A stretch of 64,000 bases of DNA, taken from the NCBI RefSeq assembly GCF_021028975.2, contig NC_059437.1, forward strand, positions 44,702,001-44,766,000, read 5' to 3'. This document shows, piece by piece, positions 1-64,000 of the stretch. A program made the position numbers and the translations under genes. This stretch comes from Sphaerodactylus townsendi. Its lineage: Eukaryota. The notes below the pieces were generated by a model. That model was not told the origin of the DNA. It worked only from the letters and a program-made list of their open reading frames with translations, and did no database searches. Numbering within the stretch: position 1 is the first letter of the stretch; each line of letters opens with the position of its first letter.

Positions 1-103
1 TCAATTGTTGAGTCTTTTGCTGCTCTGATTGTTACAGTTAGTCTTGGCTTTTATCATTATAATGGGCTTGTTTTAAGAGGTATTGTTAAGGCTGCTGCAT
101 ATA

Positions 104-653
104 CCATGTTTCCCCGAAAATAAGTCCTACCCCAAAGATAAGCCCTATCCTAAATAAAATTGTACTCTTCTTAACCCAATCCAATCCAATCCAAAGCCTT
201 TATTGGCATTATAAATTACAGAGTTAGTAAAAAGGGGCATTTATCTACTAATTGAGACATTAAAATATTAAATTCATTTAAACAGCGTTGAACATTCACA
301 ACATTCACGCACACATAAAATAATTGAGCCGTTACTACTATGTAGGCAATGATTGCGCCTGACCAAGTAGTTCCTCAAGCCCTATCAAGATTGTTCAGGA
401 TTTTTGGAGGAGGCTTAAAATATAAGCCCTTCTCCAAAAATAAGCCCTACTGGTAGTTACAGATCAGGATAGTGTGATCCAGCAGGGTGCTCCCTGCCAA
501 TGAGGATGAAGCTTGCATCACACATGATGGGGGCTGCCGAGAGCCTGCCTTAATGAATTATGAAGGTACCGTATTTCCCCTAAAATAAGCCCTAATGCAT
601 CTTTTGGTGCAAAAATTAATATAAGACCCTGTCTTATTTTTGGGGAAACATGG
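104..653. mobile_element. Tc1/mariner-type non-autonomous element with a nested LINE 3' fragment (~175-380)
   Basis: TA-flanked inverted termini CCATGTTTCCCCGAAAATAAG...CTTATTTTTGGGGAAACATGG; internal ATAAGCCCTA repeats. Confidence 0.7.
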
Positions 654-849
654 TAGTTGGTTTTATGAACTATTTTAACTGTTAAAGTTGAAGTGGTTAA
701 ATGGAGTTCAGCAGGACCAAAGCATTTTTCAAAAGTGGAATAACTGAGCTGGCTCATAGTAAGCCAGGGTTAAACTGGTGTCTGTAAAGACTAAGTCTGT
801 AAAGAGCGACCACAATTTCAAGTTAAAATGTGCCTTGAACAGTCTATAT

Positions 850-2292
850 CAGGGGTTGGCAACCATTGGCACCCAGGGAACCATTTGCACCCGTTTTCCA
901 AGGAGGGGAGGGCACTTCGAGCCGCAGATACTTTTTGACATTTGAAATTAGGATAGCTTGCCGAATCCATAGAGCTCCCGCCTCTCCACCTCAGTATTGC
1001 CCTGCTTCCCTCCTTCTCGCCATAATTAGCCTGCATAGATTATTCATAGAGGTCTACATCTCTCCATCAGATCTGACAGCGGCAAAGCTTTCCGCCAGCA
1101 GAAATAACCAGGAGGTTGTCTTATTTGTGAAAATGATGCTGGCACTGTTGTTTAAAAAGAGGGAAAAGAGAAAGAGAGAGCGCGAAAGAAAGGGAAATTG
1201 TGTACAAAACTTGAGAACACGGTTCCGAGCATCGGTTCCGGCGCCTGCCGGCGCCCTCCGTAGCTAGGGCCACCGTCCTGCTGCGTGGGCACGGCTCCCC
1301 TCACCACCCCGGCCAATCCAGCCAGGTCTGTGCATGCCGCGCCGCCGCCACCTCTGTCGCCGGTCCTGTCTTCCCTTCGGTCCCAGCCAGGTGGCTGGGG
1401 CCAGGCTCGATGGCCGCCCGCTGTTCCTCTGCCGCTGCCAACCTTGGCAGAAGAATGAGGGCTGCCACCAGCTGCCTCCATGGCGCTCTCGCTTTCCGGA
1501 GCGCCTGCAGTTGCAGTCTGGTTGGGGCTCTCTGCGAGGTCCAGGGAGGGGAAAGTCCCCGCTCCCGGACAGCTGTGTTGAGCCCTGTGGCGTTCCGCCT
1601 CCCTGTGGTGCGGTGTGGGGGCTTGCACCTTCCCTCCTTCCCTTTCCGGTGTGGTGTTCTCCGAGCCTGAGGCCCCGGTGGTTGGGGGCCTTGTATTAAT
1701 CAAAGCCCTCAGCCACAGGATGGAGCCATGCCTGGCCCCTTTCCAGTCCTGCGTCCTTCCTTCCCTTCCTCCCTCAGCGGCAGGCTGACTTCCCCCTGCT
1801 CAAAGTCCCATGGAGGACGCTGTTCCTTTCCTTGCCTCTCTTCCTTGTTTCCTCCCCTCATCAGTCCCCTCCCCCCTTATTCCCACGCTCCCTCGTTCTC
1901 CCTTGTCCACGTTTCTTTTCCCCCTGTCTCTGTCCCCTTCGCTCTCCCGGCTTGTGCCCAGCTCCTCCCCTCCACCTGGAACCTCGCACGCCCCGTCCCT
2001 TTTAAAGTCTCCCCCACTGCTTTCTGGGACGTTCCTTCTCCGCCCCTGCTCAGCTATTTCCCCACCCGGTCACATCCTTGTTCTTTGGTCGCTGGCCCCC
2101 ACCCAGGCAATGACTCGGCGCCCCTCTCCCAGCCGGTTCCCGCCACCTCCGGGCTCCGGCTCCAGATGAAGCATGGCCTGGCTAAGTCCGGAGTGGGGCG
2201 ACTCATCCGCCCCGAGACATGCCCGAGTGGAGCCACAGTGAAGGGGCGGGGGAGCCGTGTGCGGCTTGGGAGCCGCAGGTTGCCGACCCCTG
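850..2292. mobile_element. Non-autonomous hAT DNA transposon, 1443 bp, GC/CpG-rich interior
   Basis: TIRs CAGGGGTTGGCAACC...GGTTGCCGACCCCTG; 8-bp TSD GTCTATAT on both sides; no transposase ORF. Confidence 0.88.
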
Positions 2293-2411
2293 GTCTATAT
2301 CTATAGCTCTTTTTTCCTATTCTACAAGCATTTACACAGCAATGATGTTAAATAAGAGATGGGTCAAGAACAGATAAGTCCTAAATTCAGTACAGGGAGA
2401 CAAATGCTTAC

Positions 2412-5400
2412 GTTGCTCTCGTCCAAATCATGATCAGCTTGTCGTCTCCCCCGGAAGCCAGATAAAGCCCGTTGTTCGACCATCGCACACAATTCACGCA
2501 AGCTAAAGTGAAAGGAAACACACAAAATAGCCCAGGAGTGGCCAGAAAAAGGCAGTTCAACACACACGAGCCAATTTTGGTCTTGATGAGTGCATACACA
2601 CACACACACATATTATGTCTATTTTTCCTTCTGTTCTTTAAAAGAAAGCTCCAAGTGACTAATACAAGAAATGTGAAACAGCACAGCAGGCTTCATGTGG
2701 AGCAGGCTTCATGTGGAGGAATGGGGTAACACTCAGCAGGCTTCATGTGGAGGAGTGGGGTAACACATCCACCAGATTAGAGTCTGCCGCTTACGTAGAG
2801 GTGTGGGGTATCACTGGTTCTCCAGATTAGGGCCCGCCACTCTTAACCACTACACCATTTCTGTACCCTCTCTCCTCCATGCAAAATCAGATGCGATCAC
2901 TAGTAATCTGTATTAGTGGATCCTGCTCAAAGAACTTTTAAAAGTGGATTCCTCCATCTGTAGTGAATTGAGCGTCTTCTCTCATGAAACTGGTGTAACA
3001 ATGCGCAATTAGGCTTTTAAAAGCACTCGCATTCAAAGAAGTTGAACGCTGAATTATTACAGACTGAGGACTGTAAAATTAATTTTTAAGCAGGTGGCTG
3101 AGCTGTGGAAGGTGTGAAGGACAATAGGATAATTTTAAGGCCTTTTTCAACCCAGAATACAATTAAGTGCACGGGGACCACAAGGAATGACTGTGCTTCC
3201 CTTATTCTTCCTCACTGGATCAAGTAAACTTCACATGTATAAGAGGTCTAAGATTCTGATTTAGCAGTTAGAACATAAGAACATAAGAACAAGCCAGCTG
3301 GATCAGACCAAAGTCCATCTAGTCCAGCTCTCTGCTACTCGCAGTGGCCCACCAGGTGCCTTTGGGAGTTCACATGTAGGATGTGAAAGCAATGGCCTTC
3401 TGTGGCTGTTGCTCCCGAGCACCTGGACTGTTAAGGCATTTGCAATCTCAGATCAAAGAGGATCAAGATTGGTAGCCATAAATCGACTTCTCCTCCATAA
3501 ATCTGTCCAAGCCCCTTTTAAAGCTATCCAGGTTAGTGGCCATCACCACCTCCTGTGGCAGCATATTCCAAACACCAATCACACGTTGCGTGAAGAAGTG
3601 TTTCCTTTTATTAGTTCTAATTCTTCCCCCCAGCATTTTCAATGAATGCCCTCTGGTTCTAGTATTGTGAGAAAGAGAGAAAAATTTCTCTCTGTCAACA
3701 TTTTCTACCCCATGCATAATTTTATAGACTTCAATCATATCCCCCCTCAGACGTCTCCTCTCCAAACTAAAGAGTCCCAAACGCTGCAGCCTTTCCTCAT
3801 AAGGAAGGTGCTGCAGTCCCTCAATCATCCTCGTCGCCCTTCTCTGCACTTTTTCTATCTCTTCAATATCCTTTTTGAGATGTGGCGACCAGAACTGAAC
3901 ACAGCACTCCAAGTGCGGTCGCGACCACAGCTTTATATAAGGGCATGACAATCTTTGCAGTTTTATTCTCAATTCCTTTCCTAATATTGATTCCCAGCAT
4001 AGAGTTTGGCTCTTTTTCTACAGCTGCCATACATTGGAGTTGACATTCCAGCATGGAAACTATCAACCAAGACGCCCAAATCCCTTTCCTGGTCTGTGAC
4101 TGAAGTAAGCACTTTGACCCCTGTAGCATGTATGTGAAGTTTGGATTTTTTGCCCTCTATATGTGCATCACTTTGCATTTTGCTACATTGAACTGCATTC
4201 TAAGCCATTTCTTAGCCGCCCACTTCCATGCCTAATTTATCAAGGTCCAGCTTTGGAGCTCCTCCCCTTGCGCGAATCCTTTGTGGTTCCTCACCCAATC
4301 TCCTACATAATTTGGTATCATCCTGCAAACTCTGGCCACCACGCTACTCCACCCCTACTTCCAGGTCATTTTATGAATGGGTTAAAATGGCACTGGTCCC
4401 AATACAGGATCCTTAGGGGACACCACTCCCTACATCTCCATTTGTGAGAATTTCCCATTTACACCCACTCTTTCTGCTTCCTGTTTCTCAACCCAGTTTT
4501 TTTTAATCCATAGGAGGACTTCCCCTCTTATTCCCTTCATTAAGCTGGAGTTTTCTCAATAATGAGTCTCTGGTGAGGAACTTTGTCAAAAGCCTTTGGA
4601 AATCCAAGTAGACAATGTCCACTGGTTCCCACCTTATCCCACATGCCTGTTTACATCCTCAAAGAACTCTAGTAAGTTTGTAAAGACAGGATTTGCCTCT
4701 GCAAAAGCCATTGCTGACTCTTTCTCAGCAAGTGGTCTTGCTTTTCTACACATGTTTCTATAATTTTATCTTTAATGACAGATTCTACTAATTTACCAGG
4801 AACAGATAAGTCAAACATGACTGGCCTGCATAATTTCCCGGGTCCCCCCTAGATTCCAACTTTCTTAAAAGATTGTGTGTGACATTAGCCATCTTCCAGT
4901 CTTCAGGGATGGAGCCTGATTTCACAAGGGATAAGTTGCATATTAAAGAGTGAGGAGAAGATCAGCCAATTTCATGCTTAGGCTCTTTAAGAACTCTCTT
5001 GAGTGAGATGCGTAATCTAGATGCAGAGGATTTGGTAACATTTAGTTTATCAATGGCTGCCCTTCAGAGACTTTCTTCCCCTTGTCTACCCACACTATCT
5101 TTGTTAGTTCCTCAGATTCGGCCTCCCTACAGAAGCTTGGGTTCCAGGTGCAGGAATTTTCCTCACCCTCCTCTTGGGAGTGAGAGACAGATGCAAAGAA
5201 TCTCATTCAGCTTTTCTACCCAATCCTCCCTGTCATCTTTGTATAGCACACCCCTTTGTTCGAACTTTTGTCTGAATCCTAAGCAGGCCTACCGCTTTAC
5301 TTACTGGCTTCCCTGCTTTTGATGTACTTTCAGAAGGGCCTGTTTGTTGCTGGTTTTGATGTGTTCCCACAGCTATGTGTTCCCTCATGAAATCCCTTTT

Positions 5401-8400
5401 TGCCTCCCCTTTACAGCAGCTAACTTGCTTCTACTTTTGCCACCCATTTGTGTTCTCTACTGGTATTTCTTTTATCAGTTAGAGGATTTGGACTTCCATT
5501 TTCTAAAGAGACATCTTTTTTTTCCTAATAATTTCCTCAAAGCGTCCCTTGGTTAAACCATGGGTGGCTTTCTTTTGGACTGGGCGCTGCCTTTTCCTAA
5601 CCTACGGAACCACATTTCCAGCTGAGCTTTGTGACTGTGTTTTTCACAAATTAACCTCAAAAAAAAAAAAAAAGCATCTTGGACATTTTTGACTCTCTTC
5701 CAGATTTTCCCTTTCAGCTTCCTACACTATCTCCCCTCATCTTTGCAGAGAATTTCCCTTTCTGAAGGCAAATGTAAACACTACATTAGTAGTTGTCACT
5801 TGTTCGCAGATGCAGAGATATTTTAGAATTCTGACAGCTTGTTGTAGTGGCGCTGTTCCCTCATCCCGGCTCAACAACACTGACTTCCCCCACAGCACTC
5901 AGGTCCCTGGGTCCCACATAGAATTAGATCCTAGGGATCACATCTCCCCTGGTTGGTTCTACAACCATCTGCTCCTAAGCCACAGTCATTTAGCATATCC
6001 AGGATATGTTTCTCTCCCTTACCCTATGACTCCTAGTAACATGCATTTTTTTCCGGAGTTTTGAGTATGGGGATAGTTAAAATCTTAAAAGCCCATTACC
6101 CGCGACATTTTTTTTTACTTTTTGCTTGGCCTCTCTAATTTCTTTTTCCATCTCAGAATCCTCTTGTGCGCTTTGGTCAGGGGGACGATAATATATTCCT
6201 AATGTTAAACTATGCTTCACCCCTGGTATTGATATCCACAGTGCTTCTGTAGGGGAATCAGCTCCCCCTGCATTGTCTATTTTATGTGACACTATGCTCT
6301 CTTTGATGTAGAGGGCCACTCCACCCCCAATACGCCCTGTCCTATCCTTCCTGTAGAGCCTGTAACCTGGGATAACAGCATCCCACTGGTTCTCCTCATT
6401 CCACCATGTCTCTGTGATGCCCACTATATCAATGTCCTCCTTCAAAACTCTGTACTCCAGCTCCCCCATTTTAGGTCGAATGCTTCTACTTACATTCCTC
6501 AGATCCTCAAAGGATGCAATTTAAAAACTCCCGTTCCCAACACCGTGGGCAGTGTTCTCTGTTTTTGCTGACAAACTGCCTCAACAGTTTGTGTTCAACC
6601 ATACCTAAATGATTGTCCATCTGACAAAGCATCTTGGGTATATTCTCATTCTTTTCATCATCTTCTTTGATGACAGGAGCCATATTCCAAATCACAACCT
6701 TCCCAGAATCCTGCCCTGAGAATAAAGGAAAATCAACGTATCGTTTGTTTACAAAGCACTGGCTTTTTCATAGAGAACATGTGCAGTGTGGAGAAAAGAC
6801 AATCATCCTTGACGTTAACTTGCTGACATCCGACTTAACGCTTTATTCGGATTTATTTGGCACGTTCACCTTCGGGCTCCGGCTAACATTATAACAAAAG
6901 ACAAACAAATATTGCAGTTCAGCTCACTGTCCTACATGCAGCAGAATCTTGCTGGAAAGAACCAGGCTTAGAAACTATGGGCCAGATGGCAAATGAAATC
7001 AAAACTTTTATCGTATGGATATGTTTCAACTGGTCAGTGGGAAAAAAAGGGAGAGGGAATCATTTCAGAAAGAAAAGTGGGCAAGGAGCCTTCCAGATAA
7101 GATCAACAAGTGGTCACTTTCCAGAAAAAGGAATAACAGCTAACATAAATGCATCAAGGAGGAAATAGAGGTTAGGGAACGTTGTTTTAAACGGTAAGAA
7201 CCACAACATTTATTAGACTGCCAAGATGCCCACTTTTGCAGAAGGGCAGGTCTGCTGGTAGGGAGGGCTCATATAAGATAGGGCAGGGGCCTGCAACCTG
7301 CGGCTCTCCAGATCAGTGTTTACCAACCTTTTTGATGTCACGGTACCCTTGACCTCACTCTTCATATTTCACGGTGCCCCTGTCATCCCCCCACCTTCCC
7401 CTCCCAGTGCCCCTGCTTGCACCACCCCCACCTTCCCCTCCCAGGGTGAAGGGAAGAACTGGGGGGGGGGGAGGAAGTGGCTGCTGACCTTGTGGCAGGC
7501 CCTGCCCCGAGCCAGCTCCATGCCCTTGCTGGCACCAGCAGGAGACACCACAAAAGTGAGGGGGGGGGGTTAGCATTGCCATGGTGCCCCTGGGACATGC
7601 TCACGGTACCCCAGGGTACCACGGAACCCTGGTTGAAAATCACTGTTCCAGATGTTCATGGACTACAAATCCCATCAGCCCCTGCCAGCATGGCCAACTG
7701 GAGAGCCGCAGGCTGCAGACCCTTGAGATAGGGAGTCTCAGAGATGCCTGGCTGTTCTACTTCTGTTGGTCTCATCCCCTCCTCCCACCACAATCACAGG
7801 GTTTAGTTACAGGCAGCATAATGTAAAACTTGTGGCATAAATAAAAACTGTATACATCGCCATGTTTATTGGGAAAGGCAGGTTAGAAATATTTTAAGTA
7901 AGCATATTAAATGATGTGAAGGAACAAGAATCACAATAAGACTATGTGAGCAAGTGGACAGCTGCCACATGTGCTGGTATGACGGGGACCCCCGTTGGCA
8001 GATGGGCTAGGTCCTTGGTGGCAAATCTATGGCACTCCAGATGTTCATGGACTACAATTCCCATCAGCCCCTGCCAACATGGCCAATTGTAGTTCATGAA
8101 CATCTGGAGTGCCATAGGTTCACCATCACTGGGCTAGGTCATGGTGTCAGCCACACCTTCAGGGCCTTGGCCCACTAATGTGCCACTGCTACCACAGCTC
8201 AAGGACAGACAGGAGGCATCCGAGCCAATGGGAGCAAAACAGAAAACTCACTTGTGCCAAATAACATGATGTATCCTGAGAGGTTTTAAGAGGAAAATAG
8301 AGTGTAAGATTCTTCTCAAAAAGTATCTTCAGACAAACTACACATTAACGCTATTTAATTAAAAGAAAGGTCAACAGGCAAGCGAATTCGCTTTTGATAT

Positions 8401-11400
8401 AGTAGCTACTGAAACTATTATTTCACAGCTTTACACACACACACAAAGAATAATGTTAGAGCCCTTCTTGCATACTGACTGTCAAAACAAGTTTGATTAC
8501 TATATGTCAAAGGAAGGAACCAACAACTAACAGGGACTTCTTTTTTAGTATAGCGGCATGCTTACCTTGACCTCCAGTTGCAAACTTGGTCCCATCAGGA
8601 TGAATGTCAACTGAAAATATTGGCTTGCCTGGAAATAGTAAGAGAAACATAGTTTTGTGAGCTGAACCACCTCCTTACAATGTACAAAGCTACGCATTTA
8701 TTTACAGCACACAATTTCTTCCTGAGTCTCAAGCAACCAAGTGGTGGTCTACAATATCAAAAATTGAGCTAGCGTAGTTGGGGGCTTATACCTGCTCTGG
8801 AAAAAAAAAGTACTATTTCAGCTTTATTTATAAACTTTATTTATAAACTTTATTATATATTTGCTTTATTTATAAGGTGTTTTTCTTACTCCAAACAGAT
8901 TACACAGTGTAAACTCAATGCTGCCAGTAAGACCAGGCACGTAATAAGTTTTAACAACATGCATTGCGGTTCTGCAACAAAACGAGATTTTGGGTTTGAT
9001 CTCATTTTTATAGCTTTATTTCTTTATAGTCCACCTTTCTCACTGAGCATCGAAACGGACTGTAAAATTTTAAAACAATACAACAAGAACAGTATAAGAC
9101 ATACCATAAACAGGAGAAGACAAGACATGTAAAATTGAAAAAAAGAGAGGATAATAATCAGAAAACAAAGTAAGGATATGATATATACAGTAAAGAAAGC
9201 CACATACTACAATGCTGTGCCTTCTCTAAAAATGCCCTCCTGAACACATCTGTTTTATACATTCTGCAGAATGACAGCCATGGAGGAACATTCCTTCTCT
9301 GTGACGGTGGGACAGACTGAGAGACGCCGTGGATTAGATACGTGGGCCATACAGGGCTTTGCAGAAAATAGCCAATACCTTGCATTGAATGGGGAAACTA
9401 GTCGGCAATCAACTGAGCAGCTGCAGAAAAGATGCAATACACAAATTCCACCAGGCCTTATTATTGACTTCCCCATTATTAGGGCACAGAAGCAGATTAA
9501 TCCAACTATGTCGAAACACGCTTCGTGGTCCTGGACGCTTCCAATACTTTCTCCACATCAAGGACAAATTTACACAAGTAACACCAGAGCATACAACACA
9601 GAAGAAGGATTGAGTACTGGAAACCATGGCATGAAAATTACCTGTTCAAGGCATTTAAATAGTTGGGGGGGGGGGACTATCCTCCCAATGCACTTTTAGG
9701 GGTTTCTTCCAACCCTCCTCCTCTCCTATATTTTATTATCAAAACAATCCTCGTGAGGCAAATCAGGCTGAAAATGGCTGCCAAAAGGCCACTCAGTGAG
9801 TTTCATGGCTGAGAAGGAACTAAATCTGGGTCTTCCCAGTCCATAACTGACATTCTAACCACACCAGCATGGAGCAGCTTCTAGTCAGAGGCTGACCTGG
9901 ACAAACACCAAGATGCCTCCTACCATTATGATTTAATTGCTAAAGCTCAGAACACCTTAAAATATGTTGCTTTGTATTAAAACAAACATGTTCCACAGTC
10001 GTGGTTGCTATTTTTAAGTCACTGCAGTACCTTCCAGAGCTCCTTCCCCTCTGGCATTTCAAAAGGTTACCGTGCCTTTACTATGGATAACTAGATATTA
10101 CGATCACAATTATTTTCAGCTCTTATTGCTAATTTGGGCATTGATCTTTGTACACAATCCTTTTGAGTTCTGTTTATCCTACTGAAATAGACCTGTAGAA
10201 ATCCTTATGCCCCTCCCAATAGCTTGGGAAAGGATGAACTTGAAAGCTAAAGACTCATAAGATAACAAGTTATTCTCAATGAGTGATTTCAGGACAGCGG
10301 GATATTCTGGGCTTCTCAGGATTTACCAGAGTGATACCTATCATCTTAAGAAACTTAATACTAGGTCATCAGAATACAATCTAAGGTTTACCTCCTAACA
10401 TGCATGTAAGCAACATAACAGACGTAAGCGATTTGTCTGCCTCTTTCAAGCTTTGTTAATACATAGTCGCCCAGTACAAAATTAAACTTCAGGTAGGTTG
10501 ACAGGTTAATAAAGTTACAAACTCTACACCTAAGTTGAAAAAAAACTCCTTCCAGTTCACAAGTTAATTCAAGTGACTTGCATATAAAAAGAAGGTTCCT
10601 AATCTTGTGCTCAAAGAGGCATCCAATGGAATTTTTGCGTTTTTTCAGGGCTCATTTCTTAATCTAAAAACTGGACTCCAAGCTGCCAAAGTCTCTCCTC
10701 ACTGACTGATTGATCAATCATCATTACTACCCTGCCTAAGTGTAGCATCTTACATGTATATTTGTTGACATTCATTTTCTCAGTTTTGACCCAGCTCTCT
10801 AATCTGCCCAGGTCATTTTGAATTCTGACCCTGCCCTCTGGCGTATTGGCTACCCTTCCTCGTTTGGTGTCATCTGCAAATTTGATTAGCATGCCCTCTA
10901 TTCCATCATCTAACTCATTGGAAAAAAAATACTGAATAGCTCTGGACCCAGGACAGAACCCTGCAGTACCCCACAAGTCACTTCTCACCAGGATGAAGAT
11001 GAGCCAATGGTGAGCACCCTTTGGGTTCGGTCAGTCAACCAATTACATATTCATCTAACAATAGCATTGTCTAGCCTACAATTTCAGACCTCTCATCAGA
11101 GGTGGGATCCAGCAGGTTCTCACAGGTTCCCGAGAGTAGGTTACTAATTATTTGTGTGTGCCGAGAGGGGGTTACTAATTGGTGATTCTGCCATATGATT
11201 TTTGCCTCAGTTACGTCCCTCCTCTCAGCAGTAGCGCGCAGAACTTGAAGCAGTCTAGCAGGAGGTGCACCGGCGTGCGTGGCAGCCTGCGCCTGCGTGC
11301 ATTCGTTTCCCGCCCAAGGACTGGCGCAGCGGCTATGTCCTTGCCACTGCCCCGCCCAGGAATGCCCCGCCCCTGGGATGCCCGGCCACACCCCCGTCAT

Positions 11401-14400
11401 GCCCCGCCCCGCCCCATCGGCGCTATGCCACAGTTTGAATCCCACCACCATGGGAACCTATTACTAAAATGTTTGGATTCCACCACTGCCTCTATTCCAT
11501 CATCTAACTCATTGGAAAAAAATACTGAATAGCTTTAGACCCAAGACAGAACCCTGCAGCACCCCACAAGTCACTTCTCACCAGGATGAAGATGAGTTAA
11601 TGGTGAGCACCCTTTGGGTTTGGTCAGTCAACCAATTACATATTCATCTAACAATAGCATTGTCTAGCCTACAATTTCAGGCCTCTCATCAGAGGTGGGA
11701 TCCAGCAGGTTCTCACAGGTTCCCGAGAGTAGGTTACTAATTATTTGTGTGTGCCGAGAGGAGGTTACTAATTGGTGATTCTGCCATATGATTTTTGCCT
11801 CAGTTACGTCCCTCCTCTCAGCAGTAGCGCGCAGAACTTGAAGCAGTCTAGCAGGAGGTGCACCGGCGTGCGTGGCAGCCTGCGCCTGCGTGCATTCGTT
11901 TCCCGCCCAAGGACTGGCGCAGCGGCTGCGTCCTTGCCACAGCCCCGCCCAGGAATGCCACGCCCCCGTCGTGCCCCGCCCAGCCCCATTGGCGCTACAC
12001 CACAGTTTGAATCCCACCACCATGGGAACCTGTTACTAAAATTTTTGGCCCACCACTGCCTCTCATGCATATTTCCAAAGGGTAAAACTGCTCGACTGTC
12101 CCCTGTATCTTCTCATTTACACAGCTTCTGCCAAGCTTTTAACTTACAGTCCCTGGAAAAAAGGCACATGTTCCATCATGAACCACTACCAAACAGTTTA
12201 TTATATGTTTCACTTGCCAAATACCCTACAATTAGTGTTCTTATGAACAAGCTGCCTAGTTAGAATAATTGCCCTAATGACAGGGAAATTCCCTGATGGT
12301 TTACACTTCAAGCATGGCTATAGAGGTTAAGAGTAGTGGACTCTAACCTAGAGAACCAGGTTTGATTCCCCACTCCTCCACATGAGTGGCGGATTTTAAT
12401 CTGGCGAGCCGAGCTTGTTTCTCCACTCCTACACATGAAGCCTGCTGGGTGTCCTTGGGCTAGTCATAGTTCTCTCCAAAAGTCTCTCAGCCATACTAAT
12501 TTCACAAAGGTGTCTGTTGTGGGGAGAGGAAGGGAAGGTGGTTGTAAGCCACTTTGAGGCTCCTTAGGGAAAAGAAGGGTATTTAAAAAATCAACTTTTC
12601 TTCTTCCAAATGGTTTCCATTTTCTGCAAACAGATCAGGAGTGGGCAATCAAGACTGCTTGTCCTCCCCTGGATGTTGCCCATTCCCAAGAAGTGATTAT
12701 TGCTTCCCCTCCCCCAGATAAATTCTAAGGCTAAGAAAATGACCCCAGCCAAGCTCATGAGCAGTCTTCTGGCTTTTGAACAATGCACTGCTGTGTCAAT
12801 CAAGGACCTGAAGATAATTCTGCGACAATTGAAAGAACAGATTATGCAGCCTTTATACATCTACAGTCTGTGGAGTGATGATGGTCTCGCTTCTACCTTA
12901 TTTCTTTACTACATCTGCTGTGATCCACCAGTGTGTTTCAAATTTATAAACAGTACACACTCAGGATCTCCTAAAGGAAAGGAGAAAAAAGTAAACTGTA
13001 AACCCTCACTCGAAAAGTGGGGTTAAGCTGACACACAGAAATGAGAAAGAGAGAAAAGCCTTCGACAATACAGAGGGGAAAAAAACTTTTAAAAATTCCA
13101 ACTTTGGACCAGGAAACACAACAGATTCTCAGGCGAAAGCAACATTTAGTGTCAGACTTTTCTGCTTTCCAAACAAGCAGAAACTGTTCCATTGACTTAT
13201 ATGGGGAAAGGGAAACACTACATGACCCAGGACAGTTGATCTCATCATATCTCAGAAGCTAAGTAAGTTAGTCCTGGTTTGTATTTGGATGGGAGACCAC
13301 CCAGAAATACTAGAGTCACTGTGCAGAGGAAGGCAATGGCAAACCACCCTGTTAGTTCCTTGCCTTGAGGATCCTACTAGGTTGTCATAAGTCAGTTGTA
13401 ACTAGATGGCACTTTACACACAGACACACAGGTAGCCATTGCTTAGGAAGACCACGTATCTAGAACAACGTGCGTGTTCTACAGCTACACCTACTGTCAC
13501 AGCTAAAGACCAGTAGGAGCATCACGGTGCTTAGGACCATCACTATCTTCAGCTAGAAATCTTGCTACCATCTCTCCTCCTTTCACTCACACACCTGCAA
13601 AAGCGAGATCACTGATAAGGGGGAGTTCAAAACCTCAGCCTTAACGTAATCGTTGTATCACTCAAACATGAAAACATGTCCAGACACTACAGTGGGACTC
13701 CTTACTGGTATAAAGACATGCAATCTTAACTTATTCTTTCTTACAGCATTATCTCCGGCAGAAGAAGAGATGGTTTCTATATCCTGCTTTTCTCTATCTC
13801 AGAGAGCACAGGTGTCAAACTCGCAGCCCTCCAGATGTTATGGACTACAGTTCTCATCATCCCCTGCCAGCATCATGCTGGCAGGGGATGATGGGAACTG
13901 TAGTCCATAACATCTGGAGGGCCGTGAGTTTGACAAGTATGCCATAGAGTCTCAAAGTGGCTTACAATCGCTTCCCCTCCCTAAAACATGCATCTTGAGA
14001 AGTAGGTGGGGCTGAGAGAGTTCGGAGAGAATCATGACTGGCCCAGGGTCACCCAGCAAGCTTCTTGCGAAGGAATGGGCAGAAGAGAAGAGTTTTGGAT
14101 TTATACCCCACTTTTTCCAACCCTAAGAAATCTCAAAGTGGCTTACAATTGCTTCCCCTTTCTCCCCCCTCAAAAGCACCCTGTGAGTTAACTGGGTCTG
14201 AGAGAGTCCTTAGAGAACTGTGACTAGCCCTCAGTCACACAGCAGGATTCATATGGAGGAACGGGGCATCAAACCTGGTCCTCCAGATTAGTCTCCACCA
14301 CTTTTAACTACTAAACCCCGCTGGCTCTCTGGCACAAGATGATTTGTATTTGTAATACCATAGACATCTTGAAGCTTCATAAATATTGGCTTTCAATTAG

Positions 14401-17400
14401 GCTAATAGGTAAAAATATTTGCAGGATGGGGTGTGTGTTTTTGTCTTGTTTTTTACTTTCTGGTTCTCAAACTTTATAGTCATGTGGTTTTAAGGAAACA
14501 CCCAAACATAATAGGTTAGACATAAGAATCTGATTTTACTGTGCAGGTAAGGCTTCCCAGACTGAAAACAAGCTTCCCCAATATCTCCAAACTTTTTAAC
14601 TCAAAATAATAACGACTGAACCTTTGTGGTACAAAAGAAAGCACTTTACCATTAAGCTACCAGCCTTCCTGAAAATGGAGCATTTACCTGTCAGTGGTTA
14701 AAACGTGAATGTTTTCCAAGTCTCACTGTTACATTATTGCTGTCTGGAGAACTACTGGGGTGGAGGGACAGAATAAAACTTGAGAAACTGATAAGGACCG
14801 AAGTGTGAGGCTTATGTTTATATCTATGTCCTTAAAACTAGATTCAAATGCAGTAGCACCTTAGAGACCAACAGGATTCTTGGGGGATAAGGTTCCTAGA
14901 ATCCAAGCTTCCTACTAATGAAGGGAGCCTTGACGCTCAAAAGCTTATAACCTGAAAATCTTGTTCGTCTCCAAGGTTGTTCTTCAACTCCAGACCAACA
15001 CGGCTATCCTCCTGAAACTATCTCATTGCTTAAAGAGCTATCATTAATATCTTCAGTTTTACCTACCTCTCTTAAAATCCACAAGCTGCAACCCTCTAAA
15101 GGTTATTTGCAGGGAGCAACTGTCACTCTGGACCAGGTAACATTTGGGACGGAGGGAGAGAGAAGGAACTATTTTCCAGTTGATGGTCCACGTGCAGAAA
15201 ACAGACTTTGCCATGCAACCTGACCTCTTTGCATGGTAAATATCCAAGTGTGAAATTTCTCTCTCACGCAACCTGCAGCCCAATCAATTTGTTCCACAGA
15301 CTACCAACACCATACACTCCCGCCATCTTCCAAAAGAGCCACTCAAGTCTTCGGCAGAAGCAAAGTATAGTAAATTAAACTTTCCCAGTACCGCCATCTT
15401 CCAAAAGAGCCACTCAAGTCTTTGGCAGAAGCAAAGTATAGTAAATTAAACTTTCCCAGTAGTAAGGAGAAAAACAGTCAGCAATGAAACTTTGTATTTT
15501 GCTAGACCTTTCTTCACCAGCCTGGTGCAGTGCTGAAAATCATGATTTCAAGACACTTGCATTCAAATCCCCTCTAAGCCACACAGTTGAGAATCAGCAG
15601 GACACAGAGGTTAAGAGTACCAGAACAGGACTTGGGAGGTTTGGGTCCAAGTCACTCTCTTGGTTAACCCACTTCAATAGAGTGGTTAAAAGGGTAAAAT
15701 GGAGCAGTGGAGAGCCAAGTGTAACTTGTGCTCTTTGTTGCCCTAAACTTGACCTCTGCTCACCATCAAATAAGATCATATTGCCAAGTCAACTTCAATC
15801 GGTAACTGATACAACAGGGGTGTCCAACACTGGCCCTCCAGATGTTCATGGACTACAATTCCCATCAGCCCCTGCCAGCATGTAGTAAGCATTGCTTCCT
15901 CAACCATATGTTTGGTGGAATAGTTTTACCTTGCAGATCCTGTGGAACTATATTAAATCCCACAAGGCCCTGGTCTCACTGGACAGAACATTCCACCAGT
16001 CTGGGGCCTGTCTCACACTGACACTATCTCACACTCACACTGGGTAGCCCAAATCAGATGACATTTTCCCCAAGAGAAGACCGCGGAAAAGGCTTTCCCA
16101 GAGCTGACTCCATGTAAAAAAAAACAAGATTTAAATTGTCTTATGAAACATGAGGCCCTCACTGCTGTTATAGTCTGTAAACTCCAAACACAGTTAATGT
16201 TTAAAAAATATTATGCTCCCTGTGTGCAGAATAAACACTTTCCCGTGCTCCGTGCATGGTTAATAATGTCCGTGTCAAGACTACAAGTTGGATGCACTTC
16301 AAGAATTTGCTGCTCAAAATAACCAACACAACTAGTCCAACAGAACTGACCAAATTAAAAAGAGCCACTTTTTTTAAAAATTGTACCTGCATTTTTAGGA
16401 TTATTTGATCCCCCCCCCCCCCCCGGTAAGGTTGGGCTGAGATGGATTAGGTCTCCCCATGAGCTTTATAGAACAGGGACTTGAAACTGGGACCCTCCAT
16501 GTTCTAGGATCACACGCCAACCACTGCATTATTTTCTTTTTGGAAGAATGCAGCAGCCATGCCAAGAACTCTCCCAGGAAATCCTCCACCACAGTGTTCT
16601 CCACCCTATGGGCTAGGACCCTCACATGGGACACAGAGTCCTTCTATTGGGACGCTTATGGAACTAGCATATTTCTGGAAGGACCTGCTGCACAAACAGC
16701 AATGGTGCCATGCCTCTTGCCCTTCGCACATGATGAGAAGAGCAGCTGAACAGCGAGACAATGTCATCCAGTGGTGGCGATCATTCAGTCGTGACTTATT
16801 CCTCTCTAGGGTACATCTTCTAGAGCTTGGCTTTCATTTCCTGTCCATAACTCCACTGATCTACTGCTCATAATTCTAGACTTGAAAGAGATGAGGCTAA
16901 AACTCTGGCTTCCCTTCTTCTGGTCACATGATGCTGATGTCACATGCCTTCCTGTCACATCTTGCAGCTTGGTGGATCTCAGATCTGGAAAGGTGGAAGA
17001 CCACTGGTCCACCCCTAGAGCTGTAACCACATTAAAGCCAAATAAGGTATTTATTTAATTGATTGGTAGCCTGCCTTTCTCCCCAAAGGGAACCCAAAGG
17101 AACTTACATTATTCTCCACTGTAAGGTAGGTTAAGAAGAATAAGTGGCCAAAGGTCACCCGGCAAGCTCCTATGCCACAAGTGGGCATTCAAACTTGGAT
17201 CTCCCAAATACTAGCTTGACACACTTAACCACTACACCTTATCGGCTCCTCCTTTGACTTCATCCTGCAATTGACCCAATCAGAAAGGAAGTATTTTTCC
17301 ACATTCAAATCAGGTCCTGTAAGATATGTTAAAAAGAAAACTAGTGCAACATTTCCTGCCATGATTCAAGGTGTACTTAAAACATGTGTTAGACTCTTCC

Positions 17401-19281
17401 CTTTTTTTCTCTCTGGCCTTCCTGCATTTTGATAGCCGACGTCTTACACAGCCTATTTACCTTAATAAGATAAACTCGGGGCTGGTTTCACTTTTGCAGC
17501 TCAGGCCAAGAAAACCTGTATGGATCTTCACATTCAGTTAACCTCTTCAGCAAAATGAACTGTCAACGCTCTTTACAGGACCAACTCCTTAGATTTGAAA
17601 AAGACATACATTGTAATCCTACACAAAGTTACTCCAGTCTAACTTCTCTGATTTCATTCAACTGCACCACGGATGCTAGAACTGCAAAGGCACTTCCTAG
17701 TAAATTACTCCTGTAACTATACCACCCTAGCATAGCGGGGTGGGGAGTACTTATTCACAGGTATCCATGTTCATGTGCCAGCCTAAAGGGTGATGCTAGC
17801 ATTGCAGAGATAGGGAGCCCTTCATATTGAGAAACTGTGTTTCCACTTTGGGTAACACTCCTATCCACAAATCATAACTTAGAATTATATTTCACTTGTT
17901 TACTTAATCTGTACACTAACAGGCACAGTTCTCAAGTCTTTCTGGGTGCTTCATCCTATGTCCAAAAAGACCTATCCACTTTACTTTTCAGCTAGGGATA
18001 CATGTGAAGTTCCTCTGGGGTGAGAAAAAGGCATTCTGCATATGCCCAGAGACTCATTTTCCCTACGCTCTGGAAAACACAGTCTTCCTCTAACCACTTT
18101 CATGCCACTGTGACTAACACATTATTCCAGACTTTAACTAATGCACACTTATTTAACATGTAAGATAATACATACCAGAACTTTTGCCTGGGTACCCCAA
18201 CTGAAATCCACACCTGCTTCCTTTAACAGTGCATATGTAATGACCTGCACCTACTCACTGAGGGAAAGGCACTCTGCCCATCATCAGCGGTCCCAGAGCC
18301 TGAAACACTGGAATATTAAATCCTATCTCACTTACCACGGTGTGTATTCATGCACTTCAGTAACGAAGAAAAAGTACTTTGTCCATGCTTAGAGGTTCAA
18401 AGACCTACATCCCTAAAGTATTGGAAAACACAGTCCCTTTCTGGCCCATTCTGCACCATGTGGTTCCCTGGCTATGGAAGGCAACATAAACTGAACATGC
18501 TTTGAGGTCCCGGAATATGCATCACTGAAGTATCAGAAAACACAGCCCTCTTACCACCCTGTTATCTTACAGTGCACATGCAGTAATTCCATAGTCTGGA
18601 GAGAAAAGAATGTACTCTGCACATACTCAGAGACTCTCTGAAAGAAACACTCTGCACACAGTTGAAGACCCAGGAGCTGCACCACAAAAGCACACTGTCC
18701 TCCTTCAGTCCCATTCTCCTCTGGCCTGGGTGGGGTGGGGAAAGTTAAGTGCGCACTCTGCATGTGCTCACCAGTCCTCTCCATCTTGGCTCCCAAAAAG
18801 TGGATTATCCACATGCTTTGGTCCCAGGATCTGCATCCCTAGAGCACAGCCTTCTTCTTGTAGCATCCAAGCTGCAGTCTCATATGCCCAGACGGCACTC
18901 TGTGCATGCTCAGAGAGCCGCTTTGAGTCAAGTGCACCGCCCAGCCTCTCGCAATTGTGGTTGACCTAGGTCGGCTTCAGGAGATTCATTTTTCTCCTCC
19001 TCATCTTGGGACCAGCAGAGGAAAGGCACTCTGTGCATGCTCAGAAAGTCCCTTTGGGGCAAGCACACATCCCAGCCACTCAGCTGAGGGAAAGCACTCT
19101 GTGCATGCTCAGAAAGCCCCTTTGGATCAAACGCACAGCCCAGCCACTCACCATTGTGGTTGACCCAGGTCGGTCCAGCTAAGGGAAGGCTCTCTGTGCA
19201 TGCTCAGAGAGCCCCTTTGGGTCAACACACAGCCAACCACTCACCATTGTGGTTGACCCAGGTCGGCTTCAGGAGCTTCAT
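2412..19281 (-). CDS. HIRA: Histone chaperone HIRA, coding exons 1-4 (partial; continues beyond left edge). Exons: 19245-19281, 8566-8628, 6605-6715, 2412-2502
   Basis: Spliced translation MKLLKPTWVNHNG/KPIFSVDIHPDGTKFATGGQG/QDSGKVVIWNMAPVIKEDDEKNENIPKMLCQMDNHLA/CVNCVRWSNNGLYLASGGDDKLIMIWTRAT matches the HIRA WD40 N-terminus. Junctions are GT-AG; exon sizes 37/63/111/91 nt keep frame. Confidence 0.97.
3269..6490 (-). mobile_element. 5'-truncated CR1 LINE (ORF2 region) in HIRA intron 3; same subfamily as 56460-60610
   Basis: 3' UTR, tail and ORF2 C-terminus nearly identical to the other copy; APE motif GITETWWNEENQWD at 6077-6469. Confidence 0.94.
7284..7725. mobile_element. hAT MITE with a second hAT MITE (7314-7645) nested inside
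   Basis: Outer TSD AGATAGGG; inner TIRs CAGTGTTTACCAACC...GGTTGAAAATCACTG with TSD (C/T)TCCAGAT. Confidence 0.85.
10690..11090 (-). mobile_element. Older CR1-type RT fragment (partly duplicated at 11489-11689)
   Basis: ORF 10659-10988 with IKFADDTK...RIQNDL..LE.W...KCKMLHLG-like motifs. Confidence 0.8.
11097..11488. mobile_element. hAT MITE, CAGAGGTGGGATCC family, copy 1
   Basis: TIRs CAGAGGTGGGATCC...GGATTCCACCACTG; homologous to 11690-12058 and 37734-38115. Confidence 0.85.
11690..12058. mobile_element. hAT MITE, CAGAGGTGGGATCC family, copy 2
   Basis: Flanked by 8-bp TSD CCTCTCAT. Confidence 0.85.
13238..13430 (+). mobile_element. 5S rRNA-derived SINE with RTE-like tail (related copies ~51690-51870, ~61960-62100, inverted ~36720-36900)
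   Basis: GATCTC...CTCAGAAGCTAAG...CCTGGTT.GTATTTGGATGGGAGACC resembles the 5S internal control region; followed by GAGGAAGGCAATGGCAAACCACC. Confidence 0.7.
15320..15461. repeat. 71-bp tandem duplication (2 copies, 1 mismatch)
   Basis: CCGCCATCTTCCAAAAGAGCC...CTTTCCCAGTA at 15320-15390 and 15391-15461. Confidence 0.9.
18020..19281. repeat. Degenerate tandem array in HIRA intron 1 (motif GCACTCTGTGCATGCTCAGA) including partial copies of exon 1
   Basis: Motif recurs near 18031, 18269, 18613, 18752, 18895, 19026, 19094 and 19189; units become better conserved toward exon 1. Confidence 0.8.
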
Positions 19282-19780
19282 CTTCCTCCTCCTCCGCCTC
19301 CTCTTCTTCCTCCTCCCTTTCCTCCTCTCGTCCGCCACCGCCGCCGCCGCCGCCGCCGCCACCCGGCTCCCTGGGCCTCCGTGCTGGGAGCGGCAGCGGG
19401 TCGGGGCAGGCGGCGGCTGGGACTGCTGCGCCGCTCGGGCTGGCCTCGGAGCCGGCGCCCCGACGCCCCGCACTACCGCCGCTCCTCCGCCCCGCGCTCT
19501 CCGCCCCTCGGGCCGGCCGCTGCCCGTTCCTGCCGCCGCTGCTGCTCCACCGGCTGCTCACGGCAGCTCCATCCCCCGAGCCCGCCGCCGCCGCCGCCCC
19601 TTCGCCCACCTCCCGGCCACATCCCCCGCTCCCGGCGGCTCCCCGGCAACGCCGGAAGTCAGCGGAGGGCAACGACCTAAGCGGCTCGGCGGGAAACAGG
19701 GACGACGCCCAAAGCGGGACTTGGTGTTTTGCCAGACGCCTCTCCGCCAGCCTGGGGCAGCTCTCGGAGTCGTGACTTCG
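19282..19780 (-). promoter_or_regulatory. HIRA CpG-island promoter / 5' UTR
   Basis: Very CpG-rich; (GCC)n tracts; ETS-type CCGGAAGT at 19652-19659. Confidence 0.75.
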
Positions 19781-22636
19781 AGACCCTGGGGTGCAAATCC
19801 CCCACAAGCCACGCAGTTGAGCATCAGCATGACTCGGGGGTTAAGAGGGCCAGGATAGGACTGGGGTCCAAACCACCCCATAAGCAAAGCAAAGCTTGTG
19901 TGATACTGAGAAGAAGGAGAAGAGTTTATACCCCACTTTCCTCTCCTGTAAGGAGTCACAAGGTGGCTTACAAGCTCCTTTCCCCTCCTCTCCGCACAGC
20001 AGACACCTTGTGAGGTAGGTGGGGCTGAGAGAGTTCTGAGAGAACTGTGACAAGGTTACCCAGCAGGAATGGAGGAGTGTGGAAACACATTTGGTTCACC
20101 AGATTAGCCTCTATCGCTTATGTGGAGAAGTGGGGAATCAAACTCAATTCACCAGATAAGAGTCCACCACTCATGTGAATCCACCTGCTCTTAACCACTA
20201 CACCACTCTGGATTTCTTGGTTAACCCACTCCAATAGGGTGGTTGAGAAGAAGGTAAATTGGAGAAGCTGAAAGCCAAGCGCAATCTGTGCTCTTTACTG
20301 CCCTAAACCTGACCTCTGCTTATCACCAAATAAGATCATATTTCCAAGTCAACTTCAGTTGGTAATTGATAAAGCAGGGGGGTCTGATTCTGGCTCTCCA
20401 GATGTTTATGGACTACTATTCCCATCAGCCCCTGCCCACTCTCCCCTCAGTACAGACAGATGCCTTGTACTTTCCTTCCTCAGCAAAGTCTCTGCTATGG
20501 ATTAGTGACTCTTCCGCTAATTAGTGGCATAATAGGGATATATGAGCACTTTTCTGCCTTCAGAGCGCTGCCATGCACACCTTTTCCGGCTGTAAGGGTA
20601 TATGATTGTGATTTATTAGCACTTTTCAGCATTCAGAATATTGCCATGCATCTATCTTATATCCGTAAGGATTGTTTACTATTTATGAAGGAGGACAGCA
20701 ACCCTGTAAGGTAGGCCTGCCTTCTGCCCCAGCAGGAGGCAAGGAAAAGTGGAATGTCAGGCTGTCACAAGGTGGGCCACCATGTTGAAAGGCTTTTTAA
20801 AAGGAAACGAGATAGATTCACAGAAGATAAGGCCCTCAGGAGTTGTTATTGCATTGGCAAGTTCTGAAGCAGATGGGCCATAGACTGAGGGTAGGCAGAA
20901 GGAATTTTTTCACTCGGTGAAGAATTAATTAAATGGTGAGATTCTCTTAATTAAATGGTGAGGAGCAGCAGTGGCGTAGGAGGTTAAGAGCAGGTGCACT
21001 CTGATCTGGAGGGTTTGATTCCCAGCTCTGCCGCTTTAGTTGTGGAGGCTTATCTGGGGAATTCAGATTAGCCTGTGCACTCCCACACACACCAGCTGGG
21101 TGACCTTGGGCTAGTCACGGTTCTTTGGAGCTCTCTCAGCCCCACCCACCTCACAGGGTGTTTGTTGTGAGGGGGAAAGGGCAAGGAGATTGTAAGCCCC
21201 TTTGAGTCTCCTACAGGAGAGAAAGGGGGGATATAAATCCAAACTCCTCTTCTTCTACTACTAGTGGATGATCACTAGCATAGGTTGCTTTAAAAGGAGG
21301 TTAGACAGATTTTTGAAAGAGAGGTCCATCAAAGGTCATGCTAACTAAAGGGACCTCTCTATACAGAGGCAATACACACTTCTGAATCCCAGAAGAGAAA
21401 TACAATTTCAGGGAAAGGCTGTGGCATGTATGTCCTGTTTGTTGGCTCTCAGGAGCAACTGGTTTGCCACTTTGTGAAACAGGATGCTGGACAAGGTAGC
21501 CCACTGTTGCTGTTATGTTCTTGTCTAGGTATATTTCTGTCATCTAATGCATATTGTATGAACCCATTCTACCACTTCAGTAATAACAACACAACACTAG
21601 TATAGTATGTAACAAAGGACCAGAGCATCCCACAAAATGTTTTTGTTATCTTTGCCACAAGCAAAGCTGGCCAGTATTATCTCTCTACTAGTATAGGTAA
21701 ATGTACTGCAGAGATGGTAAACAAATAAATGAAATTGAGTTGTTAGTTGCAATCAGTGGCTGTAACCCCACAAATCATAATGTGGGGTCATTTTGGCAAA
21801 ATCTGATTAAATGCTTTAAAGTAAGCAGTTGAGTCAGGTGGATCTGTAAAAGTACAAATAAAATGAAGGTGGAGAAAACGTTAAGCTGCTTCGGGTTTCC
21901 GCTGGAGAGAAAAGCAAAGTAGTGTAAATAAAATAAACTGTTATAAAGCAGAGCATTGCATGATCTGGATCATGCCTCTGCAGGTCCACAAACAAGGATA
22001 AGCCCCCATCTCATGGAAGCTGACTTTTTCAATTCTAAAGTTGCCATATTTATATGTTTTTCAAAATGTGATCTCATATTCACCTCATCTGCTAATTGGG
22101 ATTCACAACTGCAGCTAGTTTATTTTCAGTGTTCCTTGAGAACAAAAACATCTTACAAGATTATTTTAACGATCATATTCTAGGCAGCCTGTGTCTCTGC
22201 AGATAGTCTTAGTTTGTTTTTACTTTTTACTTATGACAGAAATATATCCATTTTAATAACTGAACCTTTGACAAGCATGTTCTTATTGATTGGCCATTAG
22301 CTGATAAGCTGAATCTCTGTATCTGCTGATTTGGTTCAGGCCTCTCTTTGGATTCTGCCAACTCCTTTCCCTGAACTTTTAAGGAAACATAACCATAAGT
22401 AGAAGTGTGTTTGAAGGATTGCTTTGGGTGGGCATATTAGACACAGAAAAAAGCCCACTGTCAATGAAGTCCTCAGCTCTACAAGATTTTGTCCCAACAC
22501 TTCATGCTTGATTTTAATTTATAGAAGTCACCCATATGTGAAAACCTTATTTAAATTTATGTGGAAAGTCCTTTTCCAGTGTGATGAAATTGTCCTTTAC
22601 ACATTATTTTATTATTATATACATGTTCCAGAAACT

Positions 22637-22693
22637 GATACATACATACATACACACATACACACATACACACATACATACATACATACATAT
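22637..22693. repeat. (TACA)n-type microsatellite
   Basis: Visible ATAC/ACAC repeats. Confidence 0.85.
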
Positions 22694-23169
22694 TTGGACA
22701 AACTAAGTTTCATCACGATGTGACCAAGTTTTTGATAATGGAAAACCCAGATCTGCAGACTATAACAATTTTAGCAAGGAGTAGAGAAGATATAATACAG
22801 ATTAATTGGGGCCAAATGAGCTACTGAGATGACCCAAAGACTACTGGGAACCAAGATGCAGCAGTTGTCACAGACGTCAGTGACTTAAGACCTGGCTGTT
22901 AATGGACTAGATCCTACCGAGGGGAGGAGCAGTTTCCTCCCTCCACACTCGCTGTTCCTTAGAATCCTCCTCCCGGAGTTCCATTTTGGGGAGCTAAACA
23001 AATGGAATGGGGAGGCAGGAAAGCTCTATTGACAGTACTTTGGATGCAGTACTTTGAAGCCATGTTAGCCCACCAGTGCCGTTCCTATGAAGCTACTGCA
23101 CTCTAACTCAATTGATATTAGTGGGTTTAGACTGGAGTAAGTCGGCATAGGTTTGCATTGCAAACCTGG

Positions 23170-23416
23170 CAAGCGGGAAAGATTAACAAAGGAACTACTC
23201 CAAAGTCGACCTAGCCAGGAGGGAGGCGTGGGGCGGACAGAATCGAACTTTATAGAGCTGCTTCTTTTGCATGCAAGCCGGACTCTGGGCGGCAAGGCGA
23301 GGGAACGAGCCGGACACTAACTGCGGACGGACCGGAGTGCGCACCAGATCTGTTCCCCCTTTGGGAAGGAGGGAGCGGGCGTGGAGGTAGTGCGGGCTGC
23401 AGCGTGTGTTGGAGCC
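23170..23416 (+). promoter_or_regulatory. MRPL40 CpG-rich promoter / 5' UTR
   Basis: Local CpG enrichment and GC box GGGGCGG near 23230, directly upstream of the ATG. Confidence 0.6.
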
Positions 23417-26400
23417 ATGTTAGCCCAGGCAGCGGTCTCGGGGGCCTTGAGTCGCCTTCGCAGCAATGCAAGAGCCGCCTTGTGTAGGTAAGTGCCGCCA
23501 CCCAGCCACCCACCCACCCACGTCTACTTCGTTCTGTCAGTAGAAACGTATTTGCAGAGAAACATTTTAACGTTTTTGTTTTAAACGAAGCATATAAACC
23601 ATTCTTTGTAGTTGCTGGATCAGACCAGCAACGTGTTTCCAAATTTCAACAGTAAATAGCGCGATAATTCTAGGGAGGCTGACTTTCCACACATCCTTAG
23701 GAAAAAGCCATTATGGTGGTCACATTTTTATCCTGTCCTCCTTCAAAGACGATATATGAGAGCCAGCGTGGTGTAGTGGTGAAGAGCAGGTGGATTCTAA
23801 GCTGGAGAACTGGGTTTGATTCCCAACTCCTCCACCTGAGTGGCAGACTCTTATTTAGTGAACCAGATTTGTGTCCCCACTCCTACACATGAAGCCTGCT
23901 GGGTGACCTTGGGCTAGTCACAGTTCTTTGGAACTCTGTCAGCTCCAGGTGTCTGCTGTGGGGAGAGGAAGGGGAAGGAGCTTGTAAGCCACCTTGAGTC
24001 TCCTTACAGGAGAGAAAGGTGGGACATAAATCCAAACTCTTCTTCTTTTTCTTCTAATAAGCAGGGCTAGAAAACGATGGCCATCCTTTTGTTGTTGGAT
24101 TCTGATCTTCAGAGGTAGGCTACTTCTGAACATGGAAGTGCCTTTTCCAGCCATCGTAACTGCTGCTGATATTCTGTTGTTGCATTTGATAGAAAGTTCT
24201 CTAGCTCACCAAAGCTAACAGTGCATTAAATCAGTCAGCCTTTAAAGTACTGCTACCCTGTTTTTTTTCATGTGACAGCAAAGTAGCAGTCAGGATGGCC
24301 TCCATGTATCTAGCTGTTTATAAAGACAGTTACAATTTGCTTTGTTGTAGCAGGAAAAATTACATTTACCCCCTAACTATATATGCGAGATTTTGAAGGT
24401 TACTTTCGAAAACTTTAGTATGGCGAATAATCTCAGAAAGAAACAATGAAAAAAATGCATTACTTGATGGATTTGTGAAACTTGAATCTTGACAGCAGCC
24501 TTTTCTTCTAAATCTAGTTCTCAGAAGCTCTTCAGATGTTCAGCGATACTGTAATTCCCCATCAGTCGCTTCGTCAGCATGGCCAATTCGCTGGTAGGGG
24601 CCGATGGAAATTGAAATGATGGGAATTGTAGTTCCTGAACATCTGGAGAGCCGCAGGTTCCCTACCCCTGTTCTAAATTGACTGATCTCAGATTTTTTCC
24701 CCCAATTATCCCTAGCTCCTGGTTAACCTGTTATGGTCAAGGTCGAGAGAACCACTGGCAATCTTCACTTCTAGGACTCAGGGCATCTCTACCCATGAGG
24801 TAAAATGTAGTTCATATTCTTTAGACTGCTTTTGCTAAATTGGGGGAAACCTATATCAATATTTACTCTTAGAGAATAAAATGAAGGACTTCCAGTGATT
24901 TGGCTGCTTTCAGATACTTTCTAAGTATGCAAAGTGCTTTCTAATTCACACCTCATGTAGCCTTGCCAAGGACTGTAGTAGTGCACTGCTTCACTCCAGC
25001 AGTGCCGTGAGAGAACGTTGGGGACGCTTAACGGACCTGGGCGGGCCTTGCCGGGTCGCGAGATCGCACTCCCTTTACCTCCTCATCCCCTAATGAGTCA
25101 CGGGTCATGAACTGTCTAAGGCTCAATTCCACCGGGCTTAGGGACAATGGTCTGCTCCCCCAGGTGGAGATTGAAGCTCTTTAGACGCCAGACGCTTCCT
25201 CCAAGACGTGAAATGCCGATGTGAGGATCAGCGCATCACATGATGATTCTCCGACTCTCCTGCTCTCCGGAACTCCCCAGTCCTCCCTCCTCCTACACGC
25301 CTCTAAATAGAGTAACAATAAAAGGTGCCATAGGAATCGGCAGACGGAGATTCGCTAGGGAACATCGACTCCGTCTTCCGCCCGCTAAGCTGGCGCATCT
25401 CCACCAGATGTTATCTCCGCCACTCCGCTCGTCTTCGTTCTTACAGCTGACCGCTGCGGGTTTAATTACGCTGGTGCTTCTAAACCTCGGGAATCCTCGA
25501 ACCTCCACTCCTGCTCACCGTCGCCTGGGGAAGCGGGTCCGCGATACCGGTCCGGCTGGATCGTGGCGATCCAGGGGACCACCGTTTCGGCATCGCCTGT
25601 CCTCTGGATCGGCTATCCAGAGACACGCTGGCCCTAGGACACTCTCTCGTCCGGACGGAACACCGGTGAGTATGGGAGCTTGCAAAAGCAGGGCTTATGA
25701 CAAGCACGCTGGATCGAACTGAAAGCTGCTTAACGCAATGCTGCAGGGTCCCCGGTCAGAAGAGAAGCGGAGCTGCGCGAAATTGGTTGAGGAGAGTGAA
25801 GCTCAGTGTCCATGGTACCGAGAGGGGGGGACATTGAATCTTAAGGACTGGGAAAACATCGGGCGCACTTCGCGACAGAGCCTCGCTACCGATGTCGCCA
25901 TGCTACTGACGGAGACAATGTTTTGTCGCCATCAGCCTGCAGACCTACGGCTCCCTTGCTGTAGGTCACTCCTTCGACCTTTCACCTTCAATTTCAACCC
26001 CGGAATTTTCTCTATCCACTAAATTGGACGCTTCGTCCTCCTTCTGCCCCCCTCGCTCCTTCACCCATTTCAAACTCTCCCGCTGCTCAGCCGCCCCCTC
26101 CTCCTTGCTCCGCCTTTTCCTTTCTCCGAAGCCACTGCACTCCGCCACGCCACGTAATGGCGCTGGTTTCAGAACTCTCGCGAGAACGTATTAGCCACGA
26201 CATCTGCAGAAGAAAGAAACCCTGACGGAAGACGATGCCGAGAGTTCTGTGCATTGTGCCCCATCCACTTCACAGATAACTCGAGGAGGATGGCATAGTT
26301 CGGCTGGTTGTCGAAAATCACCTCTGAGCTATAATATCCTTACCGAAATTCAGCAATGCGGACGTAGGAGTCACTTCAGCCCCTACGTGAGAGGCATGCT

Positions 26401-29400
26401 GGAAGCCATCGCGAAGGAACCAAACCTAATGGTTCCAGATGACTGAAAAACACACCTTCGCGATGCTCCTGGAGCCCCGCGCACTTGTGGTTCCTGGGAA
26501 AGTGGAGTTCCGGCCAGCAATGCTTCAACAGAGCAGCCACCTCTGGCGGTAGCGCCTACAACCGCCAGCTTCAGCTTTACGGCTTCGGCGCTTTTGCCAA
26601 TCCCAACGATCAGATTGTACTGCTCTGAGGCCACCCTTTACTGTCGCTTCTGAGTGCGCCTATAAGGCTTTGTCAAAGTCCCCAATGCCGGCCAGCCAAC
26701 CCAGAGTTTCTCCTCCATCCGCAAAACCCCAAGAGCCCTATGCTGAATTTGTGAACAGGCTCCAGGAAGCGCTCAAGAGGCAGGTGGTAGATAGCGAGGA
26801 GGCCTCAAAAACGAGCTCCTCATGCGCCAGCAAAAGAGAGAACGCTTCCACGGAGTGCCGCAGGGCAATCACGGGCCTGGGCAAAATCCTGAACTGGCCG
26901 ACATGCTTAAGGCTTGCCAGGACATCGGATCCTCCTTCCACCAAGCTGGCCTCCTCGCCGCAGCACTTCCTCCTCGGGCGTGGGAGGCAGCCCCAGGATG
27001 ACTGCTTTAACTGCGGCAGACCCTCGACACTTCCGGCGAGTGTAGGCAGCCCGGCGCGGGGGCCTACAACCCCCGATGGAGGAGGGTCCTCCCCTCAGGA
27101 GGAGAAGCGCCACCTAAAACCCGTGCCCACGCTTGCCAGAAGGGCTTCCATTGAGAAACGACTGCCCGTCGGGAAACTCCCCGCCCGGGCGCCTGCCCCA
27201 GCCCAGGACCAAGGAGGAGAGTACTTCAGAGCAGACCCAAACGCCTAGGCCCCTGCCGAAACCACCCCTCTCAGGGCATCTCGCTCGCATGCACTCCAGC
27301 CCATCTCCTTTAAGTTCCCCCACGCAGGTTCTTGTCGCCCTAACTCCAGTATGACGCAGCCCATCCCTACCGGGACAATTAGCTGGGTCGTGCTGCCAAA
27401 GGCCTCTGCCGCTGAACAGGGACTGTTCCCACCATCGCCCCCGAGTGCTCGACTCCACGCACTCCAAGGACCCATCCACCTCCAGGTCTGGACAAACATC
27501 CCACAGGAGCTGCTCCGCCGGAGCCAGCTGCGCTCAGCTGGATTTTCTTGCCCCATGCGCCGCCCGCCGTCGAACCCCATAAATAGCGCTAATGCTTGGT
27601 GCCCCAGCAGCCAATAACATGGCGCAGGCCTACACTTTCACCGCCGCAGCGTGGAGACGCTCATCGGGAGCTTCCCGCCCGGCTATCTGGAGCTCGCTTA
27701 TAGAAGGATGTAAGTTCAAGGGCCTGGTGGACACCGGCGCTGATAAAGTTACCGCTATCAGAGCAGCCGAGTGGCCCGACCAGTGGCTTCAACACCGAGG
27801 CTTTGCCCGCGACATCTGTGGCATGAGAGACAAACCGCTGACGGTGAGCATCCCGGCCGGCCACACGGTCAACAGCCCAGGACTCGAGCGGCAGCTCTTC
27901 AGTCCGGGCCCCCATCGCTTCTAGACATCCATGTCAATCTCTGGGGAAGAGACCTCATGAGTCAGGTTAAAACCACTCTTGGTCTGGGATGGGTAAAGCC
28001 GCCACGGATCATTGATTCTCCAATCGTTGCCTTCCGGTTGCTCTCTTAATTTCCACACAGGAAATCTGTTTCCCTCTCCTCTCCCCTCTTTTCCTTCTGT
28101 TTTTTCGACCAGTAGCGGAGGGCCAATTGGCTGACTGGCCCTCCTGGATTAAAAATCTGGGCCCGGCCTCTGATATCAAGAGCACTGTCAGGACAGGCCC
28201 CAGTTTAAAAAAGGCTGCCGCCATTATGCGCCTAATACCCAAACCCGTTTGGGTGATGGCTGCCCAGCGCCTGGCAACTTTATCAGTACCACATTAAAGG
28301 CCAGGCGCTCAGCCGAACCGTACCTCCTTTAAGGAGCCGGCTCCCCGGCGGGCGGCAATTCCCTCAAGATAATTCGACTACAAAATTCTAGCAGCACCAT
28401 CCAGCTTCCTGCATTAGCCACCAAGGTCACGGTAAGTGCAACTCCCTTTGCAAAGAAACCCCCCTTCCTTTCTCTTCCTTTGTGTGTGCGAGGAATTTGC
28501 CTCTAACGCCTCGATTGCTTCATTCCCCGGATGCACCTTATCCCCAAAAGGTGCTTCCAAAGCCCCCTTTTGTGTTGCTGATTAAGCATGCATACCCACA
28601 ATCCCCCCAGGACCTCGCTTTTTCTGTTCCCTTCCTTCTCGAGGCTCGACCTCGCCTTTGACGCATCTCTGATGACGCTTCATGAAGCCAATTCCTCAAC
28701 CAGGGTCAGCCACCTCCTGCCCTCCCCTGTCAAAACAACTAAAGAAAGAGGAGTGTAGGCTGCCCTCCCAGGTGAGGGTTGCACTAAAAGCAACCTTCAC
28801 AGGCTGCAAAACGCCTTCTTCCTTCCCATATTAAATCCAAGCAAAACACTAACTCGATCCCAATCTCCCGCCATCCGCTTCTAGAATCTGAGCCTGGCGG
28901 ACCCGCCCCCCCCCCGCAACCTGGGGAAAGGGGTGTGTGTTTCAGTCCTCTCTTCCTACAGGTTCCCGGACTCCGATTCGCCATAACAGGCCAACCCATG
29001 GAATGGCGCCGCAGGAGGAAACCAACCCCATCCCCCGGGAGATGGAACGCATCTCTCTAGAGGATCCCCGCCCAGCGATCCCAGCAGGAACGCCCGCCGC
29101 CAACCAAAGACCCGGAATGACCTGGGGAGACGCCAAGGCGATCACTCAGCCAGGCTCCTTAGCGCCGCTGGCGCCAGCAAGACCACCCCGGTGACACCCG
29201 AGAACCCTCTGTGCCGCCTCTCTTTGCGATCATCACCACCAACTCAGCGACTCACTCATCCTTTGCCTGCTCTGGCTGCCTCCCGCCGGCGGCATGCATC
29301 GTGGCCACCCCTGACGAAGCCACCAGACCAACATCTGGGAGCAGTTTGCTGCCGCCAAGCCAACGCCTCTTCATCTTTTCTGCCTGGCCAGTACTCTGTG

Positions 29401-32400
29401 GGAGTCGGGAGCCTGCTGAGCCTTCCGCCTGCTCCCCCCGTCTGCAAAGCACCCGGAGACTTCCTAGCAGAGTCTGGGCTGAGCCCCTTCATGAATGCCT
29501 TCATCCATCAGATATTCTCTATGAGCCGCCGACTGGGGACCCGTCACCCAAACCCGCTGGCGCTCTCTCCCTTGTCACCAAGACTGTCGCTAACCACTGT
29601 GCTCTTAACCGACTCTGCGCTTCTCGCATCACCGGGCGCAGCCGAACGAGGAACCGACTCCGGGCCCATTCTCTCCGTCGGCTCGGCCAGTTGGAACTGC
29701 ACACACATGGAGGACATTCCCCCCCCGTGTTCGAAACATCCTGCTCCCTCAGGCTGGGAGCCCTTGACCTGCGGGAGAGGACGCTTAACTACATCCCCGC
29801 CTCACTCCCTGCTTCGGAACTCTCTTGCTGCCTCAGCTCGCCTCACCATTGTCCTCTACCCCTGTGGCTCCACCCCGGGAGCCCGACGCCGCCGCCGCCG
29901 CTCCGCCCTGCCTCTCGGACCCTCCCACGCCGGGAGCTGGCTGCGTCGCCCTCTCCCAAGCGGAGTTCGCCTCCCTCGCAACTTCCCTAGTGGGAGTCCC
30001 CGGACTCCGCCTCCCTACAATGCTAAGACTGATAATGGCCGGCTGGCCTGTGCCCCTCATGGGTCCATCAACTTCTGCCTCCACCGCCTGGATGCCCTGG
30101 CCTCCGCAGCAGCAGGTAGTCCTTCACAAGCCCGTTTGCACCCTAGACAATCGTGCACGCTTATTGATTATCATTTGTTGTTGCTTGCATCACCAAGGTT
30201 GTGAGAATGTACATAATATGTGTTGTTTTAATCTTTTCTGATAATTCCCCAGTTGATCCACATGAAAGTGCTGCGGAGCTGCAAGAAGTTGTATCTAATC
30301 TGAAGTGCATGATGTTTTTGCCCCATTGGTGGTCAGCCCTTCTGGAGCTGGCTGCCGGGAGGATGGTTGGAGTGCTATTGTACAGCTCTGCATTGGTTTA
30401 ATTGTGGCAGGCGTCTTTGTTATCGGATCTTTGTTTCGCTCAATGCGTGTCTAATACAATTGCTCTGTAACGTGGTGTAAGAAACCCCTCGGTGATTTCC
30501 CTTACCCCGCGAACCAAGTTCTAATGTTGCACAAGCAGCTTGGTCAATCTTGACCAAACGGCGTGGAGGAGACAAGCGCCCCTCTAAATCGCCTTTAGCT
30601 GCTTCGCCCCCCCGCTTTCTAAAATGTGTGAGGAGATATGTAGTAGTGCATCTGCCGCACTCCAGCAGTGCCGTAGTAGAACGTTGGGACGCCAACGGAC
30701 TCCGCGGCGTCTTTGCCGGTCGTGATCGCGACTTACCCCATCCCCCCTCATCCCCCCATGAGCCGCACGGGTCATGAACTGTCTGCCTCAATCACCGGGC
30801 GCAGGGACAAATGGTCTTTTGCCTCCCAGGTGAGGATTAGGCTCAGACGCCAGACAGCTCCTCTCCTCAAGACGTGAAGCCAGATGAGATCATGCATCAC
30901 ATGATGATCTCTCCGACCTCCCGCTCTCCCGGAACTCCCCCCAGTCCTCCCTCCTACACGCCCCCAATAGAGTAACAATAAAAGGTGCCAGGAACCGGCA
31001 GACGGGAGGATTCGGGGCGAGGAACACGGGACCTCCTCGGCCCCCCCCGGGCCGCTGCTGGCGACATCTCCACCAGATGTTATCTCCTCGGGCTGCCTCT
31101 GCTCTCAGTTTCTTACGCTGACCGCGTGGGTCGACTACAAAGGACCTTGTGAGAGAGATTAGCTGGAGAAAATGTGACTGTTACCCTCTAAAGTTATGGT
31201 CGAGTAAAGGTTTGAATTTGCATCTTTACGTTTAAGCTCCGTGCTTCACACTGTCTGGGGGGAAAGTCATTATCATGGTCAGATTTTTATCCTGTCCTCC
31301 TTCTAAGACAATATATGGTTTCCCCTCCCTACTTTATTCTCATTGCAATCCTTCAAAATACGTTAGGTGGAAAAAGGGAGACTATCCTAAGGTTATCTAA
31401 TAGCTTTCAATACTGAGAAGGGCTAGGAATGCAGCAATCTGAGGCTGGCACTCTAACCTTGACGATGTGTAACTGATCCAGTAAACAATAAAAATTCAGA
31501 CATTTGGGTTCCAATTTTTCTGCTTTTGGAATGATCACAGGAAGAATTCCGAAGAACTAACATCCATTGACTAATGGTGCCAGTATTTATTTTAATGTGC
31601 ATGGCTTGTCTTTTGATTCATTTTGTCCATAACCCAGCCAACAAAATGTTCCTTTTTGCCAGAGGGCGTTTTTATAAAGGGAAGAGGTTTGTTCTTTTCA
31701 TGTTAATGAAAAATGGTGGGCAGCTTCATATTGCCCTATTTATTGTATCTTTTTAAAATGTACCCTTAGCATTGTTTTCTCATTTTTGTAATCTTGTTTT
31801 ATTGTTGTATGACCTCTTTTGTTTATTACTTTTTTTTAAAAAATGTAATCTGACTTGAGTTTTGCTGAGAAAGGCATATTACAAAGGAACAATAAAATGA
31901 AGATGAAGTGTTGTCATATTGATGTGTATCTGAATGCTGAGGTGGAGTTTTGAATGGTTTTATTCTCCTTCAGAGCAGAACCAAGGAAAAAAAAGAAAGT
32001 GGATCCCAGAAGAGAACAAGCTGCAAAGGAGCGGTTGAAAAAGAAGTTAAAAAAATTGGAAAGAGCCCCACAGGAGCTGATCCCTATTGAAGACTTTATT
32101 ACACCGTACAGATACATGGATGAAACAAGGTAAGGATCTACCGAGGACAAGAGTTCAGATGAGATGCTGGGAATCTGTTCTTGCGTGTTTCCCAGATCAG
32201 ACAGAAGTCCTGCCCCTGCCCTCTCAAGGAGATCCGTTTTAGTGTATGCTGTTCAGAACTTCGTTCTATGGAAATGCTCCTTTGGGGAATGGGGACCTGC
32301 TCCTTTGGGGAATGCTCCCCTTTAAGTATATGGGGACCTGTTTCTATGTTGTTATCCCAGAATAATCACATCAGAGCTTTAGATATGATGGAGGAGCAGG

Positions 32401-34254
32401 TCACAGATTAAACTGCACTAAATCGGATTCAACAAGATCTGCATTTCCATATCAATACGGGGCAAATTGGGAGGAAAAAACAGCCGTGGAAAGAACCCTA
32501 TTCCCTTGAGAGAGGCGGGTGGTGGTGGTGGTGGGAGATAGGAAGGAGAAGGCCCATCCCCAGTGGGGAACAGGCTTACAGGAGCTGGTTCCCTGGAAGT
32601 GGGAGCTGCTGGCTTGTAGTGATGGAAGCTCCTGTCCTTATCATGCGGCTGCCAGCTTATGGCCAAGTGCTTTCAAGCTGTTGACCCATCGGGAGTTACC
32701 CCTGTGACCTTTAATGCCCATCCACCCTAGGCCATAACAAGCAGGGTTGTTACCTTTGTATTCTGACAACTGCAAACAGACACCAAGTCACACAGTAATA
32801 TTTGCTGAACCACATTGAGGCAGGGTTTACTACACCAGAAAAACAATCTTGTGATAACTGCTGAATTCCCATTATGCAAAAAAAAAGGTCTTGGATATTT
32901 AGGTACAGTTGTCAAGCAGCGTATGTTCTTCAACTCGTAAGGAACTACAAGATGCTGAATGCTCTGTTTACTTCAGGTTGCAGTCCTATGCACGCTTAAC
33001 CTTGAATCATCATAATTAATTTAGTCAAATGTACTGTCGAAGGAATGTGTGTAGGATCAAAATACCAGACTACTATTTTACATAACACCATGATGAACTC
33101 AGAGCTCTGACGTTACATGCCTCCCCCTTCCTTTCCTGAGTGGGTGGGCCACGACCAGATGATGGGTCTGCTTCTCCTTCCTCTCCTCACCACACTGAGC
33201 TTCAGAGATTGTTCCATTGACCTGAGCCAGGAACACGGCCCACAGCTGGCTAACTATATAATCACCACATCTCCTAAGACCCAAATCACATGTGCACCAG
33301 AAAGCGTAGGAAGATTGGAGTGTTTGTCTTGTTTAATGTTTGTCCATAGTGTTTGTCTATATCCATCTTTCCTCTTCAGCCTACAATCTTTTTTCCTTAT
33401 TCTCAAAACAACACTGTGAGGTAGGTTAGGCTGAAAGAGGGTGATTGGCTGAAGGTCACCTAGCAAGCTTCCATGACAGAATTGGGATTTGAGCTCTGGT
33501 CTTCTGGATCCTAGCCCAAGATTCTAACTACTATACCACTGATTGTATGGCAGCTTTTCTGCTTCCATGGCAGAGTGAGGATTTGTATCTGGGTTTCCCA
33601 GAGGCTAGTTTGACACTCTAACCCAGGGGTGGCCAACCTATGGTGCTCCAATTGGCCATGCTGACAGGGGCTGATGGGAATTGTAGTCTATTAACATCTG
33701 GAGCACCATAGGTTGCCACCCCCACTCTAACCGCTACACCATGCAGGCTCTCAGTAAAAGGATCTCAGGCCGCACATGTTGGGAAAAGACCTTCCTCTGC
33801 CAAAGATCCTGCGCAGCCACAAGTTCAGAGTAGGAAATACTGCGAAGTCAACTGCATAGGTTCAAAATTGGTAGTTCAGGAGCATGTTTTGTAAAAGCTG
33901 TCGTCTTAGAACACCCTGTTGCTTTCCCCCCTCCTGTCTGTCAGGGTACGAGTCACCGCCCCTTTGTCCTTCGAGGAGAGCGAAAGACGAGCCATTCTGA
34001 TAAAGAAGTGGGCCCAGTACAAGCATCAGCAGCACAGGGCAGAGATGGAAACTATCAGGTCCCTGATGGAAGCCCAGGAACAGGCACTGAAAGAGCTGCG
34101 TCTTGAATCGGAGGAACTGTATCAGGCGGCGATCTGCCGAGACAACAACCTGTTTCCTTTCGAGAGGCAGGAGCCTCTGCATACACCCCCGCTGCCAAAT
34201 TATGAGGCTCCTGAAGGGAAATGCAATGACATCACCAGAGTGTATACACAGTGA
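23417..34254 (+). CDS. MRPL40: Mitochondrial ribosomal protein mL40, complete, 206 aa. Exons: 23417-23487, 24716-24799, 31974-32129, 33945-34254
   Basis: [23 protein letters not shown] (presequence-like) / [28 protein letters not shown] / [44 protein letters not shown] / ...[14 protein letters not shown]...[28 protein letters not shown] junctions, 621 nt in total, syntenic next to HIRA. Confidence 0.95.
23758..24054 (+). mobile_element. tRNA-derived squamate SINE (Squam3-like). Further copies at ~12310-12590(+), 14080-14330(-), 19908-20211(-), 20961-21256(+), 36326-36604(-), 61631-61913(-), 63393-63666(-)
   Basis: Head GAGAGCCAGCGTGGTGTAGTGG with A/B-box-like motifs (GGGTTTGATTCC); shared body; (TTC)n tail. 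Confidence 0.8.
24974..25470 (+). repeat. ERV 5' LTR (3' boundary approximate)
   Basis: Colinear with 30639-31139; AATAAA at 25317-25322; followed by TGGTG... PBS. Confidence 0.9.
25472..25503 (+). other. Primer binding site, degenerate tRNA-Phe type
   Basis: TGGTGCTTCTAAACCTCGGGAATCCTCGAACC resembles the tRNA-Phe complement TGGTGCCGAAACCCGGGATCGAACC with small indels. Confidence 0.6.
25672..27248 (+). pseudogene. gag: ERV gag (MA-CA-NC), frameshifted as assembled
   Basis: MG start; matrix motif [19 protein letters not shown]; capsid [12 protein letters not shown] and [21 protein letters not shown]; [11 protein letters not shown]; zinc knuckle CFNCGR; GGGAAAC slippery site at 27171-27177. 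Confidence 0.88.
27171..27990 (+). pseudogene. pro: ERV pro (dUTPase-like segment plus aspartic protease), frameshifted as assembled
   Basis: [18 protein letters not shown]...GPIHLQVWT (dUTPase-like); [15 protein letters not shown]...WPDQW; [11 protein letters not shown]. Confidence 0.85.
28860..28995 (+). pseudogene. Remnant of integrase C-terminal domain, containing the env splice acceptor (AG at 28960-28961)
   Basis: RHPLL...GPAP...WGKGCVF...[14 protein letters not shown] resembles the class II IN end (DPxxxxWxGPxPxxxWGRG...WxPxRxxRP). Confidence 0.6.
29003..30480 (+). pseudogene. env: ERV env (long leader, short SU, TM), frameshifted as assembled
   Basis: Leader [11 protein letters not shown]...VTPEN...LFAIITTNS; polybasic cleavage RRRRRR near 29884-29901; ISD-like LDNRA..IDY.LLL and [18 protein letters not shown] (CX6CC); hydrophobic segment near 30360-30480. 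Confidence 0.85.
30639..31139 (+). repeat. ERV 3' LTR (501 bp)
   Basis: TGTAGTAGTG...GACTACA termini; preceded by a degenerate purine-rich tract; AATAAA at 30977-30982. Confidence 0.92.
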
Positions 34255-37200
34255 TGGGGGCAAGGTTGCCATGCAACCGCTGGAAGATGCACCATTCAGA
34301 AAAGGCAAGCCTCATTGGATGGATGGATGGATGGATCTGGTTCTCTGATAGGTTTTGAAGTCCTAGTTGCAGATGGTTATTTGTTAATTCGTTGTCCGAA
34401 GAAACTCAGTACACAACAAAGAACAAAGCTTTTGTGTGTGTGGGGGGGGGGCGGGGGGGGAGTCATTTTTGAATAGGGTATATTCTGGATACCCAATGAC
34501 ATATTGTGGAGTTTTCAACCGTTGACACTTCCATATGCCCCTGCAATTTATCCCTAACCCTAACCCTGCAATTTATCTGCCCCTTCTACAAAGTTGAGAG
34601 CTGTATGTATAAGAACCCTTCCCCTAGTTTTATTCTTACAACAACCGTGTTAGATAGGTAGGTGGTCTGAGATCACCCAGTGAGTTTACGGCTGAGTAAG
34701 TATTTCAGCTCTGTCTCTCCCGATTCCGGCACTTTGACCACTGCAGCAGCAGCACTAGCTCTACTTCATAGTGCTCATTTGAAAAAGTTATTTAAAATGC
34801 TACAGGCTTCTTTTTTTTTTTACTACAAATTGCACTCTTACCATGTGATCAGAATGGCCAGTGGGAGGCAGGATATATGTACAAACATGAGCAATAAACA
34901 CCATTCATGGACTAAAAATAACATCTTGAAGTGTCTTTTGATTTTGTATTATTGAAGACTTTCATGGCTGGAATCAACAGTCTGCAGACATGATGCCAGT
35001 CACAGATGTGGGCTAGGAGCCAAAGGCCCGGAAAACCCACAACAGCCAGCTGTCTCTTGATTCTTTTGTGCCGGACTGGGATAATGTAATTTCAGTTGAG
35101 CGGGTTGTGTGCGGCTGCATGACCAGTAAGCTAGCATGGGAGTTACTGTGGCCTGGTTAACAGCGTACAGAAATGAAATTCCTAGGGTACAATTAATAAA
35201 TGTACTGCACAGTAAGCAAGAAAAAAGAGGTGTCATTTTCCCCCCTCCCACTTTGAGGATTTTGGTAAGGCCCGCCTTCCAAATCTATCACTGGTTATCT
35301 GTGCTGCTGTGTTCTATCATGTGCTCACACAACTTACTGGGGGGAAATGATAAAGACTTGGCTGAGGTTGTAATGAGAGATGGTATCTAATCTATAGCAG
35401 CCACCTTTCATTTCCATCAATTGCCTTTTGCAGCTTCTGGAAAGCCATCCTTGCAAACAATTTAGATGGACCCTTGATTAGAAGTCGGATGGCTGCTCTT
35501 ACGTAAGGCTCCCTTGAATAGAATCAGAGTAGGTCTTGAGTAGGTTCCTCTGGCTGCGGTTGGCGGAACGCCCGGGATGGGAATGCTTTCATTATCAACA
35601 CTGATTGCTCTGCTTGTTTCTGTCTGTCTCTGTGAAGCTGCCTGTGTGAAACTGTCTTGGGAAAGCTTGGGATGGGAACCCCGAATTGTTTATTCTGGAT
35701 TTGGCGGGAACGATTTGGGAGCCCGTAAAAGCGGCGATACGTCCAGGGGGGCTTCAGTTCCCGCATTGTCTGTAGTCGATCAAGAATGCCAGCTCAATAA
35801 AGAACTTCTACGGTCACTTTTGGTCTGGACCTTGCTGATTCGTAACACTACCAATCTTGATCCGCCTTGATCTCAGATTGCAAATGCCTTAGCAGACCAG
35901 GTGCTCGGGAGCGGGAGCAGCAGAAGGCCCTTGCTTTCACCTCCTGCATGTGAGCTCCCAAAGGCACCTGGTGGGCCACTGCGAGTAGCAGAGTGCTGGA
36001 CTAGATGGACTCTGGTCTGATCCAGCAGGCTAGTTCTTATGTTCTTATGTTCAGATCTATACAGATGGATACAATCTCATCTCACTGGGTGCAGCTCTAC
36101 AGCATCACCAGTAAAGCTCTTTCACATCACCTACTACCTGATCCTTTTTACTGGAGAGTGAGCTTCGGACCTCTTACATGAAAAGCAGCTGCTCCACCAC
36201 TGAACTACAATCTTTATTTTTAAAAGTTTTACTCGTAGCAGTTTACATCCATACACAGAGTGTGGCTCAGCAGCAGCATATCTGTTTCGCATGCAAAAAG
36301 TCCCCCATCTCCAATTAATTTCTGGGAGAAGAAGAGTTTTGGATTTATACATCACCTTTCTCTCCTGTAAGGAGACTCCAGGTGGCTTACAAGCTTCTTT
36401 CCCTTCCTCTCCCCACCACAGACACCTTGTGAGGTAGGTGGGGCTGAGAGAGTTCCAAAGAACTGTGACCGGCCCAAGGTCACCCAGCAGGAATGTAGGA
36501 GTGCGGAAACACACCAGATAAGCCCCTGCCGGGTGGAGGATTGGGGAATCAAACCTGGCTCTCCAGATTAGAATCCGCCTGCTCTTAACCACTATATCAC
36601 ACTGGTTGTTGGAAGTCATGTTTCTCTTTCCTTGAGAGCCCCTGCAGGACACGACATACAGAACTACTGGTCAAACAGCTTTACTCAGTATAAGGCAGAA
36701 TTCAGTGTTAAGAGTCGCACAATTATAGTAAGTGCCAGCTGACTTATGGCAATCCGCTCAAGAGAACTTAAAAGCAAGAGACTAACAGCAGTGGGTAGCC
36801 ACTGCCTTCTGCATAGTAACCCTGTTCTGTCTTGGTGGTCTCCCATCTGAGCATTAACCCTGCTTAGCTCCTGAGACCTGTTGAGTTTGGTCTAGGCTGG
36901 CTTCTTCAAGGAAAGGTAGGATGGCTCTTGCAGGTTGAATTGTCATCAGGCCAATTCAAGGGGTATTCAGAGCCAAGGCCTATCCCTGAGGCTCCCCCGT
37001 ATCCTTCAGCAACTCCTCATTTACCTCATGATCAAGCTAAAAAGGGCTTTCCAGAGCACTTGCTAAAGCTGTGAATGAACCTTAAAAAGAGCACTGCGGG
37101 TGGCTCTTTCTGAATACTGCTGTTTAACACACAAGTAAGAAAACAGGTATTTTATATTTTCTTTGAAAATGATGTGGCACAACTGCAGTGAGGTATGTGA

Positions 37201-37275
37201 CCCTTGGCAGCAAAGATACTTCCACACAACACTTTTCTTGAAAGAACTCCAAAGCAATACAGCCAAACTCCCCCC

Positions 37276-39387
37276 TCATTTTGGTTTGCCTTCATCAAGA
37301 GGCATGTACCAGTCCACTGGAGGGCTTTTCCTTAAGTTCCACACTGGAGCATGCTTCTCTTTTGCCAAAGTCCGCTCTTTTTCACTCTTACAAAGAGAGT
37401 CCTGCAAGAAAGAACACAATGCTGCAAAAATCACTTCCGCTATGGCTGCAAAGCAAAGACGGCTTTGCCTGCCTTTTCATCCGCCCACCTCTAGACTTGA
37501 TGAGGCAGCCTGTATTTCTGATAGACCACATTGGTGACTGGGCTCCAAAAGGCACCCTTTAACCCTGTCCAGATTTGCACAGGGACTGTCAAAAAACAAT
37601 ATTGTCCATATCAAGGTTATACATACAATGGATTAGAACATCATAATTCAGACAAATGGCCTCTGTAATAGATTTGTGTGCCATCCATCAGCTTGACTGT
37701 GTTTGTGCAGTGTGGCAATTTTATGTGGCCCATCCAGAGGTGGGATCCAGCAGGTTCTCACAGGTTCCCGAGAGTAGGTTACTAATTATTTCTGTGTGCC
37801 GAGAGGGGGTTACTAATTGGTGATTTTGCCATGTGATTTTTGCCTTAGTCACGCCCCTCCTCTCAGCAGTAGCGCGCAGAACTTGAAGCAGTCTAGCAGG
37901 AGGTGCGTGGCAGCCTGCGCCTGCGTGCATTCGTTTCCCACCCAAGGACCGGCGCAGCGCCTGCGTCCTTGCCACAGCCCTGCCCAGGAATGCCCCACCC
38001 CGGAATGCCCGGCCACGCCCCCGTCGTGCCCCACCCAGCCCCATTGGCGCTATGCCACAATTTCAATCCCACCACCATGAGAACCTGTTACTAAAATTTT
38101 TGGATCCCACCACTGGGCCCATCGCTAAAGTAAATATATCCTCCCCAATTCTGAGCATTACAAATGGCTGTGAACTCCCACCTGTACAAATCAATTCCCA
38201 GCCAGTGGTTCTACAGGGGTTACATAACTTCTAGATATAAAGAAAAGGGCTATTCCACTGCATGGTGATGCTCGATTAGTCACTCTACATACCTTTGCTA
38301 CTGAACTTTTTGTTTTCTCCCACTCTGTGCAGTTCTCATAGTCCTTTTTCCACTGCCTGCAAGAAGGGGCTTCCCCATAAGTATAGTAGTGATGGAAAAG
38401 GTTTCGGATGCTCCGACAGTGTTTCCATTCAGACCAGTAGTCATCACATGCTCGAGGAGGCTGCCAAACACAAGAACGTGTACACTCACACAGAGGCGCG
38501 TATAGGAAAAATGTAGCCCAGTGCAAAACCTGAGTTCCCCCCTCCCTGCCCCATATGGCAGGCCGCCTTCCGCCACCACAACCAAACAACTTTTTTGCAC
38601 CAGGTCATCTCTAAGGAGGAGGGGTGAGAGAGGAGATTTTCCACCCTCTACGTGACTAAATGGCTGCAGCCCGAGGACATTTGACCCTGTATTCATGTTT
38701 AAGGAGGCCACTGAAATCACTACAGAAGCTGCATTTTTAACCATGGGCAGGAACACAAAAGATGACCACAAATTACGGTATATGCCAAGTCACAGAAACT
38801 GCATTGGAAGGAACGTGCAACCATCGTGCCAGAGAGGAATTTCGAACTATGGATGGTCATTTTTATTGGTTAGTCCAGATATAACACATGAAGTTCTAGC
38901 TTTCTAATATGTGGAGAGGCCTATTTTGTGTAGGGATTTCTCGCACACTAAAGTGGCCACCTGAGCGGAGTTCACACACGCAAGATGCAAGGATTAAACA
39001 TTAGCGGAACTATTCCTTTGCTGTCCATCCCTCTCCTCTCCTCCATTTTATCCTCACAACCACCCTATGAAGTAGGGGAGGCTGAAAGACCAAGGTCACC
39101 CAATGGGCTTCCATGGCATGAGTGGGGATTCGAACCTGGGACTCCCAGATACTAGTTTGCCACTCTAAACCACTGCCACTGCACCACACTGGCTTTCTTA
39201 ACACAGGTGGGGTTGAACAGGACCGTGCACCCACCACAAAGCATGGCCCTCAGAACCATGCCATGAAACAAGCACACCCTCCACAGCCTTGGAAACGGGA
39301 TCTACCATTAAGTTCCTTTGCAGGGGATTCCTCAGCCACCCCCCACTCATATAAGCCACTTACCCTCCAGGAACCTCCTTCAGCCAT
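37276..39387 (-). CDS. C22orf39: C22orf39 / UPF0545 (PANTS) ortholog, complete, 105 aa. Exons: 39364-39387, 38293-38460, 37276-37401
   Basis: MAEGGSWR / PPRACDDYWSEWKHCRSIRNLFHHYYTYGEAPSCRQWKKDYENCTEWEKTKSSVAK / DSLCKSEKERTLAKEKHAPVWNLRKSPPVDWYMPLDEGKPK*. GT-AG junctions; lies between MRPL40 and UFD1 as in mammals. Confidence 0.93.
37735..38115. mobile_element. hAT MITE, CAGAGGTGGGATCC family, in C22orf39 intron 2
   Basis: Same TIRs; TSD GGCCCATC. A shorter inverted member lies near 39967-40156. Confidence 0.85.
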
Positions 39388-39389
39388 GC

Positions 39390-39710
39390 TTATTGGCCCC
39401 GCCCCCTGAAAGAGCACCACTCACTAAGGGGGGGAGTCAATTCGTTGGAGGAGCGTTATGACGCATTCCCTCCCGGCCAATCAGCAGAATGGTGTGTTTC
39501 GCAAGAGCGTGCCTAGAGCAAAGGGATTGTAGTGAGAATGAATCTGGTTTGCAACTTCCGGTTCCCCAGTGCAGTGGGCAGACTCTACGCGCAGGCGGTG
39601 GAAATACTGAAAACAGTACCGCAAGAAAACCAGTGCGGTGCAATGGTTAGTTAGACTAGGTTTGGGGAGTTGTGCGTTACCACCTCCTCCCCGGGCCACT
39701 CGCAGTCCTT
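39390..39710 (-). promoter_or_regulatory. C22orf39 promoter region
   Basis: CpG enrichment; GC box CCCCGCCCC (39397); CCAAT (39477); ETS-type ACTTCCGG (~39554). Confidence 0.55.
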
Positions 39711-40429
39711 AATCTCCTTTTCAGGATTGTTAAAGGCAGGTCTCAATGAAGTGCTTGCGGGAAGGAAGGAGACAATCAAACAAATACAGCAAGGAGAGGG
39801 GATAATGATGCAGAAATTCAACAGGTGGAGACTATCTGCCACCTATACTTGGAAATGGAACTCACCTTTGTTGTAGTGCAATGAATGCCTCATATTAAAT
39901 AAAGCAAGGTTTATAGAGAGAGGCAGAGTGTTCTGTGGCTTGTAAAGGTTTTGCAAGGTAGAAAAGCAGTGGTGGGATCCAAAAATTTTAATAACAGGTT
40001 CCAATGGTGGTGGATTCAAACAGTGGCGCCGCCGCACACACACACCTCCAGTCCCTATTGGCCAGGGAGGTTGCTTTAGTAACCCCTTCTCGGCACTCAG
40101 AAAAAATTAGTAACCACTTATAGAGAAGTGGTGAGAACTGGTTGGATCCCACCTCTGCAGAAATGCATTTGTCTTATGCTGTGTCGCTTGAATATCTCCC
40201 TGCCACGTAGCACTTTCAGGCATAGGGGCATAGGAGCTCTGCTCACCCTCTGAATCTCCTGACAGGCAGAAATTCAACAGACACAGCCTTCCCCGATAAA
40301 GAAATACAGCAGTGGGGAAAGTCAGGGAAAAAGTGTTTTCATTTTGTGACATTTTCCTTTCTTTTTTCAGTCTTTATCACCCTCACAACAAAGCTGTGAG
40401 ATAGGACAGGCTGGACAGTATGACTAGCC

Positions 40430-40577
40430 CAGGGGTAGGGAACCTGCGGCTCTCCAGATGTTCAGGAACTACAATTCCCATCAGCCCCTACCAGCATGGC
40501 CAATTGGCCATGCTGACAGAGGCTGATGGGAATTGTAGTTCCTGAACATCTGGAGAGCCGCAGGTTCCCTACCCCTG
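40430..40577. mobile_element. Palindromic 148-bp hAT MITE (related copies near 8015-8131, 13807-13941, 24515-24670, 33624-33724)
   Basis: Near-perfect palindrome CAGGGGTAGGGAACC...GGTTCCCTACCCCTG; TSD GACTAGCC; inserted into a SINE. Confidence 0.9.
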
Positions 40578-41839
40578 GACTAGCCCAAGGTAGCCCAATT
40601 AACTTGAAAGCAGAGTAGGAAACCTGATCGTGGCTTTATCCTGTGCATCTATTGATGGTTGCCAAGATGGTGGCTGGAGATCTCTTGGATTTACAACTGA
40701 TCTCCAGGTGACAGAGATAATTTTCCCTAGAGAAAATGGCTGCTTTGGAAAATAGATTCTCCAGCATTATTCCCCCCCCCCCCAGACCCCTCTTTGGCCA
40801 ACCTCTACTCTCCCTAGACTCCACCCCAAAATCTCCCAGGAGAGGGAGGACGCAACCCCAGTTGTGCAGGCAGATCTTCTGGCCCACAGGTGAAGATACC
40901 ATACAACTCCCCTTCAGTTTCAGACAGGCAGAAATTTACACTTTTATTTCTTCATTTCTTCATTATCGAATCTCTTCTGTCTTCACGGAAAAAACCCCAA
41001 CACAATTTAATTTTTTTTCCTAAAGGCTATTCCAGTTTCTCTTTTATTATGGAGCAGAACCAGTATGGTATATATAGGCTGTTCAAAGAAATAACAGCCT
41101 TTGGTTAAACTGAACTGAATCTAAAACCATCCTAGTACAGGAAACAAAAAACAAATTCTAGAGGAGGGGTGTTAATATTATTTATTATCCAGGAAAGGAA
41201 GGGAAACCATAGCATAGCACAGTTATCATGGAGTAACAAACAAAGTTACACCAATTCTTGGACTGCAGAATCACCCAGCATCTAAAGAGACAGATCCCTT
41301 AATTTCACAAGCAAATAAGCCAGGCAAGCTGATTCCCCACCCTTGAAGGCATTTGCCTCAGGTTGAGAATATATTGTAGCAGCTTCACACCTAACTCCAC
41401 CCCCACCCCACCCCCGAGATCACATTTTAGCTTCTAGCCAGGGCAAAGTGTTGAATAGGGTAATAAAGGAGTAAGAAAGAGGATCCAACAGGCACATTGC
41501 TTTCTTTGGGGGAGGGGTACTCCCCCCCCCTTAGCTTTGCAACAAGAATTCAAAGTGGAAATAGCTCATAAAAAGAAAGCTGCCTTCCAGGTGAATGATC
41601 AAAAGTCCACTACTCTTAAGCAGGATGACACTGTGCTATAAGCTCTGCTTTCTGCAGTTGGACAGAGAGAAGTCTTGGTAAGCTTCAACCTGCAGCTTAA
41701 GCTTTCCTCTGAAAAAGGAAAAACAGCCCTGAATTGGAAGGTCCAATTTAAGATTCAAACCGGGCCAAAATACTTAGGAGCAAGAGTCCCCCTTTTTAAA
41801 GAAAGAAAACGTAAAAGGAGAACAGGGCTGCACGGTTAT

Positions 41840-41845
41840 TTTATT
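41840..41845 (-). terminator. Candidate UFD1 polyadenylation signal
   Basis: AATAAA on the - strand about 25 nt after the stop codon. Confidence 0.55.
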
Positions 41846-41869
41846 GTCCCTCTGCCAAGGGGTCCAGAT

Positions 41870-44800
41870 TTAGGGTTTTCTTCCTTTCTTGCGCAGTGAC
41901 TGGCCTTCTCCAGAAAATGCAATGAAGCGGCTTCCAGGCTCATCCTGAGAGGAAAACAGCTTTGATTAGCTAAGTCATTCCAGTGGCATTGATGAATACA
42001 AGAAAACAAATAAGCCATGTTTCAGTGATTTAATTGACATACGCAAGAATGTGAATTAACCAGCTATGTTGTCCTGACTTTGCAACAGAAATGACTGGAA
42101 ACTTTCTAGTGGGACAGGCAAATCAGCTAACATGCTGAACAACAGAAAAGAATGCAAATTGGCTGCATGAAATCCCCCACCAAAATGTCAAAGACACAAC
42201 TTTACACACCTCTTCCATTTTCTTCACTTGTGGCCGTGAATTTCTGATGAATGTGATCTTGCCAATTTTGAATTCATAATTGGGTATTCCTCTGCAAAAG
42301 AACAGGTAGAGTTTAGTCCACTTGTCTCTTTCTCAGAAATAAAAGATTAAATAAGACATGCTGGCATAGCTTTTTATGATCATTTCGATGCCACTGTAGA
42401 CAGTCAGGAAGATCAGTCTGTGTTTGTATTCAGCCGCAGAATGCATAGTGGGGAAACCTCTGGCACTGATTAGCTGGCCTGCTGGAACAGTGTGGAAAGT
42501 TCTTTGTGAACAGTCCAAATACTCAGGCAACAAAGCTGTGGAAACACTTTGCAGCCCAACATTTGTGAAGGACAGAATAGCTGCCAGTTTGACCAAGGTT
42601 AAAACATTAGAGATAGGAATAACTTTGCGGGACAGTATAAAGACTGGAGAACTTCTGGAGATGGGGTTGAAGGAAGGTTGTAAAGAAACCTAATTAAAAG
42701 AAAAGAAATAAAAAAGACAATAATGTAGGGAACAAGACACTGAGAAGTGGGGTAATGAAGCAAAAGAAAGCAGGTCACGAAGAGGAAGATCTGCAGAAAT
42801 CTCAGGATTACAGGTTATTAGGGAACAGGGAGAAAAAGCAGGAGTGCTCAAGAGGCCTACCAGGGTGGCTAAAGAAAGCAAGACAATGCAATCAGTGAAC
42901 AAGAAAGACCTAAAGGTACAACAAGGACATTTAAAATGTCAATCAAGAACATAAGAAAGCGCCTGCTGGATCAGACCAGAGTTCATCTAGCCCAGCACTC
43001 TGCTACTCGCAGTGGCCCACCAGGTGCCTTTGGGAGCTCACATGCAGGATATGAAAGCAATGGCCTTTTGCTGCTGCTGCTGCTCCCGAGCACCTGGTCT
43101 GCTCTTAGCATTCATCACTTACTGACTGTAAACACCACAGTGCCAAGCAAGATAATTTAAGAGATTTTGCTAGAAGAACAATATGAATTGGCAAACTGAC
43201 CTTCGAATATCTCCAGGCTTAATTGGTGAAGGACTTGGTTCGACGCCTTTCTTTTTCCCATCCAGCCTGTTCCCAGATCCTGTAAATGCCTACCGGAAAA
43301 GAATATTAACCTGGAATCATGATGAAGTCATACACTTACACTACGGGACAGAATACACCAAGAGGACAGTCTGCATCCCATTGAAGATTTCAGCAAGTCT
43401 CTTCCCCTTACTGTGTGCAGGAGATACCAAATATTTTTAAAGGAATTTAGATCACTTTAGATTATTGGACTGGTGCCACTCAATCCTACACATACTTATT
43501 TGGAAGCAACTCTTACTAAGCATGATTGGTCTTGCTTCCGCATAAGAGCACATAAGAGTAAGACCGCAGCCTTTGTGTGTCTTACAATCCATCGTAGTCC
43601 TCTGCAGTTACACTGTTGCTTTTTAACAAATAGGAAATTGATTACTTGTTCCAGAATGAGGCTGTTGCAAACCACTCTGGTTTTCCTTGCCAGCAATACA
43701 TTTGCTCTTACTTACAACTTACATTCTTAATAGTCTACATCAGTGATGGCGAACCTATGGCACGAGTGCCAGAGGTGGCACTCAGAGCCCTCTCTGTGGG
43801 CATGCACACACAGGGTTCATCATGTTGGGGGGGGGCAGAAAATCACACACCCCCACGCACACACATCTAGGCTGGCTTGGGCCGCTGGGCACGACACCCC
43901 ACAAAGAGCAGGGAGGACTCGGCTGGTGGGCCTGGTGCCTGTGCTCTGGATGGCTGCTGCCCAAGGGCGGGCAGAGGTAGAGGAGGCGGAGATGCTAGAG
44001 AGGCACAGAGCAGTGCATGTGGGACTTGCTGGAGGCTAGAGCAGGCAGAGGGGTGGGGTGGGTGGAGTGGCAGAGGGATGGGGTGGAGGCACTGGAGCAG
44101 TGCAGGGCAGAGCGGTGGGTGCATGCAGGACTAAAACCTCAGTATTCAGGTTAAATTGCCATGTTGGCACTTTGCGATACATAAGTGGGTTTTGTGTTGC
44201 AATTTGGGCACTTGGTTTCGAAAAGGTTCGCCATCATTGGTCTACATAGTCTGCTTGTTCCCAGATCTAGCCTGTGTTTCCTTCTTCCCAGTCTGCATGC
44301 AAAGAAGAGTTATGCCAGAAGAACTGATTTATACCGAGTATGAGAACTGCTCATATCCCACTTCGCAGCAAGTGACAAAACCATTTTATGTCCCCACAAG
44401 GAGCCTCTTTCCATGGTCTGTAGTTCTGACATAGCACACCAGCAGAGAAGCTTTCCAGGGGCCCGTTCCATCAAGAAAAGGGAAACTACCCCAGATGTCT
44501 ACGAGCCATCTATAATCAGCCACATAAGGGACTTACACGGAATCCTATCTCTGTCACATAACGACTAGGATCTGCTTCAGGATCCTGCAAAGCAAAAAAG
44601 AGAAATATATGGCTTTGTTTTATAATGATGTCACTGCAAAATGCAATAACTCACTGGGAACTTCTCGAAGTCTTGACATTTCTAGGAGGTTTTTTTTACA
44701 TTGTAATGTTTTTGAGGACAGCTTTCAATCTGAGGGCAGCTTTCAAAGCGCAATCTTATACATGTTTACTCAGAGGCGAGTCCTAATTGTGGGGCTCATT

Positions 44801-47800
44801 TCAAGACGACCGTGTACAGGTTGGCAGCCTTAGGAAGCTGAACAAATGGTACAGATAGCTCAATCATTTCATTTCAACCTTTAATGGCATATAAATTATT
44901 AGTATATTTCCATTTAAAAGAGAAAACTTTTAAAACATTTAAATACGGGTGTTTAAAATGCTTTCCAAGAATTTAGCCACTGCCAGGGTGATCGATGGAT
45001 TACAGTCACTTAGCAGAAAGTGAGTGGTCTGGAACTTGGAGTGCTCAAGTCTTGGAAGCAGCAGAGGGTGAATTAAAATCATGCGCAGGTTACTGTGAAG
45101 ACAGCATTCCAGAAGAATATGAGTTATGGTTTCTATAGATCCACATCCGCAATGGCATAGTCTCTGACGTTTAGGGATCTGGAGGTGTCTCCCTGAGGTT
45201 TCCGCTGATGGGAAAATATTGAGGCGTGCTAGCATGAATGCACGACGTTGGTTAGATAGCTCAATCAAGAATGTGACCTGCAGTGATTATCTAATTTGTC
45301 CCTTCAAAGAGGACAAATGTATCAAAGCCTATCCTTGAGGATAGCTAAATGAAACCTCCACATTCAGAGGCAGTCTACCAGTAGATACAGGCTGCTTGGG
45401 GACAACTGCAGGGGCAAGGTTCACACATGAAGCTACCTAATACAGAATCAAATGACTGGTCCAGCAAGGTCAGTTATGTCTATTCACACTGGCAGTGGCT
45501 CTCCAGGCTCTTTGGTCAGGGTCTTTCTCGTCACCTACGGCCTGAGCCTTAACTGGAGATCCTTAGGAATGAGCCTGGGACCTTCTGCATGCAAAGCTCC
45601 ACCACTGAGCCACAGCACCTCCCCAACTTTGGCTTCTGCAGCCCTCCTGAAAGCCTTTGAGGAGCTTTTGTCTGGCTACTGCAGACTGCTTTGACAGGTG
45701 GACCTCCGGCCCAATCCAGCAGGGATCTTATGTTCTTATCCGTCCAAAGCATCTATTGCTTCTGCTCAAAGGTCTTTCTTTTTTTGAGGGTGGCGTGTGT
45801 GTGGGTGTGTGTGTATCCCAAAGGGCAGAAAGCTGAGAATAAGTCTTAAGGTAACTTACAGTGGATTCTTCATGGTGTGCCTGTCTTTCTGGTTCCTTGT
45901 AACCCAGCGGTGCATCAAAATCTACCTGTTATGAGTGAAGTTTAACATAAAGTTTATAATCGGATGATTTATCATAGCCCTAGACACATCATAGCCCTAG
46001 ACCAGGGGTCGGGAACCTTTTAGACTCAAAGAGCCATTTGGGCCCATTTTCCCCGGAAAAGAAAATTCATGGAGCCGCACCCTGGGGGGGGGGGGGGATT
46101 CCACTTCCTTCTCTCCCCCCCTCTGTGGGGGGGCGGACGGAGGCGCGGAGGCCGCTTTTTTCTCTGGGGGGGAGGCAGCGGAGGCTGTTGTTTCGACTCT
46201 GCTGCTTCTGTTGCTGCTTCCGCTGGTTTCACTTTCACCGCTGTTGCGGCTCCTTCCCCCTCCCTTCTTCGACCTGTCAAAAAATCCCCTGCGTTGCCAA
46301 CTCCAGGGCTGAGCTGTTTCGGGGATTTTTGGTGCTGGCTTTTTTCTCTTTGGGGGGGGCGGCGGTGGCGCGGAGGCCACTTTCTTCTCTTCCTGGAAGT
46401 GGCGCCGCGAGGCGCTTTTCTCTCCCAAGTGGCGGTGTGGCGGGCGCTGAGGCTCTCTCTCCCGAGCGGCAGCACGAGGCGCTTTTTTTCTCTTCAGAGG
46501 CGGTGGCGGAGCCGCTTTCTTCTCTGGGGGGGGGGGTGGCGGCGGCGCGGAGGCCGCTTTCTTCTCAGTATTTGGCGGCGGGCGGGCGGCGAGGCTTCTC
46601 TCCCCGTCGGAATGTTGTGCCAACGGGCGGCAGTCTCTGCGCGGGGGAAGGGGGCGGAATCCCACGCTGCCCAGGAAGGGGCGTGGAGCCGCACCACAGG
46701 CTCTAAAGAGCCGTTTGCGGCTCGCGAGCCGCAGGTTCCCGACCCCTGCCCTAGACACATCATAGATTTATCATAGCCCATAGACACATCATAGCCCTAG
46801 ATCTATTTTATCCCATCTGTGCTCTCCCAGAGCATTTCTGGGGAAGCCAATGTGGTGTAGGTGTCTGAAACCCTGAATTCAAACCCCTGCTCTGCCAAGG
46901 AGTCAGTGGGCCATCTTTTGGGCCACACAGGTTTAAACGACAGCCTCCAACTTACATTCATGTCGCACTCTATGATAGACACAGCTTTGTCAGGCTTGGT
47001 CTCCATGACTCGTAGTTCGTAGATCTGAAATGTCAAGTATCAATCAGTATCTGTGGAGCCATTGTCGCAAACCTTAAGAATTCTTGCATGTGATTTTCAC
47101 ACATGTTCCCTGACTCTTCAGTTAACACCAGTGAGCAAATGGTTCAGTGAGCAAATTATCTCAGACAGCTCCTCCTGCAATATCCATCAGGCAGCTTTAA
47201 ATCTTTTTAGAATTAATCACAGACACAAGGAACTAATTCCCAAATTAAAAGTGATAATGACTCCTGCCCTGGCATGCAGATTTCAACATCGTCAGCTTTA
47301 ATACTACATGGATCACCTTCTCATTGTAGTTGATAGCAATGACGTCTCCGGTGGTCAGGCAAGCAAAATTTCTCAGAGCGTTTTCCAATCTTGAGAGGTA
47401 TTAAGTTGGAATATGATTTTATTTGGAGCAAACAGGTCACAGCTAGATCAAGGTCACATTTGCTCAATTGTTCAGCCAGAATTATATACTATCAAAGCAA
47501 TGTTAAGAAGACTTACTCCATTTTAAATAGTTTCAGACTATGATTTCCAGTTCTGCTTTGGAGGCCGTTACTGGTTTGTCTCCAGATTTTCAGTGTGATT
47601 GTTTTTGGAAAGCATACCCAAACCACACACTTTTATGCATTCCTGCTACAGTCTACAAAACTGCAGCAGTAAATTCTGCATTTATACTGCTTCTAAGGCG
47701 AGACAATAACAGTTTTGGGCTGTTTTCAGAGGTACAAACACTGATGGAAAAGCTAATTCAATTTTTCTCCCACCATGGGGTTAGCAAACAAACAAACAAA

Positions 47801-50800
47801 CAAACAAACTTCAGTGACTCGAACCTGTCCCGTTTCTCCCCCTGAGATATTACAAAAAAAGGATACACAGCTTTAGGGTTGGTGATGTCAAGGAAATCAG
47901 GGCTCTGAGGCTGAAATTTCGAATAAGTTGCCACCTGGAGATTAACACTCTCCACCTGCACGAGGCCTCCTTCCTCCAGTAGCAAGTTCTGCATCATCTG
48001 TAAGGGAAGAAATAATTAAGTGCTCCTTTGGGGATGCTTCATCTGAATCAAGCTGAAATGGAGTTTTTGAAAGCTCTAACTCCGGGGTTCCAAATTAGAA
48101 GTACAAAAGGATCACTATCACAATTGCTGTTTGAGGAGTAACTTGAGCACGCGATGAGCTACACATCATGGGAAAAATTCTGAAGGCTTGCCCAGCAACG
48201 GGAGAAGAAAAACGGTGGGATCACAGGAGAAAAGAGGTCAGCATCTGCCTCTCTCAGCCTGCCACTTACGTCTCTTTATTTCTCTCTTAGCAGCTATTTT
48301 TCCCCAAATCCTCACAAAAACATGATTTTAAAGAACCAACTTACCCAGTGTGGAAGGTAACAAATGCCCTCATCGGCCACAAATTCAAGAACCCCACAGT
48401 GGGTCATTCGGTCTGAGTTTTTATTAGTCAGTTTAAACAACATCGGATAAGTGATATTAAGTCGGCCTGTGAAAACAGGAGAAAAATACGTTCATTTCAG
48501 AAGGCTTCAAAAATGGGTCAGAGACTGTGATCGTGTTCTCATTTACTTAAGAGTTAGCCCCAATGAACGGGCTGCAGATAAAAAAGCAGAATAGCCCCCC
48601 CCCCCCCCAATACCTAGAGAATTGCTAGATCAGGCAGAGCTGTGGCTCAAAAACAGAAATGGGTCTACTGCACAGCAACATCACTAGTGCAATGTGAAGT
48701 TAAGCCATCAAGTACTCTTTCCGCTAATCCTCAAATTAGGAAAGCAGAAATAAATACAAGTGATTTCTATTTAAAATGCATGAAAAATGTTGCATTCAAT
48801 GGTTTTCTTGTTGCTTTAACAAACTAAAGTATATGACGTTGGAATGTGCCCAGTGAGGATATGAATTTCTCTAGGAAATTATCTTAATGAAAAGGAATCA
48901 GTAACTCTTAACTGCAAAGAAGACAAAGTGGTCTGTCATTGGGCAACCCAAAAGCCCAGATCTGCCTGAACCGTGCTTATTTTAACTGATTTTACCACAG
49001 TTTACTTCCAAGTTAGGCTACAATCTTAAGCATGATCACAGCACCATACTAAGCCACATTATGTCCTTCTAAATCCAAATGCTTCAATGTGCTCAGAGAG
49101 ATGTAACGATGCTTAGAATGGAACCTGAAACCCATCACTTCAAGCTAAAACTATCAGGCCACAGCCGTAAAACCTGAAAAACCCACAACAGCCAGTTCAT
49201 TCTAACTGCGAGAGCCTTCGACAATACATATCTGACGTTTGTTATAGCAATCCTTCAAAATAGGATTATCATCCCCACAGCGAAAGGAATAGGAGGAGGG
49301 CTGAGGCTGCCTACTTTTGCCTAGCCCCTGCTTACAAGAAGGGTGTGACTTAAACCTGGGACATGCCAATTTGTGGCTCGCAAGAAATTCAGTGAACTTA
49401 CATTGCACATGATGGTCAATTGCTTAGCCAACGGTAAGTTTTGTTTAAACAAAAAAGACAGCAATTGGGGAAAAAACTATTAGCAAAATTCACACCCAAT
49501 TGACTTTCTCTATTGAAGTTACAGCGATAAGGAAACCAGGAGAGACGTTGGTTAAAGGGTCAGACTAGGATCTGAGAAACCTTCGTTTTAATCTCCATGC
49601 TGCTGTGGAAGCTTACTGGATGAGCTTGGGCCAATCACACACAATAAACACAGGTGAAGGGCTGGATAAAACCCGTGTTGGGTGGGAACTTCGCACGGTT
49701 CCCACCCCTAACACGGGTCTAACCCGCCCCTAACCTGCACTGTTGGCCGCAGGGTGGGTTTCTTGATAATTGTGTTTTTGGCAATTCTTTTATTTTAAGG
49801 CGGCTGACAGTTGCAGCCGAGTGAACGACCATGATCAAGCATGAGAATTGCAGCCCCTGGCTCCCACCTGTATAGCCACGCAGAGGGAATGGGCCATAAC
49901 ATGGCCCTGGGGGCAGTCCTGCCTCCCTGCGAAGGCACGTGCCCCATTCACAGGGCTGGCTGTCCATGGGGCAGCCAGCCCTGTGAATGGCCCAGGTCAA
50001 GGACGGGTTCATGTAACCCACCTCTCACCTGGGTTTATTGGCCCGTGTGGAAAGGGCCTTAGCCTAGCCTACCTGGCAAAACTATGACAATAAAATGGAA
50101 GTGAACAGAATGATATAAGCCACTTTGGCTCTCCATTGATTAGAAAAGTGGGTATAAACGAAGTAAATAAATAAAATAAATCCATTACTCACTGAGTTGA
50201 TCCAAAGCAGAAGGTGGCATGATTACTGCAGAAAGAAATAAGAGAGTTACAGTAAGACTAGGTACAGTATGACAGTGGAAAGAATACAATAGAACTGAGC
50301 CTATGCTGTCACTGTTCCCAAACAGATAATGTCAACTGGAACCTGGATTGAAGGACTATTTATAAAAAGCACAGGGTTCCGACCAAAAATGGCACTTCCA
50401 GAAAAAAGGTTCCCTTCTAGTGAAACCTAAGCAGCATCATGACATTATTACATCATTGAGCAATGATGGGAAAGCACACTCCGCAATGAAATTAGAAGAT
50501 GTGGTAAGCCACAGTCTCTCCCTCTGCAAAGATACAGAACAGCTTCTACCTCCTCTTACCCTGAGCATATGATGAGCAGTAAAGGAGGAAGAATAGTGCA
50601 AAGGTGTTGAAAGGCAAGACACTGACTATTTAGCACAGTTGATCATATGACCGTCAGCCAACAAGATTATAGGATCAGTGTGCCAAAATGTATTTTCAAA
50701 ATATGTGACTGCAGATGAAGTGAGAAACAAGACAGTAAGAGCACATACCATGAGTTCTTCATCTGTGGTAGAAGCTCAGCATTGCAATTTACATTACAAG

Positions 50801-52900
50801 CATATGTACTAGCAAGTTGAACACTGAGTCCTGACAGTCTCACTTTTCCTAATACACCAGGTAGACCACTTCTTTCTTTGAAACAGGCATCTGGAGATTT
50901 ATTTGCGCTTATGGCCAACCTTTCCCCTTCCCCACAAAACTATCATAGACCTTTTACACTGAATAAGACTTGCACCAGAAGCCTTCTGGGATTGTACACT
51001 GTGTTTCTTTCAAGCACCACCCAGCACCAACCACCACCACCACTTTGTTTTCAAGAGAGTATTAGTCAAAATAAAACAGCACATACTCTTCCCGCCTTTC
51101 TCCACATCTGACCTGTCATTAGGCCCGGCGAGCATGGACACTGAGAAGCAGCGGTACTGGGTCGAGAAGCGGTTCTGGAAAACTCGGGGAATTGGATGAT
51201 CAAACATATTGAAAGAAAACTAAAGAAAGAGGGAAAGACGAAAGCGCATCAGAAGATGGGACACAAGATACCATGATGTGTTTAGAAAGCAGAAGCAAAA
51301 CACTGTTTAGCACAAAACAACAGAACGGACAAGAGCCATTTCCCAGCTTACATCAATCATTTTTAAACAAACCACAACTTTGGTGAGATGCAAGATGAAC
51401 CTGCAGCTGGTCTGTGAATTTATTCTTCCATTAGATGCAACAAGAGCAGTTTCCAAGTGAATGACTAGACAAGAAATACAAGACTCATCATTTTAATCCG
51501 ACCATATTTCTGGAGTTGAGGGTACCCTCCAACAACAACCCTGAGAGGTAGGTTGGGTGAATAGAGAATGGTTGGCCCAAAGTCTTCTACTGATCTTTAT
51601 GGCAGAGAGGGGATATTATAATTCTAAGCATCATATATATATATGAATATATATATATATATATGATGTCCTAACCTAGATATCCCAGCCTGGCTACCCT
51701 GATATCTCAGCAGCTTCAGCCCTGGTTGTATTTGGATGGCAAACCACCAAAGAAATCCAGGGATGCTATTCAGGGGCAGACAACGGCAAACCACATCTAA
51801 ATGTCTCTTGACTTGAAATCCCTATAAAGCACCCGTAAGTACGCTGTGACTTGACAGCAATTTCCGTCACCACTATATAGACAGTAATTCAATAAAACAT
51901 TTAAACGCACATAACAACAAAATCAAGAAGGAAGGCCAATAACAGTTGTTGAAGCAGTGGGGTGTGGGGTTTTGTTAACCCTAACCTTGAGTTTCTTGGC
52001 TAGGGGTGGGAAGGTGGCATTACAAAGTGGCATCAAGCCAGCCAGAATGGTATAATAGCTAATATGTCAGACTTAGATCTAAGAGTGCCAATTTCAATCC
52101 CCTAGTTTGCCACTGATGTTTGTTAAGCTGATTTGGGCCAGTCACTTAATCTACCGCATAGGAATAATATTTTATCTACGATTGCCAACCTTCAGGTGGG
52201 GCCTGGAGATTCCTTGGACTGCAACTTACCTCCATGCTACAGGGATCACTTCCCCTGGACCAGGGGTAGGGAACCTGTGGCGGCCTGGACAAAATGGAGG
52301 GAAGACTCACATTATACCCCCTTGTGCCCCCCCGCCCCCACATCTCCAGGAAATTCCCAACTCAGAGAAGGCGACCTTACATTATGGGTGCAAGACTAAG
52401 GCCCCTTCCGCACATGCAGAATAATCCACTTTCAATGCACTTTCTATTCTGCAGCTGTGCAGAATAGCAAAATCCACTTGCGAACCATTGTGATAGTGGG
52501 CTGAAAGTGCATTATCCTGCATGGGCGGAAGGGAGCGATCACAGGACATCCAGAACTACCTCGCAGGATCGTTGTGAGGATAAAATGGAGGCAGGGAAGC
52601 CCCTGCGTGAGGCTCTGATTGGGCTCCTTGGAAGGAGGCGAACGACCTGGCTCCTTAATTCCAAGGAACAGAATTAAACACATTAAAGGGAACAACTGCG
52701 GCGAATCGGTGTACAAGTTGGCCTCGCGAGTAACTTTTCGACCAGCCTTTATCTCTGCTACTCTTAGACACAATTCGCCTTGGAACTGGAGTGACGCTGC
52801 ATTTTCCCCTTGGTTCGCCCCCTCCCCCCCCTCCCCCCCCCCCCCCCCCCCCGCCGCCGCCGCCGCCGCCGCCGCCGCCAGCACGAGAGGCCTGTACCAT
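41870..52900 (-). CDS. UFD1: Ubiquitin recognition factor in ER-associated degradation 1, complete, 307 aa. Exons: 52898-52900, 51087-51219, 50193-50225, 48345-48466, 47867-47997, 47317-47389, 46956-47024, 45860-45925, 44537-44584, 43201-43289, 42210-42291, 41870-41944
   Basis: [31 protein letters not shown]...[13 protein letters not shown]...[24 protein letters not shown]...[14 protein letters not shown]...[18 protein letters not shown]. The 12 exons sum to 924 nt; exon 1 contributes only the ATG. Confidence 0.97.
43741..44239. mobile_element. hAT MITE in UFD1 intron 9
   Basis: TIRs CAGTGATGGCGAACC...GGTTCGCCATCATTG; TSD GTCTACAT. Confidence 0.88.
44867..45253 (-). mobile_element. 5'-truncated non-LTR retrotransposon 3' end with C-terminal CCHC zinc knuckle
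   Basis: [20 protein letters not shown]; (TGAAA)n tail; 14-bp TSD AGATAGCTCAATCA at 44853-44866 and 45254-45267. Confidence 0.85.
46003..46748. mobile_element. hAT non-autonomous element with GC-rich internal repeats in UFD1 intron 7
   Basis: TIRs CAGGGGTCGGGAACC...GGTTCCCGACCCCTG; TSD CCCTAGAC; internal GCGGAGGCCGCTTT repeats account for the long spurious ORFs. Confidence 0.9.
47390..47866 (-). other. U12-type (minor spliceosome) GT-AG intron 5 of UFD1
   Basis: 5' splice site GTATCCTTTT; branch-like CTTAAT about 10 nt before the 3' AG; no extended polypyrimidine tract. Confidence 0.85.
52400..52536. mobile_element. Palindromic PIF/Harbinger-like MITE
   Basis: GGCCCCTTCCGCACATGCAGAATAAT...ATTATCCTGCATGGGCGGAAGGG inverted ends, preceded by TAA. 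Confidence 0.55.
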
Positions 52901-53897
52901 GACTGCGCTTGACTTCTCCTTCCTCTTCTCAGTTCTGACGGGCCGCCCCCAGAGCAGCTCCACTCAGCCCGCGGGACGAGTCCAGCGACACCAACAGCCT
53001 CTTCTGTCTCCGGCCACCGGCAGGAAGCCTCGTTGTTGTCACTGAGGGAAGGAGGCGTTCCTCAGCCGAGGCCCCGCCGGGCGGGACTTGATAGCTCCCC
53101 CTCAGTTTTATTTTTTAAAAATACTACGCTCACTGGGTCAGAATCGGGGGCTACAGAAAGGATCCTCGTGACGTAATTGGAATATTACTGATTATTTTTT
53201 TTTGTGCAGTTGTGGTAAAGTGGCCTCTTTCCCGCTAAAAAACTACATTTCCCAGAATGCATCACGAGGGAGATTAAAAGGCTCCCACCTCTGCGCGTAA
53301 TAGAACTAGGAAAAGGTTAGGCTACAGAGGTTGAGGAGAGGAATGCAGCCTTAAACTGCTGGTAAAAATTGAAAGCGTGTGTTGACCACAGATGAGAGCC
53401 CTCGCTATTGTACAAGTATGGAACTTCGGACCAGGAGTTCCGACGAGGACTGCATCTTTTTCTCCATTAATTTTTCTTATTGTTTTATTTATTTATTATT
53501 GGAGCGTTTATTATTTCTGGCCTAAAATCGAACCTACTACTATATTCGAGTTTACACATTATGCGTTTCCACCCCTCGAGCCCCGCACATGGAGGATTCC
53601 AACAACCGCAATACGGCATCGGAACATTTTACTCCTTCCCTCTATGGATCCAGTCGCAGATCCTGGAATAATCAATGGTGATTGGTCGAGGCGCTTGGAC
53701 GTAACGGCAGGATTTACCCATTCATCATGTAAGAGGGCGGGGCAGCGGCATGAGCAGTGCTGATTGGATAATACTGAAGCCGTTTTACCCAATGGAGAAA
53801 TGAGCGATTTGGCGCCTTCCTTTGACCAGGGATTATAGTGTAATCTCCACATCTGCCGCCATTATCGTTGTCGGGCTGGCGGAGTCGCTTTCAGGTC
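52901..53897. promoter_or_regulatory. UFD1-CDC45 bidirectional promoter
   Basis: ATGs are ~1 kb apart on opposite strands. ZNF143 SBS ACTACATTTCCCAGAATGC (53242-53260), E2F-like TTTCCCGC (53228) and TTTGGCGC (53808), several CCAAT boxes (53680-53795), CRE-like TGACGTAA (53169). Confidence 0.8.
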
Positions 53898-62740
<8,843 letters not shown>

Positions 62741-64000
62741 GTCAGTTGTTTGTATCAAATCACACGTACCCTAATGTTAAAGGAAAGAAGTGGTGAAATA
62801 TGTTTGTTGGCATTTCAGGTTACATAAAGGTATGTAGCTTGTTTTTCTTTTCAGAATGACTCACAAAAAAGATTTAAAAGATTCTGCTATAACACAATAA
62901 ATACCTTCAATAAAACAAAGACCAGACAAAGTAAAGGGAACTGTTGGTCCTGCCAAGCAACCTCGTGTGATCTCCCTAATAATTTAGCCTTACAAAGAAT
63001 AAGAGGCCAGGCCATCCTCTTGACATGCTGAGGAAGGCCATTCCACAATGCAAGGTCTACTGCTGTAAAAACCTGAGATGGAGCAGTAGCCATACATATA
63101 CTGACAGGGATAGAGAGGAGACATTGACTGGATAATTGAAGCTGTTGCGAGAGTTTTTCCGGAGTGATGGTGGTTTAAGCTGCTGTACCCCTGATGCATC
63201 CTTGTCATGAAATCTATGGCTGCACCTATAGCAATCCTACTGCAGTTGATCGATGGCAGTTGATAGATAAAACCATTATAGCAATCATTCTGCAGTTGAT
63301 AAGAAGAGTTTTGATTTAAAAGAAAAAATTAGGTTTATCTTGCACAGATTGAACTTGGCATGGCATTAGAAATTGTATGGAGTTCGCATTGTAGAAGAGT
63401 TTGGATTTATATCCCACCTTTCTCTCCCATAAGGAGATTCAAGGTGGCCTACAAGCTCCTTTCCCTTCCTCTCCCCACAACAGACACATTGTGAGGTAGG
63501 TGGGGCTGAGAGAGTTCCGAGAGAACTGTGACTAGCTCAAGGAATGCAGGAGTGCGGAAACACATCTGGTTCACCAGATAAGCCTCCACCACTCAGGGGG
63601 AGGAGTGGAGAATCAAACCCAGTTCTCCAGATTAGAATCCACCCGCTCTTAACCACTACACCATGTATGGCAGATGTTCTTGAGCTCAACTTATTCAAAC
63701 AGTTCAGATCCAGAATACTCTTTATGCTCCTATTTGAACCAAGAACAACACAATTCCTGAAGGAATCCCAGTGTCTCTCTAGTACTATTGAACTATATAC
63801 ATATATATTGCCTTTGTGTGCAGTAGATGTTGAATTGTGTGACTGGTTCAGGAGGCGCTTGGACCTGGGATAAGAAATTAATTTGTTTCATGGGCGTGTC
63901 ATGAACCTCAGGCACATCTGTTTCATTCATTGGCACAGTCTGTGCTAGTTAGATATATTTCCATAGAAAATGTACTTAAGAATTCACATTCTAAACATAA

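Follow-up and report, generated by a model that had tools for sequence, protein, structure and literature searches.

The pol-less provirus in the window

How can an endogenous retrovirus (ERV) that encodes Gag, protease and Env but no polymerase replicate? The question is raised by a provirus in the Sphaerodactylus townsendi genome, within the 64,000-nucleotide stretch of DNA that was analysed as a whole (the window). The element is a copy of a pol-less class II ERV, here called type A (5.8 kb), with the order LTR-gag-dUTPase/protease-spacer-env-LTR on the plus strand. It starts with TGTAG at 24974, ends with CTACA at 31139 and is flanked by identical AAGGAC target-site duplications (TSDs; 24968..24973 and 31140..31145). 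The 5' LTR (24974..25470; 447 bp in clean siblings) has a corrupted 3' end, and the tRNA-Phe-type primer-binding site (PBS; 25472..25492) is degraded in this copy, with the exact 18-mer present in siblings. The leader (25493..25671), 99-100% identical between clean copies of type A and of the type B described below, is predicted to hold the packaging region; at its end, immediately 5' of the gag ATG, is a splice-donor-like GGTGAGT with its junction after the first G (25665/25666). The gag gene (25672..27229) encodes MA and CA, followed in siblings by two zinc knuckles, and its frame is broken in the window, probably by assembly indels. A slippery heptamer GGGAAAC (27171..27177) is predicted to mediate the gag-to-pro -1 frameshift, and in sibling L024 the pro frame is indeed -1 relative to gag. 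The dUTPase domain (27250..27606), whose position was transferred from a sibling with a Pfam dUTPase match (E 1.6e-11), precedes an aspartic protease (27673..27996; DTG at 27730) that terminates at the pro stop. After the spacer (27997..28890) come a degenerate integrase 3' tip (28890..28961), which contains a predicted splice acceptor for env (AG at 28960-28961), and env (28983..30622), broken in the window and in siblings an open frame of 532 aa with a long signal peptide, SU, a basic cleavage site and a TM with CX6CC. A degraded polypurine tract (30623..30638) and the 3' LTR (30639..31139) complete the element.

Pfam searches of 16 window frames matched Gag_p10, Gag_p24_C and RVP but none of RT, RNase H or integrase core, and natural-pol DNA queries (RT, connection/RNase H, IN core) gave zero matches within the element. 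The stretch from the pro stop at 27996 to the env start measures about 990 bp. The integrase tip has no Pfam match; the corresponding stretch of a sibling shares 75% identity with the end of pol in the full-length relative L099. An earlier note on this DNA had described the proviral ends, the TSDs and the heptamer as given here, and had claimed that pol is missing apart from an integrase C-terminal tip, with only ~1 kb between protease and env; all of this is confirmed. Its dUTPase and tRNA-Phe PBS are likewise borne out, both being demonstrated on siblings rather than on the window copy. This copy differs from sibling L026 by 216 substitutions and 341 gap openings (228 of a single base), and its two LTRs are 46 substitutions and 52 gaps apart. 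Assembly error probably accounts for the broken frames and the corrupted PBS, and the coding state and age of the window copy are consequently unreadable.

The spacer is a structured, splice-site-flanked insert and not pol debris, as the earlier note had supposed in calling it distinct structured sequence. Its core of ~630 nt is also present in older pol-less subfamilies, not in pol-bearing elements, and the alternative of decayed pol was rejected because this core has no blastn or tblastx match to pol-bearing loci. Within the spacer, a predicted non-coding cassette exon (28113..28431) has a conserved pyrimidine tract and AG upstream, GTRAG downstream and conserved hairpins. No conserved protein is evident in this putative exon, whose ATGs are not conserved, and an Rfam search of a complete type A copy returned no match at E<=1.

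Type A is a family under selection

The type A spacer motif has 696 matches in the genome. All 38 stretches fetched around 39 other scored matches have the pol-less layout, none of 20 further spacer-motif loci, chosen in the order of the list, has an RT core, and neither does any of the 81 fetched spacer-bearing stretches. Many independent insertions, with distinct TSDs in the chromosomal copies, thus share one defective layout, which rules out a one-off deletion or misassembly of the window element, one of the two outcomes on which the earlier note would have withdrawn its claim; the other, an RT, RNase H or integrase core between protease and env, was absent from the Pfam and pol-query results above. 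The 6-bp TSD that it used to assign the class is exact in the window copy but not constant in the family: among 49 copies with both ends, 21 have six-bp and 16 have five-bp TSDs, and 12 have no exact TSD. Type A Gag contains Gag_p10, Gag_p24 and zf-CCHC_5 (Pfam), and the dUTPase lies N-terminal to the protease in a separate -1 frame.

Purifying selection (dN/dS) acts on protease, dUTPase, capsid and Env. In pairwise comparisons, which are not independent of one another, dN/dS for the A protease is 0-0.13 among nine young copies and 0.02-0.09 against nine older pol-less copies, and for A SU 0-0.17. The earlier suggestion of a replicating non-autonomous family that supplies its own structural proteins is therefore supported, the family being multi-copy with its coding genes under constraint. 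Selection on Env further suggests that spread was between cells through reinfection and not only intracellular.

A probable partner carries pol but no protease

A pol-bearing element with the same LTR exists. This type B, whose RT motif has 135 genome matches, has LTR, PBS, leader and matrix in common with type A and encodes a single 1596-aa Gag-RT-RNaseH-IN frame (MA, CA, one zinc knuckle, RT, RNase H, IN) without protease, frameshift or Env. B frames carry the motifs of RT, RNase H and integrase but contain no DTG or DSG, no dUTPase or protease domain match, and neither a stop nor a slippery site between gag and pol. In the copies in which the acceptor was located (L089, L092, L101, L107) no env-frame remnant was found. 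Protease decay in B lineages was gradual, and a second pol lineage became a protease-less fusion through a different deletion. The pairwise values, again non-independent, place B RT under strong constraint (dN/dS 0.04-0.10 in 15 of 16 comparisons; 0.24 versus L094), whereas the decayed dUTPase/protease linker is about neutral (0.96-1.03 versus L089-L091), yet its frame is kept; B capsid is only weakly constrained in two close comparisons (0.50 and 0.98). The two types therefore hold complementary gene sets, each under selection, with a mixed picture for B capsid. In several copies of both types the two LTRs of a pair are identical.

The relationship of A and B is mosaic. Between them dS is 0-0.03 in matrix and 0.64-0.68 in capsid; trees of LTR and of leader plus matrix mix A with B, and the capsid tree splits them. 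These trees are midpoint-rooted and do not give the direction of donation. Since chromosomal copies are indel-rich and many clean frames come from small unplaced contigs, possibly collapsed repeats and some with units head to tail, we considered whether the LTR, leader and matrix common to both types, or the fusion frame of B, could be an artefact of assembly or polishing. This is very improbable and largely refuted: chromosomal copies have distinct TSDs, LTR variants differ between B subfamilies, selection is visible at the codon level, and contigs from two other organisms (runs X4, X7) independently bridge the fusion point. Unpolished B copies also show the same pattern as the clean ones, L127 differing from A by 3.4% substitutions (and 90 gap columns) in leader/matrix against 15.6% in capsid.

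Could type B be a self-sufficient intracellular retrotransposon, its Gag-Pol left unprocessed or cleaved by the host, or its Gag obtained via unseen RNA processing, with dependence running one way, from A to B? The presence of all its domains in one frame and the gradual decay of the protease would fit. Orthoretroviruses, however, require Gag in excess and a viral protease, and with neither stop nor slippery site B makes no free Gag by known routes. The A protease, moreover, is strongly selected with no Pol of its own to process, although Gag and Env maturation could explain this too. The loss of Env resembles that in intracellular ERVs, but the analogous fusion in IAP 1-delta-1 requires proteins in trans (PMC6466679 for both). 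On balance self-sufficiency of B is improbable.

Sequence data gave further side observations. Related organisms also carry B; no RNA sample was among the carriers listed, which speaks neither for nor against expression. Runs X1 and X5 contain pieces on both sides of the B fusion point with, among the pieces listed, no 31-letter bridge. Summed contig depth is higher in leader/matrix than in pol in 4 of 4 runs; depth is not copy number and was not used as evidence.

Search for an autonomous helper

The earlier note had proposed that Pol is borrowed from a helper. A pol-bearing relative with the same LTR does exist, as described above, but it is a complementary defective partner rather than an autonomous virus. 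Seventy-one RT-bearing loci, a subset of all, were fetched by a B-derived motif or best HMM score, and each of the 44 with a young LTR lacks protease and SU. A genome-wide pattern of protease site followed by RT start gave 23 matches, and all were retrieved. An RT core is present in 6; the other 17 are older pol-less elements that retain no more than an RT stub. None of the 23 has a young-type LTR, although the exact two-motif pattern would catch only ~1 in 6 noisy copies (8/20 x 6/14). A contemporaneous autonomous helper was thus found in 0 of 44 young-LTR RT loci and 0 of 23 pattern matches, at limited sensitivity for noisy copies. The four full-length relatives found (L099, L129, L133, L147) are all broken. 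Their LTRs are of the older type, one copy having no LTR found, and identity between young LTRs and those of the three LTR-bearing copies is 73-81%. In trees, L099, L129 and L133 fall among older defective elements, indicating that a helper existed in the past.

These data bear on the reading that an autonomous full-length virus, be it exogenous, polymorphic or lost in the noisy assembly, carries both A and B along, their own proteins helping in cis and not being mutually required. The older generation did include full-length relatives, the pattern search is insensitive in noisy copies, and such dependence is known for cattle C/D, MusD/ETn, IAP 1-delta-1 and recKoRV (PMC10924933, PMC6466679). 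We nevertheless judge it unlikely: none of the 44 young-LTR RT loci fetched carries protease or SU, the young LTRs are distant from those of the full-length copies, and cattle D has no intact frames (PMC10924933), whereas A and B keep complementary selected frames.

Probable mutual complementation

The explanation that we favor as probable is that each type replicates with proteins supplied by the other, in particles that the two share. From the two gene layouts, copy numbers, common cis regions, selection pattern and mosaic trees we infer the following steps. A RNA would yield Gag and, by -1 frameshifting, Gag-dUTPase-protease, with Env from spliced A RNA, and B RNA would yield the fusion alone. 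The B fusion would co-assemble with A proteins via the near-identical matrix and conserved capsid, RT and integrase being released by the protease of A. Both kinds of RNA would be packaged and, with tRNA-Phe as the primer, copied, and mixed dimers would keep swapping LTR, leader and matrix. Whether the lineage is obligately bipartite and enveloped seems to us evenly balanced; it would then comprise two genomes, one Gag-protease-Env and one Gag-Pol, each unable to replicate by itself, that co-evolved through successive subfamilies after the full-length ancestor died out, the Pol specialist arising twice and two-RNA packaging acting as genome segmentation.

A defective ERV is usually seen as the parasite of a helper that is intact; in this genome the two abundant young types have complementary defects, and their genes are selected. 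Mutual dependence, if true, would be a natural genome segmentation in a retrovirus, with one genome preserving a graded fossil series from full-length elements through in-frame protease decay to fusion, and including the replacement of pol by a structured insert. ERV screens relying on pol or complete genomes would then overlook such active systems or date them wrongly.

Comparison with known systems

One-way complementation among ERVs is already known (PMC10924933, PMC6466679), and in the literature, mostly at abstract level, we found no report of a two-way, enveloped ERV pair or of the A/B lineage. Chicken EAV-HP resembles type A as a multi-copy ERV with gag and env, without pol, and thought to need a virus in trans, but it has 10-15 copies per genome and pol-intact proviruses are reported (PMC3747184); type A numbers hundreds of copies, has kept a dUTPase-protease, carries a structured insert where pol would be and has a partner that lacks protease. 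Mouse IAP 1-delta-1, like type B, is non-autonomous with a deletion-made gag-pol fusion frame (PMC6466679). Its helper, as described there, is full-length autonomous IAP with no Env involved, whereas B keeps RT, RNase H and IN whole and has an apparent partner without pol. Cattle ERVK[2-1-LTR] C/D, MusD/ETn and KoRV/recKoRV share LTRs and flanks around a swapped central segment, and their inter-type recombination has been read as evidence of co-packaging (PMC10924933). Each of those pairs includes an autonomous partner, and D elements, in that account, have no intact frames; neither young type here is complete, and both keep selected genes. In wheat, the RLG_Cereba/RLG_Quinta pair and the 'semi-autonomous' Sabrina, where a pol-less partner supplies Gag, have been called partly mutualistic, but they are plant Ty3/gypsy elements without Env, and Cereba is autonomous (PMC11302176).

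Class assignment and relatives

By domain and database matches, the Pol of B is related to beta/alpha retroviruses (RVT_thumb, IN_DBD_C), which places the lineage among class II (beta-like) ERVs. Betaretroviruses gain access to pol by a second -1 frameshift, use a tRNA-Lys primer and have a beta-type Env without the CX6CC motif; IAP uses tRNA-Phe. In L099 and 11 older RT-stub copies the RT start is 304 nt from the protease site, which puts pol in the +1 frame, and pol opens with an ATG overlapping the pro stop rather than by a second -1 frameshift. The PBS complements the 3' 15 nt of a host tRNA-Phe gene followed by CCA, not tRNA-Lys. The type A TM has CX6CC, and among solved structures ASLV TM chains are its closest relatives (E 3e-13), so that Env, judged on its sequence, is of the alpharetrovirus rather than the beta type. 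Type A does show two betaretroviral traits, a dUTPase N-terminal to the protease in its own -1 frame and a pair of zinc knuckles; type B has a single knuckle. Alpharetrovirus-like envelopes have also been described in reptile class II ERVs, in an account that, in the part available, covers envelopes and not split genomes (PMC13568524).

No close (over 65%) full-length match was found among database relatives. Gag shares 62% identity with a leopard gecko protein and 57% with one from a skink; the figures are 51-56% for Pol (turtle, lizard and unnamed proteins) and 40-43% for Env (turtle, lizard and snake proteins). Turtle gene models in which dUTPase/protease or Gag runs on into Env, and bird models in which Gag runs on into Pol, resemble splices made by gene prediction and were set aside as parallels.

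A pol-less provirus and its family

The provirus at 24974-31139 is complete, as the earlier note had claimed from the sequence, and is flanked by an exact AAGGAC duplication. Gag and protease domains were detected by a domain search of the window frames, and neither that search nor DNA queries found an RT, RNase H or integrase core in the element, confirming the claimed lack of a pol core. The window copy differs from a sibling by 216 substitutions and 341 gap openings, and its LTRs from each other by 46 substitutions and 52 gaps, an indel load that would be expected for an unpolished long-read consensus within a repeat. Because the frames and age of this copy are not directly readable, natural siblings from the same 1.81-Gb genome were used instead. 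A 71-nt repeat pair (23688-23758 and 31247-31317, 82% alike), probably a dispersed host repeat, flanks the provirus on both sides. Host exons with matches to the MRP-L28 and PANTS-like families lie 3-7 kb downstream (33910-34251, plus strand; 38194-38604, minus strand), and the window also holds a GC-rich island at about 19000-20000 and minus-strand LINE fragments with RT, endonuclease and GDSL esterase domains (3466-6520 and 57043-60168), which we take to be CR1-type.

Searching with the spacer, the non-pol insert between protease and env, gave 1397 first-look candidates, with matches in all 40 scored. The 39 non-self places correspond to 38 fetched stretches, all colinear, so that the pol-less layout is shared by other copies: 35 are LTR-gag-dUTPase/protease-spacer-env-LTR (type A; two overlap and some are incomplete at their ends) and three are a variant, type C. 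Genome-wide, with units on small contigs included, the spacer motif occurs at 696 or more places (all generations), the young protease site motif at 429 or more and the exact PBS motif at 638 or more. Frames are open for gag in 11/34 type A copies, for dUTPase-protease in 16/34 and for env in 11/37, and 7 of the 21 copies having two whole LTRs show at most one substitution between them. The tRNA-Phe primer proposed earlier held up, the host tRNA being an exact complement of the family PBS. Family-wide, the PBS lies 3 nt from the LTR end, and target duplications are a mixture of 5 and 6 bp. No RT core was found in 20 further spacer loci (the first in the list for which no protease motif was listed close by); their LTRs, where found, are 78-94% identical to the young LTR common to both types described here, a long subfamily series. 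Two type A copies (L026 and L049) adjoin older relatives. The nearest Gag relatives in the protein database comparison are gecko and skink proteins, pointing to a squamate host. The Env signal peptide (window 28983-29270, and in sibling env) is long, with an arginine-rich stretch presumably resembling betaretroviral Rec/Rem-type leaders; it has no Pfam match and also occurs in turtle relatives.

The note's claim that the gap is filled by distinct structured sequence was borne out. The spacer core of ~630 nt is 63-74% identical to older pol-less elements and has no match in pol-bearing ones. Conserved across 14 copies (one row ends before the tract) are a pyrimidine tract plus AG and, some 320 nt away, a GTRAG donor; in two diverged copies the RNA between them folds much more stably than its shuffles (z of -6.3 and -5.6). 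Both-side changes occur in 12/41 predicted pairs, a count reached in 0/500 shuffles, and this favors a conserved structure as supportive evidence rather than proof, since the structure was derived from this very alignment and helix 4 falls in a poorly aligned region. There was no Rfam match. From its sequence, we read the spacer as a putative non-coding cassette exon or RNA-export/regulatory element in place of mid-pol.

A protease-less candidate partner sharing the LTR

A search with the RT thumb, in which 150 of 174 candidates were scored and 83 matched, led to type B elements, the pol-bearing relatives with the same LTR that the note had proposed to look for. Eight clean copies match type A at 91-98% in the LTR, 98-100% in the leader and 92-98% in the 5' part of gag (L092 is lower), with capsid at about 81%. 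In L094 (chromosomal) and L105, a single 1596-aa frame runs through MA, CA, one zinc knuckle, a 163-aa linker, RT (YMDD), RNase H and integrase, without a dUTPase or protease match. Type B also lacks the gag-pro slippery site, and its SU is deleted, leaving a TM remnant; that such an element is self-sufficient seems improbable. The B-type RT motif occurs at 135 places genome-wide, and the first 20 unfetched places in list order were all of B type. Tandem repeats of ~64 bp lie beside or around L090, L093, L097 and L121.

Selection was gauged by pairwise dN/dS between natural copies, comparisons that are not independent. Against pol-less copies, type A gave 0-0.13 for protease, 0-0.15 for dUTPase (one 0.34), 0-0.17 for SU, 0.02-0.15 for TM and 0.02-0.13 for capsid (one 0.44). 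Type B gave 0.04-0.10 for RT (one 0.24), 0-0.09 for integrase (one 0.36, a frameshifted copy) and 0.11-0.17 for capsid in 9 of 11 comparisons, the two closest being 0.50 and 0.98; the linker, at 0.38-1.03, keeps its frame.

Between A and young B, dS is 0-0.03 in matrix and 0.64-0.68 in capsid. Young A, B and C intermix in one clade (100/100) in both the leader+matrix and LTR trees, L089-L091 lying inside the youngest A LTR clade, and in the capsid tree A, two B groups and C are separate. An assembly or polishing artefact behind the shared regions or the fusion is very improbable: B copies that are noisy and evidently unpolished still have a matrix close to A and a capsid far from it, which argues against polishing. 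The B fusion point is bridged by contigs from runs of two other organisms, and no indel is listed across B pol and linker in four runs.

Looking for an autonomous helper

Among 158 classified stretches, 71 bear RT, in a sampling that favored B-like and clean loci. All 44 with a young LTR lack protease and SU, as do 19 with an older LTR; four have protease but a deleted SU, and four have all genes, each with stops or frameshifts and an old-type LTR or none. Across the genome, a pattern pairing the protease site with a following RT start matched 23 places; every one was fetched, and no young LTR was present at any of them. A hidden autonomous helper driving both A and B is unlikely, and a large young autonomous family likewise, although the pattern would detect roughly one noisy copy in six, a few young loci could be missed, and polymorphic or exogenous helpers would not show in the single haploid assembly searched. 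The note's non-autonomous family with its own structural proteins stands, as a selected, multi-copy type A; no intact helper was found among the young-LTR loci fetched.

Type A is a real family, multi-copy and selected, and part of a probable two-component system, and we consider it reasonably likely that A and B replicate by mutual complementation in shared particles. Judging from anatomy and from what is established about retroviruses, the bulk of the Gag, together with protease and Env, would come from A, and RT, RNase H and integrase from B, attached to a Gag able to co-assemble. With leader, PBS and LTR in common, both RNAs could undergo packaging, priming and integration, and the mosaics would arise from the proposed mixed dimers. 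The A/B pair would work in the manner of trans-complementing systems already known, namely cattle C/D, MusD/ETn and recKoRV (PMC10924933), IAP 1-delta-1 (PMC6466679), EAV-HP (PMC3747184) and wheat Cereba/Quinta (PMC11302176), but each of those systems has an autonomous member. We found no two-way enveloped ERV pair in the literature, covered mostly outside subscription journals and excluding repeat databases.

The element belongs to the class II ERVs, combining beta-like gag, pro and pol with an alpha-type Env, a type reported in reptile class II ERVs (PMC13568524). The suggested class II assignment holds; by Env type, primer and pro-pol frame the element falls outside the genus Betaretrovirus.

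Origin of the fusion and related elements

In L100, L133 and L134, the protease frame runs on into RT and the GRD motif has been lost, an apparent early stage of fusion. L096 and L107 stand apart from the main B clade in the RT tree (100/100) and their relatives carry a different linker, pointing to the protease-less fusion having arisen twice. This second pol lineage, lacking protease and SU and with an older-type LTR, comprises L087, L096 (which has an internal inversion), L107, L159, L162 and L168. At six junctions in relatives (L099 3934-4260, L130, L135, L136, L141 and L143), pol is shifted by +1 relative to pro rather than by -1, and its opening ATG overlaps the stop codon of pro. The six nearest database Pol proteins likewise have their initial Met 16-24 residues ahead of the first RT motif, a weak indication given that gene callers begin at Met. 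The ancestor's Pol may have been made separately, via reinitiation or splicing.

Type C (L038, L039, L045, L171, L174, L184 and L188) has a Gag whose frame continues into a decayed dUTPase and then an unrelated tail (the whole frame is 834-842 aa long in L039 and L045), followed by spacer and env, without protease or pol; it made up 4 of 20 sampled spacer loci and looks like a B-5'/A-3' recombinant. Small unplaced contigs of 10-14 kb (e.g. L042, L045, L056, L168 and L200) carry head-to-tail units with one LTR in common, for A and B alike, and may be loops created in assembly, genuine tandem arrays or circles. L191, L193 and L210 are unrelated retroelements with long open frames and RT 27-31% identical to that of type B.

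Follow-up and report, generated by a model that had tools for sequence, protein, structure and literature searches.

The window, a 64-kb stretch of the Sphaerodactylus townsendi genome, harbors a provirus with gag, a dUTPase-protease frame and env, in which a non-coding spacer occupies the place expected for pol (Table 1). In clean sister copies the LTR has a length of 447 bp and is bounded by TG and CA; the primer-binding site downstream of the 5' LTR is presumably of the tRNA-Phe type. A candidate slippery heptamer was found at position 27171. Unbroken sister copies encode an Env of 511 aa, consisting of a leader of about 100 aa, an SU of 189 aa, and TM. The env gene maps to 28983-30622 with a conserved Met at 28998; the ATG at 29003, from which a first-pass annotation had started env, belongs to an overlapping frame. 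Within the window, the env motifs are spread over three frames: an 11-residue motif at about 29117, TTPVTPEN (read as PPVTPEN in that annotation), a 14-residue motif ending at about 29899, and LDNRA, IDY.LLL, a 16-residue motif and DNS. An Rfam search of one sister provirus, including its cassette, yielded no matches at E≤1, and ARAGORN gave no match.

Table 1. Features of the provirus and its flanks (window coordinates).
Feature	Position	Strand	Remarks
Provirus	24974-31139	+	6-bp target duplication
5' target-site duplication (6 bp)	24968-24973		same letters as 31140-31145
3' target-site duplication	31140-31145		same letters as 24968-24973
5' LTR, end approximate	24974-25480	+	noisy primer-binding site comes next
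Predicted major splice donor	25663-25671	+	just 5' of gag; 8/9 match to donor consensus
gag (MA, CA, two zinc knuckles)	25672-27248	+	Pfam Gag_p10, Gag_p24, Gag_p24_C; noise-broken here
dUTPase-protease frame, end approximate	27171-28000	+	overlaps gag end; Pfam RVP and dUTPase
Non-coding spacer where pol expected	28001-28960	+	~650-bp non-pol insert and decayed integrase 3' remnant
Predicted internal cassette exon	28113-28431	+	polypyrimidine tract and AG acceptor, three hairpins, GT donor
Predicted env splice acceptor	28955-28963	+	sequence prediction
Env leader/long signal peptide (~100 aa)	28983-29298	+	basic cluster 36-43, TWG...PE helical hairpin, hydrophobic region 79-99; dN/dS 0.18
SU	29303-29899	+	189 aa in sisters, no CXXC, polybasic furin site at end; dN/dS 0.13
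TM	29902-30622	+	Cys-flanked internal fusion peptide, N343 sequon, ISD, CX6CC, membrane helix, ~50-aa tail
3' LTR	30639-31139	+

Compared with five sister copies, the window copy had gained bases in 80-81 events, lost bases in 13-14 and undergone 51-58 substitutions, while 171 sister pairs differed by a mean of 1.1% with a mean of 0.83 indels. Because tiny insertions occur at about 80 per 1.4 kb against less than one indel between sisters, the frameshifts of the window copy are very likely unpolished read noise of the assembly and not decay. Pfam searches on the broken env frames of this copy gave no env match. Public-run contigs containing both host-LTR junctions were identical to the window over 340-1087 bp of flank; inside the provirus, the longest pieces among the matches listed were at most 70 bp at ≥97% likeness, and none of these contigs supported the window's own letters. 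A contig of public run X2 connects 24967 directly to 31140 and thus represents the empty site. The window provirus is a recent, polymorphic insertion that is missing from another sample. That it is instead an ancient, genuinely decayed provirus, as its own two LTRs with just 77% identity might imply, is scarcely credible given the excess of insertions over substitutions and deletions, the empty site, and the lack of contig support for its internal letters. Read noise in assembled repeats generates frameshifts and can make a polymorphic insertion look ancient.

The TM of the sister copies was closest to that of ASLV (E 3e-13), and the sister Env scored above the cut-off of the TLV_coat profile; the alpharetrovirus-like TM and the mosaic env proposed in the first-pass annotation were thus borne out in an unbroken protein. 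In avian gamma-type Env, a Cys-flanked internal fusion peptide is located about 9 aa past the cleavage site (PMC3758190). The same arrangement was found here, with C298 and C336 (invariant in 21/21 aligned sequences) flanking a hydrophobic window at 310, followed by an ISD and CX6CC (C381-C388-C389). An N-glycan sequon is present at the start of HR1 (N343 and T345 invariant), and dN/dS of the TM ectodomain was 0.06. The SU lacks CXXC and is indeed short, as had been noted; the previous estimate of about 200 codons and a sixth Arg at the cleavage site resulted from extra bases in the window copy, as sisters encode 189 aa and five Arg. Its C-terminal part weakly matched Avian_gp85. The predicted SU structure (pLDDT 77) folds as an orthoretroviral proximal domain, and a comparison with 48,161 chains returned 13 matches at Z≥2, all filoviral GP1 or retroviral SU, the best with a middling score (Z 6.8, rmsd 4.5, 124 aligned). 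The full-length Env model was of low confidence (pTM 0.38), and its first-ranked Foldseek match, EAV-HP, is a hint only. In contrast to the canonical signal peptide of gamma-type Env of 21-64 aa (PMC9967133), the leader is about 100 aa long. We are confident that the Env combines a beta-type leader, a minimal SU and an avian gamma-type TM. It is best explained as a recombinant that retained a beta-type signal peptide and exchanged SU-TM for an avian gamma-type ectodomain, whose SU, judged from the model, would best be explained as the proximal domain only. A natural SU of 189 aa provides material for studying a minimal receptor-binding fold.

The backbone displays the features of a betaretrovirus-like class II virus: a beta-type MA, two zinc knuckles, a separate pro frame with an N-terminal dUTPase, a YMDD RT (in sister pol-bearing loci) and a 6-bp target-site duplication. 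In a best-hit ranking, Gag, dUTPase, protease, RT (from sister pol-bearing loci) and IN all placed betaretroviral structures first, and the structures nearest to the 506-aa Gag of the sisters include HERV-K Gag. Alpharetroviruses encode the protease in the gag frame and are not known to have a dUTPase, whereas the dUTPase-protease here sits in its own frame. Since Gag, dUTPase-protease and RT/IN are betaretrovirus-like, these affinities indicate an envelope swap, with a beta-like virus carrying an exchanged ectodomain. Hence, the class II assignment of the first-pass annotation was supported, while the bridge between alpha- and betaretroviruses was not. A phylogenetic intermediate between the two genera, to which the ASLV-like TM and the Avian_gp85 match would point, is very improbable not only by the ranking of the backbone; relatives also carry the identical leader type on other SU types (beta-type in P0055-57, a CWVC-bearing SU in P0033), and alpha-like envs pair with gamma and ERV-L pol as well (PMC13568524).

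Pfam gave no match in the spacer (28001-28960). Its insert was 63-67% identical to that of older pol-deleted copies and occurs in at least 40 copies. Within it, the splice letters of the predicted cassette exon were conserved in the aligned copies (AG 21/22, GT 21/22). In the hairpins, 96.7% of cells were paired and four pairs had two-sided changes; this covariation is modest, as the pair count was reached by 36 of 500 shuffles and the relatedness of the copies inflates the signal. Among the loci scanned, only pol-less copies had the cassette, and no pol-bearing one did.

The window provirus belongs to a family, here termed type B, with gag, dUTPase-protease and env. Among ten full-length type B loci, picked as the best env matches, env was open in all ten, gag in six, pro in six, and all three in four, and pol was not found. 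LTR pairs were 99.1% and 99.8% identical in the two loci with a full measurable pair, and at least 40 copies are present. A co-resident family, type C, joins Gag, RT, RNase H and IN domains in a single open frame, the longest of which has 1596 codons; it has no protease, and its env is dead, having been lost in several lineages. None of four type C ORFs matched RVP or dUTPase, none of 25 loci had a protease motif upstream of RT, and NC and RT shared one open frame in 15 of the 25. LTR pairs of type C were 98.9-100% identical in five of seven measurable cases. Many type C matches lie in tandem on small contigs, which may be collapsed repeats, and large contigs account for 13 of 40. The pairs used for dN/dS have branches in common and are non-independent; with this in mind, values in type B were 0.12-0.27 for env, 0.08-0.10 for dUTPase and 0.06-0.08 for protease in four of five pairs (0.27 in the fifth), and in type C 0.04-0.07 for pol versus 0.85-1.33 for the decayed pro linker. 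Each family keeps under purifying selection the genes that the other has lost. Neither the absence of pol nor the existence of a partner family had been noticed in the first-pass annotation.

Both families have the LTR, primer site and MA (97-100%) in common. Identity between B and C was 91-100% in LTR and MA and 85-89% in CA; the middle was unalignable, and toward the 3' end identity climbed over TM and on into the 3' LTR, starting near 80% and reaching 86-98%, whereas older relatives are about 80% identical along the whole length. Accordingly, dS between B and C was 0.03 in MA and 0.60 in CA. In trees of leader plus MA and of the 3' TM, B and C were intermixed with identical rows, while they stood apart in the CA tree; an older pair of a pol-less and a pol-bearing locus (L088, L069) grouped together in all four trees. 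The shared ends could also stem from a third, unseen genome with which each family recombined.

As type B amplifies without an RT of its own, it needs type C or a helper. We lean towards reciprocal complementation, in which B would replicate together with the co-resident type C and the two would depend on each other, as their gene content and selection suggest. Free Gag, protease and Env would come from type B; type C would contribute RT and IN fused to Gag, and B protease would cleave this fusion in trans. The RNAs of both would be co-packaged, and strand transfer may homogenise the ends of B and C.

Alternatively, B and C are independent defective families, each moved by an intact helper, either exogenous or an endogenous copy that is collapsed or mis-assembled. 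We consider this rather unlikely, although trans-complementation by a co-infecting virus is well documented (PMC10435555). Two different queries identified the same seven loci spanning the pro-RT junction among the best 40 of 242-2196 candidates scored per genome search, a depth at which an intact helper can be missed; an exogenous one is invisible to such searches. Neither pro nor pol was open in any of the seven, and env was open in one; the repeats are demonstrably noisy in this assembly, noise can mimic breaks, and some of these seemingly broken full-length loci may really be open. However, the seven loci are about 80% identical to type B and their ends are not homogenised, the gene losses of B and C are exactly reciprocal, and a parasite would not need B env, protease and dUTPase or C RT-IN under strong purifying selection. 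Mobilisation by a partner is known for ETn, which is moved by MusD, and for VL30, which is moved by MLV. Quite improbable is a one-way dependence, in which C retrotransposes in cells with B Gag and protease and B env is retained not for spread but for receptor blocking or host benefit. ERVs commonly lose env and amplify within cells, and type C lost env in several lineages, but B amplifies too (its insertions are polymorphic) and requires C or a helper for RT; moreover, selection on env acts over many dispersed copies and not on one fixed locus.

The Env leader, which had been annotated as Rec/Rem-like, extends across the end of the pol frame on its 3' side. Homology to betaretroviral Env signal peptides is indirectly supported by profile comparison: 19 of 31 leader relatives matched HERV-K_REC (PF15695) over profile positions of about 20-70, 15 of them at E<0.01. 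None of the 31 reached the gathering score, and the young pol-less family's own leader gave no match to this profile. By motif, seven K/R among the 15 residues preceding TWG (two to seven in eight relatives) resemble an Arg-rich NLS/RNA-binding motif. The helix equivalent to the NES retains W46 and V49; the next position is Thr, and Leu in many relatives. The young family's leader contained no splice donor of at least 6/9, whereas six of seven older copies have a 6/9 site at codon 100, and no structured 150-nt window (z≤-2.5) was detected in env or the 3' LTR. Of 21 pol-bearing loci with a damaged SU, two had a full-length leader without stop, compared with 13 of 15 older pol-less loci; the leader is not retained in cis after SU loss. 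This, together with the missing HERV-K_REC match of its own, the missing donor and the lack of a structured window, counts against a Rec-like leader. It is a predicted signal peptide that, after cleavage, probably reaches the nucleolus. A Rem-like RNA export activity, which would serve type C in trans, is doubtful; the HML-2 signal peptide has 87 aa in common with Rec, yet lacks export activity (PMC2649029). Titles and abstracts in the literature searched, mostly freely accessible papers, described neither an avian gamma-type Env preceded by a Rem-like leader nor a reciprocal defective ERV pair.

Taken together, a naturally bipartite retrovirus is plausible, at somewhat less than an even chance. 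In it, a single lineage would have split into one genome for envelope and protease and another for the polymerase. The two would have co-evolved over at least two rounds, would recombine at the ends and would still enter the germ line with no intact parent; the Rec-like leader of the envelope genome would export both RNAs, and a new exon with hairpins would take over from the cis signals that disappeared along with pol. If B and C are mutually dependent, the retrovirus has effectively become segmented, screens demanding gag, pol and env in one provirus would overlook an actively invading lineage, and the intermediates kept in one genome provide a natural setting in which to test the evolution of genome partition.

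The Env architecture is largely catalogued already, an outcome that the first-pass annotation had named as counting against its reading. Alpha-like envs are ubiquitous in reptiles and also occur in rodents and lagomorphs (PMC13568524), and our own env matches agree with this host spread. Minimal SUs have been published as Mab-Env3 and Mab-Env4 (10.1101/2021.11.05.467493); likened by their descriptions, these and CHIRalphaEnv share with the window Env the Cys-flanked fusion peptide, ISD and CX6CC as well as a minimal proximal-domain SU without CXXC (PMC13568524, 10.1101/2021.11.05.467493). The bat alpha-like Envs have signal peptides of 16-32 aa and a gamma or ERV-L pol, in contrast to the beta-type leader and class II backbone described here (same sources). 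Caecilian class II ERVs with a beta-related pol and an alpha-type env (Chen et al. 2021, cited in 10.1101/2024.07.05.601823) have the same gross mosaic. With the Rec/Env signal peptide of HERV-K(HML-2) and MMTV Rem, the leader shares its length, basic cluster, TW...TPE block and C-terminal hydrophobic region (PMC2649029, PMC9967133). It differs from them in having no direct profile match, a less hydrophobic NES-equivalent helix, no rec-type donor found, and a gamma-class ectodomain attached to it. The long beta-type signal peptide is passed on together with the class II backbone, and what is swapped is the ectodomain behind it; this softens the published contrast of short gamma-type and long beta-type signal peptides. 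An intact young parent of B and C was not found among the best 40 candidates of each genome search. IAP I-delta-1, with its in-frame gag-pol fusion, ETn/MusD, VL30 and EAV-HP are defective genomes that have their LTRs in common with an autonomous partner, on which their amplification in trans depends. Type C resembles IAP I-delta-1; unlike in all these systems, however, both young families here are defective, and in reciprocal genes. The mosaic env is real and largely precedented, and the newer point is the split of the genome.

The provirus in the window is sense-oriented and belongs to a family, here type B, with at least 40 copies in the same genome, since all of the best 40 among 2196 candidates matched when scored. 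The env motifs reported in the first-pass annotation are present in the window, but they are scattered across three frames instead of lying in one, so that the annotation is confirmed in part. Sister copies diverge from each other by a mean of 1.1% with 0.83 indels (171 pairs), and the env frame reaches at least 506 aa in 14 of 19 sister loci fetched. Compared with five sisters, the window copy shows 80–81 extra-base and 13–14 missing-base events and 51–58 substitutions; the most plausible source of its broken frames is noise from long reads that were not polished. At L023, L024, L052, L059 and L061, an LTR or flank is replaced by long poly-G/poly-C low-complexity runs, which is more evidence of poor repeat assembly. 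Among public sequencing runs, both host–LTR junctions were seen in two runs of one sample, with flanks matching over 340–1087 bp; among the pieces listed for these runs, none longer than 70 bp fits the provirus interior. The empty site is spanned by one contig in a run of another sample. From these data we concluded that the insertion is real, recent and polymorphic. Type B family words are present in runs X1–X14 of seven organisms (shares 0.05–0.93), of which X1–X5 were aligned. Because the provirus lies between a candidate first exon and two MRP-L28 exons, it is probably intronic in that gene; in carriers, the surrounding transcript may be affected by proviral splice acceptors and by the proviral poly(A) signal.

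Features of the region, with positions within the window
Feature	Position	Strand	Remarks
Dispersed direct repeats	18878-19294		short, 42-80 nt, 2-4 copies
GC-rich island	19.3-19.7 kb		directly after the repeats
Probable gene around the provirus	23400-34254		presumably MRPL40
Candidate first exon	near 23410-23485		upstream of provirus
Provirus	24974-31139	sense	LTR-bounded, 6-bp target duplication
Predicted cassette exon	28113-28431		
Third cassette hairpin	~28320-28335		loop region self-complementary in sisters, dimerisation-signal-like; window copy noisy
Pol-frame extension (overlapping frame)	~29003-29300		open in several type C copies with dead leader frame
Exon, Pfam MRP-L28 match	31987-32130		downstream of provirus
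Exon, Pfam MRP-L28 match	33910-34251		downstream of provirus

Env anatomy was taken from unbroken sister copies and not from the broken frames of the window. Sister Env has 511 aa: a leader (long signal peptide) of ~100 aa is followed by an SU of 189 aa, then by a polybasic site and TM. Among solved structures the TM is closest to ASLV TM (E 3e-13), with filoviral GP2 and syncytin-2 next, in agreement with the ASLV-like TM proposed earlier. The Cys-flanked internal fusion peptide, HR1 sequon, ISD and CX6CC by which Henzy and Johnson define avian gamma-type Env (PMC3758190) are all present, and no CXXC occurs in the sister SU. A protein search returned 25 Env relatives at 36–49% identity from lizards, snakes, turtles, alligator and three mammals. 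The SU core measures 170–184 aa in all 21 aligned sequences; thus the unusually short SU, also correctly noted at first pass, characterises the whole family and does not result from a deletion. For the SU model (pLDDT 77), 13 chains scored Z≥2 (best Z 6.8), each of them a filoviral GP1 or a retroviral SU. Mean dN/dS against nine older open copies was 0.18 for the leader, 0.13 for SU and 0.06 for the TM ectodomain; among 13 young copies the values were 0.27, 0.12 and 0.15. Turtle gene models P0004–P0012 and P0035 have gag, dUTPase or protease fused straight to Env of the window type.

For Gag, dUTPase, protease, RT and IN, betaretroviral structures ranked top in each structural match list, where top-ranked PDB entries lacking names are presumably betaretroviral proteins, and pro occupies its own frame, which includes dUTPase. 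This uniform ranking and the separate dUTPase–pro frame speak against the alpha-/betaretrovirus bridge of the first-pass annotation, while its ASLV-like TM, short SU and leader homology were retained, so that its interpretation is supported in part. The window family is a virus of beta-like backbone in which the ectodomain has been exchanged.

The leader search yielded 30 relatives with a basic stretch and a TWG...PE block in common. HERV-K_REC matched 19 of the 31 proteins scanned (15 at E<0.01, none at gathering score), and the profile scan gave no match for the two leaders from the own genome. A leader profile retrieved 21 longer proteins, some of them beta-type env fragments, and one relative has the leader joined to a different SU bearing CWVC. 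Homology to betaretroviral signal peptides is well supported, indirectly. No good splice donor was found in the young family's leader by donor scan, and a folding scan detected no structured RNA window either in env or in the 3' LTR. As the leader is intact in just 2 of 21 pol-bearing loci with lost SU versus 13 of 15 older pol-less loci, it decays after SU loss. At locus L063, the pol frame (residues ~1470–1596) runs ~100–130 codons beyond integrase across the env leader, with a CxxCGxxC..H motif inside. The leader profile also matches primate periphilin-1 isoforms (P0058–P0071, P0075), as would be expected if the env leader of a class II ERV had been exonised there.

Ten full-length type B sisters, picked as best env matches, are 5.8-kb elements of the order LTR-gag-pro-spacer-env-LTR, without pol. 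Env is open in all ten, gag in six, pro in six and all three in four. No Pfam match was obtained for the spacer, the stretch between pro and env. Fifteen older loci represent an intermediate state, in which short RT and IN remnants flank a ~650-bp insert with 63–67% identity to the young spacer. Within the insert lie a polypyrimidine tract with its AG, seen in 21 of 22 copies, and a GT donor, likewise in 21 of 22, as well as three hairpins. In the hairpins 96.7% of cells are paired, with four two-sided changes; shuffling reached the cell counts in 0 of 500 trials and the pair count in 36 of 500. A scan of pol-bearing loci did not find the insert, which we interpret as a cis element or cassette exon, both predicted. 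The L027 provirus has strongly folding RNA both in gag, within the MA–CA interval (800–1450, z to −6.7), and in the spacer, towards its 3' end (second half; 3300–3750, z −4.3); these are candidate packaging or export elements.

The genome yields 83 matches to the class II RT thumb, and most of 20 RT-bearing loci examined lack an intact SU. In the youngest RT group, type C, a single frame of up to 1596 codons encodes Gag, RT, RNase H and IN. None of four type C ORFs matched protease or dUTPase, and none of 25 further loci with sufficient upstream sequence had a protease motif (30 fetched; four too short and one unparsed were excluded); NC and RT share one open frame in 15 of these 25. The type C linker is decayed dUTPase–protease DNA evolving neutrally, pol has a dN/dS of 0.04–0.07, and env shows deletions and a broken frame. 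Type C copy number is uncertain because many matches are tandem on small contigs; 13 of the best 40 listed lie on large contigs. At L121, L122 and L123 (contigs C1269, C486 and C1504; 10–13 kb), type C units stand head-to-tail with one LTR common to neighbours, for which tandem arrays, circles or collapsed repeats are candidate readings.

Types B and C have the same primer site, and their identity is 91–100% in LTR and MA, 85–89% in CA and 86–98% at the 3' end, the middle being unalignable. In trees of 34–38 rows (four rows omitted from each TM tree), they are intermixed in leader plus MA and in 3' TM and separate in CA; an older pol-less/pol-bearing pair groups together in all four trees. That losses and selection mirror each other between the two families, and that their ends are homogenised, fits co-packaging of two defective genomes, a reading towards which we lean slightly. 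Type B would supply Gag, protease and Env, type C would contribute a Gag fusion carrying RT and IN, to be processed in trans, and co-packaging of both RNAs would homogenise their ends. The main alternative, which we consider rather doubtful, is that an unseen intact helper mobilises both. A pro–RT junction is present in at least seven loci (the same seven from two queries, best 40 candidates each), and none of the seven has open pro or pol. An intact helper could have escaped, as the best 40 candidates were scored per genome search; assembly noise could mask an endogenous one, and an exogenous virus would be invisible in the genome. With regard to co-packaging, the trans-complementation cases known to us rely on an autonomous partner, and no reciprocally defective ERV pair was found described in the literature searched.

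Trans complementation as such is an established ERV route (PMC10435555). Env alone is a variant of known alpha-like envelopes, and the newer part of the finding is that the genome lacks pol and has a partner family with reciprocal losses. Signal peptides are reviewed as short in gamma-type and long in beta-type Env (PMC9967133); in the literature searched, we found no published description of a long beta-type signal peptide on a gamma-type Env. The HML-2 signal peptide has 87 aa in common with Rec and enters nucleoli, yet is described as not exporting RNA (PMC2649029). The mosaic of beta backbone and alpha-like env has published precedents. Alpha-like envs are described as ubiquitous in reptiles, and those of bats have signal peptides of 16–32 aa (PMC13568524), in contrast to the ~100-aa leader of the window family. 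Mab-Env3/4 likewise have a minimal SU (10.1101/2021.11.05.467493), and caecilian ERVs with beta-pol and alpha-env, cited in 10.1101/2024.07.05.601823, show the same gross mosaic as the window family.
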